Shown one piece after another: positions 1 to 64,000 of a DNA stretch of 64,000 bases. The notes under the pieces are model-generated. The model did not search any database and had not been told where the DNA came from. It saw only the letters and a program-made list of their open reading frames with translations. This stretch comes from an uncultured Pseudomonadales bacterium (GTDB lineage: Bacteria; Patescibacteriota; Microgenomatia; UBA1400; PJMF01). How positions within the stretch are numbered: the first letter of the stretch is position 1; each line of letters opens with the position of its first letter. Location of the stretch: the NCBI GenBank assembly GCA_964433225.1, contig CAYSQA010000002.1, forward strand, positions 8,642-72,641, written 5' to 3'. The translations under genes were made by a program, and so were the position numbers.

Positions 1-218
1 AGAATATATGCGGTCTCATTATGAAGATTGAAAGGCAGCGCATGATTGAGAAAAAAAGCTTGGAGCAAAAAGAAGTTCAAACTCATATAAACCAAGTTTG
101 TCACAAGGAGGATTGCTGATATTTTAAAGACAAAGAGCACCAAACTTTCACGGATAGGCTCGTTGATGTATTGACTCTCAGATTCTTCTGTCTGAGTTTG
201 GATAGTGGGTCTCGTCAT
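1..218 (-). CDS. Partial ORF running off the window start; hypothetical membrane protein (N-terminus MTRPTIQTQTEE...)
   Basis: ATG at 218-216 on the minus strand stays open to position 1. The product has a hydrophobic stretch (FKISAILLVTNLVYMSLNFFLL). It is not in the ORF track because it is truncated. No family recognised. Confidence 0.25.
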   Translation of the reverse strand, partial: MTRPTIQTQTEESESQYINEPIRESLVLFVFKISAILLVTNLVYMSLNFFLLQAFFLNHALPFNLHNETAYI

Positions 219-238
219 ATAATTCTACTTGGTAATTT

Positions 239-430
239 TCAATGATGGGAAGAATTCTTTTTTGTGGTTTGATCATGATCACCATGTCCCAAAAAAAGAT
301 GAATTAAAGGACATGCAAAAATGATAAGTCCAAACACACCCAAACTTTGTACCTGAGGAATAAAAAGGTACGCCAACACAACGATACCCGCTAAAACTAA
401 GCACAGAACTAAGCGATTACCATGTTTCAT
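239..430 (-). CDS. Small two-TM His-rich membrane protein, DUF2933-like
   Basis: 63 aa with two hydrophobic helices, a CPLIHLFLGHGDHDQ motif and a His-rich C-terminus. This resembles the small metal-operon DUF2933 family; the name is from memory. It is the last gene of the copper island. Confidence 0.5.
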   Translation of the reverse strand: MKHGNRLVLCLVLAGIVVLAYLFIPQVQSLGVFGLIIFACPLIHLFLGHGDHDQTTKKNSSHH

Positions 431-501
431 ATGTCCTCCTATCTGTGAACTATATAAAAAGAAACATGAAGCTAGGATGAAATGAGTGTACTAACAAGCT
501 G

Positions 502-2109
502 TTAGATAACTTTAAATTGGCTCATCATTCCCGACTCCATATGCTCAGGAATATGGCAGTGCACCATCCAGTCTCCAGGGTTTGAGATATCAAGTAAAAT
601 ATCAACAGTCTCACCTCTACCAACCAAAACTGTATCTTTCCACACCAAGTTGTCGTTCGGTACTCCGTTTTTTGCCAGTACCAAAAATCTTTGACCATGG
701 AAGTGAATCGGGTGCTGCATCGGATGCATGGAGTTAGGATCATTGAAAATACTGATTTTAACTTTATCTCCCTGTTCAAACTGCCAATCGATATCCATAT
801 TCTCTTTGTTGGTCTGTGAATCAACAAGCTTCCACTTAAGCGTCTTTGTGGTTGACCCTTGATTCATCATGCTCATGGTATCTTCCCATTCAATGGGTCC
901 TTCATCATCGCCCATTTGCATAGCACTGTTACTCATCATCTGCCCATTGCCCATCATGTGCATATCGTGACCACCTCCGCTTGTAGAGCCTTCACTACTA
1001 GAACTGCCCATAACCAACGATAGAGTAATTTTCTTGTCCGGAGTTTTGTCAATAAACGAGCGGTACTGTGCCAGCTCTTGTACCTTGTCATTGTTAACTC
1101 TGGAAACCGGCAGGTAGGAAGTAGTCACAGTGCTAGGTTCAACGGCTATTGTGCCCAATGAATATGATTTATCAGGAGTTTTGTTGGCTATTGTGAAATC
1201 ACCAGACTGCGTAAAGTAGACTTCCACCACATATCGCTCTGAGGGTCCAATAGTGACTGATTCGACCCATTCTTCTTTCTCATATTTGCCGCTATCCCCA
1301 CCAACCAATTTCATACGAGCACTGGGGATAGTGAAGTTAAACACTCTAGTGTTGGCGGCATTAGTGATATAAAACCGTACCCGCTCACCCTGTTTTATAG
1401 GTAGTTTAAAGTCGCTCTCGCCATTTATGAGCATCGTGTTGCCAAACCTCCCCATAAGCGTGTGATTGACGGTCTCTTTATCAAATGAGGCAATCTGTCC
1501 GTTTTCCAGCAGAATATCATCAAGAAATAGTGCTTCTTCACGATCCACCTCAACCCAATAGTCTGGCTGTTCAGGAGTTACGATAAAGTTGCCGTACAAC
1601 CCCAGCTCCTGAGCATAATCCTCACGGATATGCGGGTGGTACCAATACACACCTTCATTAGGGAATTTCAGTTGATAGGTGAAGGATTGACCAGGTTTAA
1701 TAGGTTTCTGGGTAACATCTGGCACTCCATCAAATTTATTATCAACCCTGACTCCGTGTGAGTGGAGGGTAGTGTCAACATCAGTGTTATTGGTAAAGTT
1801 GACGGTTATTTGAGCTCCTTTCGAAACTTTAATCAAAGTCCCAGGGATAGAGCCGTTATACGCCAGCATTTTCACTTCCTGACCGTTGATTGTTTTTTTA
1901 ACAATCTCTGCCGATAAATTATAGGTGTCTCCGTCTTTTAGAGAAACAGTTTCTTGTGGTTTCGCGGCAGGAAGATTTGCAGGTGAAGAAACAAAAGAAC
2001 CACCTTCATTCTTATCCAGTTGTAAAAATTTGTTACTAAAAAATAAAAACACTCCCAAAATTAGGATCACAATCAACACTATTACAGAAAAAAATTGTTT
2101 GCTTTTCAT
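502..2109 (-). CDS. Multicopper oxidase (CueO/PcoA-like cuprous oxidase) with Met-rich insert
   Basis: Multicopper-oxidase copper ligand motifs are present: HSHG, WYHPHIRE, HPIHFHG and HCHIPEHMESGMM. A Met-rich segment follows (GHDMHMMGNGQMMSNSAMQMGDDEG...MSMMNQG). There is an N-terminal TM/signal. Confidence 0.85.
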   Translation of the reverse strand: MKSKQFFSVIVLIVILILGVFLFFSNKFLQLDKNEGGSFVSSPANLPAAKPQETVSLKDGDTYNLSAEIVKKTINGQEVKMLAYNGSIPGTLIKVSKGAQITVNFTNNTDVDTTLHSHGVRVDNKFDGVPDVTQKPIKPGQSFTYQLKFPNEGVYWYHPHIREDYAQELGLYGNFIVTPEQPDYWVEVDREEALFLDDILLENGQIASFDKETVNHTLMGRFGNTMLINGESDFKLPIKQGERVRFYITNAANTRVFNFTIPSARMKLVGGDSGKYEKEEWVESVTIGPSERYVVEVYFTQSGDFTIANKTPDKSYSLGTIAVEPSTVTTSYLPVSRVNNDKVQELAQYRSFIDKTPDKKITLSLVMGSSSSEGSTSGGGHDMHMMGNGQMMSNSAMQMGDDEGPIEWEDTMSMMNQGSTTKTLKWKLVDSQTNKENMDIDWQFEQGDKVKISIFNDPNSMHPMQHPIHFHGQRFLVLAKNGVPNDNLVWKDTVLVGRGETVDILLDISNPGDWMVHCHIPEHMESGMMSQFKVI

Positions 2110-2138
2110 ATATCATTTACAAACTCCCTTTAATTATC

Positions 2139-2771
2139 TCACCTAGCTAGCTTTTCCGGTGATTGGTTTTTATATGTCTCAATATATTTTTGAATTAGTG
2201 CTTTATCAACAGAATCAAGCCGCATCATTTTTCCCCAGGAAGCCACTACAACTTTACTATCGTTTCCTGAGCGAGGAGATACTACTGTGCTTTGCGAGTT
2301 TTGCTTGCCGATCTCTTCCAGAGCTTCAATATCTTCTTCTGAAATATCTTTGTATGAGATCCAAATGCCTCCATGTTCCAGATTGTGAACGCCTGCTTTG
2401 TCATCTATTTCCTCATTATAAATACCCCAATTTTTAGCTGTTGCTAAGTGTCCACCAGAAGTAGGTGGATTTGTTTGGTACTCAACTGCCGTATCGGCTG
2501 CTATGTGATCCCTACCTTCTATTTCAAACTCCTCAACTTTTCCTTCCAAAGTAATGGTTTCTATTTGCTGTTCAAATTCAATCTGCTCGGGAGACTTCTT
2601 GGTCAATTGGATGGATCCAAAAATGCCTGCAATCAAAATAATGACAACCAAACTCCAGTTGCGAGCCTTCTTCAACAATTTTGCTTTCTTCTCTCGTTCC
2701 TTCCGTAGGGTTTTGAGGTTTTTCTTACGCTCATGCTTAGGTAATTGATTCCATTCTTCTGGATAATCCAT
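2139..2771 (-). CDS. Membrane-anchored DUF3105-like protein
   Basis: Lys-rich N-terminus, one TM and a conserved PPTSGGH...HNLEHGG core. This recalls DUF3105; the family name is from memory. Confidence 0.5.
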   Translation of the reverse strand: MDYPEEWNQLPKHERKKNLKTLRKEREKKAKLLKKARNWSLVVIILIAGIFGSIQLTKKSPEQIEFEQQIETITLEGKVEEFEIEGRDHIAADTAVEYQTNPPTSGGHLATAKNWGIYNEEIDDKAGVHNLEHGGIWISYKDISEEDIEALEEIGKQNSQSTVVSPRSGNDSKVVVASWGKMMRLDSVDKALIQKYIETYKNQSPEKLAR

Positions 2772-2829
2772 GGTTTCCTTTCAAATTAGTTCCCAGGTTT
2801 CCTTTCAAATTAGTTCCCATATATACTGT

Positions 2830-3579
2830 TCAAACTGCCAAAATATTCAAATTAAAAAACTGAAGCAACCACATTGATAATAATTCGACCTTACCTAATA
2901 TAAGGAGCGCACCTATCAGTAAAATAACAATTCCCGCAAGTAAATTTAGATATCTACCCAACCTTTTGGTGATCACTAGTTTGCTTGAGATTTTTTCAAA
3001 AAATAAAGCTACAACCAAAAATGGGATACCTAACCCAATGCCGTATGCAAGTAGTAGGCTCATTCCTTGCCAAACTGTTTCGGTTTGAGCTGCCCAAAAT
3101 AAAATTACCGCCAGTACAGGACCAATACATGGAGTCCAGGCAAAACCAAATGTTAAGCCAACAAAAAAAGAATTGAGTTTGCGGAATTTAGTTGGTGATA
3201 CAGATAGTCGTAATTTTCTTTCTTGGTACAAAAAATGAGGTTTGATGATGTTTAACATAAAAAGGCCCATGATAATGAACAAAAAGCCACCTAGTTTCCT
3301 AATAAGAGGCTTATATATCCCCAAAAACCTTCCCAGAGTATTAGTGGTAGCGCCTAGTAAAACAAATACAAAAATAAAGCCAATCGTGAAGATCAAGCCA
3401 TTAATAAATATATCTCGTTTAAAAACTTTCTTGTGCGAATCGTCTATTGTCCTAGAAGTAGCAATGCCAGATAGATAAGCAATATACGTTGGGACCAAGG
3501 GCAGCAAACACGAGGCAAAAAAGGTAATGACACCTCCAATAAAAGCTATTAATAAGTTTACCTGTGAACCGTCAAACAT
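2830..3579 (-). CDS. ccdA: CcdA/DsbD-family thiol-disulfide electron transporter
   Basis: Polytopic membrane protein with the two conserved Cys motifs CLLPLVP and TPCIGPVL typical of CcdA/DsbD transmembrane domains. Confidence 0.8.
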   Translation of the reverse strand: MFDGSQVNLLIAFIGGVITFFASCLLPLVPTYIAYLSGIATSRTIDDSHKKVFKRDIFINGLIFTIGFIFVFVLLGATTNTLGRFLGIYKPLIRKLGGFLFIIMGLFMLNIIKPHFLYQERKLRLSVSPTKFRKLNSFFVGLTFGFAWTPCIGPVLAVILFWAAQTETVWQGMSLLLAYGIGLGIPFLVVALFFEKISSKLVITKRLGRYLNLLAGIVILLIGALLILGKVELLSMWLLQFFNLNILAV

Positions 3580-3647
3580 ATTTTCAATTACCTAATGACC
3601 CACAGGTGATAGGAAGTCTATCACCTGTGCTTCAATTTTTATTCGGA

Positions 3648-4427
3648 CTACAGGTATTTTTCGATAGCCTGTTTTACTTGTTCATATGGTAGGGCTCCTG
3701 GAATCATTTCTTGAACACCATCTTCTGTGACAATAAAGGTGCCAGGAGTGCCGCTTACCCCAGCTGCGCTCCCCTTTGCAAACTGGTCTTTAACTTTTTC
3801 TGCCATTTCATCACTATCTAGACATTTTTGCACAGCATTTTCGTTTGCACCTGCTTCAGCACCAAGTGGAGCCAAGTCTGATAGAGGAAACCCTGTTCCA
3901 TTTGAACTAGTTCTTTCAAAGTAGAGATCTACAAAATTCCAATAGGCTTCATTGCCAGCTAATTTACCAACACATTCCGAAGCTTCAGCGGCTTTTTGTG
4001 CATTTGCATGGAAGCTGAGTGGGTAATGTCGGTAAACCCAAGCCACTTGATCACCATACTCATCCATAACTTGTTGCATGGTGGGATGAAAACGTTGACA
4101 GAAAGGGCACTCAAAGTCTGAATATTCAACTAAAGTGACCTTTGCGTTTTTTGCTCCACGTATGTATTCATCTTTACCAACTTCTGGTAAGTTTCCAAGC
4201 TGATCTGCTGTCGGACCTGATGGGGCAGCAGGTGCAGCGGCCGTAGGAGCGCCACCTGCGTTATTGGTGGTACCAACAGTGTTACCACTTCTCAATATTT
4301 GGTTTTCTGTCCACAGCGAGCCACCAAAAAACCCAACGCCTAAAAATACAAAGCTAAGAGCAACTACTAAAAAATTTTGGTTGAGAAAGTTAAGTAATGC
4401 GCTAAATGAATAATCTGATTGTGACAT
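3648..4427 (-). CDS. Membrane-anchored thioredoxin-fold (DsbA-like) thiol:disulfide oxidoreductase
   Basis: N-terminal TM, Ala/Pro-rich linker and a thioredoxin fold with active site FECPFCQRF (CPFC). Confidence 0.75.
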   Translation of the reverse strand: MSQSDYSFSALLNFLNQNFLVVALSFVFLGVGFFGGSLWTENQILRSGNTVGTTNNAGGAPTAAAPAAPSGPTADQLGNLPEVGKDEYIRGAKNAKVTLVEYSDFECPFCQRFHPTMQQVMDEYGDQVAWVYRHYPLSFHANAQKAAEASECVGKLAGNEAYWNFVDLYFERTSSNGTGFPLSDLAPLGAEAGANENAVQKCLDSDEMAEKVKDQFAKGSAAGVSGTPGTFIVTEDGVQEMIPGALPYEQVKQAIEKYL

Positions 4428-4455
4428 AAGAAAGTTCTCCGATTAGTAATAATCA

Positions 4456-4469
4456 CCTACAACTGTAGG
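4456..4469. promoter_or_regulatory. Inverted repeat CCTACA-AC-TGTAGG (cop-box/bla-operator-like, TACAnnTGTA core) upstream of dsbA-like gene
   Basis: Perfect 6-2-6 inverted repeat in the 59-bp gap between the BlaR1-like stop and the DsbA-like start. A second copy is at 5845-5858. Confidence 0.55.
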
Positions 4470-4486
4470 AGATAAAATGTGTCTTG

Positions 4487-5497
4487 TCAATTAGAAAAAG
4501 TTGAAGTTGAGAAGGAAGCAGACACAAGAGGGGAGAAATTATGAACGCTGTCAGTTTCATATCCTGAGCAACCAGTTGTTTGACAACCAGTTCCCTCACT
4601 ACACACACCTCCAGCCATAGAAGCATAATTTGCTGTTGCTTTATTTGGTTCGACAAAAGCTATTCCCAACATAATCATTATGCTGAGAATGCTTGCCGCA
4701 AGTGGTTTAAGACTGATCCACTCAATATGATGTTTGTCCCCAACCAAAGACTCCACCCGTTTTTCTATTGGTGAAGTTGCAAAATTAGGAACTGCTTTGC
4801 TCGTATACTGTAAATGTAGCGCAAGTGACTCGCACAAATAATGTCTAGTTTTCTGCTTCTCAATCACAAAAGCATCTGCCATTAACTCAAACTCTGTTTG
4901 CAATTGTCGAGCCAAGTAGTCAATCAGGGGTACAAAAAATAACATAGAACTAACCAAGCGAGATATTAGCAACCAAAAAACATGGAAACTTTTCAAGTGA
5001 TACAGCTCATGGAGAATTACTGCCTCTAGTTGTTTTTCTGTGAGCTTGTTCACTAAGGCCTTTGAAACCACTATCTTGGGTTTGAGTAGGCCTACTGTGT
5101 AGGCAACCAACCTAGTATCGTAAATAACTGAAATCATCCCGTCTTCAAGTTGATGCTTTTCGACAATTCGTCCAAGTTTTTTTGGAATATGATCATTTGT
5201 TTTAAGTTGATTCAAACGTCTATGTTCCGATAAAAACATTTTTAGTCGCCATACAGTCATGCTTGTGCCAATAAATGCGATAAGTAATACAAAAGAAGAC
5301 ACCACACCATTGGGATTAAAATGAACGTGTTGATTGATATTCTTTAGAATTTCGCCACAAGTAGTTATAAATAGTTGGGGATGCAGAGTGGCCTTGGTTG
5401 CTATTAGATACGTTCCCAGCACCAAGACCAAGCCAGAAGCTATAGTAAATATCATTGATAAACTAATCTTAATTTTCATTATTTTGTAATTTTTCAA
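4487..5497 (-). CDS. BlaR1/MecR1-like M56 zinc-metalloprotease signal transducer with Cys-rich C-terminal tail (no beta-lactam sensor domain)
   Basis: Four predicted TM segments, an HEXXH motif (ILHELYHLKSFH) in the loop and a short C-terminus, GGVCSEGTGCQTTGCSGYETD. It overlaps the upstream repressor gene. The true start may be an internal Met (MKIKISL). Confidence 0.7.
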   Translation of the reverse strand: MKNYKIMKIKISLSMIFTIASGLVLVLGTYLIATKATLHPQLFITTCGEILKNINQHVHFNPNGVVSSFVLLIAFIGTSMTVWRLKMFLSEHRRLNQLKTNDHIPKKLGRIVEKHQLEDGMISVIYDTRLVAYTVGLLKPKIVVSKALVNKLTEKQLEAVILHELYHLKSFHVFWLLISRLVSSMLFFVPLIDYLARQLQTEFELMADAFVIEKQKTRHYLCESLALHLQYTSKAVPNFATSPIEKRVESLVGDKHHIEWISLKPLAASILSIMIMLGIAFVEPNKATANYASMAGGVCSEGTGCQTTGCSGYETDSVHNFSPLVSASFSTSTFSN

Positions 5498-5879
5498 TTA
5501 ATTTTTGACGAGTTTGGTCAGAAATATTACCTAATCCATCAACAAAAGCGATTAGGGCTTCTTCACCAAATTGATTGGTAAAACTCCCCATAGTCTGGTT
5601 TATTAAAGAAGAAAGAATGCTTTTTTGCTCTACAGCTGGTTTATATATATGCGTTTTGCCTTCCAAACTTCTCTCGAGCAATCTCTTGTCTACCAATCGA
5701 GTCATAATAGTTTGAACAGTATTGTAGGCAATTTTCCGACTTTGAGTTAGGCACTCAAGCACATCCCGAGTGGTGCAGGTTTTCTTTCTCCAAACGAAAC
5801 TCATCACTTCTTGCTCCAGTGGTCCTAGTGAAACATTTCTCATACCTACAAGTGTAGGATTTAACATTAAAAATTTCAA
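5469..5879 (-). CDS. BlaI/MecI/CopY-family winged-helix transcriptional repressor
   Basis: LGPLEQEVMSFVW...TTRDVLECL...IAYNTVQTIMTRLVDKRLLER matches the penicillinase-repressor family. It has no C-terminal CxC...CxC copper site. The likely true start is MRNVSLGP at 5843, directly downstream of the 5845-5858 operator. Confidence 0.8.
   Translation of the reverse strand: MKFLMLNPTLVGMRNVSLGPLEQEVMSFVWRKKTCTTRDVLECLTQSRKIAYNTVQTIMTRLVDKRLLERSLEGKTHIYKPAVEQKSILSSLINQTMGSFTNQFGEEALIAFVDGLGNISDQTRQKLIEKLQNNEN
5845..5858. promoter_or_regulatory. Inverted repeat CCTACA-AG-TGTAGG (cop-box-like) at the 5' end of the BlaI/CopY-like gene
   Basis: Perfect 6-2-6 inverted repeat. It lies 2 nt upstream of the preferred ATG at 5843, or inside the N-terminal extension if 5879 is the start. 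Confidence 0.5.
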
Positions 5880-5892
5880 TCAGAAGAAATCA

Positions 5893-7263
5893 TTACTTAA
5901 CTTCAACTACAGTCATCATTCCTGCTTCAGCATGTTCCAAGGCATGGCAGTGACTCGCCCATACACCCTCATCAAGAGGCATCAAGCCGATATCGACTGT
6001 TTCTTTTGATTTGATAAGTACCGTGTCACGCAAATACGGTTCATCCACTTGCTGACCATTTCGAGCTAACACTTTGAAAAATTGACCATGTAAGTGCATT
6101 GGGTGGAGCCGAGCCGACTCATTTGTAAAGCGGATCACATTATACTCACCTTTTTTTAAGGTAATTGGATCGTAATCAGGGTAGACTTTGTCATTGATTG
6201 TCCATTCGATGCCAAACTGGCCGCCTCTACGGGCATTCAATCGATACTCTTTATCAATAATTCTTTTAGTGTCACTTGTCCAGTCAGGAAATACTGTTGC
6301 TGCTGGTGGTTGGATATCTTTCACCGCGTCAACATTTCCATCAATGGTGATTGTGGCTAGTGTGTTAGATTGACGAGTGAATGTATCCCGTATTACATAC
6401 GGTTTTGAGCGTGAAAGTTGGGGAACAAAAACATCAACATCAATTCGATTACCCGGAGCTAGTTCAAATCCCTGAGCTGTAAAAGGCTCTTTTGCCAGCA
6501 TGCCATCAACGGCAAAGCCCTGTACTTCCAAATCTCCAAAATCAAGCTTGTAAACGCGAGCGTTCGATGTGTTTACTAATCTCAGTCTTAATCTCTCGCC
6601 AGCTTTTGCTTGTAATTCATAGTTTAGTTGTCCATTTACCGTAATAACATTACCCCAACGTCCATCATGCATCAAATCATGACCTGTATTGAATCGTTCG
6701 TCTAGTTGACCATTTTCAGTCAGCCGCCAATCATCAAGCACTAAGACTTGATCTTGGTCATAAGTAGGCTCTTTCGAATCTTCAACCACAATCACTCCAT
6801 ACAACCCACGTTCTACCTGCTCACTACCTCGCACATGAGGGTGGTACCAAAAGGTCCCCGCATCTTTGGGAGTGAACTCATACGTAAATTGTTCTCCTGG
6901 TTGAATTGGTTCCTGAGTTACACCTGGCACTCCATCCATAGCATTAGGAACCCTGATGCCGTGAAAATGGATTGTCGTGGGCTGGAGCAAATTGTTGGTA
7001 AAATTTATTTTGAGTGTCTCACCTTTGGTAATTCGAATTTCTGGTCCAGGTACTTGATCGTTGTAACTCCATACATTGAAAGAGGAGTTTTGCCCAAGTG
7101 AAATAGTAGTTTTTTGCGCTATTAGGTCAACTTCTTTTATTTCCCCAGTAGCTTGAATTGATTCGGGATATGGTAACTTGGAGTTGAGTGGCGACCAAAA
7201 ACGCAGTCCCACCAGAATGGCAGCAAAGACCAAGCTAATGAAAAAATATTTCCTGTTCGCCAT
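5893..7263 (-). CDS. Multicopper oxidase (second paralog, no Met-rich insert)
   Basis: HFHG, WYHPHVRG, HPMHLHG and HCHALEHAEAGMM motifs. The start was chosen at MANRKYFF (ATG 7263-7261), preceded by GGAGG and 1 nt after the copB TAG stop. The ORF-track start at 7308 is an upstream extension. Confidence 0.85.
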   Translation of the reverse strand: MANRKYFFISLVFAAILVGLRFWSPLNSKLPYPESIQATGEIKEVDLIAQKTTISLGQNSSFNVWSYNDQVPGPEIRITKGETLKINFTNNLLQPTTIHFHGIRVPNAMDGVPGVTQEPIQPGEQFTYEFTPKDAGTFWYHPHVRGSEQVERGLYGVIVVEDSKEPTYDQDQVLVLDDWRLTENGQLDERFNTGHDLMHDGRWGNVITVNGQLNYELQAKAGERLRLRLVNTSNARVYKLDFGDLEVQGFAVDGMLAKEPFTAQGFELAPGNRIDVDVFVPQLSRSKPYVIRDTFTRQSNTLATITIDGNVDAVKDIQPPAATVFPDWTSDTKRIIDKEYRLNARRGGQFGIEWTINDKVYPDYDPITLKKGEYNVIRFTNESARLHPMHLHGQFFKVLARNGQQVDEPYLRDTVLIKSKETVDIGLMPLDEGVWASHCHALEHAEAGMMTVVEVK

Positions 7264-7264
7264 A

Positions 7265-9397
7265 CTACGCCTCCACTGCCAGCTTGGCATTTCGCAGAGA
7301 CATAGCATTAACTACAACAATCACCGAGGAGAGACTCATTAACAAGGCTCCTACTGCTGGACTCAGACGAAATCCAAAAGGAATAAACAATCCTGCTGCA
7401 GCTGGAATGGCGACGATGTTATAGCCAAGTGCCCACCATAAATTTTGCAGCATTTTGGCATAGACTTTTCTGGAAAGAACAATCAACCGTACGATGTGCT
7501 GAGGATTGGACTGCGTCAAGATAATGTCGCCAGCTTCAACCGCCACATCAGTACCTGCCCCAATGGCTACACCCGCATTAGCTTGGGTTAAGGCAGGAGC
7601 ATCATTAACCCCATCACCAGCCATGACTACTACATTGCCAGCATCTTGTAGCTCCCGAATATACTTATACTTATCCTCTGGCAAAACTTCAGCAAATACC
7701 GTGTCTATGCCCAGTTGTTTAGCAATTGGCTCTGCAGCTGACTTTGTGTCACCAGTCAGCATCGCAACCTTAACTCCCAACTGGTGTAGCTGCGCCACAG
7801 CCTGCTTGGACTCTTCTTTCACTTGATCACTCAGGGCAATAACACCTAAAACTTTATTTTTATCTGCCACAAAAACTGGTGTTTTGCCTTCTGTAGAAAG
7901 TTTCTTGTATACCTCAGCTACATTTTCATCCCAAACCTTTCGTTCTTCCATTAAGCGTTTGTTGCCCAGGAAATATTGTTTTTCGTTATACGTTCCTTCC
8001 ATACCTTTACCAGCTAAGTTCTTGATTTTGGAAGCCTCAGTCAATGTGATCTTCTCTTTTTGCAAGTGCTGAACAATTGCCATACCAATCACATGAGAAG
8101 AATGCGTTTCAATACTACCTGCTATCTGAAGTAATTGTTTTTCTGTACCTGAAAAAACAGTGATACCAGTTACACCAAACTCACCTTTAGTTAGAGTGCC
8201 TGTCTTATCGAAAACAACATAATCAGCTGCTTTGACGACTTCTATTTTTCCCATATCCTTGATAAACACCCCATTTTTGACTGCCAAACGAGTAGCAATA
8301 GTAGAGACAGTGGGAATAGCTAATCCAAGGGCATGAGGGCAGGCAATTACTAAAACCGTGATAGCCAGTGTGGCAGCAAACACAACCGACTCACCAACTA
8401 GTATTGACCATATCAGAAGCGATGCGATAGCAACTCCAAGTGCAGTAAAAGTCAACCATTTTGCAGCACGGTCAGCTAGCTTTTGTGCTGATGGTTTGGT
8501 TTGTTTAGCTTCAGAAATAAGGCTTTGAATTTGACCGATTGTTGAAGATTCACCAACTCGCATTAGTTTAACTTCAACAGAACCATCAATACTTATGGCA
8601 CCAGCTACCACTTCACTTCCTGGTTTTTTTTCGACAGGTTTTGATTCTCCAGTAATATGTGCTTCATTGAAGTTACCACTGCCCTTTAGTATTTCACCAT
8701 CAGCAGGGACTTTTTCACCCGGTTTAACAATAACGACATCGCCTTCTTTCAACGAAGTCAGTTCAACTTCTGTAACACCATTCTTGGTTTTAAGGTGAGC
8801 TTCCTTTGGTAGCAATTTAGCAACTTCTTGCAACGCATCTCCTGCCGCAGTCGATGATTTGGCTTCCAAAAAGTGTCCAAAAAGTAGCACCCAAATCAAA
8901 GTTGCTATTTCCAAGTAAAACTCCATTTCAATCTGAGGCAAGAAAGTTGCCGCAGCAGAAAAGAGATATCCTGAACCAACAGCCAAAGAAACCAAGGTCA
9001 TCATGCCATACTGCTTCATTTGAATCTCATGACGAGCGTGTTCAAAGAAAACTAAACCAAAATAGAAAATGATTGAAGCAATGGCAAATTCTAGATATGA
9101 GCGGAGAGCGAAATCCGGCATACCAAGTAACGTAACCGCTGGTTCAGAAAAAATTGCTAGTGGTACGAGTAGGGCAGTGACAATAAAAAAACGTTTTAGA
9201 AAGTCAGCTGCCGCTTCAGGACTAGCCATCATACTAGCGTGATCATGCTCAACATGGCCATTGTCCATCTCACTTTTTTTCACCAAATACATACCTCCAC
9301 ACTTAGGACACTTGCCTGGCTTTTTCTCCATGATCTCTGGATGCATTGGACAAGTGTAATAGTCTTGGTGGTCAGTGTGTAGGTGGTTGTGTTTCAT
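7265..9397 (-). CDS. copB: Copper-translocating P1B-type ATPase, CopB-like (CPH motif, His-rich N-terminus)
   Basis: His-rich N-terminus MKHNHLHTDHQDYYTCPMHPE...CPKCGGM. TM motif IACPHALG (CPH). Phosphorylation motif DKTGTLT and hinge motif GDGVNDAPAL. Confidence 0.9.
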   Translation of the reverse strand: MKHNHLHTDHQDYYTCPMHPEIMEKKPGKCPKCGGMYLVKKSEMDNGHVEHDHASMMASPEAAADFLKRFFIVTALLVPLAIFSEPAVTLLGMPDFALRSYLEFAIASIIFYFGLVFFEHARHEIQMKQYGMMTLVSLAVGSGYLFSAAATFLPQIEMEFYLEIATLIWVLLFGHFLEAKSSTAAGDALQEVAKLLPKEAHLKTKNGVTEVELTSLKEGDVVIVKPGEKVPADGEILKGSGNFNEAHITGESKPVEKKPGSEVVAGAISIDGSVEVKLMRVGESSTIGQIQSLISEAKQTKPSAQKLADRAAKWLTFTALGVAIASLLIWSILVGESVVFAATLAITVLVIACPHALGLAIPTVSTIATRLAVKNGVFIKDMGKIEVVKAADYVVFDKTGTLTKGEFGVTGITVFSGTEKQLLQIAGSIETHSSHVIGMAIVQHLQKEKITLTEASKIKNLAGKGMEGTYNEKQYFLGNKRLMEERKVWDENVAEVYKKLSTEGKTPVFVADKNKVLGVIALSDQVKEESKQAVAQLHQLGVKVAMLTGDTKSAAEPIAKQLGIDTVFAEVLPEDKYKYIRELQDAGNVVVMAGDGVNDAPALTQANAGVAIGAGTDVAVEAGDIILTQSNPQHIVRLIVLSRKVYAKMLQNLWWALGYNIVAIPAAAGLFIPFGFRLSPAVGALLMSLSSVIVVVNAMSLRNAKLAVEA

Positions 9398-9416
9398 AAC
9401 ATTGTTTGCAGTTCAT

Positions 9417-10007
9417 TTACTTTTTATGAGCTTGTTTAAGAAAGAAATATGTTCCAGAGGTAAAGAATGCAATGGCAACAATCCGAGTTGCTGTCCCAAG
9501 GAAACTATATGATCCATATCCCATCATTGAACCAAAGCCCATCATATTAGTCGAGCCGCTAAGACTTCTATTGTTGGCGTAGCCCATCATGCCTCTGCCC
9601 ATCATTCCAGGACCATAGTTTGTATTGGTACCGTAACCTAAGTAAGCTTGTCCCATAGTAATATGCATTTGACGCAAAGAGTCCGAACCTTCACCGCCCA
9701 TCATCCTATCCATTGCCTCATGTGCTTCTCCCGGATGCTGAAGTTCCATTACAGCATCGCCTAATCGCTCCCATTCATCATCACTGACTTTTGACAAGTC
9801 AAGTTCTTGTACTGTCTGTACATTTTGACTGCTGAGTACATCTTGCAAAACTACTTCTACAGACTCGGCGTGTTCTTCCTTTGCACTTACTTCAGTTTCA
9901 TCCCCATCGAATCCCATCATCGAACCCATCTGTGCCTGCGTCTTAGGAACTACAAAACCAAGCGAAAGAAATGTAAGTAATAATAGGGTGGTAACAGTTT
10001 TTTTCAT
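9417..10007 (-). CDS. Secreted Met/Gly-rich protein with C-terminal membrane anchor; putative Cu(I)-binding
   Basis: Signal peptide, then repeated MMG, GMMG and MMGY motifs and a C-terminal hydrophobic helix. AAAGGAG SD. First gene of the copper island. Confidence 0.6.
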   Translation of the reverse strand: MKKTVTTLLLLTFLSLGFVVPKTQAQMGSMMGFDGDETEVSAKEEHAESVEVVLQDVLSSQNVQTVQELDLSKVSDDEWERLGDAVMELQHPGEAHEAMDRMMGGEGSDSLRQMHITMGQAYLGYGTNTNYGPGMMGRGMMGYANNRSLSGSTNMMGFGSMMGYGSYSFLGTATRIVAIAFFTSGTYFFLKQAHKK

Positions 10008-10174
10008 ACAAACTCCTTTTATGAACTAAGTTAATCATAAAGCAGATTAAGAGAAGATGAAATCGCACTTACACGGCTGTTAAACCAACATTTGTTGTTT
10101 TCAGCGTTTTTTAGCAAGCCCCATCAACCCATTTAGTCATAATGGACGGGTCTATCAGAACTTTTCGGTACTTG

Positions 10175-10259
10175 CGGAGGCAATGGGATTTGAACCCATG
10201 AACCGGAGATCCGGTCAGGTTTAGCAAACCTGTGCAATTGGCCACTATGCGATGCCTCC
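10175..10259 (-). tRNA. tRNA-Ser (anticodon GCT), long variable arm
   Basis: Manual fold: acceptor GGAGGCA/TGCCTCC, anticodon stem CAGGT/ACCTG, loop TTGCTAA, variable-arm stem CCGGA/TCCGG, T-loop TTCAAAT. Confidence 0.85.
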
Positions 10260-10363
10260 TAGTTTTGATCAGCCCAGATTATACCAGTCATTTTTTGGGT
10301 AGACTATGTTAAAAAACCCAACTCTTGAGAGTTAGTTCAGAAGTCGGTAGACTTAAGCTAGTT

Positions 10364-10882
10364 ATGAAAAAGTCTTTTTTATTATTAGTGGTTTTGGTTG
10401 CGGCAGTGTTTTTTACTGGTTGTCAGGCTCCAGAGGGGGACGATAACTTGGAGTTGAAAAAAATTAATGGAGGTTTAGAAATAGATAAGGCTGATCAAGT
10501 TGTTCCCCAGGTGGGTATTCCTGCCGATGAAGATGATTTTGCTAATCCACTGACAGAACAGGCTCAGAAAAGTGGTCTTACTACAGACGATGTTCAACAA
10601 GTTAGGGAGAAGCTCGCTGAGAGTTTTAAGATGGATTTAGCAGAAATTCAGATTACGGCCGAAGCAGAAAGTAGTTTAGAGTTTATGACTGGTTTTGTGA
10701 ACGTTGGTGAAGGTGATAAAGGAGGTATTTATTTTGCAGCCAAAACCACTGATGGTTGGCAAATTGCTCACAATGGGGTTGGTTTGGTTTATTGTGAGAT
10801 AGTTGATAAATATAACTTCCCGGTGGGAATGATTCCCAAGTGTTATGATGCAGTGACGGGAATGTCCAAAGAAAGAGAATAG
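10364..10882 (+). CDS. Lipoprotein, hypothetical
   Basis: MKKSFLLLVVLVAAVFFTGC signal peptide plus lipobox. The start at 10364 is preferred over the ORF-track start at 10325. Confidence 0.6.
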   Translation: MKKSFLLLVVLVAAVFFTGCQAPEGDDNLELKKINGGLEIDKADQVVPQVGIPADEDDFANPLTEQAQKSGLTTDDVQQVREKLAESFKMDLAEIQITAEAESSLEFMTGFVNVGEGDKGGIYFAAKTTDGWQIAHNGVGLVYCEIVDKYNFPVGMIPKCYDAVTGMSKERE

Positions 10883-10884
10883 TT

Positions 10885-12093
10885 GTGCAATCATCTTTAT
10901 TAAAAAAAGCTGCTAAGATTGACCAGTCGGCAGCTGATATTTCTTTATATGATTCTGCTTTTCAACATACCACCAGTAATAATTTGCCTTTTTTGGTAAC
11001 AGCAGAGACTTTTCATTTGGCTGAAGATGAAAAAAATAAGTTATTAGCCTTGGGCCCAGCTCTTAAGGAATTATTAAATCAAGCTGCTGCTTTGTATCAG
11101 AAGCCTTTTAACACTTTTTTTATTAGGCCAGACGTTTTGATGACCGCTGATGGGTTGAAAGTTTGTGAAATAGAAACTCAACCATTTGGTTTGGCTTTAA
11201 TAATTTTTTTACAAACTTCTTATCGTGAGTGGACTAAGGTGCTTGGTCAGGATGTTAGATATATTTTTACTGGTTTTATGCAGTGGTGGCAACAAAGTAC
11301 TGGCACAAATCAAGGAATTTTTGTTTATTCAGATCATACTGATCGTTTTAAAGGTCAGTTGGTTTATTTGGCCAATAGTTTGAAGCAGTATGGTGGTGAT
11401 TTTTCGGTTAGATTTATTGAAGATCTCACGGTTGAAGAAATTCAAAACAATTTTTTTTATCGTGCTTTTTATACTTATGAAGCTAGTTTAGATGAAGCAA
11501 TTAATAGATTTCTGCTTAGCAAACCAAAGCTATTTCCTCAGATAGATCCATATTTTGAAGGTAAGTATTTATTAGCTGATTATTTTGCTGATGATAATTT
11601 GCGAGCCAAATTATCTAGTGAAACAATAAAATTATTGGACCAGTTATTATTGCCTACTTGGTTTATTAAAAAATCAATTCCAGCTGAATTTCCTTTAACT
11701 ATTAAAAATTGGCTTGATTTAGTTAATTTTCCTAGAGAACAATTAAGGTTTGTTGTTAAAATGGCTGGTAATCACCCCGATGCTTCTTGGGCAAAAAGTG
11801 TTAACTTTTTACATAAAAAATCCAAAGTACAATTGAAGCAATTACTCCAATCTATTGAGGAAAGCAAACAGACTTGGTTGATTCAACCTTTTCTTAGTAA
11901 TAAAAAAGTAAGTATTACTTATGCCACTGAGGATTTTATGGACTTACTAATTATGAAAGGTCGAATTAGATTGACTCCATATTTCGAATATCAGACTGGT
12001 AAATTACTTAATGTAAAAGCAACGGTGAGAAGAAATACTTTGTTGATCCATGCTTCCAGTGATAGTGTTAATACCATTGTCAGTGACAACTAG
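10885..12093 (+). CDS. Hypothetical protein (possible ATP-grasp-like fold)
   Basis: Complete 402-aa ORF. The VCEIETQPFG segment weakly resembles the ATP-grasp (E-x-N) loop. No confident family. Confidence 0.5.
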   Translation: MQSSLLKKAAKIDQSAADISLYDSAFQHTTSNNLPFLVTAETFHLAEDEKNKLLALGPALKELLNQAAALYQKPFNTFFIRPDVLMTADGLKVCEIETQPFGLALIIFLQTSYREWTKVLGQDVRYIFTGFMQWWQQSTGTNQGIFVYSDHTDRFKGQLVYLANSLKQYGGDFSVRFIEDLTVEEIQNNFFYRAFYTYEASLDEAINRFLLSKPKLFPQIDPYFEGKYLLADYFADDNLRAKLSSETIKLLDQLLLPTWFIKKSIPAEFPLTIKNWLDLVNFPREQLRFVVKMAGNHPDASWAKSVNFLHKKSKVQLKQLLQSIEESKQTWLIQPFLSNKKVSITYATEDFMDLLIMKGRIRLTPYFEYQTGKLLNVKATVRRNTLLIHASSDSVNTIVSDN

Positions 12094-12102
12094 AAAGAAA
12101 TC

Positions 12103-12672
12103 ATGAACTTAACCAGCAAAAAATATTTAATCTTTGATTTTGATCGGACAATTGATACGCTCATTATTGATTGGAGTCGTTCTCGTGAAGGGTGGTTAAA
12201 CTTAGCTAAAGAGTTGACCGGTGATAATAGTTTAATGATTATGGGTAATCCTTATGTTTTTCAAGCAGAAATTATTGATCGAGTTGGTCAACCCGCGATT
12301 GAGGCTTTTCAAACTTTTACTAAAAATTATGAACAACAAAACTATGCTAGTCATGAACCCAACATGAGGCTGGTTCAGTTTATTCAGGATAATCAAGATC
12401 GTTATCAGTTTTTTTTGTGGACTAGTAATCATGGCGAAGTTATTAAGCCTATTTTACAAGATTTAGGTTTAGACCAATCCTTTAGACAGATTATTACTAG
12501 AGATTTGGTTGACTATCCTAAACCTCGATCTGCTGGTTTTGACTTAATTTTTGTTCCTGGTACAAATAAAAAAGACTATTTAATGATTGGTGATAGTGAG
12601 AATGATCAATTGGCGGCTGAGGCCGCTGGCATTGATTTTATCAATGTAGTTGATTTTGAAGAGTTAATCTAA
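12103..12672 (+). CDS. HAD-superfamily hydrolase
   Basis: Motif I FDFDRT and motif IV GDSENDQLAAEAAG. Confidence 0.75.
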   Translation: MNLTSKKYLIFDFDRTIDTLIIDWSRSREGWLNLAKELTGDNSLMIMGNPYVFQAEIIDRVGQPAIEAFQTFTKNYEQQNYASHEPNMRLVQFIQDNQDRYQFFLWTSNHGEVIKPILQDLGLDQSFRQIITRDLVDYPKPRSAGFDLIFVPGTNKKDYLMIGDSENDQLAAEAAGIDFINVVDFEELI

Positions 12673-13614
12673 TTTTTTTAATGAACCAGTGACAGTACCA
12701 ACAATGACTGTTAAGTCAGAAAAAATTTGTAGAATTGGTAGCCACCACCAGCCAGCTGGTACATATTTTTTATTTTTTCCAATAGCCCAACTACTATAGC
12801 CAATCATTGCTAGCAGTGTAATTATTAGGCCATAGTTAGTTAAAAAATTAACTGGTTGGAAAAATAAACCAAGCCAACTAAAAAATAAAACTAAAATCAA
12901 TAAAAAATATCTAGCAAAAATTAAACCTACTTTTGGTCTAAAGATTGTTGCTTCGGCGTCTCCCAAAGCAAAGCGGTAAATCATTACCATAAAAGACCAT
13001 AAATTTTTTCTAGGTAACCAAGCAACTTGAGCTTCTTTGGCAATCTCAATATTAATTTTTCTTTTTTCTAGTTCTTTGGCAAAAGCATAATCTTCATTAT
13101 GGTTAAGTCGTTCATTGAAGCCACCAACTTCTTGCCAAGTTTTCTTGTTAATTAGCATCGATCGAGTAGCCGGCAAAAAATTATCATCAACTTTATCTGG
13201 CATCACCAATACATATGGAATAATTGCTTGTTGAAAGTGATTTTTTGCTAGACCATAGTAGTAACCAGCAACCACTGGAGCTTGAGTTTGGTGTCGTTTT
13301 TTTGCTAGCTTTTTCAACCAATCTTTATTGGGGATACACCCAGCATCAGTAATGGCAACTAAATCATTTTTAGCTTTTTTGATAGCTAAGTTTCTGCCAA
13401 TGCTCCTATTACCACTTTTTTGATAAATTTTTAGTTTGTTTTTGAAAAATTTTTGTTGTTGGTAAGTTTTTAAAATTTCCCAGCTTCGGTCAGTCGAGCC
13501 ACCATCAACAATAATTAGTTCGTTGATTTGCTGAGTTTGTTTTTTAATGGCATTTAACAGTAAATCCAGAGTTGATTCTTCGTTAAAAATCGTTATAACT
13601 AAACTAATCTTCAT
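12664..13614 (-). CDS. Family 2 glycosyltransferase with C-terminal TM region
   Basis: N-terminal GT-A signature VITIFNEE...IIVDGGSTDRS and a hydrophobic C-terminal third. Confidence 0.8.
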   Translation of the reverse strand: MKISLVITIFNEESTLDLLLNAIKKQTQQINELIIVDGGSTDRSWEILKTYQQQKFFKNKLKIYQKSGNRSIGRNLAIKKAKNDLVAITDAGCIPNKDWLKKLAKKRHQTQAPVVAGYYYGLAKNHFQQAIIPYVLVMPDKVDDNFLPATRSMLINKKTWQEVGGFNERLNHNEDYAFAKELEKRKINIEIAKEAQVAWLPRKNLWSFMVMIYRFALGDAEATIFRPKVGLIFARYFLLILVLFFSWLGLFFQPVNFLTNYGLIITLLAMIGYSSWAIGKNKKYVPAGWWWLPILQIFSDLTVIVGTVTGSLKKLD

Positions 13615-13651
13615 GATAGGTTATTATAACTTTTAAAATTATTGTTTTTTA

Positions 13652-14656
13652 ATGAAAAAAATTCTTGTTTTTACGCCATCTTTCCCCCCCAATATGGGTG
13701 GAGTTGAACGTCATGTTTTAGAAACAACTCACTACTTAAGCAGAAAAAAATATTCAATTAAAATTATTACTGAACAAACAAAAAAATCAGCCATTTTTGA
13801 AAAAAAACCTGGCCTAGAAATTTATCGTTTTAGTTATCCTAAGGTAAAATTTTTTGGCTTGTTAAATATCTGGTGGCAACTATTTAATAAATATTTTGCT
13901 TTGATTAGGGAGGCTGAAGTAATTCATATTCATGATGTTTTTGTTTGGTATCTACCTTTTAAACTACTGTTTTGGCGAAAACCAGTAGTGACAACCTTTC
14001 ATGGTTGGGAAGGTAAATTTCCTTTACCGCAAAAAAATAAATTATGGCGTAAATTGGGAGTATTTTTATCAACTAAAACAATTGCTGTTGGTAAATATTT
14101 AGAGAAATATTATGACTTTTCTGCCAACATGGTGATTTATGGTGGAGTTCATATTCCTCAAAAAGATTTTGTTAAGCAGAACCTCTTGTTGTATGTTGGT
14201 AGGTTGAGTTATGACACCGGTTTACCATTGCTACTTCAAAGTTTAAAAGACCAATCTTGGCAAGGCAGGGTGGTTTTTTGTGGAGATGGTGAATTAAGAG
14301 AACAAGCAGCTCTATTTGGTGAGGTGACTGGTTTTAGAAATCCGATGCCTTATTTAAAAAAAGCTAAGCTTGTTTTTGCTGGTGGTTATTTATCGGTTTT
14401 AGAAGCCTTTGCTTATAAATGTTTAGTTTTGGCTGCTTATAGTAATCCTCTCAAAAGAGATTATTTTTCTTTGTCACCTATGGGTAAATTTGTTCAGGTA
14501 GTCAAAAGTAGCAGCGAGTTGTCAAGAAAATTGGCTGTTTTGCAAAAAAATACTAACTTTCATCAACATAAATTGACTCAAGCTTATGAATTTGCCAGGC
14601 AACAAAGTTGGCAGCGGATTGCCGAGATTTATATTGAGCTTTATGAGAGTTTATAG
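13652..14656 (+). CDS. GT-B (GT4-like) glycosyltransferase
   Basis: N-terminal PPNMGGVERHV motif typical of the GT4 N-domain. The size (334 aa) fits. Confidence 0.7.
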   Translation: MKKILVFTPSFPPNMGGVERHVLETTHYLSRKKYSIKIITEQTKKSAIFEKKPGLEIYRFSYPKVKFFGLLNIWWQLFNKYFALIREAEVIHIHDVFVWYLPFKLLFWRKPVVTTFHGWEGKFPLPQKNKLWRKLGVFLSTKTIAVGKYLEKYYDFSANMVIYGGVHIPQKDFVKQNLLLYVGRLSYDTGLPLLLQSLKDQSWQGRVVFCGDGELREQAALFGEVTGFRNPMPYLKKAKLVFAGGYLSVLEAFAYKCLVLAAYSNPLKRDYFSLSPMGKFVQVVKSSSELSRKLAVLQKNTNFHQHKLTQAYEFARQQSWQRIAEIYIELYESL

Positions 14657-15679
14657 TTTTCTGATTTTTTTTCTAAAGCTTTCAAATAGATAGGTGAGCC
14701 AATAGAACGGTGAGACTGGCAAATCATGAGCCGGTAAGTAAGCTACCTCTTTACCTCCAAAGCCACGTTTAAATAGTGACACTCCAGCGAAACGGTGGTG
14801 TGGCTCATCTTTGGGAGCAATTCCCCAAAAATTGTATTTTTTACAACCTCTTTTTTGGGCTTCCTGAATAGCTGCCCACTGACAGGCATAAGCACCAGGA
14901 AGTTTGTAGTTAGCTTCAGTAGAAATACCATAGTGGTAGACAGCTTCTTGATTGTAAAAAATAATAAAGGCAGAAGCTAGTAACTTATTTTCTAAATAAC
15001 TAGAAAATAAGGTAACTTTGTTTTTTTCTCCAAAAGTCTCAAATTGTGTTAGTAAAAATTCATAACTAAAAGGAATAAAATTATGTTTATTGGCTAGCTC
15101 TAGTTGATATTGGTAAAATTCTTTAATCTTTCGTGGATCTTGTGATTGGGTTACAGTAATACCTTTTTTTTCTGCTTGTCTGATTTCATAACGAGTATTT
15201 TTTCTCATTTCTTGGAGGAGTTGGTCTGGTGATTTGGTTAGATCTAGCTGGAGGGTCAGATCAGCGGTCAGATGCATTGGTGAAAAAACAAGCTGGTATT
15301 TTTTGAGTTGTTGCCTGAGTTTTTCGGAGTCTAAAGTCTGAGGCCTAAAACGAATAAAACTACAGTTTTCTTTTTGAGCTAAAGTCTTTAAAAAATTAAT
15401 TAACTGGATAAAACTTTGGTTGGTTAATTGCTTTTCCCAGTCAAGCAATGGTCCTCCTGCGATAGTGAGGTAGTTGCCTCTTTTGGCTGTTTCTTTGACG
15501 ATTTGTAAAGCAATAATTGGTTGATTTTTTTCTAAAAGAGCAAACCTGAAAACTTTTTTGTTTAATTTTTTTTCAAATTCACCCCAATAAAAAGATTGTA
15601 AAAAATTGGCTTCAGGAAAATAACTGATAATTCTTTCCCAGTTTTGTTCGGTCTCGATAACTTGAAAATTAATTGACAT
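14651..15679 (-). CDS. FemAB/FemX-family aminoacyl-tRNA-dependent peptidyltransferase
   Basis: The MRKNTRYEIRQAEKKGITV and GNYLTIAGGPL segments are characteristic of the FemABX family. It overlaps the neighbouring genes in an operon. Confidence 0.7.
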   Translation of the reverse strand: MSINFQVIETEQNWERIISYFPEANFLQSFYWGEFEKKLNKKVFRFALLEKNQPIIALQIVKETAKRGNYLTIAGGPLLDWEKQLTNQSFIQLINFLKTLAQKENCSFIRFRPQTLDSEKLRQQLKKYQLVFSPMHLTADLTLQLDLTKSPDQLLQEMRKNTRYEIRQAEKKGITVTQSQDPRKIKEFYQYQLELANKHNFIPFSYEFLLTQFETFGEKNKVTLFSSYLENKLLASAFIIFYNQEAVYHYGISTEANYKLPGAYACQWAAIQEAQKRGCKKYNFWGIAPKDEPHHRFAGVSLFKRGFGGKEVAYLPAHDLPVSPFYWLTYLFESFRKKIRKL

Positions 15680-16889
15680 GTTTTTTTATTATAGCCACAA
15701 TTTTTTTGGCAGCTTTGAGAGAAATTTGTCTGTGAGTTGGGAGGTTGAGAATTTGTTGACTAATTTTTTCGGCATTAGGACATGATTTTTCTTGGTAAAA
15801 TCTTGAACAATGTAGTTGGCCACAGTCTACTGGTTGTCGATACCATCGATCAGCTAAGTGAATTTGGTGTTGTTGCCAATCAGTCATTATTTCAGACCAG
15901 TGTGGGGTAGTAAAAGCAAATCTAAGTAATGAAGCTTTCTCAAGGTTCTGTTGAGTGGTGAAGAGTTGGATTGGTAAGTTAGTTAATTCCTCAAGATAAA
16001 ATTCACTTATTTTTTGGCGATGTTGGTGATTAGTATCCAATTCAATCAATTGTAGTAAAGCTAGTTGAACAAAATAGCTGGGCAACCGAGTGATTTGCTT
16101 AGTAGGTGCCTTGATTGGTGAGTAAAACCAGTGAGTTTTTTTAAGTAAAAAATGGATGATTTTACCTATTTTTAGGTGGTAGGTTTGTCTAATCAGCCAG
16201 GTTAAAACAGGGTAACTCAAGTCTTTGATAATGATTTTTTTACTGGGTAAAGCAAATTTTTTTGGTTGATAGTTTTGGGGTTGAGTGCAAAAAATCACGG
16301 CACCGCCAGTTACAGCATCGATGATTTTGTCTCGGCCAAACGACAAGATAATTGCATCGGCATTTTTACCTAGCAAGTTGTTGGCAGAATCCGTGGCGCC
16401 AAAACTTTGAGCTAGATCTTCTATTAGCAAAACTTGGTTTTTTTGGCACCAGTTTTTAATCGCTTTAATTTCTGCTGGATGGCCCAAACTATGTTGAACG
16501 AGTACAGCTTTTATTTTTAAGTTTGGCTGATTATTTTTTGCTTGTTCCAAGGTTTCAGTATTTAGATTTAGTTGCTGGTGACCAAGGTCAGCATAAATGG
16601 GTGTAGCTCCAGCTCTTACGATTCCTTCTTCAATGGCTGAACAAGTAAAAGCTTGAGTAATAACTCCATCACGACGATTAGTAATGCCATATTGTCTTAG
16701 ACAAAGTTCAATCGCATCACGACCTTTATAAACAAACTCAACCTTTCCTGGAAAAAAATCGGTTAGTAAATTGGTTAGTTTTTCTAAATACTGGGGTTGG
16801 TTGATTCCCAAACTGGCTAAAACCAATTGCTTTAAGCTTAGCCAAATAAATCTGTTTGAGTAATGAGCTCCTAGACTGGCATTAATCAT
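15669..16889 (-). CDS. DegT/DnrJ/EryC1/StrS-family PLP aminotransferase-like protein with C-terminal extension
   Basis: Alignable blocks are ITQAFTCSAIEEGIVRAGATPIYADL, LLIEDLAQSFGAT and LSFGRDKII (putative PLP-binding Lys). There are about 170 extra C-terminal residues. Confidence 0.65.
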   Translation of the reverse strand: MINASLGAHYSNRFIWLSLKQLVLASLGINQPQYLEKLTNLLTDFFPGKVEFVYKGRDAIELCLRQYGITNRRDGVITQAFTCSAIEEGIVRAGATPIYADLGHQQLNLNTETLEQAKNNQPNLKIKAVLVQHSLGHPAEIKAIKNWCQKNQVLLIEDLAQSFGATDSANNLLGKNADAIILSFGRDKIIDAVTGGAVIFCTQPQNYQPKKFALPSKKIIIKDLSYPVLTWLIRQTYHLKIGKIIHFLLKKTHWFYSPIKAPTKQITRLPSYFVQLALLQLIELDTNHQHRQKISEFYLEELTNLPIQLFTTQQNLEKASLLRFAFTTPHWSEIMTDWQQHQIHLADRWYRQPVDCGQLHCSRFYQEKSCPNAEKISQQILNLPTHRQISLKAAKKIVAIIKKHVN

Positions 16890-18342
16890 TTTTTCTTTTC
16901 AGTAATTTAGTTAATTCCAAAGGAATATGGCCCTCGATTAAAATGACATCATCTTGATTAAATTTGGGAATTAAGGACACTAAAGTGGGTAAGTGGTCAG
17001 TCATTCTTTGTTCAAATACTTCTTTGAAAGCTGCTTTACCGTCAGAGCCGGTATAAAAGACTAAATCAACAATTGGTTTGGCAGTTCTCGCCAAATCCAA
17101 GTGAATTGATTCTGTTTCATCACCCAAATCGACCACTCCGCCGGTAATTAAAATTGTATTTTTCCCCTGTTTTTTAAAGTGATTCAAGATAGCTAGCGCA
17201 GAGCGAAAACCCTTGGGGTTAGTGGTTTTGCCATCATTAATAATGAGGGTTTGGGTAGTAGGGTGAAAATAAGCTTGAGTAAAGACATTCTCTGGTACGA
17301 ATGATTTAATCCCTGTAATGATTTTTTGTTTGGGAATATTTAATATTAAACCCAAACTAATTGCTGCAGCAATTGTTTCTGTATGATGAAGGCCAATTAG
17401 ATTAGTAGTAAGCTTATCTTCTCCCCAATAGACACTCAGTCGAGCTTTATGGTCTAGTTTTTCTTGACTCAACAGTGTTTGTTGGAGTTGAGGAGAGTAA
17501 GGCTGATGTTGTTTACTTTGATCTTCGGCACAGATTTTTTCTGTTCCAGGATCCATTTGGTTATACAAGACTGTACCATCTATTTTGGTTGCTTTGACTA
17601 GTTCTCCCTTAGCCTTAACAATGTTTTCCAAACTACCAAATAAAGCTAAGTGTTGAGCAGTTAGACCAGTAATAATGGTAATATCTGGTTTAAACCAATG
17701 AGCTAGTTTCTTGATTTCTCCTTGTTTATAAGCAGCAAATTCAAGAAACAAAATATCTTGGTTTTGGTAATTTTTAATCAAATCTAAAGCAATACTTAAA
17801 GGTGTATTGTGGGATTTTGGTGGTGTGTAAACAGTATATTGTTGAGCTAAGACACTAGTTGCTAGATGGCGGGTGGCAGTTTTGCCATAACTACCGGTTA
17901 CACCGACTATTTTGGGTTGATGTTTATTTACTTTTTTTTGAGCGATGAATAGTAACACTAAGCTAATCAATAATTTAATTATTTCGGTGACGAAACTACT
18001 AATAACTGGTAACAACGGGATAAAAATATAAATTAAAAAAGGTAGCCACCACCAACCAAGGTTAAGACTAGTGGCAAAAATAAAGCCTAGTAACACTAAA
18101 CTAATAAAAAATACCAGCATCGATCTAATAGTAATGACTGGTCTTTTTAAACCTGTTCTAGAAAAATCTTTTTTTTGAGGAATAAGCCTAAGTAATTCAC
18201 TGCTACCCTCTGGAGAAAGTAAAAAACTCCAGACTCGATCTGAACGGTATTCTTTTTGTTGTGACCAAGCTAACCATCTTAATAACCTCACCAAGGTAAA
18301 AGGCAAGGTACTGATAATACAAAGAATCACCACAATGGTCAT
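16882..18342 (-). CDS. Mur-ligase-family protein with N-terminal transmembrane anchor (PgsB/CapB-like architecture)
   Basis: P-loop VGVTGSYGKTAT, central-domain DITIITGLTAQHLALFGSLE and C-domain INDGKTTNP. The N-terminal UDP-MurNAc-binding domain is replaced by two hydrophobic helices. Confidence 0.75.
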   Translation of the reverse strand: MTIVVILCIISTLPFTLVRLLRWLAWSQQKEYRSDRVWSFLLSPEGSSELLRLIPQKKDFSRTGLKRPVITIRSMLVFFISLVLLGFIFATSLNLGWWWLPFLIYIFIPLLPVISSFVTEIIKLLISLVLLFIAQKKVNKHQPKIVGVTGSYGKTATRHLATSVLAQQYTVYTPPKSHNTPLSIALDLIKNYQNQDILFLEFAAYKQGEIKKLAHWFKPDITIITGLTAQHLALFGSLENIVKAKGELVKATKIDGTVLYNQMDPGTEKICAEDQSKQHQPYSPQLQQTLLSQEKLDHKARLSVYWGEDKLTTNLIGLHHTETIAAAISLGLILNIPKQKIITGIKSFVPENVFTQAYFHPTTQTLIINDGKTTNPKGFRSALAILNHFKKQGKNTILITGGVVDLGDETESIHLDLARTAKPIVDLVFYTGSDGKAAFKEVFEQRMTDHLPTLVSLIPKFNQDDVILIEGHIPLELTKLLKRKND

Positions 18343-19091
18343 AGTTTTTTTTCTTTAATAAATTGATTAATATGATTGAAAACTAGTTGGGGGTGAGTAT
18401 AAACAGGCGAATGTCTAGTTGGTAGCTCAATAAAGTCATTGTGGGGAAGATTGTTTTTAAAAACTTTACCTAAATAAAGGGGGGTAGTTTGGTCATTCTT
18501 CCCCCATAAAATTAAAGTGTGAGTTTTGATGTTAGTTAAGAGTGGTTCAACGGAAAAACTGAGAGCATTGTTGATAGTTACTCTCTGAAAGTGGTTAGCC
18601 TCCAAATAATCTTTTTCTCTAATTAATTTATAAATGATTTTTCTAAAAAAATTTATTTTTTTGAAAATAAAACCAATTTTGGCTAAAAACTTAAGCATAT
18701 TTCTTTTCAAGATTTTTTGCCAAGTGAAGTCTCTAATGCCAGCACTATTGATTAAAATTAGTTTTTCCACTAATTCTGGATTTTGTTCAGTAAAAATAGT
18801 AGCTAATTGCCCTCCAAAGGAATGACCAACTAAAACCACTTTTTTTAATGGTTTGATTTTTGTTTTCAACCAAACTTGATACTCTTCGAGAGTAAAAGTT
18901 TTATTTGGATTGGTGGTTAGTCCTGGGATTTTCCATAGATAAACTTGGTAATTGTTTTTTTCAAATAATTTTTTCAAAGGTTGCCAACGTTCGATCACTG
19001 CGGTATCTGGAGTCCAGCCATGAAGCAAAACAACTTTGGTTGATTGAGGATTCATACAAGATTTTTTATTCTTACTTGCGTTATTATACAA
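18339..19091 (-). CDS. Alpha/beta-fold hydrolase
   Basis: Nucleophile elbow VLVGHSFGG. 4-nt overlap with the downstream Mur-ligase-like gene. Confidence 0.7.
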   Translation of the reverse strand: MYNNASKNKKSCMNPQSTKVVLLHGWTPDTAVIERWQPLKKLFEKNNYQVYLWKIPGLTTNPNKTFTLEEYQVWLKTKIKPLKKVVLVGHSFGGQLATIFTEQNPELVEKLILINSAGIRDFTWQKILKRNMLKFLAKIGFIFKKINFFRKIIYKLIREKDYLEANHFQRVTINNALSFSVEPLLTNIKTHTLILWGKNDQTTPLYLGKVFKNNLPHNDFIELPTRHSPVYTHPQLVFNHINQFIKEKKL

Positions 19092-19098
19092 GATATAG

Positions 19099-20727
19099 AT
19101 GATTAATTCTTATTTTTCAGTAAAGTCGATTTTGGAATTTAAATGGTTAAAGAAGGTTGCGATTGGGTTAGTCATTATTTGGTTACTAAGTATAGTTTTT
19201 ACTCTGGTGGCTTGGTTGTCTATTATCAAAGCCAACCTTGGTTTAGCAAGTTTTTCTTTTGCTGTGGTTAGGCCTGTGACAGGGTTGTTTTCAGTTTTGA
19301 GTTTGAAAAAACTCCCACTTCTTGAATTTTGGCGAGAGAATATTCTTTTAGGTCAGGAAACAGTTAGCTTGATTGCTGAGGCTAAAAACCAAACCGATCC
19401 TTTAACTTGGTTAATGACTAATTATCACTTAGCTAATTTTTTAATTCATAGTGAGGAAATGTTAGCTCAGGGAGAAAAATCTTGGTTAATCAACCAAGTT
19501 TTTACTAAAAATGGCTATGAACCAGCAGAACTCAAAGAGTTAGTTGGTTTATTAAAAATAATCAACCAAGAGAAAGAAGCCGGAAAAAAATACTTATTAA
19601 TTTTTCAAAACTCTGCTGAACTTAGAGCTACTGGTGGTTTTATGGGTTCTTATACTGTGTTGAATTTCTCTCAGCCAGATTTTTTGCGTTTTGTAATCCG
19701 TGATATTTATGATCCAAGTGGATTGAGTCAGACCAAACAGTCACCACTAGGTTATGATTTTTACCTTAGTGAGGGCAAAGGTTTACCACTTCATGATGCT
19801 AATTGGTCAGCTGATTTTTCGACAACGGCCAAAGATATTCTTTGGTTTTTTGCCAATATTGAAGGTGATCCTCAATATTATGATGGGGTAATTGCTTTGA
19901 ACTTTGCTACGTTAGAAAAAACCATTGCTTTGCTGGGCGAGATCTATCTGCCAGATAAAAAAACAGCGATTAGTGCCGATGAGTTGGCTGAGTTACTTCG
20001 AGCTGATCGAACTGAGTTTTTCCCTGGTAGTAATCAAAAAGAAAATAACTTGTCGGCGTTGCAAACAGCTTTGTTTTTGAAAATTAATTCTTTATCAAAC
20101 CAAGAATTAATTGTTTTCTTAAAGGCGTTTTTAAAAGGAGCTTTTTGGCGAGAAATTCAGTTTTTTGCTGTAGATGATTTGGTAGAAAACAATTTTGTCA
20201 AACTAAAAGTAGCTGGAAATTTATATGCCTATAACCAGGAAGAGGTTTTTATTTTCCCAGTCGAATCTAATGTGGGGGTAAATAAAGCCAACCGTTGGGT
20301 GACGCGAACTCTTGCTCTTAGTAAAAATAACCAATTATTACGCTTACAAGTTAATTTTAATAACCAAGCAACAGTGGCTGATCGTCCTGTTTTACCTACT
20401 AATAATGAATTTTATAAAACAGCTTCTCATTTGGGCTATATTAATTACTATCGCCTAATTACTTCTACTAATCTGGAATTGGTTAGTGTTGAAGTTGGAG
20501 AGCAGGTTTTAACAGATTGGGATAAAACAGAGTTAGCAATAGCTAATGGCCAAGTTTATTATCAGTATGGATTTTTGGTGACTGTGCCAGAAAACAACCA
20601 AGTTGAAGTAGTGACTGATTTCGTTATGGCCACAGCTGTTGATCAAGTTTTTATCCAAAAACAGTCTGGTTTAATTTATCAAAATATTATTAATGACAGT
20701 TTCGTCTGGACAGAGGAGTTAGAATAA
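19099..20727 (+). CDS. Membrane-anchored extracytoplasmic protein, DUF4012-like
   Basis: N-terminal TM and a conserved [14 protein letters not shown] block recalled from DUF4012 proteins; the family name is from memory. Confidence 0.5.
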
Positions 20728-20732
20728 AAGTT

Positions 20733-21815
20733 ATGGAACTTACTTTTGAGGAATTAACAAACTTGGTTGAGCAGGTGAAACAGTTTCTAACAGAAATCGA
20801 TCAACCCACCAAACAAGCAGAATTAAAAGCCTTGCAAACTGAATCTGGTGAACCGGGATTTTGGGAGCGGGGTGATGCTCAACAAAAAATGCAAAGAGTA
20901 TCTGGTTTGCAAGCTCAATTAGATAGTTACCAACAACTAGCCACTTTGGTTGGTGATATTCAAGCTTTTTTGGACTTAGAAACTTCGGAGCAACAAGCCT
21001 TTGCTCAAGAAACAACTGCTAAGTATTGGCAATTAGTTAAACTTTTTAAAGAGCTTGAGCTTGAGACCTACTTAACTGGCAAATATGATGTTGAGGCTGC
21101 GATTCTTTCTGTTCATCCAGGGCAGGGAGGGACTGAAGCTATGGATTGGGCAGAAATGGTAGCTAGGATGTATGCCAGATATTTTGAGAGAAAAGGGTGG
21201 AAGTATTCATTAATTTCTGAGGTTAGAGGTGAAGATGCTGGGATTAAAGAAATGATTTTTGAGGTTAGAGTTAATAATGCTTACGGTTTTTTAAAAAAAG
21301 AGCAAGGAACTCATCGGTTGGTTAGATTGAGTCCTTTTAATGCAGACAACTTAAGACAAACTTCGTTTGCTTTAGTTGAGGTAGCGCCACTTTTAGATGA
21401 TGATAGTGACATAGAGCTTAAAGATACAGATTTAGAGTGGTCATTTATGCGGGCTGGTGGTGCTGGTGGTCAAAGTGTTAATAAAGTTAATAGCGCGGTG
21501 GAATTGAGGCATTTACCCACTGGAATTGTGGTTAGATGTAGAGAAGAAAGAAGTCAGGTGCAAAACAGAGAAAAAGCCTTAAAAATGTTGAAATCAAAAT
21601 TAGCTATTCTTGAGGAAGAAAAACAGTTGGCGGAGTTGAGCAAACAAAAAGGCGAGCATCAACATGCTAGCTGGGGTACTCAAATTAGAAATTATGTTTT
21701 ACATCCTTATCAGTTAGTTAAAGATACCAGAACAGCCGTTGAGACTTCTGATACGGTTGGGGTTTTAGCTGGTGATTTGGATCGATTTATTTTTGCAGAA
21801 ATAAAACTCACATAG
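20733..21815 (+). CDS. prfB: Peptide chain release factor 2
   Basis: SPF tripeptide (RLSPFNA) and GGQ motif ([11 protein letters not shown]). It is one uninterrupted 360-aa ORF. Confidence 0.9.
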
Positions 21816-21845
21816 TGATTTGAAATAGGGTATGATAGTTGGTAT

Positions 21846-22445
21846 ATGTCAGATACTAAGCCCAAAGTAAGAACAGAAAATCTGGATGGTTCACCTGCAA
21901 CCGATACCCTTGACGAAGTCAGAGATGTGAGGCACAATCATGACTCGTCTCCTATTGGCATTAAGACTTTAAATTTAACAACAGAAAAAGAAAAAAAAGA
22001 TATGCAACCTCAACAAAAAAAGATGTTAGCTGTAATAGTTTTTGTCGCCCTCGCTGCTGGTTTTGGCACTGGCTTTGGGGCTTTTAAACTCAAAATGAAA
22101 ACAACTGCCACTGAGTCACCTCAAGCTGGTCAACAAGTGGCTGGTGATGTAGTAAAAGCAGGCGATGTTTTTGGTATCAAGGATGATAAAACTTTCAAAG
22201 ATAGTGCCGAAGGCTATCTAGCTGAGGGTGGTGTTGACGGCGAAGGTTCTCATCGACTTTTGAGAGAAGGTGGGGCCAGTCAAACTGTTTACTTGACTTC
22301 CTCGATTACTGATTTGGATAAATTGATTGGGATGCAAGTTAAGGTTTGGGGAGAAACCTTTAAAGGGCAAAAAGCCGGTTGGTTAATGGATGTTGGGCGA
22401 ATCCAGGTGGTTGAGGTCAAGGCTGAGCCTCCTGTTGAAGAGTAA
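21846..22445 (+). CDS. Hypothetical single-pass membrane protein
   Basis: Complete ORF with one TM segment (MLAVIVFVALAAGFGTGFGAF). No recognisable family. Confidence 0.5.
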   Translation: MSDTKPKVRTENLDGSPATDTLDEVRDVRHNHDSSPIGIKTLNLTTEKEKKDMQPQQKKMLAVIVFVALAAGFGTGFGAFKLKMKTTATESPQAGQQVAGDVVKAGDVFGIKDDKTFKDSAEGYLAEGGVDGEGSHRLLREGGASQTVYLTSSITDLDKLIGMQVKVWGETFKGQKAGWLMDVGRIQVVEVKAEPPVEE

Positions 22446-22508
22446 AAATTGCTTGTTTTTTTACACTAGTTTTCTCGGTACTGAGTTTGTTATTATAGAT
22501 TTACAAAT

Positions 22509-23450
22509 ATGCTTAGTTTTGTGTCCGTAACCAAAAAATTTGGCAATGGGGATGTTGCCCTCAAAGATGTCTCGTTTCATCTTGATTCAGGTGATTTTGT
22601 GATTGTTGCTGGCCCATCTGGAAGTGGTAAGACCACTCTGATGAACCTGTTGATTAAAGACTTGGTTCCCAGTGAAGGTGAAGTTATTTATAAAGATACT
22701 GTGATTAATAACTTATCTGCTTCTAAGCTGCCTGCTCATAGAAGAAAAATCGGCGTAGTTTTTCAAGATTATCGCTTGTTACCAGAATTAAATGTTTGGG
22801 AGAACATTGCTTTACCATTATCGATTATTGGGAAGCCAACAGCTGAAATTGAATCCAGAGTGACTGATTTGTTAAATTTGGTGTCTTTGACTGAAAAAGC
22901 TTTGATGTTTCCCAAGCAATTATCTGGAGGTGAAGCTCAAAGAGTGAGTATAGCTCGGGCTTTAGCCACTGGCCCAAGTTTGATTTTTGCTGACGAACCA
23001 ACCGGAAACTTAGACAGGGAATCAAGTTTAGCCATTATCAAGTTGCTTAAGCAAATCAATAAATTAGGCACCACGATTATTTTGGCTACTCATGATGTAG
23101 TTGTTCTTGATGACCTGGCTAAAGAAAGGATTATTAAATTGGACAAAGGAGTCTTAAAAAGTGATTCTGCTCCCAAGCAGGTTGTTCAAAAAGACTCGCC
23201 CAAATTAGCAGAAAAAACTCCAGCAAAACCATCACCTCAAAAAATCGATAAGAAGGAAAACAAACAGCCGGTTAATAAAGATAAGCACAAGCCTGAACAC
23301 ACTGAAGATCAAGATCTAATTGAGGATTTTACTAAACAGCCTGATCAAACAAAAAAGCCAACCGACGAAAACAAACCTAAAAAATTTGGTTTTTCCTTAC
23401 CTTTTTTCAAGAAAACCAGTAAAGCAGATAAGGAAGAAAAAAAGTCATGA
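22509..23450 (+). CDS. ftsE: Cell-division ABC ATPase FtsE with about 90-aa Lys-rich C-terminal tail
   Basis: Walker A GPSGSGKTT, ABC signature LSGGEAQRVSIARAL and Walker B LIFADEPTGNLD. The low-complexity K/P/E-rich tail is not usual for FtsE. Confidence 0.9.
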   Translation: MLSFVSVTKKFGNGDVALKDVSFHLDSGDFVIVAGPSGSGKTTLMNLLIKDLVPSEGEVIYKDTVINNLSASKLPAHRRKIGVVFQDYRLLPELNVWENIALPLSIIGKPTAEIESRVTDLLNLVSLTEKALMFPKQLSGGEAQRVSIARALATGPSLIFADEPTGNLDRESSLAIIKLLKQINKLGTTIILATHDVVVLDDLAKERIIKLDKGVLKSDSAPKQVVQKDSPKLAEKTPAKPSPQKIDKKENKQPVNKDKHKPEHTEDQDLIEDFTKQPDQTKKPTDENKPKKFGFSLPFFKKTSKADKEEKKS

Positions 23451-24319
23451 AAAAACTTCAAGATGCATTAGTGGCGATTAGACGATCTCCTTACCAGAGT
23501 ACTTTAGCTTTATTAGTGATTACAGTCACTTTTTTTGTTGGTTATGTTTTTTCTCTATTTATTTTGGGCACTGATACAGTGCTGAAGTTTTTTGAGACTA
23601 GACCTCAAGTAATTGCTTTCTTTGAGGTCGGCACTGCTTCCACCGAAGTTGATCGGACTGCTGAAGAAATGAAGAGCAAAAGCTATGTAGCAGAAGTCAA
23701 GATTGTGTCCAAGGAGCAAGCCTTAGAGTTTTATAAACAAGATCACAAAGATAATCCTCTCTTACTGGAGTTGGTGACAGCAGATATTTTGCCGGCTAGT
23801 ATCGAGGTTTCTGGTAAAGATGCCACTTCTTTAGCTTTGATCCAAGAAGATTTGGCTAGTTTTAAAGGGGTAGATGATGTGGTTTATCAAGAAGATATTA
23901 TTAAAAATATTCAGCAATGGACTTCAGCTCTTCGAGCTGTTGGTTTGGTGGTAACCTCGACTTTGGGTTTAGTCTCATTTTTGGTGATTGTTACTCTGAT
24001 GAGTATGAAGATTTCTGCTAGAAGACATGCAATTGCAGTAATGAAAGTGATTGGGGCCACAAATTGGTATGTGAGTGGCCCTTTTGTAATGGAAGGGGTT
24101 CTTTATGGAGTGATGGGATCATTGTTGGGTTGGGGGGTAATGTATGGAGTTTTACTCTATGCAACTCCGTGGTTACAGAGTTTCTTGGGGGTAATTGTTA
24201 GTTTTCCTTTGCCAATTGATTTCTTTATTTATCAGCTTGGAGTTGGTACTTTGGTGGCGGTGATGTTAGGGGCTGGGGCTAGTTTGATGGCTGCTCGACG
24301 AATGTTGAAAAGACGTTAA
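23447..24319 (+). CDS. ftsX: Cell-division permease FtsX
   Basis: The stop overlaps the ftsE end. One N-terminal TM, a periplasmic domain and three C-terminal TMs, which is FtsX topology. Confidence 0.85.
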   Translation: MKKLQDALVAIRRSPYQSTLALLVITVTFFVGYVFSLFILGTDTVLKFFETRPQVIAFFEVGTASTEVDRTAEEMKSKSYVAEVKIVSKEQALEFYKQDHKDNPLLLELVTADILPASIEVSGKDATSLALIQEDLASFKGVDDVVYQEDIIKNIQQWTSALRAVGLVVTSTLGLVSFLVIVTLMSMKISARRHAIAVMKVIGATNWYVSGPFVMEGVLYGVMGSLLGWGVMYGVLLYATPWLQSFLGVIVSFPLPIDFFIYQLGVGTLVAVMLGAGASLMAARRMLKRR

Positions 24320-24331
24320 AATGGGGTAAGG

Positions 24332-25567
24332 ATGAAATTATCTAAAAAGATCATTTTTCTCTGGTTGCTACCAATTTTGTTGGGTACATTGTGGTTTGTT
24401 TCTTTTGACCAAGCTCAAACTATTCAAGCAGATGATTGTGCCAGTATTGTTTGTTCTTCGGCTACTCAATCAGAGACAGATTATTATGAATGTAATAAAA
24501 AGAAACAGGTCTGTTGGGAACAAAAAATTGCCGATGCCCAAACTCAAGCTACTACTTTAACTAGTACCATTAATTTATTAAATGGACAGATTTCTCTTCA
24601 ACAACTTCAAGTTGATCTAACCAAATCAGAAATATTTAAACTGGAAAATCAGGTTACCGAGTTAACTGAAAGAATTAAGGGCTTGGGTTATTCGTTAGAT
24701 AGACTGGGAACAGTCTTGATTGAGCGAGTTCAGGCTCAATATAAACAAAGTAGAACTAGCCCTAGTTTACAGTTACTTGGTTCAGAGTCTTTGACAGATG
24801 TTATTGCCAACTTGAGGTACTTATCTTTGGCACAAAAACAGACTGCTGAGGTGATGGCTAGAACTGAAACTCAACGACTTGAATATGATGAACAAAAACA
24901 ACTCAAGGAAGACAAACAAACAGAACTAGAACTAAAAAAGATTTCTCTAGAGAATTTGCAAGAATCTCTTCGTTCACAAAAGGCAGATCAACAATATCTA
25001 CTGAGTGAGACTAAAAATAATGAAGCTAAATATCAATCAGAACTGGCCAAGACTTTGGCTGAGTTGGAAGCTATTCAGTCGATTATTGCTGGCCGTGGTG
25101 ATGAAAGCAAAGTTAAAGATGTGAAACAAGGCGATAAAATTGCTTCGATTATTGCTGGTCCATCTGCTTGCTCTACTGGAGCTCACCTTCATTTTGAAGT
25201 AGCCAAAGATGGGGCTCATCGTAATCCTGCTGGCTATTTAAAATCTACCGATATTATTTGGCATAACAACCCTGATGATCCCTTTGGTTTCTCTGGTAGC
25301 TGGGAATGGCCAGTTAATAATGCAGCTTTAATTACTCAGGGTTATGGGATGACTTATTATGCCAGAGTCAAGAGATTTTATGGTGGATCGCCTCATACCG
25401 GTATCGACATCCTGAGTAAAACTTCTGGTGATTATACGGTGAAAGCAGTTAGAGATGGTACTTTATATCGAGGTAGTATTAAGTGTGGCGGAGGCTACCT
25501 CAGATATGTTAAGGTTGAGCACAAAGATGACTCTGAAGATACTTATTATCTCCATGTAAATTACTAA
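24332..25567 (+). CDS. EnvC-like coiled-coil M23 (LytM) metallopeptidase
   Basis: Long coiled-coil N-terminal half and a C-terminal M23 domain (GAHLHFEV, HTGIDI). There is an N-terminal Cys cluster (CASIVCSS...YECNKKKQVC). It lies in the ftsEX operon. Confidence 0.85.
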   Translation: MKLSKKIIFLWLLPILLGTLWFVSFDQAQTIQADDCASIVCSSATQSETDYYECNKKKQVCWEQKIADAQTQATTLTSTINLLNGQISLQQLQVDLTKSEIFKLENQVTELTERIKGLGYSLDRLGTVLIERVQAQYKQSRTSPSLQLLGSESLTDVIANLRYLSLAQKQTAEVMARTETQRLEYDEQKQLKEDKQTELELKKISLENLQESLRSQKADQQYLLSETKNNEAKYQSELAKTLAELEAIQSIIAGRGDESKVKDVKQGDKIASIIAGPSACSTGAHLHFEVAKDGAHRNPAGYLKSTDIIWHNNPDDPFGFSGSWEWPVNNAALITQGYGMTYYARVKRFYGGSPHTGIDILSKTSGDYTVKAVRDGTLYRGSIKCGGGYLRYVKVEHKDDSEDTYYLHVNY

Positions 25568-25600
25568 AAAATGTTTCCTGATATAACGTCCCTATAACTA

Positions 25601-25629
25601 TTGACAAAAGGATGCTCTTAAGTTATCAT
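25601..25629 (+). promoter_or_regulatory. Sigma70-type promoter TTGACA-N17-TATCAT
   Basis: Consensus -35, 17-bp spacer and a near-consensus -10. About 140 nt upstream of the ATG at 25777. Confidence 0.5.
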
Positions 25630-25776
25630 ACTATATCAGAATAGTAAAATATTTTTATTATTCTAAAAATAGTAACAGTGTGCAGCCCTACAGTGGGTTG
25701 AATCGTGTCCCTTTTGATTTACTTCTAAAAAGGTAAATCAGGCTTAACAGAACATGGGACTCAAAAAAGGAGACGC

Positions 25777-26100
25777 ATGAAAATCGTCAAATCACTCGTT
25801 GCTGTAGCAGTTGCTGCAGTAATGTTAAATGGTGTTGTTGCCAAAGCTTACGCTGATGAAGTGCAAGTTGAAGCCAACGCTAAAGCAGAAGTTGTTTGTG
25901 AAACAACTGGACAGTATGGTCAAAACACCAACTGTAAAGCTAAGAGTGATGCTACTGCTAGTGCCATCGTTAAACGTGATGGTGTAGTCACTCATGAAGT
26001 AGTTGATACCGGGCTTGATGCTCAAGGTATTGCAATGTCAGTTGGCACTGTTGTCACTGGTGTCGCCGCTACAGTTGCTCGTATTCGTATGGGCAAATAA
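25777..26100 (+). CDS. Small secreted protein, hypothetical
   Basis: Signal peptide MKIVKSLVAVAVAAVMLNGVVAKAYA. Two Cys (CETTGQYGQNTNC). AGGAG SD. Confidence 0.55.
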   Translation: MKIVKSLVAVAVAAVMLNGVVAKAYADEVQVEANAKAEVVCETTGQYGQNTNCKAKSDATASAIVKRDGVVTHEVVDTGLDAQGIAMSVGTVVTGVAATVARIRMGK

Positions 26101-26128
26101 TTTTAGTAATTATATTTGTTAATCAAAG

Positions 26129-26162
26129 CACCCCCTAGTTCTTTCAAAAAGACTAGGGGGTG
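26129..26162 (+). terminator. Hairpin CACCCCCTAGT...ACTAGGGGGTG, putative terminator
   Basis: 11-bp GC-rich stem with a 12-nt loop immediately after the 26100 stop. No strong U-tract follows. Confidence 0.4.
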
Positions 26163-26209
26163 TGTTAATCTAAGAGGGTTCTCGTAAATTAATTGAAGGG
26201 AGTCCTTTC

Positions 26210-26524
26210 ATGGCAAGTAAATCAACTTCTAGCAAACAATACCTTGATGAGGCATTTCAAGAGGTTTGTGAAGAGCTGTTACGAACTTTTATTCAAAAAC
26301 ACAAGGATTATGGTAAAGGCAATATTTTAGATACTGGTGAGTTGGGAATTTTGTTTAGAACTAATGACAAATTGAGACGACTGCAGAACTTATTAACAGC
26401 TGGTAAAAAGCCCAAAAACGAGAGTTTGGATGATAACTGGAAAGATATTGCAGTTTATGCTGTAATTGCTTTGTTAGTTCGTTCTGGTAAGTTTGAAAAA
26501 CTAGTTTTAAATCCCAAAGTCTAG
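26210..26524 (+). CDS. Small cytoplasmic hypothetical protein
   Basis: Complete 104-aa ORF with a GGAG-like SD. No family assigned with confidence. Confidence 0.5.
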   Translation: MASKSTSSKQYLDEAFQEVCEELLRTFIQKHKDYGKGNILDTGELGILFRTNDKLRRLQNLLTAGKKPKNESLDDNWKDIAVYAVIALLVRSGKFEKLVLNPKV

Positions 26525-27540
26525 ATTTTTTCTAGTGGGTAGTTACATTTTTTATAACAAAAATCCTTGAATTGGCCTTTCCTCAACTCTGTTCTGAATT
26601 GGGAAAATTCTTGCCAGATAGTTTTAAGATCTTTTTCTTTTAAATTCTTAGAGATTTTTTCTCCATAGGCCATACAGCAAGGGACAGTTACTCCTTCTGA
26701 ACTAATATCTAGATTTTCTTGAACTATTTGACAATATTTGTCTGCAAAATATGATTTTTTTCTTTTGGTATTGCCTTGTTTGATTTTTTTCAAAACTTGC
26801 TCAATATTATTGTCAATTTTAGTATGTTTTTTAGCTAAGATTAAAATCTTGGCTAAAGCTTGATTCTCTTGCTTAGTTAATTTTAAATTTTCTGGAGAAT
26901 CATAAATCAGGTTATCAAAACTAATAAAATCAATATTTAATTTTTCTGCTAACTTAATAAAGTTAGCGATATCTTTAAAGTTTGATTTTTGAATTACAAA
27001 GTGTAACCCGACTTTGGGTGAGTTTTCCTCTTTTCTGAGAGCAATTAGTTGTTCTAAATTGTTAACGATTTTATCAAAGTAATATGAACCATTAGCTAGG
27101 GGGTAAACTTCTTTACTACCAGCATTAATTGAGACTCTAACCATGTCCCAGCCGATATCGATAAGCAGTTTGCTAATTTTTGGAGTTAATAGTACTCCAT
27201 TGGTGATTAGAGAAGCATTTGTTTTTTTCTTTTTAATTAGTTTTAAAAGTTTATCTATTTGGGGAAACAATAATGGTTCTCCACCTCCTACGACTTCAAT
27301 GGTTTCAACAGTAAAAGGAATGTTTTCCAAAAGTTTTTTGTAATTTTTCCATTGGAGCTCTGTTTTTTCTAAGCCACCTTTTTTATTAATTTGGTTCATG
27401 ACTCGCCAACACATTGGACAAGCATTGGTACAGGCGTAACCAATCGGATTAATTCTAATAATTCTTGGGCCAAAAAGATGATAAAAATTAATTTTATTTT
27501 TTACTAGTTTGCTGATTTTAGTTTTTATTCCGAAGCCCAT
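26521..27540 (-). CDS. Radical SAM enzyme with C-terminal Cys cluster (SPASM/twitch-like)
   Basis: CxxxCxxC motif in YACTNACPMCW and a glycine-rich SAM motif VGGGEPLL. C-terminal cysteines lie in VTVPCCMAYGE...FKDFCYKKCNYP. Confidence 0.8.
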   Translation of the reverse strand: MGFGIKTKISKLVKNKINFYHLFGPRIIRINPIGYACTNACPMCWRVMNQINKKGGLEKTELQWKNYKKLLENIPFTVETIEVVGGGEPLLFPQIDKLLKLIKKKKTNASLITNGVLLTPKISKLLIDIGWDMVRVSINAGSKEVYPLANGSYYFDKIVNNLEQLIALRKEENSPKVGLHFVIQKSNFKDIANFIKLAEKLNIDFISFDNLIYDSPENLKLTKQENQALAKILILAKKHTKIDNNIEQVLKKIKQGNTKRKKSYFADKYCQIVQENLDISSEGVTVPCCMAYGEKISKNLKEKDLKTIWQEFSQFRTELRKGQFKDFCYKKCNYPLEKI

Positions 27541-27556
27541 GATTTTTGCTGTTTTT

Positions 27557-28225
27557 TCAAAGATTGCATAGACAAGAATGGTGAAGCTTTTTCATATCCA
27601 ACACAGAGACTTGTTTGCCTTGGTAATCTATGATTTTGCTTTTTTTTAGTTTACTCATTTCAATACTAACAGTTTCTCTGGTAATGCCGGTCATAGTGGC
27701 AATTCTTTTATGAGTAAGAGGAAAGTTAATAATTGTTTTTTTGTTTTTAGTTTTACCAAACCTTTGGGCAGTAAAATAAAGGGTAGCCGCTACTTTTCTG
27801 CCTGCATCACCAAAAACTAAGGCTTCTGTTCTATTGGCAAGCATATTGAGACCAGCACTAAGTCTTAGCAGTAACTCTTCCATAGCCTGTGGATTATTTT
27901 TCAAAAATAATAAAACTTCTTTAATTGGAGCTTTTTTGATTTTAACTTCAGTTAAGCTTTCATAAAAGTATTCGTTTTCTGAACCTTGAAGAACCAAAGA
28001 GATTGGGAAATAAGAACCTGGTTTGAAGATATTTAAAATAAAGTCTTCACCACTTTCTGAGATTACTTGTTGGCTGACATAACCTGATTCCAAATAGTAG
28101 ATAGTCGTTAATTTTTCTCCTGGTTGAATAATGGTTTCACCAGTTTTGTAGGTAAAAGTTCGATAGTTTTCAAAAAAACTTTTAAGGAGGTTCTCACCAG
28201 CTTTTCTTGTAAGAATATCAGCCAT
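27557..28225 (-). CDS. Crp/Fnr-family transcriptional regulator
   Basis: N-terminal cNMP-binding-like beta-barrel region and a C-terminal HTH RIATMTGITRETVSIEMSKLKK. Confidence 0.8.
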   Translation of the reverse strand: MADILTRKAGENLLKSFFENYRTFTYKTGETIIQPGEKLTTIYYLESGYVSQQVISESGEDFILNIFKPGSYFPISLVLQGSENEYFYESLTEVKIKKAPIKEVLLFLKNNPQAMEELLLRLSAGLNMLANRTEALVFGDAGRKVAATLYFTAQRFGKTKNKKTIINFPLTHKRIATMTGITRETVSIEMSKLKKSKIIDYQGKQVSVLDMKKLHHSCLCNL

Positions 28226-28260
28226 GTTGGTAGTATAACAGTTAAGCTATAATGTGAAGA

Positions 28261-29724
28261 GTGAAGAAATTTCCTCAACTGTCACTGTTTTTTTTGGTGT
28301 TGATTATTTTGTTGGCGAGTTTTGTGCGTTTCTACAAGCTTGAACTTAAAATGAGGTTTATTTGGGATGAAGGCCGAGATATGATGGCTATTCATCGTTT
28401 AGTGGCAGCTAAAAACTTGACTTTATTTGGTCCATTTAATGAAATCGATGGCAAAAAAGATTTTTTTGGAGTTTTTCATTATTATTTGATGGCTCCAGCT
28501 TTATTATTAGCTGATTTTGATCCAATTGGCCCTGCTGTTTTGACTGCTTTTTTGGGTGTTTTATCGGTTGGTTTAGTTTATTTATTGGTTAGACAGTGGT
28601 CTTCAGAAAAAACAGCTTTATTAACTAGTTTTTTCTATGCAGTTAGCCCATTAGTAATTAAATATGTTCAGTGGCCATGGAACCCCAATACTTTGCCATT
28701 TTTTGCTTTGCTTTATTTTTTATGTTTAACCAACTTGTTGAAAAAAGATAAAATTAAGTTGATTTGGGTTGGTTTAGCTGGTTTGATGTTGGGATTACTT
28801 TTTCAACTCCACTATTTTAGCCTCCCTTTGAGCATAGCTTATTTATTAATTTTTTTTCATGACAGAAAAAAACATTGGTCGGAATTAATTTTGTTTAGTT
28901 TGTTATTTATATTACCGAACTTGAGTTTTCTGCTTTTTGATTTAACTCATGATTTTTTCTATTTTAAAATCCTTAAAGGATCTTTCTTTGGTGGATCTGA
29001 ACAGCAATATTTTTCTTTTAATTTAATTAATTTTTTAATTATTCCAATTAAATTTATTTTTAATTTGTTAACTGGCTTATTTTTTACAAATAAACTATTA
29101 AATATTTTTTTAGAATTAATTTTTTTCTGGATAATTTTTAAAAATATTAAACATTACTTTATAACTAAAGAGATTAATTTAAAAATTTTACTTTCTTTTA
29201 TTTGGTTTTGTTTCTTTTTGATGATTGGTTTTTTTCCAACAGTGTTTGACGACTATCATAGTAGCTATTTATGGTTTGGCTTTTTTTATCTTTTCATTGA
29301 ATTTTTTGGCCAGAAAAAGTTAATCTTAATTTTCTATTTTTTATTGGCTTTATTGATGTACAAAAATATTAATTTGAATAGACAACCAAATTGGAGTGAA
29401 AACTTACCTTTGGTTAGAAGTTTGAGTGAAGTTATTGTTAATGATTATAAAAATAATTATTCTGGTAAAAAAGTTAATCTAGCTAGTTTGGCTGATGCAG
29501 ATACCAGGGCGACTCGTTATCGCTACTTTTTACAAAAAGAAAAAATTTTAGTTGATGGAGTCGACCAATATCCTCAAGCAACAGTGTTGTATGTGATTTC
29601 TCCTCACGATTTGGCCGAAACAAAAAGTAATCAAGCTTGGGAAATAGCTAGTTTTTTAGATCAAGTTTGGGTTGAGGCCGGTGTAGTCGATCAGATTTTT
29701 GTTTACCGTGTGACTAAAGATTAA
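28261..29724 (+). CDS. GT-C-fold glycosyltransferase-like polytopic membrane protein (ArnT/PMT family-like)
   Basis: More than 10 TM segments and an early FIWDEGRD acidic motif in the first loop, typical of GT-C enzymes. Confidence 0.6.
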   Translation: MKKFPQLSLFFLVLIILLASFVRFYKLELKMRFIWDEGRDMMAIHRLVAAKNLTLFGPFNEIDGKKDFFGVFHYYLMAPALLLADFDPIGPAVLTAFLGVLSVGLVYLLVRQWSSEKTALLTSFFYAVSPLVIKYVQWPWNPNTLPFFALLYFLCLTNLLKKDKIKLIWVGLAGLMLGLLFQLHYFSLPLSIAYLLIFFHDRKKHWSELILFSLLFILPNLSFLLFDLTHDFFYFKILKGSFFGGSEQQYFSFNLINFLIIPIKFIFNLLTGLFFTNKLLNIFLELIFFWIIFKNIKHYFITKEINLKILLSFIWFCFFLMIGFFPTVFDDYHSSYLWFGFFYLFIEFFGQKKLILIFYFLLALLMYKNINLNRQPNWSENLPLVRSLSEVIVNDYKNNYSGKKVNLASLADADTRATRYRYFLQKEKILVDGVDQYPQATVLYVISPHDLAETKSNQAWEIASFLDQVWVEAGVVDQIFVYRVTKD

Positions 29725-29734
29725 ATTTTATAAT

Positions 29735-30649
29735 TTATAAAAACTTTTCCACTACTTTGAAGTAGTCACTGTTATTATTTTGTTTTTTTTGCCACCACCA
29801 ATACTCAAAACCCCAAAGTAAAATTTCTTCAATTGGTAACTCAAGGGCCGCTAAAATATTTTGTTCTAATTTTGTTGGAGAAATACTGGCAGGATTTTTA
29901 CTTAAATATTCTTGTTCATTGTCTTCCCATGGTTCTGCTTGAAGTTCAGTAATGATGATTTTTTGGTTGATGTTTTTGAGAGTATTGAGAAGTTTATTTT
30001 TTGGCTGGTGAAAACCAAAATAGTTTTTATAGATATTTTTGCCCAGAATTTTTTTGACAAATTGTTTGGGATATAAATCCAAACCAATTAAATCAGCCTG
30101 ATCTTCTATTTTATAAATTAATTTTCTAGCTAGTAAGTCGTTTCCCCAAAAATTAATAAGCACTTTTCTATCATCCAAGTTTTTTACTAGTTCTATTTCT
30201 TTTTTGAGAAAACTTAGTGGAATGACTAAGTTGTTAGGCCCACTTGGATCTAACGGTTCATTTTCTATTTGCCAGTAACTAATACATTGATATTTTTTTA
30301 ATTTTTCAACTATTTTTTCTAAAAAATTAATTATTTTTTGTTGAGTTACTAAATTAGTGAAGTTTTTTTCTTTTATATGCTCAGGCCAATAAAATTCTGG
30401 CCAACGAGGTGCTTTAACACCAATAGTTAAAATTACTGGTTGGTTAGCAACTTCACATTTTTCTAGAAGTTGGTTGATTTTTGAAAAATTATAATTATTT
30501 TTTGCTGGTTCTGTTTCTGACCAGTAACAACCCAATCTGAGGTGAGAGAAATTGAGCGTTAAGGCTTTGGCTAAAGCTGGTTCAACATCTAGTTTTAAGT
30601 ATTCCAGATGACGGTGGCTAAAAGTAATACCAATGGGTTTACTATTCAT
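29735..30649 (-). CDS. Putative clan GH-A glycoside hydrolase (TIM barrel)
   Basis: WQIENEP (NEP acid/base) and ITELQAEP (nucleophile Glu) spaced as in GH5-type enzymes. Family uncertain. Confidence 0.45.
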   Translation of the reverse strand: MNSKPIGITFSHRHLEYLKLDVEPALAKALTLNFSHLRLGCYWSETEPAKNNYNFSKINQLLEKCEVANQPVILTIGVKAPRWPEFYWPEHIKEKNFTNLVTQQKIINFLEKIVEKLKKYQCISYWQIENEPLDPSGPNNLVIPLSFLKKEIELVKNLDDRKVLINFWGNDLLARKLIYKIEDQADLIGLDLYPKQFVKKILGKNIYKNYFGFHQPKNKLLNTLKNINQKIIITELQAEPWEDNEQEYLSKNPASISPTKLEQNILAALELPIEEILLWGFEYWWWQKKQNNNSDYFKVVEKFL

Positions 30650-30718
30650 GATTTATTGATTAATCTATAGTTTAATCAGTTTACAGGACCAACTAGTTAA
30701 CTAGTAGAATGAAATATC

Positions 30719-32392
30719 ATGAATATTTTTATTGAGTTAAGTATTTTGCTATTAGTCACAACAGTGGTTACTTTGGGGGTAAAACTTCTTAAACAACCAT
30801 TGGTAGTGGGTTATATTTTAGCTGGAATTGTTACTGGGCCTTATTTTTTAAATGTTCTTCATTCTACTCATGAGTTGGAACTTTTTTCCAAAGTTGGGAT
30901 TGTTTTTTTGTTATTTATTGTAGGCTTACATCTCAATCCAAAAGTAATTAAGGAAGTAGGTTCTATCTCTTTAGTAACGGGCATTGGTCAAGTAGTTTTT
31001 ACCTCGTTAATTGGTTTTTTCTTAGCAATACTGTTGGGAATTGATCGGTTGGCTGCTCTTTATGTGGCTATTGCTTTGACTTTTAGTAGCACCATTATTA
31101 TTCTGAAGCTTTTGGCTGATAAAAAAGATTTACAAAAACTTTATGCCAAAATAGCGATTGGTTTTCTCTTGGTTCAAGACGTGATTGCTACGTTTGTTTT
31201 GATTGGGGTGACTGTTTTTACCAATGGTGGTGAAGCCGGTTTACTTAATACCTTGGGTTGGACTTTGTTAAAAGGTTTTGGTTTATTGGTCGGTTTGTAT
31301 CTCTTTACTAGTTTGGTTTTGCAAAAGCTTACTAACTATATTGCTCATTCTCAAGAATTGCTGTTTTTGTTTTCACTAGCTTGGGGGACAGGTCTGGCTT
31401 CTTTGTTTTTATTACTTGGTTTTTCGATCGAGATTGGGGCATTAGTTGCTGGAGTGACGATGTCACTGACTCCTTATGCGGATGAAATGTCCTCTAGACT
31501 AAAGCCACTCAGAGATTTTTTCATTATTATTTTCTTCATTTTATTGGGTTCGCAGATGGTGATTGCTAATTTAGCTACCATTATTTTGCCAGCTTTACTC
31601 TTATCTTTGTTTGTGTTGGTTGGTAACCCAGTGATTGTGATTTTATTGATGAATCTAGCTGGCTATAGCCGTCGAACTGGTTTTTTGGCTGGTTTAACTG
31701 TAGCACAAATTAGTGAGTTTTCATTAATTTTGGCTAGTTTGGGAATGCGAGTTGGTCATTTATCACAAGAAGTATTGTCGTTAGTAACTTTGGTTGGTTT
31801 GATTACTATTGCTGGTTCGACTTATTTAATTCTTTACGCTGATAGCATTTATCCAAGAATTGCTAATATTTTGAAAAAGTTAGAGCTATTGAAAACCAGA
31901 AAAACAGAAAAAGGGGCAGTTGGTGAAGATTATTCGAGTGTAATTTTTGGTTTTGATCGAGTTGGTGATATTTTTGCTGAAGCTCTAACTAAAGCTGAAC
32001 AAAGTTATCTGGTGGTAGATTACAACCCAGCTTCTATTCAACGAGTAGAAAAACTTCAGCTACCATTTCGCTATGGTGATGCTAGTGATGTCGAGTTTTT
32101 AGAAGAATTACCAGTAACTAAACCTCAATTAGTGGTTTCGACAATTCCAGACTTTGTAACTAATAAGCTTATTATTAGAACAATGTTAGAAAAAAATTCT
32201 AAGGTTTTGGTAGTGCCAATAGCTCATACAATCACTGAAGCAAAAGAATTATATGATTTGGGAGCAGCTTTTGTGATGATTCCTCATCTTTTGGGAGCTG
32301 AGTATGCCGCTAGAATGATTAAACGATTGGGCTTGGATAAAAATGCTTATTTAGAAGAAAAACAAAAGCATTTGGCAAAATTACTAAATTAA
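30719..32392 (+). CDS. CPA2 (Kef-type) monovalent cation:proton antiporter with C-terminal RCK/TrkA-N domain
   Basis: Twelve-plus TM Na+/H+-exchanger core followed by a Rossmann motif VIFGFDRVGD in a soluble C-terminal domain. Confidence 0.85.
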   Translation: MNIFIELSILLLVTTVVTLGVKLLKQPLVVGYILAGIVTGPYFLNVLHSTHELELFSKVGIVFLLFIVGLHLNPKVIKEVGSISLVTGIGQVVFTSLIGFFLAILLGIDRLAALYVAIALTFSSTIIILKLLADKKDLQKLYAKIAIGFLLVQDVIATFVLIGVTVFTNGGEAGLLNTLGWTLLKGFGLLVGLYLFTSLVLQKLTNYIAHSQELLFLFSLAWGTGLASLFLLLGFSIEIGALVAGVTMSLTPYADEMSSRLKPLRDFFIIIFFILLGSQMVIANLATIILPALLLSLFVLVGNPVIVILLMNLAGYSRRTGFLAGLTVAQISEFSLILASLGMRVGHLSQEVLSLVTLVGLITIAGSTYLILYADSIYPRIANILKKLELLKTRKTEKGAVGEDYSSVIFGFDRVGDIFAEALTKAEQSYLVVDYNPASIQRVEKLQLPFRYGDASDVEFLEELPVTKPQLVVSTIPDFVTNKLIIRTMLEKNSKVLVVPIAHTITEAKELYDLGAAFVMIPHLLGAEYAARMIKRLGLDKNAYLEEKQKHLAKLLN

Positions 32393-32565
32393 AAATTAAT
32401 TTTATATATTTTCTGGAAAACGGAAAGGATTAATGGAGGTATGCCAAGGTACTTGGATACGACGAAATATTGAGATTTTTTCTGATAATAGCAAGTATGA
32501 CTGGTTGATAAAAACTCACTTACCAGTCATAAAAAAGTTGTCCAAACAGACGCCTTTTTTATGAG

Positions 32566-32648
32566 CGGAAGGGGCGGGATTCGAACCCGCGATGGCGTAA
32601 GCCGCAGGTTTTCAAGACCTGTGCAATGAACCACTATGCGACCCTTCC
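32566..32648 (-). tRNA. tRNA-Ser (anticodon TGA), long variable arm
   Basis: Manual fold: acceptor GGAAGGG/CCCTTCC, anticodon stem CAGGT/ACCTG, loop CTTGAAA, T-loop TTCGAAT. Confidence 0.85.
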
Positions 32649-32735
32649 TGTTATAAGCTGTAATTGTACCATCTTGAAGCAAACTTTCGTTCAGCTACTT
32701 TTCTGGGTAACTACTATTGGTGTATAGTGTAACTA

Positions 32736-33380
32736 ATGAGTAAAACTAAGGAAACTATCCGCAGTTTTTTGGGTGGTCAACGGTCGGTAAAACAGGCTGA
32801 TGATGTTCCGTTTGAGGAACAAATCCAAGTTGATCCTAATGCTTATTATCCATTTGATTCTCAATTGGAAATGTCAAAGGTTGCACCGGGAATGTATAGG
32901 CCAATTCCAGAAAGAGCTATCTTGGAATGGCTTGCTCCCAGTAGGCCTTTTCGCAAACGAAATAAACAATTTTTTACTACAGTTCTAGTGATTGCTTTGC
33001 TAATTTCTCTAATTTTGTTTTTTTCTGGTCAATTTTTACCAATAGCAATGGTTTTTTCGGTGGTATTTTTAAATTATGTTTTGGCAGTGATTCCTCCTCA
33101 AGATATAACTCACAAGATTACTAATTTTGGGGTTAGTGTCGAAGGCAAACTTTATGCTTGGCAGGAACTGGGACGATTTTGGTTCGATAAAAAATATGAT
33201 TCCTTGTTGTTAATGATTGAAACAGCCTATTTTCCTGGCAGGTTGACTTTAGTATTGCCTCCTGAAAAGAAACAAGAAGTGACCGACATCTTGTCCGAGG
33301 TTTTACTCCACCAAAAGCCACCTCTTAGTACCTTTGAGAAACTTGCTCAGTGGGTTCAAGAAAAGTTCCCTTTAGAATAG
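32736..33380 (+). CDS. Hypothetical membrane protein
   Basis: Complete ORF with two central hydrophobic helices. No family recognised. Confidence 0.5.
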   Translation: MSKTKETIRSFLGGQRSVKQADDVPFEEQIQVDPNAYYPFDSQLEMSKVAPGMYRPIPERAILEWLAPSRPFRKRNKQFFTTVLVIALLISLILFFSGQFLPIAMVFSVVFLNYVLAVIPPQDITHKITNFGVSVEGKLYAWQELGRFWFDKKYDSLLLMIETAYFPGRLTLVLPPEKKQEVTDILSEVLLHQKPPLSTFEKLAQWVQEKFPLE

Positions 33381-33381
33381 C

Positions 33382-33852
33382 TTATTTTTTTATTGATTTT
33401 AAAAACTCTAGGATTTCTTGAGTATGGTTGTTGACTCTAACATTTTCCCAGGTTTTGAGGATTTTCCCTTGAGGATCAAGTACAAAAGTTGAACGAATAA
33501 TACCCATATAAAGTTTACCAAAACGATTTTTTTGTCCCCAGGCTCCAAAAGCTTCTAATAATTGGTGATCTGGATCAGACCAAAGAGGAAAATTTAAGCG
33601 ATGCTTTTCAGCAAATTTTTGATGTGAAGATAGGGAGTCTTTACTTATTCCAATGACTTTAACTCCTAGTTTTTGTAATTCAACATTAGCATCACGAAAG
33701 CTACAAGCTTCGGTGGTACAACCTGGAGTATCGTCTTTTGGGTAAAAATAAATAACGAGATATTGTCCAAGATGTTCGTTAAGAGAAGTTTTTTTACCTT
33801 GATTATCTATAACTGGGATGTCCAAAGGAGCTTGGTCTAGTGGTTTTAACAT
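33382..33852 (-). CDS. bcp: Peroxiredoxin, Bcp-type (thiol peroxidase)
   Basis: YFYPKDDTPGCTTEACSFRD peroxidatic-Cys motif. Confidence 0.85.
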   Translation of the reverse strand: MLKPLDQAPLDIPVIDNQGKKTSLNEHLGQYLVIYFYPKDDTPGCTTEACSFRDANVELQKLGVKVIGISKDSLSSHQKFAEKHRLNFPLWSDPDHQLLEAFGAWGQKNRFGKLYMGIIRSTFVLDPQGKILKTWENVRVNNHTQEILEFLKSIKK

Positions 33853-33913
33853 AACAAGACCAGTTTAACAGAATAACAGTGACAAGCAGTAAGCTAAGTA
33901 ACAAATTACTCAA

Positions 33914-34342
33914 TTAGTTGCTGGATTCAGAACGAGCTTCAGATTTTACTTCAACATTGATGTTGCCATCATTAGTGGTGTATGTCTGAGTTTCACTAGT
34001 TTCTTTACCATCAACATTGGTAGTAGTAGTGGTGGTAACAGTTGTTTCTGTGGTTTTGGTTACAGCTTGGGCTGGTTGAGTTGTGGTAGTAGAAGTTTTA
34101 GGCGTGGTTTGTTTTTCTTCAACCTTTTTAGTGGGGACGGCCTCTTTAGTAGCTTCTTCTTCATCCAAGTAAAGGTCCCATCTGAATGGAGCAGTGGTTG
34201 GCTCTATAGTTTCATCATCCTGGTTTAGATCAACGACTTCATCTTTAGAGAAGTAATATTTATAGCCAAAGTAACCGACGATACCAAGTAAGATGACAGT
34301 AAATAAGCCTGTCCAGAGTTTTGCAGAATTTTCAACTTTCAT
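33914..34342 (-). CDS. Membrane-anchored Thr-rich low-complexity protein
   Basis: N-terminal TM followed by a TTTTTQPAQAVTKTTETTVTTTTTT tract. Confidence 0.5.
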   Translation of the reverse strand: MKVENSAKLWTGLFTVILLGIVGYFGYKYYFSKDEVVDLNQDDETIEPTTAPFRWDLYLDEEEATKEAVPTKKVEEKQTTPKTSTTTTQPAQAVTKTTETTVTTTTTTNVDGKETSETQTYTTNDGNINVEVKSEARSESSN

Positions 34343-34500
34343 ATGGCCTATATTATAACATTAAACACAAATAATGTTGTAAGCATAGTGCATTTGCTTC
34401 ACTCATTTGCACTATGTACTTAATAGAGCGAACCTAAGCTTCTTACCTTAGTTTCTCCAACAAAGCAAAAAACTGGCGTTTTAGCCAGTTTTATTCTTTG

Positions 34501-34574
34501 TCGGAGAGACAGGACTCGAACCTGCGACCTCGCGCACCCCATGCGCGCGCGCTAGCCATCTGCGCCACTCTCCG
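34501..34574 (-). tRNA. tRNA-Pro (anticodon GGG)
   Basis: Manual fold: acceptor CGGAGAG/CTCTCCG, D stem GCGC/GCGC, anticodon stem CGCGC/GCGCG, loop ATGGGGT, T-loop TTCGAGT. Confidence 0.8.
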
Positions 34575-34729
34575 GGTTTTGTCAGCTGATTGTACCAAAG
34601 TTTAACTAAAAAGTGTCAGTTTTAGTTTTTATAATCTTAAGCAATCAAACTAATAATTTTGTAGCTTGTAGTGGTTATTAGTTTGGGGTAATGTGTGGGT
34701 ATAGCGAAAAAAGAAAGGATTAGAATTTT

Positions 34730-35785
34730 ATGTCGAAAAAGAAAAAATCAATCGATGCTGAAAGTAACTTGGAGATGGTTTCCAGAGATGGCAAGCAACA
34801 AGCAGTTGGGATTGCCATGAAACAAATTGAACAACAGTTTGGTAAAGGTTCAATCATGAAAATGGGTGAATCTTTAAAAAACATGCCCAAGATTCCAGTG
34901 ATTTCCACTGGTTCTTTATCTCTTAATATGGCTCTTGGAGTTGGTGGTTTCCCCAAGGGTAGAATTGTTGAGATTTATGGCCCTGAAGCTTCTGGTAAAA
35001 CTACTCTTTGTTTGCATGCCATTGCCGAGGTTCAACGTCACGGTGGAGTGGCTGCTTTTGTAGATGTAGAACATGCTTTGGATCCGGTAAGAGCAGAAAA
35101 AATTGGGGTAAACTTGGAGGAATTATTAATTTCTCAACCAGATTATGGTGAGCAGGCTTTGGAGATTGCTGAAACCCTGGTTAGATCAGGGGGTGTTGAT
35201 TTGGTGATTATTGACTCAGTAGCAGCTTTAGTGCCCAAATCAGAAATTGAGGGTGAAATGGGCGACCACCAGATGGGTACTCAAGCCAGATTGATGTCTC
35301 AGGCAATGCGCAAACTTACAGCAGCTATCAATAAAACCAATACCCTAATGATTTTTACCAACCAAATCAGAATGAAAATTGGAGTGATGTTTGGTAGTCC
35401 TGAAACCACTACTGGTGGTAATGCTTTGAAGTTCTATGCTTCTCAGCGTTTGGATATTCGTAAAATTGGTAATATTCAAGAGGGTGAGGATATTGTTGGG
35501 AGTAGACACCGAGTCAAAGTAAAGAAAAATAAAGTGGCGCCACCATTTAAAGTTGCAGAATTTGATATGGATGAACGGGGTATTTCTAGAGAAGGAGATG
35601 TGGTTGATTTGGGTGTAGAAAAAGGAGTTTTGGAAAAGGCTGGTAGTTTTTACAAGTATAACGGTGAAGTATTGGCCCAAGGTAGAGAAGCGACCAAAGA
35701 CAAACTTAAAGAAGATTTAGCTTTGAGAAAAGAGATTGAAAAGAAAATTTGGGAGACGATTAAGGAGGCTGACTCTAAGAAATAG
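34730..35785 (+). CDS. recA: Recombinase RecA
   Basis: [14 protein letters not shown]-terminal signature, Walker [10 protein letters not shown] and the L2 loop region. AAAGGA SD. Confidence 0.95.
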
Positions 35786-35796
35786 GGTTGATTATT

Positions 35797-35822
35797 CAGC
35801 CCTTTTAACTTAAAAAGGGCTG
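35797..35822 (+). terminator. Rho-independent terminator after recA (CAGCCCTTTT...AAAAGGGCTG)
   Basis: Perfect 10-bp stem with a 6-nt loop 12 nt after the recA stop, followed by a T-rich stretch. Confidence 0.6.
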
Positions 35823-35903
35823 AATTTAGTTTCTTTTAGTCAAGTTATTTTTAAAAAAGATTGATATACAGTTATTTTTATTTTTTAAAAACTAGGATTT
35901 TGA

Positions 35904-35932
35904 TTGACTAAAGAGCAGATAAGACATATAAT
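35904..35932 (+). promoter_or_regulatory. Sigma70 promoter TTGACT-N17-TATAAT upstream of rny
   Basis: Near-consensus hexamers with a 17-bp spacer. It predicts a roughly 260-nt 5' leader before the rny ATG. Confidence 0.55.
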
Positions 35933-36197
35933 CTCCACACAAGTAATTTGCGCTATGTCTCGAGAGAGATAATTTGGAAAAAAACGCAAACAGAAATAAT
36001 AACGGACTTACAAATCTAATTATTAATTTATGACCAATGTTAATAGCCATTATCAGTCTATAACGAGTCAGGCGCTAGAGGCGCTTTCTGTTTAGTGATT
36101 CATCACTAGTTTTTCCATACCTTAAAGAGTGCTTAATGCAGTTACTTGGCTGATGTTAATCAGCTGAAGAGTGATTAGTTAAAAAGAAAGTAAAAGT

Positions 36198-37769
36198 ATG
36201 TCATTTTTTAATAATTTATCAAAACTGTTTGGTGAACAACCAGCCGGTGAAAAAACACCAGTAGTTGTTAATAAAGAACAGGCGCCAAAAATTAAACAAA
36301 AACCTGTTTTAAAGCCAAAAAAGCAACATAGGGATAATAAGGTTTTACCTGAAATTGATTATAAGGCGATAGAGAGAGAGGCTCAGGCAAAAGCCAGAGA
36401 GATTATTGTTGAAGCCAAAGATGAGGCTTTGGCTATTAGAACTGAGGCTGAAAAGAAAGCTAGAACTCTAGAGAAACAATTAGAAGAACAACAACGTTTT
36501 TTGGAAACAAAGTTAGATCGTTTAGATGATCGTTTATCTGGTTTGGAAAGAAAAGAAGAAAACTTAGAGCGAGAAAAAGAAAAACTGGCTCAGGCTCGTG
36601 AAGAAATCGAAAAAACTAAGGAGAGATTACTTAATCGTTTAGAAAAAATTGCCAAGTTATCCAAAGAAGAAGCCAAACAGCTGTTGATGGATGGTTTGGA
36701 AAAGAAGATGGCCGATGAAATGGCCAGATATATCAAAGAACGAGAAGAAGTTGCCAAGCAGGAAGCCGATGAAAAAGCTGCTCAAATCTTAATTGATGCA
36801 ATGAAGTATGGAGCTACTGATAATGTGGCAGAATACACTGTTTCAGTGGTGAATATTCCATCTGAAGAAATCAAAGGGAAGATTATTGGTAAAAATGGTC
36901 GCAATATTCACTCTTTTGAACGTCGCACTGGAGTTGATGTAGATCTAGATGCAGCGCCAAACGAAGTCAAGCTTTCTAGTTTTGATCCAGTTAGAAGAGA
37001 GATTGCTCGTATTTCTTTGGAAAGATTGGTGAAGGACGGTCGTATCCAACCAGCCAAGATTGAAGAAGTGATCGATAAAGTCGAAAAAGAGATCGAAAAA
37101 ACTATTTTTGAGGCCGGTAAACAACTCTGTCATGCTGTGGGTGTTTACAATCTACCTTCTGGTTTAATTGCGATGTTGGGTCGTTTTAAATACAGATTTT
37201 CTTATGGTCAAAGCATGATTACTCATACTATCGAAGAAACCAAGATTGGAACCAAGATCGCTCATGAATTAGGTCTTGATGTCAACACGGTCAAACTAGG
37301 TTGTTTATTACACGATATTGGTAAAGTGGCTGAAGATCCAGATGATAACCATATTGCTCTTGGTGTCAGAATCGCCAAAAAATTTGGCATGCCCCAAAAA
37401 GTGGTTGATTGTATTGCTCAGCACCATGAGGACGAGCCTTTTTCCGGACCAGAACAAATGGCTGTTTATGTCGCTGATGCTATCTCTGGAGCTAGACCAG
37501 GAGCTCGTTATGAAAACCACGAAGAATACATTAAGCGTCTAGAAGATCTAGAAGAGATTGCTACTTCTTATCCAGAGGTTAAAAACGCTTATGCTGTTCA
37601 AGCTGGTCGTGAATTGAGAGTGTTATTAGAACCAGAAAAATCCAAAGATAATGACGTTGAAGTTTTGGCTACTAAGATTCGTGATGAGGTACAAGAAAAA
37701 GTGATGGTTCCTGGTAGTGTTAGAGTCACAGTGATCAGAGAAAATCGAGCTGAAGCAAAAACTAAATAA
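36198..37769 (+). CDS. rny: Ribonuclease Y
   Basis: Coiled-coil N-terminal region, KH domain (IIGKNGRNIHSFE) and HD domain (LLHDIGK). Confidence 0.9.
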   Translation: MSFFNNLSKLFGEQPAGEKTPVVVNKEQAPKIKQKPVLKPKKQHRDNKVLPEIDYKAIEREAQAKAREIIVEAKDEALAIRTEAEKKARTLEKQLEEQQRFLETKLDRLDDRLSGLERKEENLEREKEKLAQAREEIEKTKERLLNRLEKIAKLSKEEAKQLLMDGLEKKMADEMARYIKEREEVAKQEADEKAAQILIDAMKYGATDNVAEYTVSVVNIPSEEIKGKIIGKNGRNIHSFERRTGVDVDLDAAPNEVKLSSFDPVRREIARISLERLVKDGRIQPAKIEEVIDKVEKEIEKTIFEAGKQLCHAVGVYNLPSGLIAMLGRFKYRFSYGQSMITHTIEETKIGTKIAHELGLDVNTVKLGCLLHDIGKVAEDPDDNHIALGVRIAKKFGMPQKVVDCIAQHHEDEPFSGPEQMAVYVADAISGARPGARYENHEEYIKRLEDLEEIATSYPEVKNAYAVQAGRELRVLLEPEKSKDNDVEVLATKIRDEVQEKVMVPGSVRVTVIRENRAEAKTK

Positions 37770-37777
37770 AGGAATAT

Positions 37778-37990
37778 ATGCAAAACATCTATTTGGTAAT
37801 TCAGATTTTTTTGGCTATTTTAATTGCGGTGTTTATCTTACTTCAAGCTCAAGGCAGTGGACTGGGTTCTACTTGGGGTGGCGGGGGTGAAACTTTTCAT
37901 ACTAGAAGAGGAGTCGAAAAGGTAATCTTTACCATGACGATTGTGGCAATTATTTTATTTGCTGCGGTTTCCATCGTGTCTCTAATGTAG
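37778..37990 (+). CDS. secG: Preprotein translocase subunit SecG
   Basis: 70 aa with two TMs and the conserved LLQAQGSGLGSTWGGG region. Confidence 0.8.
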   Translation: MQNIYLVIQIFLAILIAVFILLQAQGSGLGSTWGGGGETFHTRRGVEKVIFTMTIVAIILFAAVSIVSLM

Positions 37991-38073
37991 CACCACCATA
38001 GGCTTGGCAAAGTTCTGATTTCTGCCTAGAATAAGGCTGGTAAAGTATTTATTATTATTTTGAAGAAGGCCTA

Positions 38074-39477
38074 ATGAGACGTTTTTATTGGTATCTAACT
38101 GCTTATGCCAAAAAACATGGTTGGATTCTAGTGGCTTCACTAGTTGGAGCAATTGTTGTATTTTCTCTCTTCATTCCTTTTTTGGTTGATCGAATTACTT
38201 TTAAACCCAAGGAATATATTGGGATGATCGGCAGTTTTACTATTAATACTTTGCCTAATGAAATTAAGAATCAGTTAAGTGCTGGTTTGACTCAGATAAC
38301 AGAAAATAAAGAAGTTAAACCTTATTTAGCTCAGCGTTGGGTGGTTGAAGATGATGGTAAACAATACCGTTTTGTTTTGAAAAAAGATATTTTTTGGCAA
38401 GATGGTAAAGAAGTTCTACCTGAAGATATTAACTACCAGTTTGTTGATGTTGAGACAGTTGCTACGCCCAATGACCTGGTGTTCAAGTTGCCAGATTCTT
38501 TTTCACCATTTCCGAGTGTGTTAGCTGAACCTGTCTTTCGTCAGGGAATTGAGAGTTATTTATGGTTTTTTAGTCGTCCGACATTGATTGGCATTGGTAA
38601 TACTAGAATTACTGACTATCAAAGAAAAGGTAATCGTTTAGAAGAGTTGGTGATTGAAACTCCAGAAAAAAAACTAGTTTATCGTTTTTACCTCACTGAG
38701 ACTGATTTAATTAATGCTTTTAAAAGAGGAGAAATAGATATTATTCCTGATTTAGCTGATCCAGAGGATTTAAGAGATTGGTCTAATGTGGAAATAACTG
38801 AACGACTCCAGACAAATCGTTACCTGGCTGTTTTCTTTAACAATGCTGATCCATTAATGACTAAAAATGTTCGTCAGGCTTTATCTTATGCTTTGGGAAC
38901 AGTTGACGATGGTACTCAGGCTAGAGGACCGCTTGATCCTACTTCATGGGCTTACCTAGAAGGTGGCAAAACTTATGAAAAAAATTTGGATCGGGCTGTG
39001 GAAAGATTGCTTGATGATTTGCCTAGGAAACCAATGGAGCTGAATTTAATTACCACTCAAACTTTTGAACAAGAAGCCGAGAGTATTATTGAACAATGGT
39101 CTGAGTTTGGTAAAAAGGCGATTGGTGAATGTCAAGTTGCCAAAGAGGTAGAAGATAAAGAACTTTGTGCTTTTTTGGAGATTAAAGTTAATCTTAAAGT
39201 TAGTAGCTTTCCAGATACCAATGATTTTCAATTACTATTAATAGGTCAAGAGTCACCCCTAGACCCTGATCAATACTTTTTGTGGCACTCAGATCAACCG
39301 ACTAACTTTACTAGATATAAAAACACAAGAATTGATAGTTTACTGGAGAAAGCTAGAAAAACCATTGATCAGGAAGAACGCAAAGCTTTGTATCAAGAGT
39401 TTCAGCAGTTTTTGTTGGAAGATCCTCCGGCTATTTTCTTAAGGCATTTGTATAGCTATGAGGTGAGACGTAAGTAG
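38074..39477 (+). CDS. ABC-transporter substrate-binding protein family 5-like (peptide/nickel type), membrane-anchored, orphan
   Basis: N-terminal TM. The size and general similarity fit SBP family 5. No adjacent permease or ATPase genes. Confidence 0.6.
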   Translation: MRRFYWYLTAYAKKHGWILVASLVGAIVVFSLFIPFLVDRITFKPKEYIGMIGSFTINTLPNEIKNQLSAGLTQITENKEVKPYLAQRWVVEDDGKQYRFVLKKDIFWQDGKEVLPEDINYQFVDVETVATPNDLVFKLPDSFSPFPSVLAEPVFRQGIESYLWFFSRPTLIGIGNTRITDYQRKGNRLEELVIETPEKKLVYRFYLTETDLINAFKRGEIDIIPDLADPEDLRDWSNVEITERLQTNRYLAVFFNNADPLMTKNVRQALSYALGTVDDGTQARGPLDPTSWAYLEGGKTYEKNLDRAVERLLDDLPRKPMELNLITTQTFEQEAESIIEQWSEFGKKAIGECQVAKEVEDKELCAFLEIKVNLKVSSFPDTNDFQLLLIGQESPLDPDQYFLWHSDQPTNFTRYKNTRIDSLLEKARKTIDQEERKALYQEFQQFLLEDPPAIFLRHLYSYEVRRK

Positions 39478-39499
39478 CTAAAAATTTATCCTATAATAA

Positions 39500-39528
39500 T
39501 TGACTATTTCGATATGTTTTGATATACT
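39500..39528 (+). promoter_or_regulatory. Sigma70 promoter TTGACT-N17-TATACT
   Basis: Consensus-like hexamers 100 nt upstream of the GC-rich ORF at 39632. AT-rich like the host genome. Confidence 0.45.
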
Positions 39529-39631
39529 TATTGGTATCAGTAGCTGACATTTAAGAAACCTCCCAAGTTTGTATTGGGAAAGTTTTTTGAAAAGTTCAAA
39601 TTCAAACTACTGATGTAACATCGGAGGAACA

Positions 39632-39925
39632 ATGACCAAGCGGTCTCTCCTCACGTTGGTTTCTTTGTTGCTCGCCTTCACCCTGGTGATTACTGGGTGT
39701 GGTGGAAGGGGAGACTCTGAATATCAACAGATGATGGGCGCTCTCGCAGTGGAGTGCATGGATGATGGAATGACTGGTCCTGCCTGTGAGCTGTACAATG
39801 CGCACAAGCAGGTGGAAGCAGCAGAGGCTGCTTTGCAGGTTGCTCAAGCGGCTTACGATGCGGCTCACGCACCCACTCCTGCTCCAACCAAGCAGGTCTC
39901 TCCATCAGCCACACCCTCTCGGTGA
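39632..39925 (+). CDS. Small lipoprotein, compositionally foreign (about 55% GC)
   Basis: Lipobox LVITGC. Ala/Gln/Pro-rich. GGAGG SD 5 nt upstream. Codon usage (CTC, GCC, CGG) is unlike the neighbouring genes. Confidence 0.55.
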   Translation: MTKRSLLTLVSLLLAFTLVITGCGGRGDSEYQQMMGALAVECMDDGMTGPACELYNAHKQVEAAEAALQVAQAAYDAAHAPTPAPTKQVSPSATPSR

Positions 39926-39946
39926 GCGGTGTTCATCATCAAAATA

Positions 39947-39981
39947 ATGCTCCACTTTTCTGAGAAAGACGAGTGGAGCAT
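39947..39981 (+). terminator. Hairpin ATGCTCCAC...GTGGAGCAT, putative terminator
   Basis: 9-bp stem with a 17-nt loop 21 nt after the 39925 stop, followed by TTATCTTT. Confidence 0.45.
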
Positions 39982-40037
39982 TTATCTTTAAGAAGCCTGG
40001 TTTATTATAAAACTTATAGAAATTTAGTCCTATAATA

Positions 40038-40066
40038 TTGACAAATTAGACATTTACTGCTATAAT
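40038..40066 (+). promoter_or_regulatory. Perfect-consensus sigma70 promoter TTGACA-N17-TATAAT
   Basis: Exact consensus hexamers with a 17-bp spacer. It predicts a roughly 390-nt leader before the 40467 ATG. Confidence 0.5.
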
Positions 40067-40466
40067 TTGACCTTGTATGAACTATTAAAAAACTTTTAAA
40101 AAAAGATCCCTAGCTCAAAGTCTTACCAGGATTTTGAGCTGAGGAGCTTTAATTGCTAATCAAGCACCGTGCTTGGCTTAAGCGAAAAAAACTTTTTCAG
40201 CATGGTAACTACTTTAAGTAGTTGCTCTTTAACAGGTGAGAAATTAATAACTTTTCTTTTTTATGGAAAAGAAGTTGCTGTGGTTTGTGACTCACTCAAA
40301 GAGAAACTTTATAGATATAGGTTTTTCTTTGAGTGAGTTAACCGGAGAAATCTGGTGAAACGATACCTCAACCCTACCTGGCCCCTCGTGATTGGGGGGT
40401 ACACCTACCTGAGCTCTGAGCACCTGGTCCGCTCTAAGCTCTTATAAAAAGAAAAGGAGGACCACC

Positions 40467-41183
40467 ATGAAACGTTTACTCGTTTTACTTCCCCTCGTTC
40501 TGTTGCTCTCTGCCTGCAATCCGGCTGCGGCCTGGGAAGCTCTTTGGAGCGACCCGGTTGCTGTAGTGGAAAATTGCTCCGGTACGACCTACGTTGACGG
40601 CCAACCCGTCAACTATAACGTCAAGCCGGGGTTCACGACCCACTATGGGCTGGATACTGCTACGCAGACCCGTTCTCTGAAGGTTGTGTGCGGTGAAAAC
40701 GGTGAGCTGGTCGGAGCCCCGACCCTCATTATCTTCTCAACCACGACCGAAGATGCGGTTTCAACAACAACCGGCTTCACCGATGCGATGCGCGCGGAAA
40801 ACAACCTTGTCAACCCGGCGCTGTTCGATGCCGATGACAATGCGGCTGGACATCCGGCTGGTTACCATGATATCGGAGTCAATCCCGGTCAAATTGGTAT
40901 CGTTTTCGGCTATCATCTGAAGTGGAATGGCTTTGATGCCATGGGTGGCGGATGCGACTTGGTCGTGTTGCCGCCCGGCTGGTACGAAAACTTCAGCATC
41001 GAAGATGGTCGCTATGAGGTGTACAACGTACCCTCTAGCGACTATGAAGGCTGGGTCGAAGTGCTGGTTTCCCAGCGGGTTAAAGAACAGGCTGAGCACT
41101 ACGCTTGCCCTACTACGGATTACCACGTTCGCGTGTTCACCGCAGACCCGTTGAAGAACTCCGCTTGGACCATCTGGCGGTAA
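40467..41183 (+). CDS. Lipoprotein of unknown function, compositionally foreign (about 55% GC)
   Basis: Signal peptide plus lipobox LLSAC. AAAGGAGG SD. The GC content is high enough that four overlapping alternative-frame ORFs appear in the track. Confidence 0.6.
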   Translation: MKRLLVLLPLVLLLSACNPAAAWEALWSDPVAVVENCSGTTYVDGQPVNYNVKPGFTTHYGLDTATQTRSLKVVCGENGELVGAPTLIIFSTTTEDAVSTTTGFTDAMRAENNLVNPALFDADDNAAGHPAGYHDIGVNPGQIGIVFGYHLKWNGFDAMGGGCDLVVLPPGWYENFSIEDGRYEVYNVPSSDYEGWVEVLVSQRVKEQAEHYACPTTDYHVRVFTADPLKNSAWTIWR

Positions 41184-41271
41184 GATTTCTCTACCTGTTT
41201 CCTCCCTAGCTAAAACTAGGGGGGAAACTCTTAGTACATCTTTTTAATAAAGGTGTTTTAAGAGTTTCCTT

Positions 41272-42180
41272 ATGTTTATTAATAATAAAATTATGAAAAA
41301 GCAGACAAGAACTAATCAACTTATTTCAATAGTAATGCCTGTTTATAATGCAGAATTGTATTTAGTGGAATCACTTAAAAGCATTATTAATCAGACTTAT
41401 TCTAATTGGGAGCTAATTGTTGTAGACGATTGTTCTACTGATAAATCTTTTCAAATTTTAAATAAATTTGCCCAAAAAGATAACAGAATCAAGGTTTTCA
41501 AAAATAAAAAAAGACTTGGTGTGGCTGGTACTGCTAATTTTGCCTTGAAAAAAGCCAACTCTAAGTTAATAGCTAGAATGGATGCTGATGATATCATGCA
41601 TCCTCAAAGACTAGAAAAACAAAGATTATTCTTATTAGAGAATAAAGATGTGGGATTGGTGGGAACTCAATGTGTTTTAATTAATAAAAGTGGTAAAAAA
41701 ATTGGTTATAAGTATTTTCCTACCAGTAATCAAGATATTTATAGAATGATTTTTCATTCAATTCCTATTCAGCAACCAACAGCCATGTTTAACTTGAATG
41801 TTTTGAACAAGAATATCTTGTTATATGACCAAAATAAAACCACTGCAGAGGAAGTTGAGGTTTTATTCAGAATTTTAACTTCTGTTAAAACAGCTAATCT
41901 GCCAGATGTATTGTTGTCATATCGTTTACATGGAGAAAATACTTCTTTAAAGAATCCTAAAAAAACTTTTTATTCTACGTTTTTGACTAGATTTAAAGCT
42001 ATTACTGAATATGGTTATGTTCCTTCTTTTACTGGTTTTGTGTTAAATTTAATGCAATTGGTTTTCATTAGTGTTTTACCAGGGAAATATATTACTCCTG
42101 TTTACTATTTTTTAAGAGTTTTAATTGGGAATGGAAACACTCCTATTAAGAACCTTGGTTTTTCTTCTATAATGCACTAA
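41272..42180 (+). CDS. Family 2 glycosyltransferase
   Basis: ISIVMPVYNAELYL...ELIVVDDCSTDKS GT-A signature and a DAD motif (RMDADD). Confidence 0.8.
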   Translation: MFINNKIMKKQTRTNQLISIVMPVYNAELYLVESLKSIINQTYSNWELIVVDDCSTDKSFQILNKFAQKDNRIKVFKNKKRLGVAGTANFALKKANSKLIARMDADDIMHPQRLEKQRLFLLENKDVGLVGTQCVLINKSGKKIGYKYFPTSNQDIYRMIFHSIPIQQPTAMFNLNVLNKNILLYDQNKTTAEEVEVLFRILTSVKTANLPDVLLSYRLHGENTSLKNPKKTFYSTFLTRFKAITEYGYVPSFTGFVLNLMQLVFISVLPGKYITPVYYFLRVLIGNGNTPIKNLGFSSIMH

Positions 42181-42182
42181 GA

Positions 42183-45100
42183 GTGCGAAAAATAAGAAAT
42201 TTTTTACTTGTGTTTTGGCCAGTTTTTCTGCTAGGTTTTTTTTCTAGTTTGGTTTTATTTTTAAATTATCAGCCGAGTACTTGGTTATTAGGTTGGGACA
42301 ATCTAGTTCCAGAATTTAATTTTTCATTAAATCTGAAAAGAGCTTTGTTTTCTGCTTGGCAAGAATATCAAGGTCTTGGTTTGGCTGGAGGAATGGCTCA
42401 TGGGGCTTCTCTTTCTAGAGAAATTATTTTGTGGCCATTGTCTTTATTTATTCCTATGAGTTTTATTAGGTATTTTTGGACTGGATTGATGTTAATAATT
42501 GGTCCAATTGGATTATGGTTTTTAACTAATTTTTTATTGAATCAAAAAGATAAACATAGGAACTTTCAATTAGCCAGTTTTATCGCTGGTATTTTTTATC
42601 TCTTTAACTTAGCAACTCTTCAATATTTTTACCCACCATTTGAAACATTTTCTGGCTTTTTTGGGTTTTTCCCTTGGTTAGTTTTTTCTAGCTTAAAGTT
42701 TTTAACTACTAATAATAGAAAATCAGCTTTTAAGTTATTAATAATTTCTTTTTTGTCAACTTCTGCTTTTCAAGTTCAAACTATGTTTGCCGTTTATGTA
42801 TTGGTTATGGTCACATTTTTGCTTAACTTTATTTTTAGTAGTGGATCTTTTAAAAAAATACTTGGCTGGATATTTATTACTTTAATTGCAAATTTATTTT
42901 GGTTAATTCCAGTTGGATATTTTACTTTTTTTCATAGTTCAACAAATATAGAGGCTAAACAAAACCAATTGGCTACTTCTGAAGTGATTTTAATGAATCA
43001 AAATTATGGTGATTGGTCTGATATTTTATCTTTACGTGGCTATTGGTTTGATTATTTAGATAAAAATGAAGATGGTAACTTAGTTTATTTATTAACTCCA
43101 TGGATAAACTATTTAGATGAATCTTTGCTTTGGATAATTAGAGGAATTGTAATTAGTGGTTTGTTAGGTTCAATTGTTTTTTCAGTAAGTTGTCGTAAAA
43201 AGTATTTTTCTTGGTCTCTACTATTATTATGGGTTTTAATCTTTTTACTTTTAACTGCTGGTAAAGAGCCACTTGGTTTTATTTATCAGTTTTTTGAAAA
43301 ACATATTCCACTTTTTAGTCAAATTTTTAGAACGACTTTTACTAAGTGGTCAATGGCTTTTGTTTTAGTTATTTCAATTGGTTTGGCTGTGATTTTTGAT
43401 TTAATTTATCAAAAAATATTTAACTGGTTGAAGCCAGTTTTAGTTACTTTGGTTGCTTTTTTAATCGTTGTACCAGTTTTTCCTTTTTTTCAAGGTCAGC
43501 TTATCTATCAAAGAATGAAGGTTAATTTGCCTGCAGAATACTTGCAGCTATTTAGTTTTTTTGATCAACAACCAAAACAGTCAAGAATAGCTTTATTACC
43601 AGCAGAGTCTGTTTTTGGGTGGGATTTTTACGCTTGGGGATATAGAGGTAGTGGTTTTTTATGGTATGGAATAGAACAACCACTTTTATCTAGAGCTTTT
43701 GATGTTTTTTCAAAAACAGACGAGAATTTTTATCACCAATTTTCAGCAGCTCTCAGAGCAAATGATAGTAATCAGATTGGTGGTATTTTGGATTTGTATG
43801 ATGTTGATTATTTATTTTTGGACAAAAATATTGTTACAAATACTGGTTTTATTGATTATGAAAACCTTATAAAAGCCTTATCTTGGGAGTTGGTTTTTAC
43901 AGAAAATAATCTTTATGTTTGGCAGCGACCAGAATTAAGTAATTCTTTTGTTAGAGTTAATTCTTCTCTGGATTTTGTTAGTATTGATAATAGTTTTCAA
44001 GCAAGACTGCTTCCAGATTATATTAATCATTCCATTAAGCCATTAAATCAAGAACCGTTTTTAGAGTTACCTTTTATTGATTTAACCAAACAGGAGATTG
44101 ATAGTGTTGATTTTCATCAAAATGTTGTGTCATTTTCTAGAAAAATCAGTCAAACTGGTAAATTTAAACTTTATTTTCCTGCTTGGAAAGAAAAAGATCG
44201 AGTGGTAGTTTTTGCTAAACTAAAACTAAATGATGGGGTGATAACGATTAAATTTGCCCCGACTGCTAGACTTAGAGTCGCTGGTCAAGAGTTTTTGTTA
44301 CCTAGTTTAGGTAGTTACAAAATAGATTATGCTTTAGGTAAAAACATCGAGAAAGTTGTTTTAGATATTAATGATCAAAACTTAGTTTTAATTGAGGGTA
44401 AGGAAATTGATGTACCATTTTTTGACCTGGTTGTTGGTGAACCAATTAATTTATTAGTCAACGAGGTTATTGGTGGTAGTGAAGAAAGAGGCCTGTTTTT
44501 AAAAAGTGGTGGAGGTCTCAACTTAGAAATTGATTCTAATGTTTGGCGAGACTGGTTATCTGAATCAACTTTTGATTTTCAATTAACTGAAAGTAATCAA
44601 ACCATAACAGTAGATATTCCATCTTTTTCTTTAGACTTAATTGATTATTTAAAGTTTTCTGAAAATGAAACAAACTGTGATGTTTTTGATCGGGGGAATG
44701 TTAAGAAAAAAATTAATGATGATTCAATTAGTTATCAAACTAGTGAATTTGGTACTTTTTGTGAAAGTTTAAAACTAACTGATATTGATACTAATTATGA
44801 TTTTTTAGTAAGAGTTGAGGGAGAAAGTTTTAACGGTCGTTCTCCCAAGTTTTTAGTTACTAGTGCTACTGATAATTTCACCTATTTAGAGAATTTATTA
44901 TCTGACAAAAAATTTAAAGCTAATTATTTATTTTTGGCACAACCTTTTGAAAAAGAAAATTATTTTATTAATTTTGAATTCAAATCTTTTGGAGAAGTTT
45001 TAACAGAAGCAAAGTTAAACCAACTTGAGTTGTTTTATTTATCTTTACCAATAAAATCATTGAGTAGTTTATATTTAAAACCAACAAACTATCAACAGTT

Positions 45101-45446
45101 TGAAAATGAGACGGTTATTGATCAAGTGAGTAAATTTGGAACATCTTTTTACAAAGTTAATATTAACGTTGAAACAACTAATGGTTTTATTTATTTATCT
45201 CAGAGTTTCGACAAGTTCTGGGTTGCTTTATCTTTTAATAATGGATTAAAAATTTATCCACATTATGTTTATAAAAACTGGGCCAATGGTTGGTTGGTTG
45301 ATCATGGCCAACATCAAATTTACTTGATTTATTTACCTCAACTATTGGTTTTATTAAGTTTGTTTGTTTTAGTTGTTAGTTTAATTATTTTATTTCCTAA
45401 AAAGAAAAAAGCTAATCAAGAATTATTAGATTTTGTTGAAGAATAA
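42183..45446 (+). CDS. Large polytopic membrane protein with C-terminal extracytoplasmic domain (possible GT-C-type transferase), GTG start
   Basis: 1087 aa. About 12 TM segments in the first roughly 500 aa, then a large soluble region and a final TM anchor. The start is GTG at 42183, as in the ORF track. Confidence 0.55.
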   Translation: MRKIRNFLLVFWPVFLLGFFSSLVLFLNYQPSTWLLGWDNLVPEFNFSLNLKRALFSAWQEYQGLGLAGGMAHGASLSREIILWPLSLFIPMSFIRYFWTGLMLIIGPIGLWFLTNFLLNQKDKHRNFQLASFIAGIFYLFNLATLQYFYPPFETFSGFFGFFPWLVFSSLKFLTTNNRKSAFKLLIISFLSTSAFQVQTMFAVYVLVMVTFLLNFIFSSGSFKKILGWIFITLIANLFWLIPVGYFTFFHSSTNIEAKQNQLATSEVILMNQNYGDWSDILSLRGYWFDYLDKNEDGNLVYLLTPWINYLDESLLWIIRGIVISGLLGSIVFSVSCRKKYFSWSLLLLWVLIFLLLTAGKEPLGFIYQFFEKHIPLFSQIFRTTFTKWSMAFVLVISIGLAVIFDLIYQKIFNWLKPVLVTLVAFLIVVPVFPFFQGQLIYQRMKVNLPAEYLQLFSFFDQQPKQSRIALLPAESVFGWDFYAWGYRGSGFLWYGIEQPLLSRAFDVFSKTDENFYHQFSAALRANDSNQIGGILDLYDVDYLFLDKNIVTNTGFIDYENLIKALSWELVFTENNLYVWQRPELSNSFVRVNSSLDFVSIDNSFQARLLPDYINHSIKPLNQEPFLELPFIDLTKQEIDSVDFHQNVVSFSRKISQTGKFKLYFPAWKEKDRVVVFAKLKLNDGVITIKFAPTARLRVAGQEFLLPSLGSYKIDYALGKNIEKVVLDINDQNLVLIEGKEIDVPFFDLVVGEPINLLVNEVIGGSEERGLFLKSGGGLNLEIDSNVWRDWLSESTFDFQLTESNQTITVDIPSFSLDLIDYLKFSENETNCDVFDRGNVKKKINDDSISYQTSEFGTFCESLKLTDIDTNYDFLVRVEGESFNGRSPKFLVTSATDNFTYLENLLSDKKFKANYLFLAQPFEKENYFINFEFKSFGEVLTEAKLNQLELFYLSLPIKSLSSLYLKPTNYQQFENETVIDQVSKFGTSFYKVNINVETTNGFIYLSQSFDKFWVALSFNNGLKIYPHYVYKNWANGWLVDHGQHQIYLIYLPQLLVLLSLFVLVVSLIILFPKKKKANQELLDFVEE

Positions 45447-45480
45447 ATAATGTCAGCTTGTTAGTGTTTACTAACACTTA

Positions 45481-47172
45481 ATGAAGTGGTTAGTAAAGAT
45501 ATTTTTTTATTGTTGGTTGGTTCTTTTTGCTCCAGCAAAAAATATTTTTGCTAATGATAAATGGCTTGAAGTAAATCCTGATCCAGCTGTAATTTGGCAG
45601 GAAAATGATGAGTTGATTACTGGTTTGATGGAGCAACCTATTGGCAATAGTTTTTTGCTAACTAATAATGATTTTTTTCCAACTACAGATAATTTTGTTT
45701 GGCAGTTTACCTTTACCCCTCAACAGGGCAATGATCATAATTTTGTGTGGGGTTTTATCGATGAAAACAACTATTATCAACTTCATTTTGCGACTGGTTC
45801 GATTTGGGTTAATCGCTTTATAGCTGGTCAGGAAATGTTGGCCAAGGGAATTAATTTCGCTTGGCAACAACAACAGGCTTACCAATTGAAAATTGCTAGA
45901 GAAAATGGTTTATTAAGTATTTTTTTGGATGGTTATGAAATTTTTCATTTTGCCGATTGGACTTATGATCCTTTGACTAGTGTTGGGAGTTGGGGTTTTA
46001 AATTAGCAGCAGGCAGTGTTTATCCAGTTGAAACAACAATCAAAGAGTTGAAGTTTTTGGATCACAACTTTTTTGTTTTGCCGGTGACTCAAATTTTTCA
46101 GACTGATCCTTTGTGGTCAGCTAGTATTTATGATCAGGCTGAGAGTTGGTCTAGTCAGCCGACGATCGGTCGTTGGGGTTGTGCTTTAACTTCAGCAGTG
46201 ATGATTCTCAATTTTCATGGTTTTAATTACTTACCTAATGGTCAGGTTTTGGATCCTGAATCACTAAATCAGTGGTTAAAAATTCAGGCCGATGGTTACA
46301 TCGCTGATGGTTTAGTGAATTGGTGGGCAATAACAAGGTTAACTAAGCAATTGGCTGCCCAAGATTTGGTTTTGCCCAAGCTAGAGTTTTCAGTCGTTAC
46401 AGAACATTGGCCAACAACAGCTGAGCTATTAATTCGATCTAGAGTACCGGTAGTTGCTCAAGTTCCTGGTCATTTTGTGGTGTTTTATGGTTTTGATCAG
46501 GACAATCATGATTTTTTAGTTAATGATCCATTGGTTGGTCAGCGAAAAACTGTAGATTATCAGCAGATTAACTCACTTAGAGTTTTTCAACCTAGTTTTA
46601 CTGATTTGAGTTATTTAGTAGTAGTGCATCACCCTCTAACAGAGGTAAGTATTCTTACTAACAATGGAGAGAAGATAGAAACAAGGCAACTTGTTGAACA
46701 GCTCACCACAGATCAGCCAGCAGTTTATTTTACGCTGGTGCCTAAACCAACAGAGCAAGATTACCTAATTGAATTTAGTAACTTAACTCCTGATTTTTCA
46801 CCAACAATTTATGCTTATGATGAGACGGGCGAGGTGAGTTTATTAAATGTGAAAAAAAATACTTTTGCTCAACAAAAAATTAAGCTAAGTTTTAAAAAAA
46901 ATCAGCCAGCCATTTTTCAATTTTTATTTAGTTGGCATGAGTTTTTAAAGTTGGTTGATGATTTTTGGAGGCAGCAGCTAATTTCAGAAAAAATGAAGAC
47001 TAGAGTTGAAGAACGAGTTCAGTTAATTGATCAAGCAGTAACTCACCAGGACAAACTTCGACAAGAGCTTTATTTGAAAAATTTACTGGTTTTTTATCAA
47101 AATTTTTTTGACCACTCCGTAATAGCTCAATTACAAACTATGTTTTTTGAGCTAACATCTCTTGGAGAGTAA
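45481..47172 (+). CDS. Secreted protein with papain-like (C39-like) cysteine peptidase domain
   Basis: Signal peptide. The candidate catalytic Cys lies in QPTIGRWGCALTSAVMIL and the His in PGHFVVFYGFD, resembling Peptidase_C39-like domains. The N-terminal roughly 200 aa may be lectin-like. Confidence 0.5.
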   Translation: MKWLVKIFFYCWLVLFAPAKNIFANDKWLEVNPDPAVIWQENDELITGLMEQPIGNSFLLTNNDFFPTTDNFVWQFTFTPQQGNDHNFVWGFIDENNYYQLHFATGSIWVNRFIAGQEMLAKGINFAWQQQQAYQLKIARENGLLSIFLDGYEIFHFADWTYDPLTSVGSWGFKLAAGSVYPVETTIKELKFLDHNFFVLPVTQIFQTDPLWSASIYDQAESWSSQPTIGRWGCALTSAVMILNFHGFNYLPNGQVLDPESLNQWLKIQADGYIADGLVNWWAITRLTKQLAAQDLVLPKLEFSVVTEHWPTTAELLIRSRVPVVAQVPGHFVVFYGFDQDNHDFLVNDPLVGQRKTVDYQQINSLRVFQPSFTDLSYLVVVHHPLTEVSILTNNGEKIETRQLVEQLTTDQPAVYFTLVPKPTEQDYLIEFSNLTPDFSPTIYAYDETGEVSLLNVKKNTFAQQKIKLSFKKNQPAIFQFLFSWHEFLKLVDDFWRQQLISEKMKTRVEERVQLIDQAVTHQDKLRQELYLKNLLVFYQNFFDHSVIAQLQTMFFELTSLGE

Positions 47173-47752
47173 CGCTGTCTCGGTCTCTCTGAGAAATAAT
47201 CATTTGTTCTTTAGTAATTGGCCATTGAATGTTTAATTCTGGATCAAAAATCGATAGGGCTTTATCACCACTGGGATCTCGATCTTCATAAAAAGCATCG
47301 ACCACATAGTGGTAAAGGAGCGGGCCTTCTATAGCGCAAACTGAGTTAGCCACTCCTTTGGGAATATAGAGAGCAGTACCCTTGTCAGAGTTTTCATCAT
47401 TATCGAATAGAAAATACTCAACTTTTTTAAAAGTTGGTGAGTTGGGTCTAATATCTGCTAGGGCAGAAAACCCTTTACCAGTAAAAGTGGTCACTAATTT
47501 ATTCCAGCCTTCAGCGTGCAATCCTCGGACAACATTAGTTTTGGAAGAAGCCAAGTTAATTTGTTTGAGCTCCATTTTTTTACCAAGTACTTTTTCTAGG
47601 TTTTTCAGGCCAGTAATATCAGCAAAGAAACCTCGATCATCTTGGAATTTTTTGTACTCAAGATAAAGCAGACCATCAATAGTAGTGTGATAAATACCGG
47701 GAGCAATTTCTCGATCAGCACTAGGCTTATAAACAGCAGGCATGTTAGACAT
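47138..47752 (-). CDS. dTDP-4-dehydrorhamnose 3,5-epimerase-like cupin (RmlC family)
   Basis: RGLHAEGW and the surrounding cupin pattern are typical of RmlC-like sugar epimerases. It overlaps the 45481 gene end convergently by 35 nt. Confidence 0.65.
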   Translation of the reverse strand: MSNMPAVYKPSADREIAPGIYHTTIDGLLYLEYKKFQDDRGFFADITGLKNLEKVLGKKMELKQINLASSKTNVVRGLHAEGWNKLVTTFTGKGFSALADIRPNSPTFKKVEYFLFDNDENSDKGTALYIPKGVANSVCAIEGPLLYHYVVDAFYEDRDPSGDKALSIFDPELNIQWPITKEQMIISQRDRDSVTLQEMLAQKT

Positions 47753-47852
47753 GTAATTCCCTTCTATTGGTTGTAAGATTGTCTACACTTTTTTTGTCAC
47801 AAGACGTGGTAAAATCCTTGTCGTCATAGTTTAACATACTTGGGGAAAGTAT

Positions 47853-49064
47853 ATGTTTGAAAAACCACCATTTTTATCACCAGCAGTCTTAAAAAAATAT
47901 GCCGATGTTTTGGTTAATTTTGCCCTAAATTCTGGTCAAGGAGTTAAGGCCGGTGAAGTAGTGAGGTTAGTAGTGCCTGATGTGGCCAAAGCTTTAGCTT
48001 TGGAATTACAGAATGCAGTTTTAAAAGCAGGTGCTCACCCAATGATGCGGTTTTTACCAACTGGTTTTGACCGTGATTTTTATACTCTGGCTAATGAAGA
48101 ACAATTAACTTTTTTTCCTAGAAAATTCAGCAAAGTTCAAGTTGATTTGATTGATCATACTTTGGGTATTTTGGCCGATCCTGAACCAGCAGAACTGGCT
48201 GAGGTTGATCCCAAGAAAATTATTTTAGCGCGTGATTCCAAAAAAGCTCTGAGAGACTGGATGGATGCCAAAGAACAAGCTGGTAAATACACTTGGACAA
48301 TTGGCTTGTGGGGTGTTGAGGCCAAAGCCAAAGAAGTCGGTCTAACTTTGAAAGAATATTGGGAGCAAATTATCAAAGCTTGTTATTTGGACAAAGAGAA
48401 TCCAGTTGCAGAATGGAAAAAAATTGCCCAATTTCAGGAAAGAGTGAAGACTGTTTTAAATGACATGCAGATAGAGTATGTGACTGTTAAAGGTCAAGAT
48501 CTAGATCTTCGAGTGAGGATCGGTGAGAAACGTCGTTGGCGTGGTGGTGAGGGTAGAAATATTCCTAGTTTTGAGATCTTTACTTCTCCAGATTGGCGTG
48601 GGACTGAAGGTTGGGTTAAGTTTAATCAGCCTCTTTATCGTTATGGGCAGATTATCAAGGGAATTGAAATGAAGTTTGAACGAGGTCATGTGGTGGCAGC
48701 TTCTGCTAAACAAGGTGACAGGTTTTTGCAAGAGATGTTAAAAAGTAATAATGCTGATAAGTTGGGTGAGTTCTCTTTGACCGATAAAAGAACTTCTAGA
48801 ATTACCCATGTGATGGCCGAGACTTTATTTGATGAAAATATTGGTGGTCCTTTTGGTAACACTCATGTAGCCATAGGTCGTGCTTACCGTGATTGCTATT
48901 TGGATGATCCCAGTAAGCTGACCGATGTGGAGTGGCAAGAATTAGGTTATAACGATTCAGCTGAACATACCGATATGGTTTCTACCACTGATAGGGTGGT
49001 GACTGCTTTCATGAAAGATGGATCCTCCAAAATAATTTACCGTGATGGGATGTTTACGGTGTAA
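47853..49064 (+). CDS. M29-family aminopeptidase (AmpS/PepS-like)
   Basis: N-terminal LKKYADVLVNFALNSGQGVKAGEVV signature of the thermophilic-metalloprotease M29 family. Confidence 0.7.
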   Translation: MFEKPPFLSPAVLKKYADVLVNFALNSGQGVKAGEVVRLVVPDVAKALALELQNAVLKAGAHPMMRFLPTGFDRDFYTLANEEQLTFFPRKFSKVQVDLIDHTLGILADPEPAELAEVDPKKIILARDSKKALRDWMDAKEQAGKYTWTIGLWGVEAKAKEVGLTLKEYWEQIIKACYLDKENPVAEWKKIAQFQERVKTVLNDMQIEYVTVKGQDLDLRVRIGEKRRWRGGEGRNIPSFEIFTSPDWRGTEGWVKFNQPLYRYGQIIKGIEMKFERGHVVAASAKQGDRFLQEMLKSNNADKLGEFSLTDKRTSRITHVMAETLFDENIGGPFGNTHVAIGRAYRDCYLDDPSKLTDVEWQELGYNDSAEHTDMVSTTDRVVTAFMKDGSSKIIYRDGMFTV

Positions 49065-49073
49065 AATAGGGTT

Positions 49074-49853
49074 ATGATTTTAACTTCATCACAAGAGATT
49101 GAAAAATACCAAGCTATCGCTAAATTATCGACAGATATTTTGTGGCAACTTCATCAATTTACTAAAGCAGGAGTGACACCTGTAGAGATAGATGCCTTGG
49201 CAGAAAAATTGGCCATGGAGACTGGAGCAAAACCTAACTTTAAAGGAGTCGGTGGTCCCCGCAATCCTTACCAGTATTCGACTTGTATCTCAGTCAATGA
49301 TACTGTGGTGCATGGTATTCCTCAGGATAAACCTTTGCAAACAGGTGATTTAGTCAAAGTTGATTTTGGGATTGAAAAGGATGGTTACAATACTGATCAT
49401 TGTTTTACGGTAGTGATTGGCGACTATTTATCTCCAGCAGATGAGCTCTTGATGAAGACTGGTCGTAAGGCAGTGCTAAAAGCTGCACAAGCTGCTAAAG
49501 CCGGAGTGAGGATTGGAGATCTTGGTTATCTTATGGAAACAACAGTGGTGGAACAAGGTTTTACAGTAGCAGAACAATATGTTGGACATGGGATTGGTCA
49601 AACCTTACATGATGAACCGCAACTTCCGGCCTGGGGTGACCCAGGAACTGGAGCTAAGCTTCGTGAAGGGATGGTGGTTTGTGTCGAGGCCCAAGTGATT
49701 GCTGGAAACAATGATTTGTATGTTGATGCAGATGGTTGGTCAGTCAAAACTCGTGATGGTTCAAGAGCGGTGATGTTTGAATATATGGTGCTAGTCGGCA
49801 AAGATAGTGCCAAAATTTTAACCCCGACTATGGATTGGCCATTGGTCAAGTAA
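49074..49853 (+). CDS. map: Methionine aminopeptidase type I
   Basis: Pita-bread metal ligands are present in VVHGIP, DFG and DHCFTV, and in the YVGHGIG, HDEP and VCVEAQV blocks. Confidence 0.9.
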
Positions 49854-49914
49854 TTTTTGTCAAGTTTTTCCTACTCTGGCTTCTTTGACTTTTGTGTGTA
49901 TAATTATACATCTT

Positions 49915-51186
49915 ATGACCGCAAAAACTGCAAAAAAAGCTTCAACCGAGATTGCTAAAAAAGAAATTAAAGCTAGTAAAAAACTAGTAAAAAAAATAGT
50001 CAAAGAAACTAAAGCAACGGCAGCCAAGCAAGTTGAAGAATTGGCAGAAGATAATGGGGTCACTACTCCATTTATTTTTCTTCCTCAACAAGAAGAAAAA
50101 AAACTACCAGCTAAAACTCAAGAACAGGTAGAGGCCTTATTCAAAAAAGCCAAAAAACAAGGTTACGTTACCCAAGAAGAAATCTTGGATGTATTTGTTG
50201 AGCCAGAACTTTACTTGGAACAGTTAGATGATTTTTATGATGATATTGTTAAAGCAGACATTGATGTATTTGAAGCAGTTTCCGAAACTAAAGAGGAAGA
50301 AGATAGTGACGAATTACAACAAGAATTAGATTTACTTAGCAGTTTGAAGAATACGGGTGTAGCTGATCCAGTCAGAATGTATCTTAAGGAGATTGGTCGG
50401 ATTCCGTTGCTCAATCGTGAACAGGAAATTCGTTTAGCTCAAGAAGTAGAGGCCGGGAGTGACAAAGCCAAACAAAAATTAATCGATGCCAATTTGAGAT
50501 TAGTTGTTTCTATTGCCAAAAAATACATTGGTCGTGGGATGACTTTTTTGGATTTGATTCAAGAAGGTAATAAAGGTTTGATTAGAGCAGTCGAGAAATT
50601 CGACTGGACCAAAGGATTTAAGTTTTCGACTTATGCCACCTGGTGGATTCGTCAGGCTATTACTCGTTCCATCGCCGATCAAGCTAGAACCATTCGTATC
50701 CCAGTTCACATGGTGGAAACCATCAACAAGCTGATGAGAACGGCTCGTCGCTTGATGCAAGATCTCGGTCGTGAGCCGACCCCAGAAGAAATTGGTGAAA
50801 AAATGGAGATGGAACCGGAAAAGGTTCGTGAAATCTTGAAGATTTCACAAAACACTACCTCTTTGGAAACTCCAGTCGGTGATGGCGAAGACGATAGCAT
50901 TTTGGGTGATTTCATTGCTGATGACAAACAAATTTCTCCATATGAGGCCACTAGTAAACAAATGTTGCGTGAAAACATCGAGGAAGTATTGAGTGCTTTA
51001 TCCGATCGTGAGGCTAAAGTTTTGAAGATGAGATTTGGTTTACAGGGTAATAAAACCATGACTTTGGAAGAAGTTGGTAAGAAGTTTGGGGTGACCCGTG
51101 AACGGATTCGTCAAATCGAGGCAAAAGCCCTGCGTAAGCTCAAACATCCAAGTCGCAGAAAGAAGTTGCAAGACTTCTTAGAATAG
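49915..51186 (+). CDS. rpoD: RNA polymerase primary sigma factor (RpoD/SigA)
   Basis: Region 2 [18 protein letters not shown]...[10 protein letters not shown] and region 4 [27 protein letters not shown]. The start at MTAKTAKK (49915) is preferred because an extended -10 TGTGTATAAT sits just upstream inside the ORF-track extension. Confidence 0.9.
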
Positions 51187-51211
51187 ATATAATACTGAGG
51201 TTCTTTATTAT

Positions 51212-51283
51212 TCCCCTGTAGCTCAGCGGCAGAGCAGGAAGCTGTTAACTTCAAGGTCGTAGGTTCGAATCCTACCGGGGGAG
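51212..51283 (+). tRNA. tRNA-Asn (anticodon GTT)
   Basis: Manual fold: acceptor TCCCCTG/CGGGGGA, D stem GCTC/GAGC, anticodon loop CTGTTAA, T arm GTAGG-TTCGAAT-CCTAC. Confidence 0.85.
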
Positions 51284-51359
51284 CACCTTTATTTTTCTCA
51301 AGAACAATATCCTAATAACTCAAGACCATTCTGTGGAGGGTTGAACTCTTGTTATAATT

Positions 51360-52058
51360 TTGTATATGAAAAACAAGTCTACAATTTACGCGAAGAATTC
51401 TGATGGTATTTATAAAATTATTCATATTGAAGTTAAAGAAGATGATTCGCTACATATTTATTTTCCTAGAAAGAATGGATATTTTGTTAGAAGCAAACAA
51501 GATATTGACTTAGGTGGTTTCAAAAGTAAAAAATTTACTTTTGAAAGTAATATAAAAGGTCATGTTTATGAGCCTTACTTTAGTTATCACCCAGGTAAGA
51601 GTGTGGTGCATTTTAATGCAAAAGATTCAATTGGTAACAAAATTCCTTTTATTAAAGATAGACGAAGTTCAAATATAAAAGATTTAATTGATAATGAAGA
51701 GTTTGCGCCCTTAATGACAATTGTTATTCCACCAAAAATGAATGTTTTTGATAAAGTTACATCTTTAAGAAAACACAATCTACTATTAAATGTTCCTAGA
51801 AATCATGTGGCTTTATCACTAGAAATTCTAATCCATGGAAAAGGTGGATATGTAGATAAAGATAATCTGCCTTTTAAAGAAAAAAGAAATGTTTCTTTTA
51901 TTTGTCATTTAAATGACAAATTGACTAATAATTTGTCATATACACTTGTTTTGAACAATATCTTAATAGAATCTGAAAATGATATCCCTTCTGAAATTTT
52001 TGCTATAGCCTGGAATCAGGAAATGCCTATAGGTATTTCTCTTTCTGCTAATAATTAA
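51360..52058 (+). CDS. Hypothetical protein in AT-rich island
   Basis: Complete 232-aa ORF with no signal peptide and no recognised domain. The true start may be the third codon (MKNKST). Confidence 0.5.
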   Translation: MYMKNKSTIYAKNSDGIYKIIHIEVKEDDSLHIYFPRKNGYFVRSKQDIDLGGFKSKKFTFESNIKGHVYEPYFSYHPGKSVVHFNAKDSIGNKIPFIKDRRSSNIKDLIDNEEFAPLMTIVIPPKMNVFDKVTSLRKHNLLLNVPRNHVALSLEILIHGKGGYVDKDNLPFKEKRNVSFICHLNDKLTNNLSYTLVLNNILIESENDIPSEIFAIAWNQEMPIGISLSANN

Positions 52059-52134
52059 ACAAAACAGTTCTTTACTTCCTCAATAATTGGGAGTTAACCC
52101 ATGATATATCCCAATAAATACACAGAAATAGAGG

Positions 52135-52160
52135 CTAGAACTTCTTCTAGTCTGGTTTTT
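52135..52160 (+). terminator. Rho-independent terminator (CTAGAA-CTTC-TTCTAG followed by a T-run)
   Basis: 6-7-bp stem with a tetraloop, followed by TCTGGTTTTT, between the two island genes. Confidence 0.45.
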
Positions 52161-52174
52161 ATTGGTCATTTAGA

Positions 52175-53188
52175 ATGGTTATAAACATGATTCTTGAAAC
52201 AATATCACTAAATAAATTTATCGAAAAGGTGCTCGGCATCTATGTCCAGCTGAATAGAGAAGGTTTAGATGGAATCATTAAAGACAGGGTAATTTATTTA
52301 AAACACTTAATAGAGAAGGATAGATTGGATAACTTAATTACAGAAGACCTAATACCACTATTTAAAGTAATTTTTGACGCGCAAGTTTTGGTAGGTTCTT
52401 CATACTCCTTTGATTCTTTTTCCATTTCAGACATCAGTTTGTTCGGATTGAAAGATTTGAAGAATTTGAATAGGGATCAACAAGAAGATTGGCTGATGCA
52501 AATGAAAATCCAATCGTGGTTACACTATAGGGGGATTCCACCACTCAATGATTTGAAGAGCATTGTTAAGCACAGTGTTTGCGAATATCGGTTTGATTTT
52601 TCGTCTCAAAAACATCTTGTGGAGTGTAAAAATCTTCACATGGGAGGCTCTAAAAATTCTGATGTACTGATAAATAAAATACTTGCGAAAATAGATCAAA
52701 ATCAGTTGAACAAAACTGAAGAAGGTTTTAGTACAAATGCCTTTAAAACAATGTACCTTGACATAAGTGATTATATAAAAAAAGACAACTTATCCACAAT
52801 TTCCAAATATGATATTGAGATAAATGTTCCTAATATGACATTTATGTCTAAATTAAGTGATGATATTAACCATTATGTTTTTAATACAAAAAAGGCTTCA
52901 CAGATCGATAATTTGGTTTTATGTTGGCATGAGTTTTATAAATTTAATGGCCAAGTAATAGTATTACTTTACAATTCAGCACAATTTGGTAAAAGAAGTA
53001 ACCTTATATTTGATGGGTTAGCCTTAGAAATGTTCCCTATGAAAGATAAAAGAGGTATTTTTAGTGAGATAAGATTTAAAACTAATTTCTCCAATAAAGA
53101 TTATCCTGCAGAAATCCGTACAACTCTTAACATGTTACTAAGTCCTGAAGCTTTTTTTGTGGTATCAGATGAGGAGAAATCTATATAA
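52175..53188 (+). CDS. Hypothetical protein in AT-rich island
   Basis: Complete 337-aa ORF, cytoplasmic, with no recognised domain. Confidence 0.5.
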   Translation: MVINMILETISLNKFIEKVLGIYVQLNREGLDGIIKDRVIYLKHLIEKDRLDNLITEDLIPLFKVIFDAQVLVGSSYSFDSFSISDISLFGLKDLKNLNRDQQEDWLMQMKIQSWLHYRGIPPLNDLKSIVKHSVCEYRFDFSSQKHLVECKNLHMGGSKNSDVLINKILAKIDQNQLNKTEEGFSTNAFKTMYLDISDYIKKDNLSTISKYDIEINVPNMTFMSKLSDDINHYVFNTKKASQIDNLVLCWHEFYKFNGQVIVLLYNSAQFGKRSNLIFDGLALEMFPMKDKRGIFSEIRFKTNFSNKDYPAEIRTTLNMLLSPEAFFVVSDEEKSI

Positions 53189-53231
53189 AACATTCCCTAA
53201 TTTTGTCTACAACATGGAGCACTTACAGTAT

Positions 53232-54785
53232 TTATTCTACGGTAGCTTCATATACGCTAACATCATCAGATAGTTTATATTCATTGACAATTTTTCCGTA
53301 TTTTTGTCTATTCCACCAATCTACTAATAATTGTTTATAGATCGGTTTTTCAACAATGAAAAATATTTTTTCTGCTGGTCCTATTTGTGTAGAACTAGAA
53401 AAATATTTCATTAAATCTGGTTTTTGAACTACATAGTTGGGTATATTTGGTTGATAGGCAAAATCTATTGGCAGTTTTTTTCCATTAATGGCTTGATAAA
53501 AGTATAGATATTGATAAGAAAAATCATAAATATCTGGGACATATTGATATGAGGCAAATGGTTTTCCGTCTGCTTTTTCGTAAATTAAATTAATGGCTTG
53601 TTGTTTTATTGGTAAGAATTCTCTGCTATTTGCATATTTACCATTTAATGTTGAGAAATATTGATAAGTTGATAGAAAACTAGATGCTATAAGTAAAATT
53701 ATCAATATAAATGAATAGTTTTTATTTATTTTTTTCAAGAAATCAACAAAGAAAACTACAGCTACTGGCATTAAACCAAATAAATACCAGAAGTTATAAT
53801 GTGTTAAAAATAACCAAATGTCAGTAATAATAAACCAGGCAGTAAATTCTAAAAAATATTTATTCTTATTTGTTTTTTTCCAACGCCAAGATTTCCAAAT
53901 GATTAGTATTAAAACTATTAAGCCCAGGTAGGTTTCTATTTTGCTTTGAAAAAAATTGGGTAATAAACTTTGTCTAACTTCAATAAGTGATTGAGTCAAT
54001 ACATTGAAAATAGATGGTTTAACACCTTGTTCAATGTTGACTTGTCCAGTTAGGTAAGCTAATACCCCCTTAACTTCAGAAAATTCATGTCTTAATTCAA
54101 AAACTAACTGAGGTAAAAATGGAATGAAAAATCCACTACAAATGAAAATTATTTTTCTTAAAGACAATTTAATGTTTCTAATTTTGAGACTGATAAAAAC
54201 TAATAATGGATAAAGGACCGCAAAAGCCGTAGAAAAGTGAAAACCACTGGCCATTAAAAAACCCAGACTCAACCAATAAAATCTTTCCTTAATTTTTGAT
54301 TGTTTTTTTTCTTCCAACTTTTTAAAAACTACTAGAATGAGCCAGGTTACTAATGTTAGCGGGAATGGATTCCAAGCACTAGTTGTTACCATAAACCATA
54401 AAGGTGTAGAGGTAAAAATTAAGGCAGCCATAAAACCAAAATATTTATTAATTAACCATAGTTGGAAAATACCTAGCAACATAATGGTTACAACACCAGC
54501 AAGAGGATGGAAGTTAGTTAATAAAAACCCCGGTGCCAATAAGTAGTACCAACCTGGACCAAAATATAATCCTGGGATACTAGTCCAGGGTCCAATTAAT
54601 TTTGGAGATTTGTTTAAGATCATATCCATGACAGCCAAGGAATCTTTTCCATGATCAAAACCAAATGGAATTACACCATATAAAATTATTTGAAATCTAG
54701 AGAGTAAATAAAGAAATAGTAGTATAAAAAATTTATTCAAAGACTTATTATTTTGTAAAAATTTTTTTTTAATTAATTTAATCAT
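53232..54785 (-). CDS. GT-C-fold glycosyltransferase-like polytopic membrane protein (ArnT/PMT-like)
   Basis: About 12 TM segments with an early FGFDHGKD acidic motif. It is a paralog-like relative of the 28261 gene. Confidence 0.6.
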   Translation of the reverse strand: MIKLIKKKFLQNNKSLNKFFILLFLYLLSRFQIILYGVIPFGFDHGKDSLAVMDMILNKSPKLIGPWTSIPGLYFGPGWYYLLAPGFLLTNFHPLAGVVTIMLLGIFQLWLINKYFGFMAALIFTSTPLWFMVTTSAWNPFPLTLVTWLILVVFKKLEEKKQSKIKERFYWLSLGFLMASGFHFSTAFAVLYPLLVFISLKIRNIKLSLRKIIFICSGFFIPFLPQLVFELRHEFSEVKGVLAYLTGQVNIEQGVKPSIFNVLTQSLIEVRQSLLPNFFQSKIETYLGLIVLILIIWKSWRWKKTNKNKYFLEFTAWFIITDIWLFLTHYNFWYLFGLMPVAVVFFVDFLKKINKNYSFILIILLIASSFLSTYQYFSTLNGKYANSREFLPIKQQAINLIYEKADGKPFASYQYVPDIYDFSYQYLYFYQAINGKKLPIDFAYQPNIPNYVVQKPDLMKYFSSSTQIGPAEKIFFIVEKPIYKQLLVDWWNRQKYGKIVNEYKLSDDVSVYEATVE

Positions 54786-54893
54786 AAATAAAGATTAGTA
54801 AAATTATATAACAGAACGGCACGAATATTCTTTTCAGGAAGTTTGTAAATACTATTTTCATTTAGTGAATAGTTAATGCTATAATTTTTAGCT

Positions 54894-55199
54894 ATGTCCC
54901 CAAATCCCCTAATTAATGCTCTCAGTGCAGCTGCTTATATTTTTTCGGTTGTGACGATAATGAATTTTGTTACTCAACCGCTTAGAGATAAACCAGATAC
55001 ATTTTTTGCACCGATCATGGTTCTATTTATGCTAACACTTTCGGTGGTTATAATGGCTTTTTTATTTTTTTACCAACCACTTTTACTTTTTATTGAGGGA
55101 AAGAAAAAACAAGCAGTAAACTTATTTGTAAAAACTGTTGGAATTTTTGCTATTTTTACCATTATTGTTTTATTGATGTTTTCAGTTGGGATTTTTTAA
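54894..55199 (+). CDS. Small three-TM membrane protein
   Basis: 101 aa, almost entirely hydrophobic helices. Confidence 0.4.
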   Translation: MSPNPLINALSAAAYIFSVVTIMNFVTQPLRDKPDTFFAPIMVLFMLTLSVVIMAFLFFYQPLLLFIEGKKKQAVNLFVKTVGIFAIFTIIVLLMFSVGIF

Positions 55200-55242
55200 A
55201 TTTAATTAAATAACCAGCCTCGATACTGCTATAATTTCAACC

Positions 55243-64000: not shown

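Follow-up and report, generated by a model that had tools for sequence, protein, structure and literature searches.

Positions 1 to about 10 kb of the stretch of DNA analyzed here (the window, 64,000 nucleotides) appear to belong to a mobile copper and envelope-thiol defense island, under the control of an atypical regulatory pair of the BlaI/BlaR1 type (BlaIR) that would sense extracytoplasmic copper or copper-driven thiol oxidation. We give this reading a probability of roughly 0.6; its sensing step is one that we infer. The host is a Patescibacteria bacterium, in line with the small-genome organism proposed in the initial annotation. The features are listed below; handles beginning with L denote related loci or genomes.

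1-218, minus strand: 5' part of the next island gene (176 aa, weak bPH_2 match); the whole gene and genes downstream from it are present in L089-L094
239-430, minus strand: DUF2933 mini-membrane protein (Pfam), two TM segments and a His-rich C-terminus
502-2109, minus strand: MCO2, multicopper oxidase with a Met-rich insert ahead of the C-terminal copper ligands
2139-2771, minus strand: DUF3105 protein, one predicted TM segment after a Lys-rich N-terminus
2767-2814, no strand assigned: 24-bp tandem duplication in the RBS region before the DUF3105 gene, polymorphic among island copies
2830-3579, minus strand: CcdA (DsbD_TM family, PF02683), six predicted TM segments, two Cys
3596-3634, minus strand: strong hairpin in the dsbA/ccdA gap; L016 has a hairpin of different sequence plus a T-run in the same place
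3648-4427, minus strand: DsbA-like thioredoxin-fold oxidoreductase, CPFC (PF13462/PF01323), N-terminal hydrophobic segment
4456-4490, minus strand: candidate promoter P(dsbA), -35 TTGACA (4490-4485), -10 TACAGT (4467-4462), candidate operator CCTACAGTTGTAGG (4469-4456)
4487-5479, minus strand: short M56/BlaR1-type membrane Zn-protease, 330 aa (Pfam PF05569, Peptidase_M56)
5469-5843, minus strand: BlaI/MecI-type winged-helix repressor, 124 aa (Pfam PF03965, Penicillinase_R, E=1.4e-24)
5844-5879, minus strand: candidate promoter P(blaI), -35 TTGAAA (5879-5874), -10 TACACT (5856-5851), candidate operator CCTACACTTGTAGG (5858-5845)
5893-7263, minus strand: MCO1, three-domain multicopper oxidase (Pfam), coupled to copB
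7265-9397, minus strand: CopB-type ATPase with a P1B-3 signature (Pfam HMBD (PF19335), E1-E2, HAD)
9417-10007, minus strand: Met/His-rich exported protein, 196 aa, 9.2% Met, upstream of copB
10031-10050, no strand assigned: palindrome TTAATC-N8-GATTAA, ~25-45 nt upstream of the Met-rich gene
10064-10173, minus strand: island-proximal junction segment, common only to copies at the same tRNA site
10174-10259, minus strand: tRNA-Ser(GCT) (ARAGORN and Rfam), with the island immediately 3' of it

The block had been called an island, and comparison with other genomes bears this out. Window positions 10174-24657 have a 93.4%-identical counterpart in the sister genome L095, and the homology ends exactly at the 3' end of the tRNA gene; L095 carries an empty site, with the island absent precisely at that end. 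Such a present/absent polymorphism, with its breakpoint at the 3' end of a tRNA gene, is one mark of a tRNA-associated integrative genomic island. Copies with 97%-100% identity to the window were seen in six samples and in two genomic contexts. The copy in the other context (L089) shares a block of ~18 kb with L090, L091, and L092 (97%-99.7% identity) and with L094 (93.9%), is flanked by unrelated DNA, and diverges at window position 10063. Homology with L090 and L091 reaches their contig ends, at window positions 10127 and 10177. At the distal end, L090 has a large serine recombinase and L092 a truncated ORF in the same position; including the recombinase end, the island measures ~19.5 kb or more (roughly 20 kb), and the other copies show that it extends ~9-10 kb past the start of the window. 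Its GC content is 40.7%, versus 35.1% elsewhere. Recombinase, T4SS, or relaxase genes adjoin the loci of relatives. We searched positions 1-10400 for a repeat of the tRNA end and found none there. Overall, the best explanation of positions 1-10173 is that they make up the half of a mobile genomic island that lies nearer the tRNA gene, in a Patescibacteria (CPR) genome. The initial annotation mentions neither the insertion at tRNA-Ser nor the island's mobility, nor a regulatory core common to the phylum.

The ten-gene run that had been described is real. Each of its ten minus-strand ORFs is present (10 of 10), at the positions originally given, with intergenic gaps across the run of -11 to 71 nt, and a Pfam search upheld all of the family calls; the Met-rich protein, for which we found no match in Pfam or NCBIfam, is from an unannotated family. 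The proposed end of the run at position 239 is incorrect: another ORF in the same orientation, the eleventh, begins at 218 and exits the window. The single operon-like run under one cop-box-like operator is not supported either. Two promoter/operator units are seen, one before the repressor gene and one before dsbA, and neither serves the trio of Met-rich protein, CopB, and MCO1; the run would therefore comprise at least three transcription units.

Both units are built on an exact 14-bp palindrome, CCTACAnnTGTAGG, which is found at 5845-5858 and 4456-4469 and has no other exact copy in the 64 kb (0.002 expected). It is absent upstream of the Met-rich gene and of copB, where the site nearest copB has three mismatches. 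Each of the two sites overlaps the -10 box of a promoter, and these promoters are among the best promoter-like sites of the region, P(dsbA) being the top sigma-70-like match (10/12) in a promoter scan. The ATG of blaI lies only 7 nt past the -10 box of P(blaI), so the blaI mRNA is apparently leaderless. The architecture and spacing of P(blaI) are kept in all 10 of the close relatives examined, with an exact palindrome in 8 of them and a one-base variant in L004 and L016. Among relatives whose M56 proteins are 39%-62% identical, the palindrome, the -35 box, and the spacing recur before both blaI and dsbA within unrelated flanking DNA, and relatives at ~30% identity have ACTACAnnnGTAGT-type variants in the same places. 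TACA/TGTA palindromes of the BlaIR type cover the promoters of both the regulator and the regulated genes and are candidate operators, to both of which the repressor would be expected to bind. The trio is probably transcribed separately in the window copy. Its transcription could be constitutive, could arise by read-through from the tRNA gene, or could depend on another island regulator (an off-window ArsR-type repressor or two-component system). Speculatively, the TTAATC-N8-GATTAA palindrome, which falls within the 56 nt before the Met-rich gene that move together with the 18-kb block, may be an operator for such a non-BlaI regulator.

Judged from its sequence, the switch itself is a repressor-protease pair of the BlaI/BlaR1 type, not a copper-binding repressor. 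As in BlaI/BlaR1 (and MecI/MecR1), a Penicillinase_R repressor gene lies directly upstream of an M56 gene and overlaps it (here by 11 nt, with translational coupling), the HExxH, ExxxD, and Arg catalytic set is present, a TACA/TGTA operator covers the -10 box, the fold is nearest to that of Staphylococcus aureus BlaR1, and the pair is apparently autoregulated. The nearest PDB entry of the repressor is Mycobacterium tuberculosis BlaI (2g9w), then come BlaI and MecI, and a conserved ...FV(D/E)... segment aligns with the M. tuberculosis protein. In the protease, which has four predicted TM segments, the invariant residues include H157-E158-xx-H161 (HExxH), E198xxxD202 (ExxxD, the third zinc ligand), and R241, and the best Foldseek matches of its AF2 model are the S. 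aureus BlaR1 cryo-EM structures 8exs, 8exq, and 8exp. A tail of ~50 aa after TM4, with a Cx5Cx4C motif, replaces the penicillin-binding domain, and Pfam gave no match to the transpeptidase family PF00905. Three cysteines are invariant (C41, C299, and C304), and a fourth, C293, is kept in >90%; among the top family representatives, 107 of the 141 full-length members have the Cys triad, which is also retained in relatives at ~30% identity. The first loop and the tail are predicted to face outward, based on the predicted TM positions, the positive-inside rule, and analogy to BlaR1. AF2 confidence is low in loop 34-55 and tail 278-330, the putative sensor segments, so a metal site in these segments is not resolvable from the model.

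It is known that most BlaIR systems have no beta-lactam domain and that their signals are unknown (PMC13492132). The island pair resembles the atypical systems M. tuberculosis Rv1846c/Rv1845c, Clostridioides difficile CenIR, and Pseudomonas aeruginosa PvmSR in having no transpeptidase sensor domain (PMC13492132; bioRxiv 10.64898/2026.08.03.742534). It differs from known BlaIR systems in its putative sensor, a ~50-residue tail with Cx4-5Cx3-4C combined with a conserved first-loop Cys that is predicted to face outward. Furthermore, its regulon, as predicted from operator position, comprises DsbA, CcdA, DUF3105, and an MCO rather than beta-lactamase or cell-wall genes, and its family is, as far as seen, confined to Patescibacteria and carried on mobile islands. 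The literature that we searched reports no copper or thiol signal for any BlaIR system.

Behind the second operator lies the thiol-disulfide branch. The best PDB match of the DsbA-like protein is a disulfide isomerase (4n30, E ~1e-17), followed by the ScsC copper-resistance proteins 6nen, 6mhh, 4xvw, and 4gxz (E ~1e-11); its thioredoxin domain matches copper-linked ScsC and ordinary DsbAs about equally well. CcdA is predicted to be a thiol-electron transporter, and the hairpin between the two genes is possibly a partial terminator or an mRNA stabilizer. The gap between the CcdA and DUF3105 genes is 58 nt in the window, L001, and L093, versus 34 nt in L089-L092. DUF3105, the most conserved protein of the core, has no cysteine at all and has a thioredoxin-like C-terminal domain with invariant His/Glu. 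A thioredoxin-fold CxxC protein next to a DsbD-family membrane reductant in a copper-linked locus is the arrangement of the Scs system (ScsB/ScsC) of Salmonella, Proteus, and Caulobacter, one of the copper-linked Dsb-like precedents (PMC10907172, PMC8900818, PMC5524982). The island version differs in that the partner is a minimal CcdA instead of a multidomain ScsB (and so not an ScsB orthologue), ScsA and ScsD are lacking, and control would be by BlaIR rather than by CpxR/CueR-type regulators. Unlike in Scs, the DsbA-like protein also has an N-terminal hydrophobic segment, which, in a cell lacking an outer membrane, suggests attachment to the membrane. The "periplasm-style" defense proposed earlier is not supported: most of the exported parts carry an N-terminal hydrophobic segment (signal peptide or anchor), and CopB, CcdA, and the DUF2933 protein are integral membrane proteins, all of which fits a cell that has no outer membrane.

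CopB is predicted to be a copper-exporting ATPase. It scores 556 bits against TIGR01511 (cut-off 397), and it has a His-rich N-terminus and the complete set of P1B-3 motifs: CPH in TM4 (at residue 353), NX5GYNX4P (NLWWALGYNIVAIP), MSxS(T/S)x5N (as MSxSSx5N, MSLSSVIVVVN), and DKTGT. The Met-rich protein has 176 homologues, 0 of which have a functional name. Its family has invariant residues M87, H91, H96, M99, D100, M102, M103, H115, and M118, the gene is upstream of CopB in L006, L009, L015, L016, and L089, and the protein may bind Cu(I) outside the membrane. At the copB/MCO1 junction (GGAGGCGTAGTATG), the SD is followed by TAG, 1 nt, and ATG. The coupling reported previously is thus confirmed, although the partner had been mislabeled MCO2; it is the first MCO in gene order. 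A CopB-type ATPase followed by an MCO, on a mobile element and alongside a core CopA system, is also found in the horizontally acquired copB-mco (and copXL) copper-hypertolerance loci of S. aureus and Listeria (PMC10233261). Those loci differ from the island in phylum and in regulator; the island has integrated at a tRNA gene, in some copies carries a large serine recombinase at its distal end, and adds the Met-rich protein, DsbA/CcdA, DUF3105, a second MCO, and DUF2933.

In the mechanism that we propose, a BlaI-type dimer on the two CCTACAnnTGTAGG operators would silence both the blaI-M56 operon and the dsbA-ccdA-DUF3105-MCO2-DUF2933 operon. The M56 protein would sense extracytoplasmic copper, or copper-driven oxidation, through four cysteines (one in the first loop plus the Cx4-5Cx3-4C triad of the tail) and would then cleave the repressor, as BlaR1 does BlaI. 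By homology, CopB would export Cu(I) from the cytoplasm, the Met/His-rich protein could take it up or buffer it outside the membrane, and the two exported MCOs would convert Cu(I) to Cu(II). CcdA may keep the DsbA-like protein reduced, which in turn could repair wrong disulfides formed by copper catalysis or bind Cu(I), in the manner of ScsC/ScsB. DUF3105, with its Cys-free thioredoxin-like fold and conserved His/Glu cluster, probably has a metal-related role. Induced DsbA/CcdA could also re-reduce the sensor cysteines, thereby forming a feedback loop.

The synteny check suggested in the initial annotation shows that a core of BlaI, M56, DsbA, CcdA or another Cys membrane protein, and DUF3105 is a repeated feature of divergent Patescibacteria, both operators included, and is complete in essentially every relative locus that reaches far enough; copper genes are frequent around it but not universal. 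It could be that the core is a general envelope disulfide-stress module, which watches over and restores the thiol-disulfide balance outside the cytoplasm under oxidant or folding stress of any kind; the copper genes would then be mere frequent fellow passengers on shared metal-resistance islands, and copper would not be the specific signal, an alternative that we consider unlikely but by no means negligible. DsbA is the universal neighbor of the regulator pair, and its gene is the one that directly follows the second operator in every relative, down to ~30% identity, which counts against a copper-specific reading. In some loci, the core is accompanied by other metal genes (L002/L014, with a CDF transporter and a non-HMBD P-type ATPase under ArsR control) or by none in reach (in L017 and L023, there is no CopB within reach of the core). 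The Cys triad would serve equally well as a redox switch or as a Cu(I) site, and the window's own efflux pump is not behind a BlaI operator, which also counts against the reading that we prefer. On the other hand, the genes for MCO2 (with its Met-rich insert) and DUF2933 follow the operator promoter in the same orientation, with no intrinsic-terminator-like site between, and in L006, L015, and L016 a co-oriented Met-rich/CopB module follows the same operator-controlled dsbA operon. Most relatives have CopB, MCO, Met-rich protein, YHS, DUF302, Csp, or CsoR genes within 10 kb of the core, with HMBD-CopB, MCO, YHS, Csp, and CsoR dominating the flanks, and the DsbA-like protein has ScsC copper-resistance proteins among its nearest relatives of known structure. 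It should be noted that the place of CcdA is taken in many relatives by an uncharacterized CxxC membrane protein of 177-179 aa with a GCASCG motif, so the direction of electron flow (reducing or oxidizing) is not fixed for the family.

Returning to copper and thiol defense as the preferred reading, the initial annotation had described copper efflux, two cuprous oxidases, and a thiol-disulfide system. Efflux and thiol-disulfide functions hold up (CopB passes TIGR01511, and the DsbA-like protein and CcdA are present), and the oxidases stand in part. Both have three cupredoxin domains (Pfam) and the complete copper-ligand set HxH / HxH / HxH / HCHxxxHxxxxM, as in CueO and the Thermus MCO, and CopA and CueO are their best NCBIfam matches, yet both score below the curated equivalog cut-offs (NF008205 and TIGR01480). 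Unlike CueO and the Thermus MCO, they have no twin-arginine motif in the N-terminal hydrophobic segment, and MCO1 has no Met-rich segment. With laccases also among their close structural relatives, one or both could oxidize phenolics, Fe(II), or Mn(II), in which case the purpose of the cluster would be oxidative metabolism or metal oxidation, not copper defense. We regard this as improbable in view of the CopA/CueO matches, the 10 Met among 40 residues (376-415) of the MCO2 insert, with its CueO-like placement ahead of the C-terminal ligands, and the coupling of MCO1 to a copper ATPase gene, which it also adjoins in L006, L016, and L089 (cf. staphylococcal copB-mco) (PMC10233261).

Finally, the model in which the ten genes form one operon with a single cop box and a Cu(I)-binding CopY-type repressor, the protease being an accessory, seems very improbable: the co-oriented genes have short gaps, the repressor's best NCBIfam match is CopY/TcrY (TIGR02698), and the operator holds the cop-box core TACAnnTGTA and agrees with the extended CopY consensus RNYKACANNTGTMRNY at 15 of 16 positions (PMC7253601), but that match covers the wHTH only (model positions 6-87 of 130; 57.6 bits, cut-off 122), BlaI and MecI are the closest structures, the M56 gene is intact and overlapped by the repressor gene in every relative, and there are two operators, neither of them before the first gene. 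The island does share PF03965, the TACAnnTGTA core, and the association with a copper P-type ATPase with CopY/CopR of Firmicutes, the hallmark of which is a C-terminal CxC-x4-6-CxC Cu(I)/Zn(II) site (PMC7253601), and in which the cop box KACAnnTGTA lies upstream of the copper ATPase operon. In contrast, the island repressor is paired with a protease, its ATPase gene is not operator-proximal, and it has no C-terminal CxC (its sole two cysteines, at 23 and 31, are both in the N-terminal wHTH domain); because this metal site is absent, the repressor would not sense copper directly.

The same window also holds a core arsR/YHS-copA module, at 59856-62583.

Pfam backs the family calls of the initial annotation, and all ten of its co-oriented minus-strand ORFs were found:

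9417-10007, minus strand: Met-rich protein, no known family in Pfam
7265-9397, minus strand: P1B ATPase bearing an HMBD (CopB)
5893-7263, minus strand: MCO1, a three-domain multicopper oxidase
5469-5843, minus strand: Penicillinase_R repressor, 124 aa (blaI)
4487-5479, minus strand: M56 peptidase, 330 aa
3648-4427, minus strand: DsbA-like protein with CPFC
2830-3579, minus strand: CcdA
2139-2771, minus strand: DUF3105 protein
502-2109, minus strand: MCO2, a second multicopper oxidase
239-430, minus strand: DUF2933 protein

The regulator pair in this run is BlaI/BlaR1-like, not CopY-like. The M56 protease has four predicted transmembrane (TM) segments, with HExxH, ExxxD, and an Arg that are invariant in the family alignment, and no penicillin-binding domain. 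The structures closest to its AF2 model are those of S. aureus BlaR1 determined by cryo-EM. The tail of the protein (~50 residues past the last TM segment) has a conserved Cx5Cx4C, and the TM1-TM2 loop has another invariant Cys as well as conserved His residues. Judging from BlaR1 topology and the positive-inside rule, both the loop and the tail would face outward; these segments are predicted with low confidence, and the model does not show whether their cysteines meet. The cysteine triad is retained in relatives at ~30% identity. In a profile search of 1.84 billion representatives, the short M56 family comprises 129 clusters at E<=1e-30, and among the top matches 107 of 141 full-length members have the triad.

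Most BlaIR systems are now recognized as atypical, having no beta-lactam domain (PMC13492132; bioRxiv 10.64898/2026.08.03.742534). A beta-lactam sensor is missing in about 94% of BlaIR-type systems, and what these respond to is unknown (PMC13492132). The island pair is like these in having no beta-lactam domain. In the literature searched, there was no report linking BlaIR to copper or thiol stress, and nothing specific on a BlaR1-copper link, on DUF3105, or on copper islands or integrative elements in Patescibacteria.

Close homologs of the M56 protease occur in Microgenomates, Pacebacteria, Levybacteria, Collierbacteria, Nomurabacteria, and other Patescibacteria, and the gene order BlaI-M56-DsbA-X-DUF3105 holds in essentially every relative locus with enough flank. 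CcdA occupies position X in some loci and a 177-179-aa membrane protein with a GCASCG motif does so in others, in some cases with a Cys-rich secreted protein after it. In many relatives this CcdA substitute is a multi-TM protein with a membrane-embedded GCASCG and a C-terminal PLVCG (the region is at 11840-13017 of L002, 11832-13015 of L004, and 11823-12356 of L006, three related loci). The secreted protein that often comes after it has 213-215 aa, with GACCG and PCCCKC motifs and a His/Gly/Glu tail at its end. Neither has a family in Pfam or NCBIfam, and both are candidates for a new DsbA redox partner.

The operator-defined regulon (DsbA, CcdA, DUF3105, and MCO), taken together with the conserved sensor cysteines, leads to a testable hypothesis for the signal, namely copper or thiol oxidation. 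Specifically, the Cys-tail M56 proteins of Patescibacteria may be an unrecognized class of extracytoplasmic copper/thiol-redox sensor, a tentative reading to which we assign a probability of roughly 0.3. Binding of Cu(I) to the four predicted outward cysteines (C41, C293, C299, and C304), or their oxidation, would lead to cleavage of the BlaI-type repressor, and the induced DsbA/CcdA (with DUF3105) would re-reduce the sensor in a homeostatic loop. The main rival, which we consider rather doubtful, sees the core as a general disulfide-stress module for which copper is not the specific signal. In related genomes, copper genes dominate the cargo flanking the core (HMBD-CopB, MCOs, YHS, DUF302, CsoR, the Met-rich protein, and Csp, a copper storage protein); in one lineage of relatives, other metal exporters take their place. 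If the Cys-tail sensor reading is true, the large atypical BlaIR group would gain its first defined signal other than an antibiotic, and DUF3105 its first function, as a His-based, Cys-free metal protein with a thioredoxin fold.

A single operon under CopY control, with the one cop-box-like operator that was initially proposed, is unlikely. Against the CopY/TcrY model the repressor matched in its winged helix alone (57.6 bits; cut-off 122), and it has none of the C-terminal CxC motifs that are the defining feature of copper sensing by CopY (PMC7253601). The closest solved structures are BlaI of M. tuberculosis, BlaI of B. licheniformis, and MecI/BlaI of S. aureus. The cop-box core TACAnnTGTA does occur, but only twice in the 64-kb window, and both cores are embedded in the same 14-bp palindrome, CCTACAnnTGTAGG, before blaI (5845-5858) and before dsbA (4456-4469); base composition predicts 0.002 exact copies rather than two. 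Upstream of the Met-rich gene/copB there is no BlaI operator, the closest match having three mismatches, which is at chance level.

A promoter scan showed that each palindrome overlaps the -10 hexamer of a sigma-70-like promoter, TTGAAA-17-TACACT before the repressor gene and TTGACA-17-TACAGT, the best match in the region, before dsbA. The blaI ATG is exactly 7 nt past the -10 box with no Shine-Dalgarno, so the transcript would most simply be leaderless. This architecture is repeated at both positions in relatives whose M56 proteins are 39-62% identical and whose surrounding DNA is unrelated. Among 10 close relatives examined, all have the 7-nt spacing and eight have the exact palindrome before blaI (L004 and L016 have a one-base variant); in more distant relatives, ACTACAnnnGTAGT-type operator variants occupy the same places.

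Given the positions of operators and promoters, the run comprises at least three transcription units. These are probably Met-rich/copB/MCO1; blaI-M56, with an 11-nt gene overlap; and dsbA-ccdA-DUF3105-MCO2-DUF2933, which would run on into the next gene. Intergenic gaps across the ten genes range from -11 to 71 nt, and a scan for intrinsic terminators splitting the run found none that was convincing, and fewer than in shuffled sequence. The coupling originally described at the copB/MCO1 junction is exactly as claimed (copB stop, 1 nt, then the ATG of MCO1, with GGAGG 6 bases upstream). Just upstream of the Met-rich gene there is a palindrome, TTAATC-N8-GATTAA (10031-10050), which shares the 6-8-6 geometry of the ArsR-type site at 59872-59895 (below) but not its half-sites. 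The Met-rich/copB/MCO1 unit, which lacks a BlaI box, may have its operator here.

The analysis shows the sequences, where they lie, how far they are conserved, and that they sit on an island, whereas we infer the binding, the cleavage, and the signal. In the most likely mechanism, a BlaI-type dimer would repress both promoters until the M56 protease, activated by extracytoplasmic copper or by copper-driven oxidation of its sensor cysteines, cleaved the repressor. The DsbA/CcdA/DUF3105/MCO2 operon would then be induced along with the regulator pair, with reduced DsbA as a possible means of resetting the sensor. In this copy the copB trio would be expressed separately. As a compact unit, the promoter/operator/repressor/protease cassette lends itself to rebuilding in a model host.

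That the oxidases serve a purpose other than copper defence is unlikely. The four copper-ligand motifs are complete in MCO1 and in MCO2, and the latter has 10 Met in the 40 residues that precede its C-terminal copper ligands. CPH, NX5GYNX4P, MSxSSx5N, and a His-rich N-terminus give the ATPase a CopB-type signature, and it scores above the cut-off of the NCBIfam copper-ATPase model. For the DsbA-like domain, the top PDB match is a disulfide isomerase (4n30; E ~1e-17), followed by ScsC of Caulobacter, Proteus, and Salmonella at E ~1e-11, level with ordinary DsbA/BdbD. Together with CcdA, this protein resembles the ScsB/ScsC reducing route, which binds Cu(I) and shields envelope proteins against mis-oxidation catalysed by copper (PMC10907172, PMC8900818, PMC5524982). 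The unannotated family of the Met-rich protein numbers ~176 sequences, which share an invariant Met/His core. Most exported components of the cluster have a predicted N-terminal hydrophobic segment (signal peptide and membrane anchor are not distinguished), which suits a cell lacking an outer membrane more than it does the "periplasm-style" defence first suggested.

A 24-bp tandem duplication (92% identical; 2767-2814) spans the ribosome-binding region before the DUF3105 gene. It occurs in the window and in L001 and L093 (58-nt gap) and is missing in L089-L092 (34-nt gap), and thus is a recent polymorphism between island copies. Between dsbA and ccdA there is a hairpin with a 17-bp stem (3596-3634); in L016 its place is taken by a hairpin and T-run whose hairpin sequence is unrelated. 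A partial terminator, or an element that stabilises the mRNA, may thus be conserved here and set the DsbA:CcdA ratio.

The copper cluster is part of a mobile island, and its host is a Patescibacteria group bacterium. The sister genome (GCA_049322655.1) has 93.4% identity to window 10174-24657, and the homology ends exactly at the 3' end of tRNA-Ser(GCT), where unrelated genes follow and there is no island. Island copies 97-100% identical to the window come from independent assemblies in six samples; SRR5011273, ERR4450749, and SRR12487018 are among the samples that contain the island. Past the window start, the 18-kb shared block has four small genes, three DUF1573 proteins (one with a rhodanese domain), a histidine kinase, a response regulator, and an ArsR-type repressor. 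The block ends with a large serine recombinase in L090, and there is a truncated ORF at that position in L092; in L089, a 102-kb contig, the block lies between wholly different flanks and has no recombinase. The GC content of the island (40.7%) exceeds that of any equal-length stretch of the rest of the window (35.1% overall). No att direct repeat of the tRNA 3' end was found within 1-10400, and the far end of the island is off-window. An assembly artefact was rejected because the same block assembled independently in six samples, and a phage was rejected because nothing among the genes examined is phage-like.

Elsewhere, related cores adjoin serine recombinase, T4SS, or relaxase genes. In L006 (4243-9420) and L004 (3718-9436), copper/BlaIR cores are directly next to T4SS or relaxase genes. 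The T4SS genes encode TrbC/T4SS pilin, PrgI-like, and TraC-like proteins and VirB4/TraG-type ATPases, and other neighbors are relaxase (Replic_Relax) and ArdC-like genes. Such neighbors suggest conjugative or mobilisable elements in Patescibacteria. L002 and L003 have a related island with a large serine recombinase near rpoD, in L002 (6465-8111) adjoining tRNA-Asn. The same rpoD-tRNA-Asn arrangement is found at window 49885-51284, and the genes after it (51360-54785) are low in GC and match no family. In L006, L015, and L016 the Met-rich/CopB module follows the operator-controlled dsbA operon in the same orientation, whereas in the window it is upstream of the regulator. Identities between the window and L016 are mosaic (DsbA 72%, CcdA 77%, M56 40%), indicating that modules have been shuffled.

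The copB-mco pair on mobile DNA is already known (PMC10233261), as are Dsb-like proteins in copper tolerance and tRNA-associated islands. What is new is the combination, a DsbA/CcdA/DUF3105/MCO regulon driven by a putative BlaR-type sensor with a Cys tail, all on an island circulating among Patescibacteria. The locus shows these ultra-small bacteria exchanging a sizeable metal-defence island that is tRNA-integrated and serine-recombinase-linked, with relatives near T4SS/relaxase genes. It also ties three uncharacterized families to copper/envelope redox: DUF3105, the Met/His-rich pre-CopB protein, and the 177-179-aa CxxC CcdA substitute. Six of the related records (L009, L010, L014, L017, L018, and L022) are titled "uncultured Pseudomonadales/Gammaproteobacteria bacterium"; by gene content and closest relatives they are Patescibacteria, and the titles of these MAGs look like mislabels.

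A second copper module, on the plus strand at 59856-63712, is chromosomal. It encodes an ArsR(HTH_5)-YHS fusion regulator, a CopA-type P1B-1 ATPase with CPC and an N-terminal HMA domain (60367-62583), and a protein (62597-63712) in which a DsbD_2/CcdA-like membrane domain is joined to a cupredoxin-like one, making it a second, independent DsbD-family/copper link in this lineage. A CopA >90% identical to this one is on a 652-kb contig of the sister genome, JBMORP010000006.1, so the module probably belongs to the core and not to the island. The arsR-YHS/copA unit has a palindrome at its 5' end, ACATATTC-N8-GAATATGT (59872-59895), and the annotated TTG start at 59856 is probably upstream of the true start of arsR-YHS. 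The palindrome contains the one exact ATATTC-N8-GAATAT of the window, and it recurs off-window, upstream of the island's own ArsR-type gene (L089 18372-18395). A shared operator is suggested, and with it possible cross-talk between the regulators of core and island. Finally, the protein encoded at window 56492-57703 (minus strand) has both leucine-rich repeats and a Ser/Thr protein-kinase domain, which is an unusual architecture in a bacterium with a small genome.

Follow-up and report, generated by a model that had tools for sequence, protein, structure and literature searches.

We propose, with a probability of roughly 60%, that two overlapping genes of an uncultured Patescibacteria bacterium encode a BlaR-type proteolytic derepression switch, in which a cysteine latch between an outward-facing loop and tail of the protease senses copper or thiol stress in the cell envelope. 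The sequence studied is a 64-kb stretch of contig CAYSQA010000002.1 (GCA_964433225.1), hereafter the window. A switch that has cysteines in the place of the penicillin sensor is a variant of a principle known from cyanobacteria and no new principle: a sequence-only reading of the same DNA had taken the regulatory logic to be uncharacterised, which can no longer be maintained, because the copper-dependent protease switch PetR/PetP has been published (bioRxiv 10.1101/2020.07.31.226407; PMC7896320). The two genes, and the codons at which the repressor may be cut, are as follows.

5469–5843 (stop codon included), minus strand: winged-helix repressor of the BlaI/MecI/CopY family, 124 aa, PF03965
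5544–5549, minus strand: codons of Ala99-Phe100 in the conserved FGEEALIAFVDGL helix, putative cleavage position
4487–5479, minus strand: M56/M48 membrane zinc protease, 330 aa, in the order TM1, outside loop, TM2, cytoplasmic protease, TM3, outside tail

The repressor was recognised from the letters as a member of the BlaI/MecI/CopY type, and Pfam agrees: it matches Penicillinase_R (PF03965) at 1.4e-24, with 87.1 bits against a cutoff of 22.6, over profile positions 1–114 of 115, so that the winged-helix domain is full length. Its best match in NCBIfam is CopY, yet the score against the equivalog profile TIGR02698 (CopY_TcrY), 57.6 bits, stays under the cutoff of 121.95, and the closest solved structure is M. 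tuberculosis BlaI (2g9w). The C-terminal CxCx(4-5)CxC site of CopY is absent, as had been noticed before; the protein ends in ...QKLIEKLQNNEN and has no Cys beyond residue 31. The gene itself is shorter than the 5469–5879 first assigned to it. We place its start at ATG 5843, by the arrangement palindrome-T-ATG that is kept in 14 loci, and we reject TTG 5879, because TTGAAA at 5874–5879 is the -35 box and the palindrome is followed by T-ATG in all related loci. With the start at 5843, the palindrome at 5845–5858 lies just upstream of the gene and not within it, as had been thought.

In an alignment of 28 repressors (A3), Ala99 and Phe100 are conserved in at least 90%, and the alignment to M. 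tuberculosis BlaI covers the FGEEALIAFVDGL helix. We take Ala99-Phe100 to sit at the N101-F102 cleavage site of BlaI (S. aureus sequence), a residue that no tool alignment reached. The Phe equivalent to Phe100 is reported to be conserved in PetR (bioRxiv 10.1101/2020.07.31.226407), and the repressor would presumably be cleaved near Ala99-Phe100. The same 28 sequences have Cys16 in at least 90% and commonly Cys23, which, together with the rank of CopY among the NCBIfam matches, could favour a repressor that senses directly in the manner of CopY: it would bind copper or be oxidised through its N-terminal cysteines (16, 23 and 31), and the protease would only clear the released repressor. We consider this highly improbable, because (i) the repressor in the window has Phe at position 16; (ii) the C-terminal CopY motif is missing; (iii) PetR also lacks the CopY site, and its DNA binding is unaffected by copper; and (iv) the catalytic-like invariance of the outward Cys41 of the protease, described below, would be left unexplained.

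The DNA on which the repressor would act consists of two palindromes and two promoters.

5845–5858, no strand assigned: Operator 1, CCTACACTTGTAGG on the coding strand, overlapping the -10 box of the blaI-M56 promoter
5851–5879, minus strand: putative promoter P_blaI (-35 TTGAAA at 5874–5879, 17-bp spacer, -10 TACACT at 5851–5856)
4456–4469, no strand assigned: Operator 2, CCTACAGTTGTAGG on the coding strand, overlapping the -10 box of the dsbA promoter
4462–4490, minus strand: putative promoter P_dsbA (-35 TTGACA at 4485–4490 over the protease stop codon, 17-bp spacer, -10 TACAGT at 4462–4467)

Both palindromes, CCTACAACTGTAGG at 4456–4469 and CCTACAAGTGTAGG at 5845–5858, are perfect and stand where they were first located. 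The pattern CCTACA-NN-TGTAGG occurs twice in the 64 kb, against 0.08 expected; these are the sole matches even if one mismatch is allowed, and none of 100 shuffled windows reached two copies. The 10-bp core TACANNTGTA, rightly identified beforehand, is the published operator core of BlaI, MecI and CopY (PMC7253601). By itself it is not significant (2 found, 1.24 expected), so it is the flanking CC/GG that carry the signal.

The same pair of palindromes is found at orthologous positions in another 13 distinct loci (protease identity 40–60%), with spacers and flanks that drift. Operator 1 ends 1 nt ahead of the ATG, and it keeps this position in 14/14 loci with at most one mismatch and always a following T-ATG. 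Operator 2 is identical in 13 of the 14 loci (L012 has one mismatch) and extends to an imperfect 22-bp palindrome at 4452–4473, which is perfect over 22 bp in L001 and L007. Each of them overlaps a -10 box (TACACT or TACAGT) placed 17 bp after TTGAAA or TTGACA. P_blaI scores 9/12 in a consensus scan, and its TTGaa is kept across loci at the identical 17-bp spacing; P_dsbA, at 10/12, is the top promoter-like match within 1–10400, and ATTGACA at fixed spacing is invariant in 14/14 loci. Since the ATG is only 7 nt past the -10 box, the blaI-M56 mRNA, with its start deduced from the promoter, is probably leaderless. In more distant clades, both promoters again have an operator, of the related form CTACA-N3-TGTAG. 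Because the palindromes are invariant at orthologous positions in 14 loci and each lies over a -10 box, we read them as operators, a role that these sequence comparisons support and in which the repressor would be the binding protein. The palindrome at 4456–4469 was also considered as a weak terminator hairpin, which we reject, because the sequence itself, and not the base pairing alone, is invariant across loci and lies at a fixed 17 bp from the invariant TTGACA.

It had been suggested that the whole copper island is under the switch; this is not supported, because operators are found only at the promoters of blaI-M56 and of the dsbA operon. There is no operator-like site ahead of the Met-rich gene, the P-type ATPase or the first multicopper oxidase, and 9380–10330, upstream of the Met-rich gene and the ATPase, has neither an operator-like site nor an inverted repeat. 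A candidate, GACAAGTGTA at 9349–9358, falls within the ATPase gene, on the YTCP codons of the metal-binding domain, and we rejected it as a chance occurrence. An ATPase and a first oxidase in the island without an operator were counted against our preferred reading. The genes that do follow Operator 2 are these.

3648–4427, minus strand: membrane-anchored DsbA-like thioredoxin-fold protein with a CPFC active site (Pfam Thioredoxin_4, DSBA), first gene of the operon
2830–3579, minus strand: CcdA/DsbD-type membrane thiol-disulfide electron transporter (Pfam DsbD_TM, DsbD_2)
2139–2771, minus strand: DUF3105 membrane-anchored protein (Pfam PF11303, 2.5e-31)
502–2109, minus strand: multicopper oxidase with three cupredoxin domains (Pfam Cu-oxidase, Cu-oxidase_2, Cu-oxidase_3)
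239–430, minus strand: DUF2933 small membrane protein with a His-rich C-terminus (PF11666), last gene of the cluster before the window ends

All five had been named correctly, and in that order, before the Pfam search. The gaps between them, of 29–71 bp, contain no promoter or operator, and to judge from this layout the multicopper oxidase is probably co-transcribed with dsbA; its orthologs, with 76–78% identity, stand downstream of DUF3105 in L001, L007 and L010. Among the 22 related loci that extend past the M56 gene, a DsbA gene follows it directly in 20; the exceptions are L022, where a Cys-rich gene stands between the two, and L090, where the gene after M56 is truncated and carries no annotation. 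Relatives with a protease identity as low as about 25% still have the order blaI-M56-dsbA. Of the 18 related loci whose downstream sequence is long enough, 17 have DUF3105 (L008 is without it), and ccdA is replaced in most sister loci by an unrelated 179-aa CxxC membrane protein, which has no Pfam match and no similarity to CcdA. The blaI-M56-dsbA module is apparently a conserved stress module of the Patescibacteria, and a mobile one.

At least 10 of the 14 loci with enough flanking sequence have copper genes within 6–10 kb. The copper genes seen near the loci encode an HMBD or CopA-type ATPase, multicopper oxidase, CsoR, YHS, Csp, YtkA and cupredoxin. The partner that is invariant across the superfamily is dsbA and not a copper gene, a point that was counted against our preferred reading, and L006 has no recognisable copper gene apart from DUF3105. 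In several sister loci CsoR adjoins the ATPase, and therefore another regulator already senses copper there; no CsoR is found among the annotated genes of the island part inside the window.

These neighbourhoods bear on an alternative that we regard as rather unlikely, in which the DsbA pathway would act on the loop and tail cysteines and the protease would report the oxidation state of these cysteines. The system would then tune the supply of DsbA/CcdA to envelope redox, for example oxygen exposure or disulfide stress, and the copper genes would be frequent neighbours on a mobile island and not the signal. The position of dsbA directly after the protease gene in 20/22 loci, including members with only 1+1 Cys, is what such a homeostat would lead one to expect, and both the separate copper sensor CsoR of several loci and the lack of copper genes in L006 agree with it. 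It accounts poorly for a multicopper oxidase inside the dsbA gene string, in this window and in L001, L007 and L010, for the copper genes that accompany most loci, and for the known copper role of DsbA-like/DsbD-like pairs in copper clusters (Scs). It should be mentioned that this alternative and the copper reading overlap, because copper itself is a thiol oxidant.

The protease carries the sensing problem, and three parts of it are needed for the argument.

5309–5398, minus strand: extracytoplasmic loop, residues 28–57, with Cys41 (5357–5359) and His51/His53
4997–5011, minus strand: HELYH zinc-binding/catalytic motif, residues 157–161 (coordinates from sequence)
4490–4648, minus strand: extracytoplasmic C-terminal tail, residues 278–330, with Cys293, Cys299 and Cys304

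A BlaR1-like protein with four TM helices and an HEXXH zinc protease had been described at 4487–5497. The zinc protease stands, with Peptidase_M56 (PF05569) at 1.2e-17 and 64.5 bits against a cutoff of 31 over profile positions 109–294 of 296, as well as a Pfam match to M48; the gene start and the helix count do not. The start is ATG 5479, which leaves an 11-nt overlap with the repressor end, as in homologous loci, and there are three TM helices (9–27, 58–76 and 259–277) plus a re-entrant hairpin after HELYH. The absence of a penicillin-binding sensor is confirmed by the profile search: Pfam finds no transpeptidase or penicillin-binding domain (no PF00905 or other domain match) in the protease, which ends 53 residues past its last TM helix. 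Its score against NCBIfam blaR1_generic is 32.9 bits, with a cutoff of 400. BlaR1 is nevertheless both its best sequence match and its best fold match. The Pfam and BlaR1 alignments start at TM3 of BlaR1 (BlaR1 residue 97), the loop of the protease aligns with the end of the BlaR1 L2 loop, and the HExxH and ExxxD motifs align with those of BlaR1, the third ligand motif, E198-x3-D202, coming after the re-entrant hairpin (residues 166–209). Among 127 aligned relatives (alignment A5), H157, E158, H161, P184, E198 and D202 are invariant. A third homolog search, word-indexed and with a mixed-clade alignment, added hardly any relatives. At E ≤ 1e-10 the relatives number 3,571.

Cys41 of the loop is as invariant (127/127 in A5) as these catalytic HExxH/ExxxD residues. 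His51 and His53 are conserved in at least 90% of the close family only, and in 86 of the 127 relatives a His lies 7–22 residues past the loop Cys; that the loop His is not conserved outside the close family was counted against our preferred reading. The short Cys-rich tail GGVCSEGTGCQTTGCSGYETD is present as first described, with the pattern C-x5-C-x4-C and codons inside 4568–4603. Its Cys293, Cys299 and Cys304 are invariant among 58 close homologs and conserved at 94%, 87% and 89%, respectively, in A5. The number of cysteines is four or two in 125/127 relatives (pattern CCCC in 107, two-Cys pattern in 18). Among the best 150 cluster representatives, 144 could be scored for tail motifs, with C-x4-C-x3-C in 56, C-x5-C-x4-C in 8 and other three-Cys arrangements in 43. 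Apart from the cysteines and Pro278, loop and tail are nearly unconserved across the superfamily. The three tail cysteines plus the one loop cysteine are a shared trait of a large Patescibacteria superfamily and no quirk of one gene.

Because the cysteines are gained and lost in pairs, they point to disulfide chemistry no less than to a Cu(I) site. The signature of disulfide pairs and the unconserved loop His also fit the DsbA homeostat described above. The paired gain and loss suits structural disulfides equally well as a sensor. According to a further alternative, which we think quite improbable, the disulfides would only staple the loop to the tail, and the real signal would be another one, for example a further ligand or stress on the membrane or cell wall, as in the atypical BlaIR systems. 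Pairwise conservation is the expectation for structural disulfides, and CenIR and PvmSR are without a known signal despite study. The structural models speak for it as well, since the tail is predicted by AF2 to be mostly unstructured: the model built from 58 close homologs has pLDDT <50 for loop and tail, and the model from the 127-sequence alignment reaches 84.9 overall, with a confidence of only 51–76 in these two parts, a value that was also counted against our preferred reading. However, the outward parts comprise only some 30 and 50 residues; being also unconserved save for the cysteines and Pro278, they offer little else to bind a ligand. Moreover, the regulated genes encode thiol oxidoreductases and a copper oxidase, and no wall enzymes.

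The preferred reading, a proteolytic switch with a cysteine latch, can be pictured as follows. A repressor dimer would sit on the two near-identical palindromes, over the -10 boxes of two promoters, one of them driving blaI-M56 itself and the other dsbA-ccdA-DUF3105-multicopper oxidase-DUF2933. The M56 partner would be anchored by its three TM helices, with the zinc-protease domain in the cytoplasm and two short segments outward, and the Cys41 loop (with His51/His53) and the tail of about 50 residues bearing Cys293/Cys299/Cys304 would take the place of the penicillin-binding domain. A Cys41-Cys293 disulfide, or a Cu(I) shared by the two, may join loop and tail and so latch TM2 to TM3, the helices on either side of the protease; an accessory pair would be made up of Cys299 and Cys304. 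A change of the latch, by copper binding or by thiol oxidation or reduction, would make the protease active, and the active protease would cut the repressor near Ala99-Phe100 and open both promoters. Both the nature of the signal and the latch state that means 'on' are deduced here. Envelope copper stress is the likely trigger. Copper attacks exposed thiols, and the DsbA/CcdA pair with a cuprous oxidase would therefore be a matching response, as in Scs. More tentatively, and at somewhat less than even odds, this may be the first BlaR-type protease with cysteine-based sensing chemistry, in which a Cys41-Cys293 thiol latch (disulfide or bridging Cu(I)) would directly couple the TM helices flanking the protease and govern an envelope regulon for copper and thiol stress throughout the Patescibacteria.

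The wider question is how a BlaR-type protease senses its signal when it has no penicillin-binding domain: PetP needs copper, and for CenR and PvmS no signal is known. The present family offers unusually clear sensor candidates, with loop and tail cysteines conserved like catalytic residues, and its output, DsbA together with copper genes, points to the stimulus. If the proposal is true, a thiol latch can be read from sequence, with a regulon of blaI-M56, dsbA, a CxxC membrane partner and DUF3105, and the system would be a tractable model for the switching-on of sensor-less BlaR proteins such as PetP. The design of operators and promoters is simple enough to be rebuilt in E. coli or B. subtilis. 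DUF3105 and the 179-aa CxxC membrane protein are flagged as likely envelope thiol or copper factors. To our knowledge, gene regulation in Patescibacteria has hardly been elucidated, cultivation-independent inference being the sole route to it, and we found no description of the blaI-M56-dsbA module in the literature on DUF3105, on M56 with copper or disulfide, or on BlaI/BlaR with Patescibacteria or DsbA.

Among known systems, BlaI/BlaR1 and MecI/MecR1 of S. aureus (8exp, 8exs; PMC9834060) share the M56 core HExxH + ExxxD, the repressor fold, the TACA-N2-TGTA core, operators at the repressor's own and the target promoter, and an extracytoplasmic loop ahead of the protease-proximal TM helix. 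BlaR1/MecR1 have a transpeptidase-like sensor, about 585 aa and a protease between TM3 and TM4, whereas the protein here has no such sensor, 330 aa and one TM helix fewer. It also scores far below the NCBIfam BlaR1 cutoffs, and its regulon, unlike theirs, contains no beta-lactamase or PBP2a gene. CopY/CopR/TcrY of Firmicutes (PMC7253601) resemble the present system in repressor family, 10-bp operator core and copper-related neighbours. However, CopY senses Cu(I) by its own C-terminal CxC motifs, absent here, and needs no dedicated protease gene. Its 16-bp consensus RNYKACANNTGTMRNY (PMC7253601) agrees with the present sites at positions 3 and 14 and differs from them at 1 and 16, our sites having CC/GG as flanks. 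A further difference is that the island ATPase here is not behind an operator.

Atypical BlaIR systems without a sensor domain are Rv1846c/Rv1845c of M. tuberculosis, CenIR of C. difficile (PMC13492132) and PvmSR of P. aeruginosa (10.64898/2026.08.03.742534), none of them with a known signal. The likeness lies in a repressor and an M56 protease without a beta-lactam domain; the regulons of the atypical pairs concern the cell wall and virulence, unlike here, and for none of them has the 1+3 Cys signature or dsbA as an obligatory partner been reported. The Scs proteins connect copper with thiol redox, ScsC being itself a Cu(I)-binding protein (PMC10907172, PMC8900818). By description, they share with our operon a DsbA-like protein (CPFC) and a DsbD/CcdA-type transporter (DsbD_TM) among copper genes, followed here by the multicopper oxidase; Scs is proteobacterial and periplasmic, and a BlaI/BlaR-type regulator is not mentioned for it in PMC10907172 and PMC8900818.

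The nearest relative in principle is PetR/PetP of Synechocystis sp. PCC 6803 (Garcia-Canas et al.), which we compared by description and shared Pfam families. There, a BlaI/CopY-family factor is degraded in a copper-dependent manner by a sensor-less M48/M56 protease, PetP degrading PetR only with copper present (bioRxiv 10.1101/2020.07.31.226407; commentary PMC7896320). Both systems have a BlaI/CopY-family factor in which the CopY metal site is missing. Its gene overlaps (here by 11 nt) that of an M48/M56 membrane protease devoid of a penicillin-binding domain, a Phe is conserved at the BlaI cleavage position, and the factor is removed by the protease, a step that requires copper in PetRP and is predicted here. 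PetP is described as having four TM helices, and its candidate ligands are two Met conserved in a loop of 14 residues. The protease of the window has three TM helices, and its loop of residues 28–57 has no Met but an invariant Cys and two His, to which, unlike in PetP, a Cys-bearing tail is added. The PetR motif is GACN5GTC (GACA-N3-TGTC at petE), whereas that found here is CCTACA-N2-TGTAGG. Finally, PetRP is cyanobacterial and controls petE, petJ and two unknown genes as a cofactor switch, whereas the system described here belongs to Patescibacteria, and its regulon of blaI-M56 with DsbA/CcdA/DUF3105/multicopper oxidase is one of stress defence.

The blaI-M56/dsbA arrangement in this Patescibacteria DNA is a real and well-conserved, putatively regulatory module. 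In the window it lies in a copper/thiol cluster in which every gene between 239 and 10007 is carried by the minus strand, in the following transcription order:

9417-10007 (-), Met-rich exported protein
7265-9397 (-), P-type ATPase, HMBD domain at the N-terminus, CPH motif in its sequence
5893-7308 (-), first multicopper oxidase (MCO)
5469-5843 (-), BlaI/CopY-family repressor (blaI), start ATG 5843
4487-5479 (-), M56/M48 membrane protease, 330 aa, start ATG 5479
3648-4427 (-), DsbA
2830-3579 (-), CcdA
2139-2771 (-), DUF3105
502-2109 (-), second multicopper oxidase
239-430 (-), DUF2933

The cluster is bordered by tRNA-Ser(GCT) (10174-10259), and its G+C content is 0.38-0.44, compared with 0.29-0.40 elsewhere in the window; it looks like an island (1-10259, with its left end beyond the window). 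The flanks of several sister loci (loci encoding homologs of the protease) carry genes for type IV secretion, a relaxase or a (serine-)recombinase, which suggests that these loci are mobile islands. The Met-rich protein just upstream of the ATPase (196 aa, exported) has Met-Gly repeats (MMGF, MMGY, MMGRGMMGY) and no Pfam match, and its gene also adjoins the ATPase in L003, L005, L007, and L016; it may bind copper through its Met residues. The dsbA-ccdA intergenic region contains an inverted repeat (3596-3634; 17-nt arms, 88% complementary, 5-nt loop), which could act as an attenuator within the operon or as a hairpin for RNA processing. A second metal cluster lies outside the island, at 59856-63712 (+), and the last of its genes has a similar HMA-DsbD-cupredoxin counterpart in L089:

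59856-60374 (+), ArsR-type HTH regulator fused to a C-terminal YHS domain
60367-62583 (+), P-type ATPase with an HMA domain
62597-63712 (+), membrane protein, fusion of DsbD_2 and cupredoxin domains

As the sequence-only reading had reported, the palindrome CCTACANNTGTAGG occurs at the dsbA promoter (4456-4469) and at the blaI-M56 promoter (5845-5858). There is no other match in the 64 kb even if one mismatch is allowed. By chance 0.08 copies would be expected, and two copies never arose in 100 shuffles; by itself, the 10-bp core of the cop box does not reach significance in the window (2 found, 1.24 expected). Control of the whole island by this operator, as first proposed, is not supported, since no operator precedes the ATPase or the first oxidase. 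Loci encoding protease homologs were retrieved and anchored alignments were made of both operator sites, and 13 other distinct loci (protease identity 40-60%) proved to carry both palindromes at the corresponding two positions. The layout is aTTGaa, 17 bp, and CCTACACTtGTAGG-T-ATG at the blaI site, and ATTGACA, 17 bp, and CCTACAGTTGTAGG at the dsbA site, while the spacers and downstream leaders are free to vary at both, leaving a clear footprint. This conserved TTGA-17-bp-palindrome layout argues that each operator contains the -10 hexamer of a putative sigma-70-type promoter. In a consensus scan of 1-10400, TTGACA-17-TACAGT was the top promoter-like site, and TTGAAA-17-TACACT was also listed. 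The two central bases are conserved and site-specific in the window and in all sister loci (CT at the blaI site, GT at the dsbA site), and because they complete the hexamers TACACT and TACAGT, respectively, the “NN” of the palindrome would be constrained by promoter function and not free. The ATG at the blaI site is 7 nt past the -10, which makes a leaderless blaI-M56 mRNA probable; TTG 5879, previously taken as the repressor start, belongs to the -35 box. In more distant clades, operators of the form CTACA-N3-TGTAG are found at both promoters, 17 bp past TTGAC(A/T).

The repressor matches PF03965 along its full length, and among solved structures M. tuberculosis BlaI (2g9w) is nearest to it. 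It has no Cys beyond residue 31; without the metal site and with a score under the CopY/TcrY equivalog cutoff, its identity as CopY was rejected. Its homologs are 63-83% identical and conserve FGEEALIAFVDGL, including Ala99-Phe100, at the putative position of the BlaI N101-F102 cleavage in the S. aureus sequence. The same is said of the Phe of PetR (bioRxiv 10.1101/2020.07.31.226407).

The protease start was also revised, to ATG 5479, giving an 11-nt overlap with the repressor end. Its HELYH motif and tail sequence are as first described, and a domain profile check found no penicillin-binding domain; without a sensor domain, its identity as BlaR1 was rejected. In place of the four TM helices originally assigned, we find three (N-in; TM1 9-27, TM2 58-76, TM3 259-277), with an outside loop (28-57), a cytoplasmic protease domain between TM2 and TM3, and an outside tail (278-330). 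HELYH is followed by a hydrophobic stretch that must form a re-entrant hairpin, because the invariant third zinc ligand (E198-x3-D202) must share a side with H157 and H161.

Across 58 close homologs there is no variation at Cys41, Cys293, Cys299, or Cys304, and almost none at His51 and His53. An exhaustive HMM search, clustered at 50% identity, gave 79 clusters with E ≤ 1e-30; at E ≤ 1e-10 the number was 3,571. The best 150 are nearly all short M56 proteins (255-356 aa); a three-Cys tail motif is present in 107 of the 144 scored, and most of the others have exactly one tail Cys. A wider alignment took in 127 members, with identities as low as about 20%; in it C41, H157, E158, H161, P184, E198, and D202 are invariant and C293 is 94% conserved, and the loop His is not general (a nearby His in 86 of 127). 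All four cysteines occur in 107 members, a two-Cys pattern in 18, and an odd number in only two, which argues that the cysteines are kept or lost pairwise. The simplest interpretation pairs C41 with C293, between loop and tail, and C299 with C304, as an accessory pair within the tail. The best-supported model is a BlaR-type proteolytic switch with this cysteine latch as its putative sensor, which would govern its own operon and the DsbA/CcdA/DUF3105/MCO operon.

Copper genes near the loci (HMBD or CopA-type ATPase, MCO, CsoR, YHS, Csp, YtkA, cupredoxin) are common but not universal: CsoR lies beside the ATPase in several loci, and L006 has no copper genes nearby. Of the 22 related loci that reach beyond the protease gene, 20 have dsbA directly 3' of it, among them clades of 25-36% identity and one member with only 1+1 Cys. 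In one exception, L090, the following gene is truncated and carries no annotation; in the other, L022, a Cys-rich gene preceded by a separate copy of the operator intervenes. This exported protein of ~215 aa, also found in L001 (12368-13015), has the motifs GACCGAMDFH, GPCCCKCWRW, and DGCGGPGH and no family assignment. DUF3105 is encoded in 17 of the 18 loci that extend far enough downstream, L008 being the exception. The slot between dsbA and DUF3105 holds CcdA in the window; in most sister loci dsbA is followed by a conserved but unrelated membrane protein of ~179 aa (L001 11832-12371, L007 11839-12378; equivalents in L003, L005, L006, L008, L088, and L089), with GVGCASCGS (CxxC inside a TM helix) and a C-terminal Cys. 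It does not resemble CcdA and gives no Pfam match, and could be either a new redox partner for DsbA or a metal carrier. Against the DsbA of the loci with the closest proteases, the window DsbA reaches only 35-40% identity (comparison including L016, L017, and L020). The window DsbA and CcdA are 71-77% identical to their L016 counterparts, though the L016 protease is only 40% identical, which argues that the sensor and oxidoreductase pairs have been shuffled between islands.

Copper is the most likely trigger, because of the neighbouring genes, because an oxidase shares the dsbA gene string, and because copper and envelope thiol damage are linked, as in the Scs systems, in which ScsC binds Cu(I) (PMC10907172, PMC8900818). 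A serious rival is that the switch reads redox state purely, as a DsbA homeostat, since the invariant partner is dsbA and not the copper genes; the two readings overlap chemically.

The regulatory logic, which the sequence-only reading had considered uncharacterised, is not new. In Synechocystis, PetR, a BlaI/CopY-family factor, is degraded by the sensor-less M48/M56 protease PetP only with copper (bioRxiv 10.1101/2020.07.31.226407; PMC7896320), and other atypical pairs are under study (PMC13492132; 10.64898/2026.08.03.742534). Our literature search found no paper describing a blaI-M56-dsbA module, and if the cysteine latch is shown to be the sensor, this would be the first case in which a sensing mechanism of sensor-less BlaR proteases can be read from sequence. 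Compared with PetRP, the window family differs in the TM number of the protease, in its candidate ligands (Cys, whereas those of PetP are Met), in its operator, in its regulon, and in its phylum.

Follow-up and report, generated by a model that had tools for sequence, protein, structure and literature searches.

The gene that leads a copper operon in the window (the whole stretch of DNA that was analysed, 64,000 nucleotides) encodes the precursor of a membrane protein with a folded His/Met domain, and it is this domain, and not the MMG repeats of the sequence, that is the conserved element of the protein. Its relatives form a family without a name which, in structural models, has a fold of its own and no known fold relative. 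Based on the conserved residues and on the genes that accompany the family, the protein is read here, with modest confidence, as a membrane-tethered, outward-facing accessory protein of a copper-efflux P-type ATPase, which would bind Cu(I)/Ag(I) and take the metal that the pump releases.

The gene and its copper island

The gene lies on the minus strand at positions 9417 to 10007, including its stop codon (9417-9419), and encodes a 196-aa precursor. The same open reading frame had been picked out in an earlier reading of this DNA made without database searches (hereafter the sequence-only reading), which left the strand unstated. The list of open reading frames, the homologues and the codon differences show that it is a real gene, and a ribosome-binding site, AAAGGAG, can be read directly at 10013 to 10019 of the minus strand, 5 nt before the ATG. 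A 90%-identical copy is present in another locus, L008, and the two differ by 40 synonymous and 14 nonsynonymous codons; on this basis the gene is, to judge from its codons, under purifying selection. Upstream of the gene a CopY/BlaI operator (TACAnnTGTA) is absent; the window has two such boxes, both at other places, which is no more than chance would give. No significant promoter was called before the gene.

The sequence-only reading had placed the gene at the head of a copper operon, and this was confirmed. It is the first gene of a minus-strand operon, and a P1B copper ATPase (7265 to 9397, minus strand) starts 19 nt downstream of it. This pump is of the CPH type (CopB/P1B-3-like), with a His-rich N-terminus and Pfam matches to E1-E2_ATPase, Hydrolase and HMBD; it scored 556 bits against the copper P-type ATPase model TIGR01511 (cutoff 397), and the CPH motif is seen in its translation as ACPHAL. 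The third gene of the 4.3-kb cassette overlaps the ATPase gene by 44 nt and encodes a multicopper oxidase (5893 to 7308, minus strand; Pfam Cu-oxidase_3, Cu-oxidase_2 and Cu-oxidase), for which matches to the CueO/CopA-type NCBIfam models were weak and below cutoff. There is no Met-rich insert in its translation. The window encodes a second oxidase (502 to 2109), which carries a Met-rich insert that itself contains an MMG.

The segment that holds the gene, the ATPase and the oxidase (5893 to 10196) shares 93% nucleotide identity with L008 and has unrelated flanks, suggesting that the three genes move as a unit. The edge of the block is situated 23 nt inside the 3' end of a tRNA, and L008 keeps only that tRNA fragment. 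Positions 1 to 10,000 of the window constitute one minus-strand copper island with a G+C content of 0.40-0.44, compared with 0.32-0.36 beyond it, and the island is bounded by tRNA-Ser(GCT). No further copy of the 3' fragment of tRNA-Ser, such as would mark the other end of the island, was found in the window. The island also encodes a BlaI-like repressor and a BlaR1-like M56 protease, a pair that is seen in several relatives too; the M56 protein has a Cys-rich candidate sensor tail of its own.

A second copper system, of the housekeeping type, is located at 59856 to 63965 and comprises an ArsR-YHS regulator, a CPC/HMA CopA (60367 to 62583) and a CopZ-like gene. No member of the family is found beside this CPC-type CopA, which argues that the protein is an accessory and not an obligate subunit.

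Architecture and conservation of the protein

The precursor can be divided into six parts, all encoded on the minus strand. Residues 1-25 (9933 to 10007) are a predicted Sec signal peptide, with MKK at the N-terminus, a 17-residue hydrophobic core and the cleavage site TQA/Q. The prediction is based on hydropathy, on a helix at residues 2-18 in the AlphaFold2 (AF2) model and on the conservation of A25, as Ala is kept at −1 of the cleavage site in at least 90% of relatives; an N-terminal hydrophobic segment is found in 209 of 234 relatives. Cleavage probably occurs after Ala25. The mature protein begins QMGSMMG, which contains the first MMG, and residues 26-46 (9870 to 9932) form an acidic N-terminal segment that is predicted to be disordered (pLDDT below 50 at 26-43). 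In alignments of the closer subfamily the GSMMG is kept.

This segment is followed by the conserved four-helix His/Met domain, residues 47-128 (9624 to 9869), which was delimited using alignments, column statistics of 229 sequences and AF2, and in which helices are predicted at residues 50-60, 76-90, 94-102 and 109-123. The four-helix domain has a pLDDT above 90 in the full-length AlphaFold2 model, made with 81 relatives, and when residues 47-128 were modelled alone (AF2, 56 sequences) the pLDDT was 93.4 and the pTM 0.83. Residues 129-167 (9507 to 9623) are a Met/Gly-rich linker, predicted to be disordered (pLDDT below 50 at 129-165), that carries four of the six MMG motifs. The C-terminal transmembrane anchor, residues 168-190 (9438 to 9506), is apparent from hydropathy and from an AF2 helix at residues 168-195; a C-terminal segment with a Kyte-Doolittle mean above 1.4 is present in 224 of 234 relatives. 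The signal peptide and the hydrophobic anchor had both been recognised in the sequence-only reading, and the sequence indeed looks like a Sec-type precursor with such an anchor.

The last part is a short basic tail, KQAHKK (residues 191-196; 9420 to 9437), which is predicted to be cytoplasmic. The residues after the C-terminal helix are basic across the family, and the cytoplasmic tail of most members has 6-12 residues. A SHOCT domain (PF09851) replaces the short tail in approximately 10-15% of relatives (13 of the 81 that were scanned), and the window protein is without one. The order of signal peptide, core, Met/Gly linker, transmembrane helix and basic tail is common to the family.

Conservation is concentrated in the core. 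Among 229 aligned cores, identity after rounding is 100% at G83, M87, H96, M99, D100, M102, M103, G104, G105, S108, L111 and H115, with E106 and M118 at 98%, G107 at 96%, H91 at 94% and P92 at 93%. The family signature can be written as GDAVMExxHPGxxHExMDxMMGGEGSxxLxxxHIxMGxxYLG, and the window protein has every invariant and near-invariant position of it. The core includes two HxxM motifs, H96-E-A-M99 and H115-I-T-M118, in which all four ligand-type residues are conserved in 98-100% of the family, and M99-x-x-M102-M103 in addition. The invariant His/Met/Asp/Glu cluster of the four-helix domain is the likely candidate for a metal site. The acidic residues D84, D100 and E106 are invariant too, and they would be as appropriate for Cu(II), Zn(II) or some other ion as they are for Cu(I).

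At positions 71 and 125 the window protein has Leu and Tyr, where 62% of relatives have two Cys. These positions covary, as both are Cys in 142 of the 229 sequences, neither is in 85, and only 2 are mixed. The covariation fits a disulfide, which supports both an extracytoplasmic location of the domain and the predicted fold. Together with the positive-inside rule, the Cys pair of the relatives points to a topology in which the domain would be outside the membrane and the tail inside.

The product contains 18 Met (9.2%), 24 Gly (12.2%), 8 MG dipeptides and no Cys in its 196 aa. About 15 MMG, GMMG and MMGY motifs had been counted in the sequence-only reading, which is an overcount: there are six MMG, at residues 30, 102, 135, 140, 155 and 161, and among them are two GMMG, two MMGY and two MMGF. 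Six is nevertheless far above chance, given that 100,000 shuffles that kept the composition had 0.19 on average, with a maximum below six. The MMG at residues 102-104 is an invariant part of the folded domain and is not a repeat. The linker is 40-51 aa long in the family and varies in sequence, with a median of 15.6% Met and 27.3% Gly; Met and Gly together make up at least 30% of it in 208 of 229 members, and the number of MMG per member ranges from 1 to 6. The earlier view of the Met-rich repeats as the key element was therefore right about the enrichment of MMG, but these repeats belong to a variable disordered linker, and the conserved His/Met domain at residues 47-128 had been missed.

These observations bear on an alternative in which the protein is a disordered Met-rich sponge, its MMG/GMMG stretches binding Cu(I)/Ag(I) non-specifically in the way of SilE and PcoE, and its helical domain acting as a spacer or folding unit. 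The frequency of MMG and the family-wide Met/Gly composition of the linker are what such a sponge would need, and four loci have stand-alone Met/Gly-TM-SHOCT mini-proteins encoded next to the family gene, an indication that this module can work alone. However, the strongest selection is seen on the folded domain with its 98-100% columns, and in the comparison with L008 there is a single substitution (T117A) between residues 46 and 126 versus eight in the tail half. The linker, on the other hand, varies in sequence, in length and in its number of MMG, and the protein is anchored and not soluble. A purely disordered sponge of the SilE type also disagrees with the confidently folded core of the model, and we regard this alternative as unlikely.

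Homology to SilE was itself rejected. When the family alignment was compared using hhalign with a SilE sequence that is 100% identical to an annotated silE, the probability was 0.4%; the BLASTP E-value was 4.9, and no match to the SilE/PcoE NCBIfam models was obtained at E up to 1. What the window protein has in common with SilE and PcoE is a resemblance of motif only: it is exported and His/Met-rich, with HxxM-type motifs on helical segments, and is encoded in a mobile copper/silver resistance cluster. Locally, ...SHQRMMGSQ... of SilE looks like ...AMDRMMGGEGS... of the window protein. In the absence of metal SilE is an intrinsically disordered, soluble protein, whereas the window protein has a predicted folded four-helix core and a membrane anchor. 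The ranges differ as well, with the family being found in CPR, DPANN and Spirochaetota, and SilE/PcoE in Enterobacteria.

The family and its gene neighbourhoods

A word-indexed search returned 176 homologues, all of them unnamed or 'hypothetical', with E-values down to 1e-113. An exhaustive profile search returned 1,187 clusters at 50% identity, 862 of them at E up to 1e-10; among the clusters listed the lengths are 105-273 aa, mostly 170-230 aa. Relatives were found in 275 species genomes in a species-genome scan. Most of the hosts are ultra-small bacteria or archaea, with many Patescibacteria/CPR lineages and DPANN archaea (Woese-, Aenigmat-, Nano-, Micr- and Diapherotrites-type), and further members occur in Spirochaetota, a few Bacteriovoracaceae, Syntrophaceae and other delta-type MAGs.

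The expectation of the sequence-only reading that the protein would have no homology to named families held in each search. No match for the core was found in Pfam or NCBIfam, either for the single protein or for all 81 aligned relatives, SHOCT being matched in some tails only. Neither the single protein nor the family profile matched a PDB sequence, and Foldseek gave no hit to the PDB at E up to 1e-3. In 258 family proteins the core was never fused to a known metal domain, and the only fusions seen were the SHOCT tails and one to a DUF5676 2-TM protein. The window protein is unnamed in public sources, where the labels used are 'hypothetical protein' or 'uncharacterized membrane protein'. A full-text literature search with the core motif strings returned zero papers, and the family was not found in the literature on DUF302/copper/Met-rich proteins, on Patescibacteria copper or on SHOCT. 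A silver-induced SHOCT membrane protein has been described in Haloferax (PMC10694973), but its bearing on this family is too indirect.

Gene neighbourhoods were surveyed in 80 loci from other species (47 with full flanks and 33 with truncated flanks) by clustering all ORFs up to 4 kb from the gene. The commonest neighbour was a P1B ATPase, which was present within 4 kb in 34 of the 47 fully flanked loci and in 15 of the 33 with truncated flanks. Overall, the ATPase was detected in 50-56 of the 80 loci; the count by tblastn was 50, and in 31 of these 50 it follows downstream on the strand of the gene, in many cases only some tens of bases away. Every pump that was typed is of the copper type, 24 being CPH and 17 CPC; 38 typed pumps carry both YNxxxxP and MxxSS, and the Zn-type HEGxT was found in none. 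Other neighbours that recur in the 80 loci are DUF1573 with an SCMCT motif (47 loci), CsoR (16), DUF302 (12-13), YHS (12) and DUF411/CopG (9), with the oxidase (4) and BlaI/M56 (5-6) being rare. No CusCBA-type genes were found in the neighbourhoods.

According to precomputed annotations the gene order is kept in three relatives with 45-51% identity. One relative has a minimal cassette, in which a DUF302 gene, the member of the family and the ATPase gene follow one another without an oxidase. This cassette is set among housekeeping genes, with a tRNA synthetase/TruB region on one side and a tRNA methyltransferase on the other. Assuming a genome of approximately 1,000 genes with one or two such pumps, we estimate that no more than a few per cent of random genes would be this close to a pump. 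The link to copper handling is strong, and it is conserved well beyond the window.

The association is not universal, as there is no ATPase within 4 kb in 13 of the 47 fully flanked loci, and none of ATPase, DUF1573 and CsoR in 14 of the 80. These 14 loci, which have no recognised metal gene nearby, could be taken to indicate that this is not a copper protein, but either a small protein of the envelope with a function in membrane stress, oxidant scavenging or structure, or one that binds a different ion, for instance Zn(II), and that it merely hitch-hikes on metal-resistance islands; the invariant carboxylates could bind such harder ions. Hitch-hiking is, however, hard to invoke for a linkage to copper pumps that spans bacteria and archaea at 35-50% identity and in differing gene orders, and the three conserved His and five to six Met are typical of Cu(I)/Ag(I) sites. 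A protein with no role in copper handling is therefore judged improbable.

A dedicated partnership with the multicopper oxidase was also considered, in which the protein would deliver Cu(I) to the enzyme as substrate or supply copper for its maturation. There are precedents for both, as Cu(I)-PcoC is oxidised by PcoA, and the maturation of CutO depends on CopA and CutF (PMC8456105). In the window and in L001-L003, L008 and L037 the operon continues after the ATPase gene with an oxidase gene, and since the window oxidase is without a Met-rich insert of its own, a Met-rich partner acting in trans is conceivable. Nevertheless, the oxidase is present in only 4 of the 80 loci compared with 50-56 for the ATPase, and the minimal cassette does without it. 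The oxidase was consequently rejected as a conserved partner, which also applies to the suggestion of the sequence-only reading that the protein feeds it, and we give an oxidase-specific function little chance of being correct.

Finally, the protein may be a sensor or regulator, the outward domain of which senses envelope copper and passes the signal on via its helix, and in some members also the SHOCT tail, the recipient being either the ATPase or the M56 protease with the BlaI/CopY-like repressor of the island. The cytoplasmic SHOCT domains of some members and the repressor and protease genes of the island and of several relatives are in keeping with this. In most members, however, the tail that would have to signal is only 6-12 residues long, BlaI/M56 are found in few of the loci, the M56 protein already has its own candidate sensor tail, and no CopY-like operator box precedes the gene. 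Of the alternatives this one appears the least probable, and we think it very unlikely.

Comparison with known copper systems and proposed role

The preferred reading, that of an accessory protein which takes Cu(I) from the pump, gives the window protein the same proposed role as CusF, namely that of an extracytoplasmic acceptor whose His/Met site takes up the Cu(I) that a P1B ATPase releases. The fold of CusF is that of a small, soluble beta-barrel with a Trp in addition to the His/Met/Met of its Cu(I) site, and the window protein differs from it in that it has an all-alpha model, is membrane-tethered and has no match to the Pfam CusF model. As PMC9302797 relates, citing Padilla-Benavides 2014, CusF receives Cu(I) from CopA via Met residues and delivers the metal to CusCBA. 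The Cu(I) site of CusF is formed by His36/Met47/Met49 (PMC9302797), and by analogy the His3/Met5-6 ligand set of the family would be typical of Cu(I)/Ag(I) sites. The all-alpha model also sets the window protein apart from the beta-sandwich CopC/PcoC, and there is no match to the Pfam CopC model.

The closest parallel in gene organisation is that of the staphylococci. CopL of Staphylococcus aureus is a surface lipoprotein that is encoded with a P1B-3 pump and has been proposed to bind extracellular copper and prevent its re-uptake; staphylococci have a core copA-copZ alongside the acquired P1B-3 pump and CopL, and the genes are arranged as copXL/copBL, in some cases separated by an oxidase gene (PMC10233261). 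In the same way, the window has a tethered accessory with a His-rich CPH-type (P1B-3) pump, in a setting that sometimes includes an oxidase, on an acquired element and in addition to a core CopA and CopZ. Unlike CopL, the window protein has no CopL domain match and no Cys or lipobox, it is anchored by a C-terminal helix, and its gene precedes that of the pump.

The Met-rich domain of CueO is reported to recruit Cu(I) and has been proposed to be a transient antenna (PMC11494321). The Met-rich segment of CueO is an insert in an enzyme, whereas the window protein is a separate anchored protein with a domain of its own and the pump as its conserved partner. The linker-TM(-SHOCT) half of the family resembles the stand-alone mini-proteins described above and, in this, the SHOCT-domain proteins (PF09851), but SHOCT, the function of which is unknown (PMC3581485), leaves the His/Met core uncovered. 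Membership of the CpxP/Spy/ZraP type (LTXXQ, Metal_resist) was rejected, as neither a match to the HMMs of that type nor its helical hairpin fold was found. By comparison of sequences, the window protein thus falls outside the SilE/PcoE, CusF, CopC, CopL and CpxP/ZraP families, and it shares HxxM/MxxM-type motifs with some of them.

The features above suggest the following sequence of events. The precursor would be exported by its Sec signal peptide and cleaved after Ala25, and the C-terminal helix would keep the mature protein on the outer side of the cytoplasmic membrane, with the basic tail inside. Helices 2-4 would then present three conserved His, five to six Met and several Asp/Glu, which may form one or two thioether/imidazole sites for Cu(I)/Ag(I). 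By analogy with CueO, the Met/Gly linker and the N-terminal GSMMG could form a flexible tether, the Met residues of which bind Cu(I) weakly and transiently and gather it near the membrane. The protein is encoded immediately upstream of the efflux ATPase and is co-transcribed with it, and for this reason it is proposed to take Cu(I) as the pump releases the metal, which would prevent re-entry of the metal or damage to the membrane; the genomic coupling is observed, and the hand-off is deduced from it. From there the metal may pass to the medium or, where one is present, to the multicopper oxidase for oxidation to Cu(II).

The direction of transfer is opposite to that of the sequence-only reading, in which the protein was thought to feed the adjacent ATPase. 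With the domain outside the membrane and a pump of the efflux type, the protein can receive metal from the pump or bind external metal, but it cannot feed the pump.

A more specific version of this role can be put forward tentatively, and it may well need revision. The family could represent an undescribed metallochaperone fold, with the window protein as its founding member, in which four helices on a flexible Met/Gly tether carry a His3/Met5-6 site for Cu(I)/Ag(I) and dock at the exit of CopA/CopB-type ATPases. It would be the missing acceptor in those CPR, DPANN and some spirochaetes that lack CusF, CopC and CopL, and would have spread with the pump as a mobile cassette. Members are also present in diderm Spirochaetota, Bacteriovoracaceae and delta-type MAGs, so the protein is not simply a substitute for CusF where an outer membrane is absent.

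Nothing in these findings overturns current understanding, and the protein is predicted to do a known kind of job, the extracytoplasmic handling of Cu(I), in a structurally new way. The fate of copper after its release from P1B ATPases has been worked out for few systems, namely for CusF in E. coli, with what has been proposed of staphylococcal CopL. The family described here, which is large and unnamed and has a fold of its own according to the models, is found in at least 275 species genomes from two domains of life and is genetically tied to copper pumps, in host lineages that are hard to culture and lack the known acceptors. If its members do not bind copper, the tight linkage to the pump needs another explanation. 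If they do bind Cu(I), the family would be a new structural solution for envelope copper handling and would give bioinorganic studies a compact His/Met site to work on. The annotation of copper-resistance islands in metagenomes, where members are now labelled 'hypothetical protein', would improve as well.

The three-gene cassette and its tRNA-Ser edge

The family gene (9417-10007, minus strand), the CPH-type P1B ATPase (7265-9397) and the multicopper oxidase (5893-7308) lie within a 4.3-kb block which shares 93% nucleotide identity between window 5893-10196 and 5812-10115 of L008, the contig of another MAG, and the flanks of this block are unrelated between the two. The boundary of the block is located 23 nts within the 3' end of tRNA-Ser(GCT) (10174-10259). 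The same 23-nt 3' fragment is present in L008 on its own, without an intact tRNA, and it looks like the scar of an integration site. No further copy of the fragment was found within the window.

Several of the MAG records that carry close relatives (L008, L009, L012 and L013, and others) are titled 'uncultured Pseudomonadales' or 'Gammaproteobacteria'. As the closest named relatives of these records all belong to Patescibacteria (Pacebacteria, WWE3 and others), such titles are likely to be placeholder names or wrong labels. For the window itself, the low G+C, the gene content and the nearest relatives point to a CPR bacterium.

The copper island and a second copper system

The first 10 kb of the window (1-10000) form a single copper island, encoded entirely on the minus strand, with a G+C content of 0.40-0.44 compared to 0.32-0.36 over the following 10 kb. 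Past the cassette, the order is a BlaI-like repressor and an M56 protease (4487-5879), a thioredoxin/DsbA-like gene (3648-4427), a DsbD-like gene (2830-3579), a DUF3105 gene (2139-2771) and a second multicopper oxidase (502-2109). The same genes were observed in another order at L001 and L037, loci of other genomes, where they are found beside relaxase and TraG-like genes. The second oxidase resembles CueO-type enzymes in having its own Met-rich insert, at approximately 840-990 (GGGHDMHMMGNGQMMSNSAMQMG...TMSMMNQG), which is absent from the oxidase adjacent to the ATPase.

True CopY has a C-terminal Cys motif, which is missing from the BlaI/CopY-like repressor. The adjoining BlaR1-like M56 protease has a Cys-rich tail at its C-terminus, GGVCSEGTGCQTTGCSG, and this pair could act as a copper switch operated by the protease. 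TACAnnTGTA boxes at 4458-4467 and 5847-5856 overlap the -10 of promoter-like sites on the minus strand, one ahead of blaI-M56 and one ahead of the thioredoxin gene. Their number, two over 64 kb, does not exceed that expected by chance.

Another copper system is encoded near the opposite end of the window (59856-63965). Its regulator is of the ArsR type and is fused to a YHS/TRASH-like C-terminus, and its CopA (60367-62583) is of the CPC type and contains an HMA domain. The system also includes a polytopic membrane protein (62597-63712) and a CopZ-like HMA protein, and has no His/Met family gene as a neighbour.

Variation, neighbours and breadth of the family

At the start of the C-terminal TM helix, residue 175 of the window protein (9483-9485) is Arg, in place of the Trp found at the equivalent position in L008, L009 and most aligned relatives. 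This substitution reduces the hydropathy score of the helix, which is approximately 1.0 compared to a family median of 2.3.

Of the 80 loci compared, 47 have a DUF1573 gene (L024 4404-4904, for example) no more than 4 kb from the family gene, often in more than one copy per locus. The encoded proteins are approximately 166 aa long, share a conserved SCMCT motif and could represent a further uncharacterised envelope metal protein. Four loci (L018 2198-2419, L067 6459-6764, L078 6456-6761 and L082 3708-3974) encode a stand-alone mini-protein of 73-101 aa in the vicinity of the family gene, and in L067 and L078 its gene follows the family gene directly. These mini-proteins consist of a short N-terminal segment, which is Met/Gly-rich in three of the four, followed by a single TM helix and then a SHOCT domain. 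Family members that carry SHOCT have a similar C-terminal half. A DUF5676 two-TM module is joined to the C-terminus of the family protein at L027 5911-6732, and is a gene of its own adjoining the family gene at L085 6375-6641.

A divergent paralogue of 242 aa, which carries SHOCT, is encoded at L009 4367-5095, 0.9 kb upstream of the family gene of that locus. It retains the Cys pair and the HExMD...MMG...MHxxMG skeleton without the HPG turn, and matches the family core with an hhalign probability of 98.4%, indicating that the superfamily extends beyond the 1,187 clusters of the profile search.

Follow-up and report, generated by a model that had tools for sequence, protein, structure and literature searches.

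Two rare genes in a small, probably acquired islet behind tRNA-Asn at an integration hotspot in a Patescibacterium

Layout of the locus

The DNA described here (the window) is a stretch of 64,000 nt from an uncultured Pseudomonadales bacterium that GTDB places in the Patescibacteriota (assembly GCA_964433225.1, contig CAYSQA010000002.1, positions 8,642-72,641, forward strand). The host is a Pacebacteria-type Patescibacterium, and its RpoD protein is 98% identical to that of the closest relative, L007, and 74-88% identical to those of other Pacebacteria-type genomes. Behind rpoD lies a tRNA-Asn gene followed by two genes, called A and B, and by two genes for membrane proteins (Table 1). The initial annotation had placed tRNA-Asn directly upstream of two open reading frames (ORFs) of 232 and 337 aa, and the tRNA assignment was borne out by both ARAGORN and Rfam. 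The two ORFs are there as well, both on the forward strand and at their longest at 51360-52058 (with a TTG start) and 52175-53188, but the likelier starts, at 51366 and 52187, shorten the proteins to 230 and 333 aa.

Table 1. Features of the rpoD-tRNA-Asn region, in window coordinates
Feature	Coordinates	Strand	Remarks
rpoD (sigma-70)	49885..51186	+	conserved left anchor of the hotspot
tRNA-Asn(gtt), intact, integration target	51212..51284	+	ARAGORN; Rfam RF00005, 64.5 bits
Direct repeat GGAGCAC, left copy, attL-like	51280..51286	+	last 4 nt of the tRNA plus 3 nt of trailer
1,936-bp segment: cassette A, cassette B and right repeat copy	51287..53222	+	absent from L007
TGTTATAAT, extended -10-like promoter element	51350..51358	+	read from the sequence
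Gene A, 230 aa	51366..52058	+	start favoured by homologue alignments and database entries
B cassette: upstream hairpin, gene B and 32-bp tail	52102..53220	+	DNA homology to L001
Palindromic hairpin AGGCTAGAAC TTC TTCTAGTCT, then T-run	52132..52163	+	at the 5' end of the B cassette
Gene B, 333 aa	52187..53188	+	start favoured by homologue alignments and database entries
Direct repeat GGAGCAC, right copy, attR-like	53216..53222	+	breakpoint in the comparison with L007
Gene for a 517-aa multi-pass membrane protein	53232..54785	-	GC 0.284; second variable cargo of the hotspot
Gene for a 101-aa small membrane protein	54894..55199	+	conserved right anchor of the hotspot

The segment had been described as markedly poorer in GC than its flanks. 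This holds against the upstream flank: the insert has a GC content of 0.298 (gene A 0.272, the lowest of any gene in the window; gene B 0.308), compared to 0.39 for rpoD and a mean gene GC of 0.367 (sd 0.055). It does not hold downstream, where the gene at 53232-54785 is just as AT-rich, and the stretches at 28-31 kb and 41-46 kb are similarly low. Nor is that downstream gene the conserved boundary it was taken for. Neither Pfam nor the PDB has a match for its 517-aa product. Of the gene itself, L007 retains just the final 45 codons, with a methyltransferase-like ORF in place of the rest, and L008-L010 lack it. Variation in fact extends from the tRNA to about 54890, and the low-GC island likewise reaches past 53230. 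To the right of the variable interval stand homologues of the 101-aa gene in L007, L008, L009 and L002 (64-75% identity).

An empty site in the closest relative

The flanks in L007 share about 94% nucleotide identity with the window, and L007 is without exactly 1,936 bp at this site. By blastn, window 47000-51285 corresponds to L007 7116-11401 (94%) and window 53216-53370 to L007 11396-11550 (95.5%), so that the presence/absence polymorphism proposed as a check is found in the nearest genome available for comparison. The left breakpoint is at 51286, 2-3 nt beyond the end of the tRNA, which is intact. In L007, a single copy of GGAGCAT is joined straight to the right flank, while the window carries two copies of GGAGCAC, the second of them lying where a partial repeat of the tRNA 3' end had been suggested (53190-53230). 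By our own calculation from the base composition of the window, the chance of this heptamer at a fixed position is about 2e-5. The initial annotation had seen neither an integrase nor a repeat remnant; the 7-bp repeat corrects the second point and the first stands, as tblastn with four recombinases or integrases from relatives gave no matches in the window and the A and B ORFs hold no recombinase domains. Longer tRNA-derived repeats were sought in the window and its relatives, and none exceeded chance.

Together with the patchy, non-syntenic homologues and the hotspot described below, the empty site and the repeat give strong support to the claim that foreign DNA was inserted immediately downstream of tRNA-Asn. 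The event was probably an insertion here rather than a deletion in L007, a direction read from the window/L007 pair. Among the features of a tRNA-targeted island, the islet has a site at the 3' end of an intact tRNA, flanking repeats and presence/absence polymorphism, and it encodes no integrase or recombinase of its own. The insertion could have come about by site-specific recombination on a very short core, with the recombinase acting in trans or since lost. Alternatively, microhomology-mediated joining might have produced it.

An assembly or binning artefact has to be considered for any metagenome-assembled genome, and both proteins are indeed recorded on a single NCBI contig (117 kb) of such a genome. 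Against this, the flanks on either side run collinear with L007 within one contig and have clean junctions, the tRNA is intact, and synteny restored on both sides is unusual for chimeric joins, which makes an artefact barely credible.

A hotspot across the lineage

The same tRNA lies within 1.5 kb downstream of rpoD in 14 of 36 related loci, and each relative examined has different content between tRNA-Asn and the 101-aa gene. Besides the methyltransferase-like ORF of L007, the interval holds TauE, a methyltransferase and a GT2-YdjC gene in L008, three unknown ORFs with an ABC-F gene in L009, a recombinase with a complete Type I restriction-modification system (hsdR/S/M) in L010, and a 16-kb island in L002. 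With different cargo occupying one interval across related genomes, the tRNA-Asn site is an integration hotspot across the lineage. The only recognised defence system among these relatives is the Type I system of L010; the islet in the window contains none, A and B being without PADLOC matches.

In L010, L011, L015 and L024, genes for large serine recombinases end within the 3' part of tRNA-Asn, as is also the case in L002, and L032 has a remnant. These recombinase islands reach about 35 nt into the tRNA. In the window, the junction lies at the last 4 nt, and for this reason the recombinases of the relatives may not have made the insertion seen here.

The islands raise the question of whether the islet could be what decay has left of a larger recombinase-borne island or prophage, with genes that serve the element (in anti-defence, exclusion, replication or maintenance) and not the host. 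Full recombinase islands at this very tRNA would fit such a history. So would the neighbours of the A homologues, which adjoin a Replic_Relax gene in L006, a PIF1-type helicase in L087 and recombinases in L002, as well as the only structural match of A, a viral protein. In L001 the B homologue is found at the far end of a large island, and the tail of B there holds GAGCCAAGT, which equals the tRNA-Asn 3' end and trailer of L011-type genomes. On the other hand, the window has no remnant of a recombinase or phage gene, neither protein matches phage or plasmid records, the scan of viral contigs was empty for the A family and the closest B subfamily, and the tRNA repeat is 7 bp only, without the longer displaced tRNA fragment expected for recombinase islands. 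A decayed island is thus a quite unlikely source of the islet.

Two cassettes, not one unit

The initial annotation described a two-gene island; its two genes do not make up a functional pair. The B cassette aligns with L001 9913-11034 at 83% DNA identity over 1,123 bp; the homology starts at 52102, between the two genes, and stops at the right repeat copy. The L001 locus comes from contig CBAIMI010000001.1 of assembly GCA_964718215.1. The proteins flanking it in L001 are only 63-75% identical to those of relatives. For B the dS between the window and L001 is 0.80, near the 0.69 found for rpoD between the window and L007. As a DNA unit of 1.1 kb, the B cassette has passed between genomes that are only distantly related.

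Elsewhere the two genes occur apart. Six loci have A but not B, and 16 loci of the B family lack A. Among the neighbours, the hidden Markov model of B found no second member of its family and that of A found no A homologue; A and B do not recur together in any other genome, as a two-gene system would. The 16 B-family loci share no conserved partner gene, and the interval 51287-54890 contains no methyltransferase that would mark a Type II restriction-modification system. A and B are two independent single-gene cassettes. It is accordingly very improbable that they form one two-component module (a toxin-antitoxin or sensor-effector pair) functional only as a pair. The module idea draws on the adjacency of the genes, on the same strand in one insertion and 116-128 bp apart depending on the start of B, and it conflicts with their separate occurrence and with a cassette boundary that leaves B its own upstream hairpin. 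A GGAGC-like core behind every cassette was also considered: it is true of B in the window and L001 and false for the A homologues in L005, L006, L087 and L088, and it is kept as a lead only.

The hairpin itself had been described as a terminator separating the genes. A hairpin with a T-run does exist between A and B (52132-52153), but the two terminator-like sites observed in 4.2 kb are at the level of shuffled sequence (mean 1.7). Since the hairpin is kept upstream of the B homologue in L001, where A is absent and the upstream gene divergent, it is assigned to the B cassette and is not the terminator of A. At the 5' end of the B cassette, it could be either an insulating terminator or an operator.

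The mobility of B also bears on a different reading of the empty site, in which the ancestor of the window/L007 clade already had the segment and L007 lost it by a precise deletion between the 7-bp repeats, through slippage or recombination, with A and B as accessory genes outside defence (for example, in the interaction of an episymbiont with its host). Deletion between short repeats leaves exactly the single-copy junction of L007. The gene at 53232-54785 is clearly truncated there, so L007 has lost DNA at this spot, and genomes of the Candidate Phyla Radiation (CPR) are known to contain many lineage-specific ORFans. However, A and B are missing from this site in all other relatives, their homologues lie in unrelated mobile or defence contexts, and B shows DNA-level transfer between distant genomes. 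The ancestral reading is rather unlikely, and even then it would alter only the timing, with an earlier acquisition of the segment.

Gene B, a candidate nuclease

Both proteins had been said to lack recognisable domains. Neither has a meaningful match in Pfam, NCBIfam, PADLOC or PHROGs, yet the B family has a conserved motif of the form D/E...ExK...Q. The family is rare (about 44 cluster representatives) and sporadic, on contigs of 28-59% GC, and for all ten of its clusters that were looked up the source name is absent or "hypothetical protein." In an alignment of 40 sequences with 20-80% identity, D122, E146 and Q173 are invariant and C132, C147, K148, K164 and D192 nearly so, K148 being conserved in at least 90% of the sequences. 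C132 is followed by D/E133, and E146-C147-K148 comes 13 residues on; at the level of the motif, B thus has the conserved acidic residue and the subsequent (D/E)-x-K, which in the superfamily lies on the next strand. This conserved core lies between an N-terminal helical region and a C-terminal beta-rich region. From the motif, B is probably a PD-(D/E)xK-type nuclease, for which it is a candidate. The AlphaFold model, built from a three-sequence alignment, has a pLDDT of 45 (below 50 in the core region), and the putative nuclease fold, with its alpha-beta-beta-beta-alpha-beta core, is for that reason read from the motif only.

No nuclease model in Pfam, PADLOC, PHROGs or NCBIfam matched B. Profile searches of the PDB, run with the entire family and with the core by itself, brought up nothing beyond spurious matches to the influenza HA2 coiled coil, and none of the 40 members matched DUF4263 or the Shedu models of PADLOC. 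Looking up the exact sequences of A and B, with each of the two start codons, found nothing, and phage and plasmid records had no tblastn match to A, to B or to two distant relatives of B. Viral and metagenome contigs yielded no locus of the B subfamily nearest to the window. If B is such a nuclease, the catalytic metal would be bound by D/E133 and E146-x-K148 on consecutive strands, sensing or target recognition could fall to the helical region at the N-terminus and the beta region at the C-terminus, and the enzyme might cut invading DNA, or DNA of its own cell in an abortive response.

Gene A, a predicted all-beta protein

The A family comprises seven proteins. Its predicted structure is all-beta; the fold search gave a single match, an unnamed viral protein (TM 0.46-0.49), and the model matched none of the solved structures. 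The element TGTTATAAT sits 7 nt upstream of the ATG of A, and an extended -10-like element in this position suggests that the mRNA is leaderless or near-leaderless. The dN/dS of A is at most 0.3 and that of B 0.12 (against L001), and both genes are under purifying selection.

As for its surroundings, the A homologue in L002 lies inside a recombinase island between rpoD and the homologue of the 101-aa gene, and the one in L088 lies 37 nt downstream of tRNA-Leu. No locus of the A family was found in viral contigs. Genes near A homologues match the PDC-S01, DUF4238-Pers, Nhi/AbiO-like and PDC-M04A models, and an SLFN-type helicase is also nearby. A is probably an all-beta protein of the cytoplasm that mobile elements carry, and its role might be defence, anti-defence or maintenance of the element.

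Association with defence and meaning of the locus

The homologues of both genes are patchy and non-syntenic and occur in mobile or defence-rich neighbourhoods. For example, genes for Type ISP restriction-modification, SIR2 and HEPN adjoin the B homologue in L001. Across the B superfamily, neighbours match models for Dsr1, Type IIG restriction-modification, DrmA, Type II methyltransferase and ThsB, and many others are housekeeping genes. One candidate association, B as a substitute for DrmC in a DISARM-like operon of L113, was rejected: the composition shifts at the gene boundary, and the overlap is an effect of ORF extension. The earlier suggestion of defence or toxin-like cargo thus keeps its support from neighbourhoods and the B motif, while no known defence family was matched. 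Neither lineage-wide synteny nor a metabolic enzyme fold, which would have spoken against it, was found. A defence role of A and B is plausible, and its basis is neighbourhood and sequence motif.

The account judged probable is that of a small, horizontally acquired islet in a lineage-wide hotspot, with stand-alone conflict genes as cargo and B likely to be a nuclease. The conflict would be defence against phages or mobile elements. The islet is real but fairly ordinary, and A and B may be new phage-defence genes. Few immune systems are recognised in the tiny genomes of Patescibacteria, a group regarded as poor in classical defence systems, which makes the sites and routes of their accessory-gene exchange worth knowing. 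With the site known both empty and filled and joined over 7 bp, the locus is a precisely delimited example, and it points to rpoD-tRNA-Asn as a hotspot throughout the lineage, with large serine recombinases serving it. A and B themselves belong to two rare, selected and uncharacterised families, the one without a known fold and the other with a nuclease-like catalytic motif, and both are candidates for a new function in defence or conflict.

Comparison with known systems

Stand-alone PD-(D/E)xK defence nucleases include Shedu SduA (DUF4263), NERD-domain proteins and the Type IV (Mrr-like) restriction enzymes. B resembles them as a single gene of about 330-360 aa with a central D/E...ExK followed by a helix, variable flanking domains and a sporadic distribution, often beside restriction-modification or other defence genes. 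It differs in that none of the 40 members matches DUF4263, NERD, Mrr or other Pfam and PADLOC models significantly (there are weak single-member matches only), in the three near-invariant cysteines flanking its motif, and in having a nuclease fold that is putative.

The locus as a whole recalls tRNA-adjacent islands and defence hotspots such as those mapped in the E. coli pan-genome (PMC10121019). Shared with these are the site at the tRNA 3' end, a short flanking repeat of the tRNA end, presence/absence in close relatives, varied cargo, and defence systems in relatives at the site. The islet, though, is only 1.9 kb long and has no integrase and a 7-bp repeat, its cargo is outside the defence families described, and its host is a reduced-genome Patescibacterium.

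In the tycheposons of Prochlorococcus, successive integrations by tyrosine or large serine recombinases leave cargo remnants without an integrase (bioRxiv 10.1101/2020.12.28.424599). Streamlined genomes, islands beside tRNA genes and integrase-less remnants are common to both cases. In contrast, the window has no partial tRNA longer than 7 bp and no replication-module genes, its relatives have only large serine recombinases, ending inside tRNA-Asn, and the phylum is different. Within the Patescibacteria, genomic islands have been reported, one of them with a Type I restriction-modification system (PMC12455944); at this tRNA, L010 of the same phylum carries hsdR/S/M with a recombinase. The islands of that study were predicted from composition, its text makes no mention of tRNA, integrase or recombinase, and the tRNA-Asn hotspot and the A and B families are not described there.

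At its most far-reaching, the comparison would make B an undescribed family of single-gene, cysteine-decorated PD-(D/E)xK defence nucleases spreading as a 1.1-kb cassette, A a new all-beta fold on mobile elements with a function in defence or counter-defence, and, taken with the recombinase islands, rpoD-tRNA-Asn a dedicated site of immune-gene exchange in genome-reduced Patescibacteria, a combination that is put forward tentatively and is possible rather than probable. The locus extends the familiar picture of tRNA islands and defence hotspots to the Patescibacteria and leaves current ideas standing.

An insertion at the 3' end of tRNA-Asn

The window comes from a Pacebacteria/Microgenomates-type Patescibacterium. 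Related genomes were retrieved with the RpoD protein encoded upstream of its tRNA-Asn, and the closest species representative, L007, has an RpoD 98% identical to that of the window and flanking DNA about 94% identical. By blastn, L007 7116-11401 matches window 47000-51285 and L007 11396-11550 matches window 53216-53370, the two alignments sharing 6 bp on the L007 side; synteny picks up again at window 54987. In the window, CCGGGGGAGCAC is followed by CTTTATT at the left junction, and ACAT GGAGCAC is followed by TTACAGTATTTATTC at the right one. The corresponding site of L007 reads CCGGGGGAGCAT TTACCATATTTATTC. These alignment blocks and junction sequences establish that 1,936 bp with exactly two genes, A and B, are present in the window and missing from L007.

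A 7-bp direct repeat, GGAGCAC, borders the segment on both sides, its left copy being formed by the tRNA's final 4 nt and 3 nt of trailer. We calculate the chance of this heptamer at a fixed position at about 2e-5 under the base composition of the window. The insertion downstream of tRNA-Asn, which the initial annotation had proposed, is thus demonstrated by the comparison with L007. That annotation had seen no repeat remnant, and had suggested a search for the tRNA 3' end near 53190-53230; the search yielded the right copy of GGAGCAC.

Coordinates of features in the window and in related loci (L numbers)
Feature	Locus	Coordinates	Remarks
tRNA-Asn(gtt), intact	window	51212-51284	ARAGORN and Rfam
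Gene A ORF, earlier start	window	51360-52058	+ strand
Gene B ORF, earlier start	window	52175-53188	+ strand
B block shared with L001	window	52102-53220	
B block	L001	9913-11034	
Hairpin	window	52132-52153	
517-aa membrane protein gene	window	53232-54785	GC 0.284
101-aa membrane gene	window	54894	conserved right anchor
SHMT-like gene	window	55243-56466	in-frame TAA at 55546-55548
LRR-kinase fusion, 403 aa	window	56492-57703	- strand
AT-rich tract with 302-aa and 1,087-aa ORFs	window	41272-45446	GC 0.284-0.288
High-GC ORFs	window	39632-39925; 40467-41183	GC 0.55-0.56; GC3 0.54-0.62
Recombinase gene	L010	11701-13233	
Recombinase gene	L011	11398-12933	
Recombinase gene	L015	11767-13299	
Recombinase gene	L024	12179-13933	
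Recombinase gene	L002	3642-5356	
Interrupted tRNA-Asn	L002	3036-3682	
Group I intron	L002	3343-3633	Rfam RF00028, 100.5 bits, E 1e-26
110-aa ORF in intervening sequence	L002	3113-3445	

Homologue alignments and database entries favor later starts for both genes, at 51366 for A (230 aa) and at 52187 for B (333 aa). Both proteins had been described as domainless, and Pfam, NCBIfam, PADLOC and PHROGs indeed give no meaningful match for either. They are real genes under selection, as dN/dS is 0.12 in the case of B and no higher than 0.3 in that of A.

The description of the segment as a low-GC island is accurate for the insert itself (GC 0.298, against a per-gene mean of 0.367, sd 0.055), and gene A (0.272) is the lowest of all genes in the window. 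However, the gene just downstream is as AT-rich as the insert, and comparable stretches lie at 28-31 kb and 41-46 kb; the tract tabulated in the latter resembles the islet in composition. At the other extreme are two high-GC ORFs (genome GC 0.36), which have no Rfam match; the 238-aa product of one matches no PDB sequence. They could represent a further foreign patch or an unrecognized RNA.

Two independent cassettes

A and B are independent cassettes rather than a pair. Only 7 of 5.8 billion clustered proteins belong to the A family, and none of the other members adjoins a B homologue. Their surroundings include a recombinase island with PDC-S01 and DUF4238-Pers candidates (L002), MazG-like, Nhi/AbiO-like SLFN helicase and DUF3800 (PDC-M04A) genes (L005), a Replic_Relax gene (L006), a PIF1-type helicase (L087) and a tRNA-Leu 37 nt upstream (L088). 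Three proteins make up the close B family, and an exhaustive profile search gives 44 cluster representatives of about 330-360 aa each, or fragments of that architecture; the source names retrieved are all absent or "hypothetical protein." Sixteen B-family loci have no partner gene in common and no A homologue. Their contigs span a GC of 0.28 to 0.59, evidence that the family is widespread but sporadic.

At the DNA level, a block of the window is 83% identical to L001, whose flank proteins, 63-75% identical to those of L008 and L009, mark it as a distant Pacebacteria relative. The block comprises the hairpin, gene B and a 32-bp tail, and ends at the right GGAGCAC copy. The hairpin, taken in the initial annotation for the terminator of A, therefore travels with B; in L001 it has B on one side and a divergent HTH gene on the other. 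Measured on B, the window and distant L001 differ by a dS of 0.80, close to the 0.69 that rpoD gives for the window and nearby L007; B has therefore moved horizontally.

A hotspot between tRNA-Asn and the right anchor

The gene after the insert, which encodes the 517-aa membrane protein, had been called the next conserved gene, a description that does not hold: L007 retains only its final 45 codons, next to the tRNA and followed by a methyltransferase-like ORF, and L008-L010 lack the gene. A second, independent replacement adjoins the A+B indel (window 53371-54986 versus L007 11551-12739), in which a 337-aa methyltransferase-like ORF is the L007 counterpart of most of the 517-aa gene. It is the 101-aa membrane gene that forms the conserved anchor on the right. 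From tRNA-Asn to this anchor, the cargo differs in each relative: a TauE exporter, a methyltransferase and a GT2-YdjC gene in L008; three ORFs of unknown function and an ABC-F gene in L009; and a large serine recombinase, then a complete Type I restriction-modification system (hsdR, hsdS, hsdM), in L010. The tRNA-Asn site is a hotspot.

Beyond the anchor, the SHMT-like gene of the window has an in-frame stop where L007, with an intact 407-aa ORF, has a Ser codon, which makes it a pseudogene unless the stop is a sequencing error. Next to it is a fusion of leucine-rich repeats and a protein kinase domain (Pfam LRR_8 9e-16, Pkinase 4e-10; 89% identity in L007 and L008), a eukaryote-like architecture within an episymbiont lineage.

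In 14 of 36 related loci, tRNA-Asn is no more than 1.5 kb away from rpoD. The large serine recombinase genes of L010, L011, L015 and L024 lie on the opposite strand and terminate within the 3' part of the tRNA; across the several Pacebacteria/Microgenomates genomes with this arrangement, the gene end is about 30-40 nt inside the tRNA 3' end. This suggests a recombinase lineage specialized for the tRNA-Asn downstream of rpoD. L002, which encodes an A homologue (45% identical), matches this layout, with rpoD, tRNA-Asn, a recombinase gene ending in the tRNA 3' end and a 16-kb island that terminates at a homologue of the 101-aa gene. An intervening sequence of about 570 bp, with a group I intron and a small ORF inside it, interrupts its tRNA-Asn at the anticodon loop; ARAGORN calls no tRNA there because the gene is split. 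L032 has a recombinase remnant. None was detected in the window, in agreement with the reported lack of an integrase.

The 7-bp repeat at both ends is consistent with three possibilities: a site-specific recombination event that used a very short core; the islet being the remnant of a larger island whose recombinase was lost; and microhomology-mediated joining or its reverse, a deletion in L007 between the two repeats. The recombinase islands of relatives take in about 35 nt of the tRNA. The window junction is at its last 4 nt, and a search of the window for a longer displaced tRNA fragment found none, so the relatives' recombinases may not have produced the event. In L001, the tail of the B cassette (11025-11040) carries GAGCCAAGT, identical to the tRNA-Asn 3' end and trailer of L011-type genomes, although the nearest 10 kb contain no tRNA; this could reflect an old attR, or chance. 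The post hoc match hints at a habitual placement of B at the far end of tRNA-Asn islands.

Possible roles of B and A

The islet had been read as defense- or toxin-type cargo. In L001, B lies at the end of a block with Type ISP restriction-modification enzyme, SIR2 (Dsr1-like) and HEPN genes, and PADLOC matches among 94 pooled neighbors of the B superfamily include Dsr1, Type IIG restriction-modification, DrmA, Type II methyltransferase and ThsB. Housekeeping genes are among these neighbors too, and A and B themselves draw no PADLOC match. The defense reading is reasonable but circumstantial.

The PD-(D/E)xK nuclease signature consists of an acidic residue ending a hydrophobic segment and an E-x-K 13 residues on in the following segment, with a helix after it. 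In a 40-sequence alignment of the B family, D122, E146 and Q173 are invariant and C132, L144, C147, K148, K164, D192, Y196, C246, W247 and G277 nearly so; the consensus is KDLR ... VC(D/E)F ... LVECKRxHP ... KI......QL ... hhhDIS.Y ... TLCW. B thus shows the PD-(D/E)xK motif and is a candidate nuclease of that type. The assignment stays at the level of motif because a structure model from three sequences was unusable (pLDDT 45) and profile methods link the family to no described nuclease. The three conserved cysteines near the motif suggest a metal or structural site, perhaps on the other face of the sheet. We consider it rather unlikely that B, A or both are truly new defense or counter-defense families.

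Comparison with known systems

The islet follows a familiar pattern, that of the tRNA-adjacent genomic islet in an integration or defense hotspot. Its closest analogies include the hotspots of the E. coli pan-genome (PMC10121019), the tycheposon-built islands of streamlined Prochlorococcus, in which successive integrations and decayed remnants pile up beside tRNAs (10.1101/2020.12.28.424599), and the genomic islands reported for Patescibacteria, one with Type I restriction-modification (PMC12455944). Unlike all three, it is tiny, is without a recombinase and carries two gene families absent from every library description.
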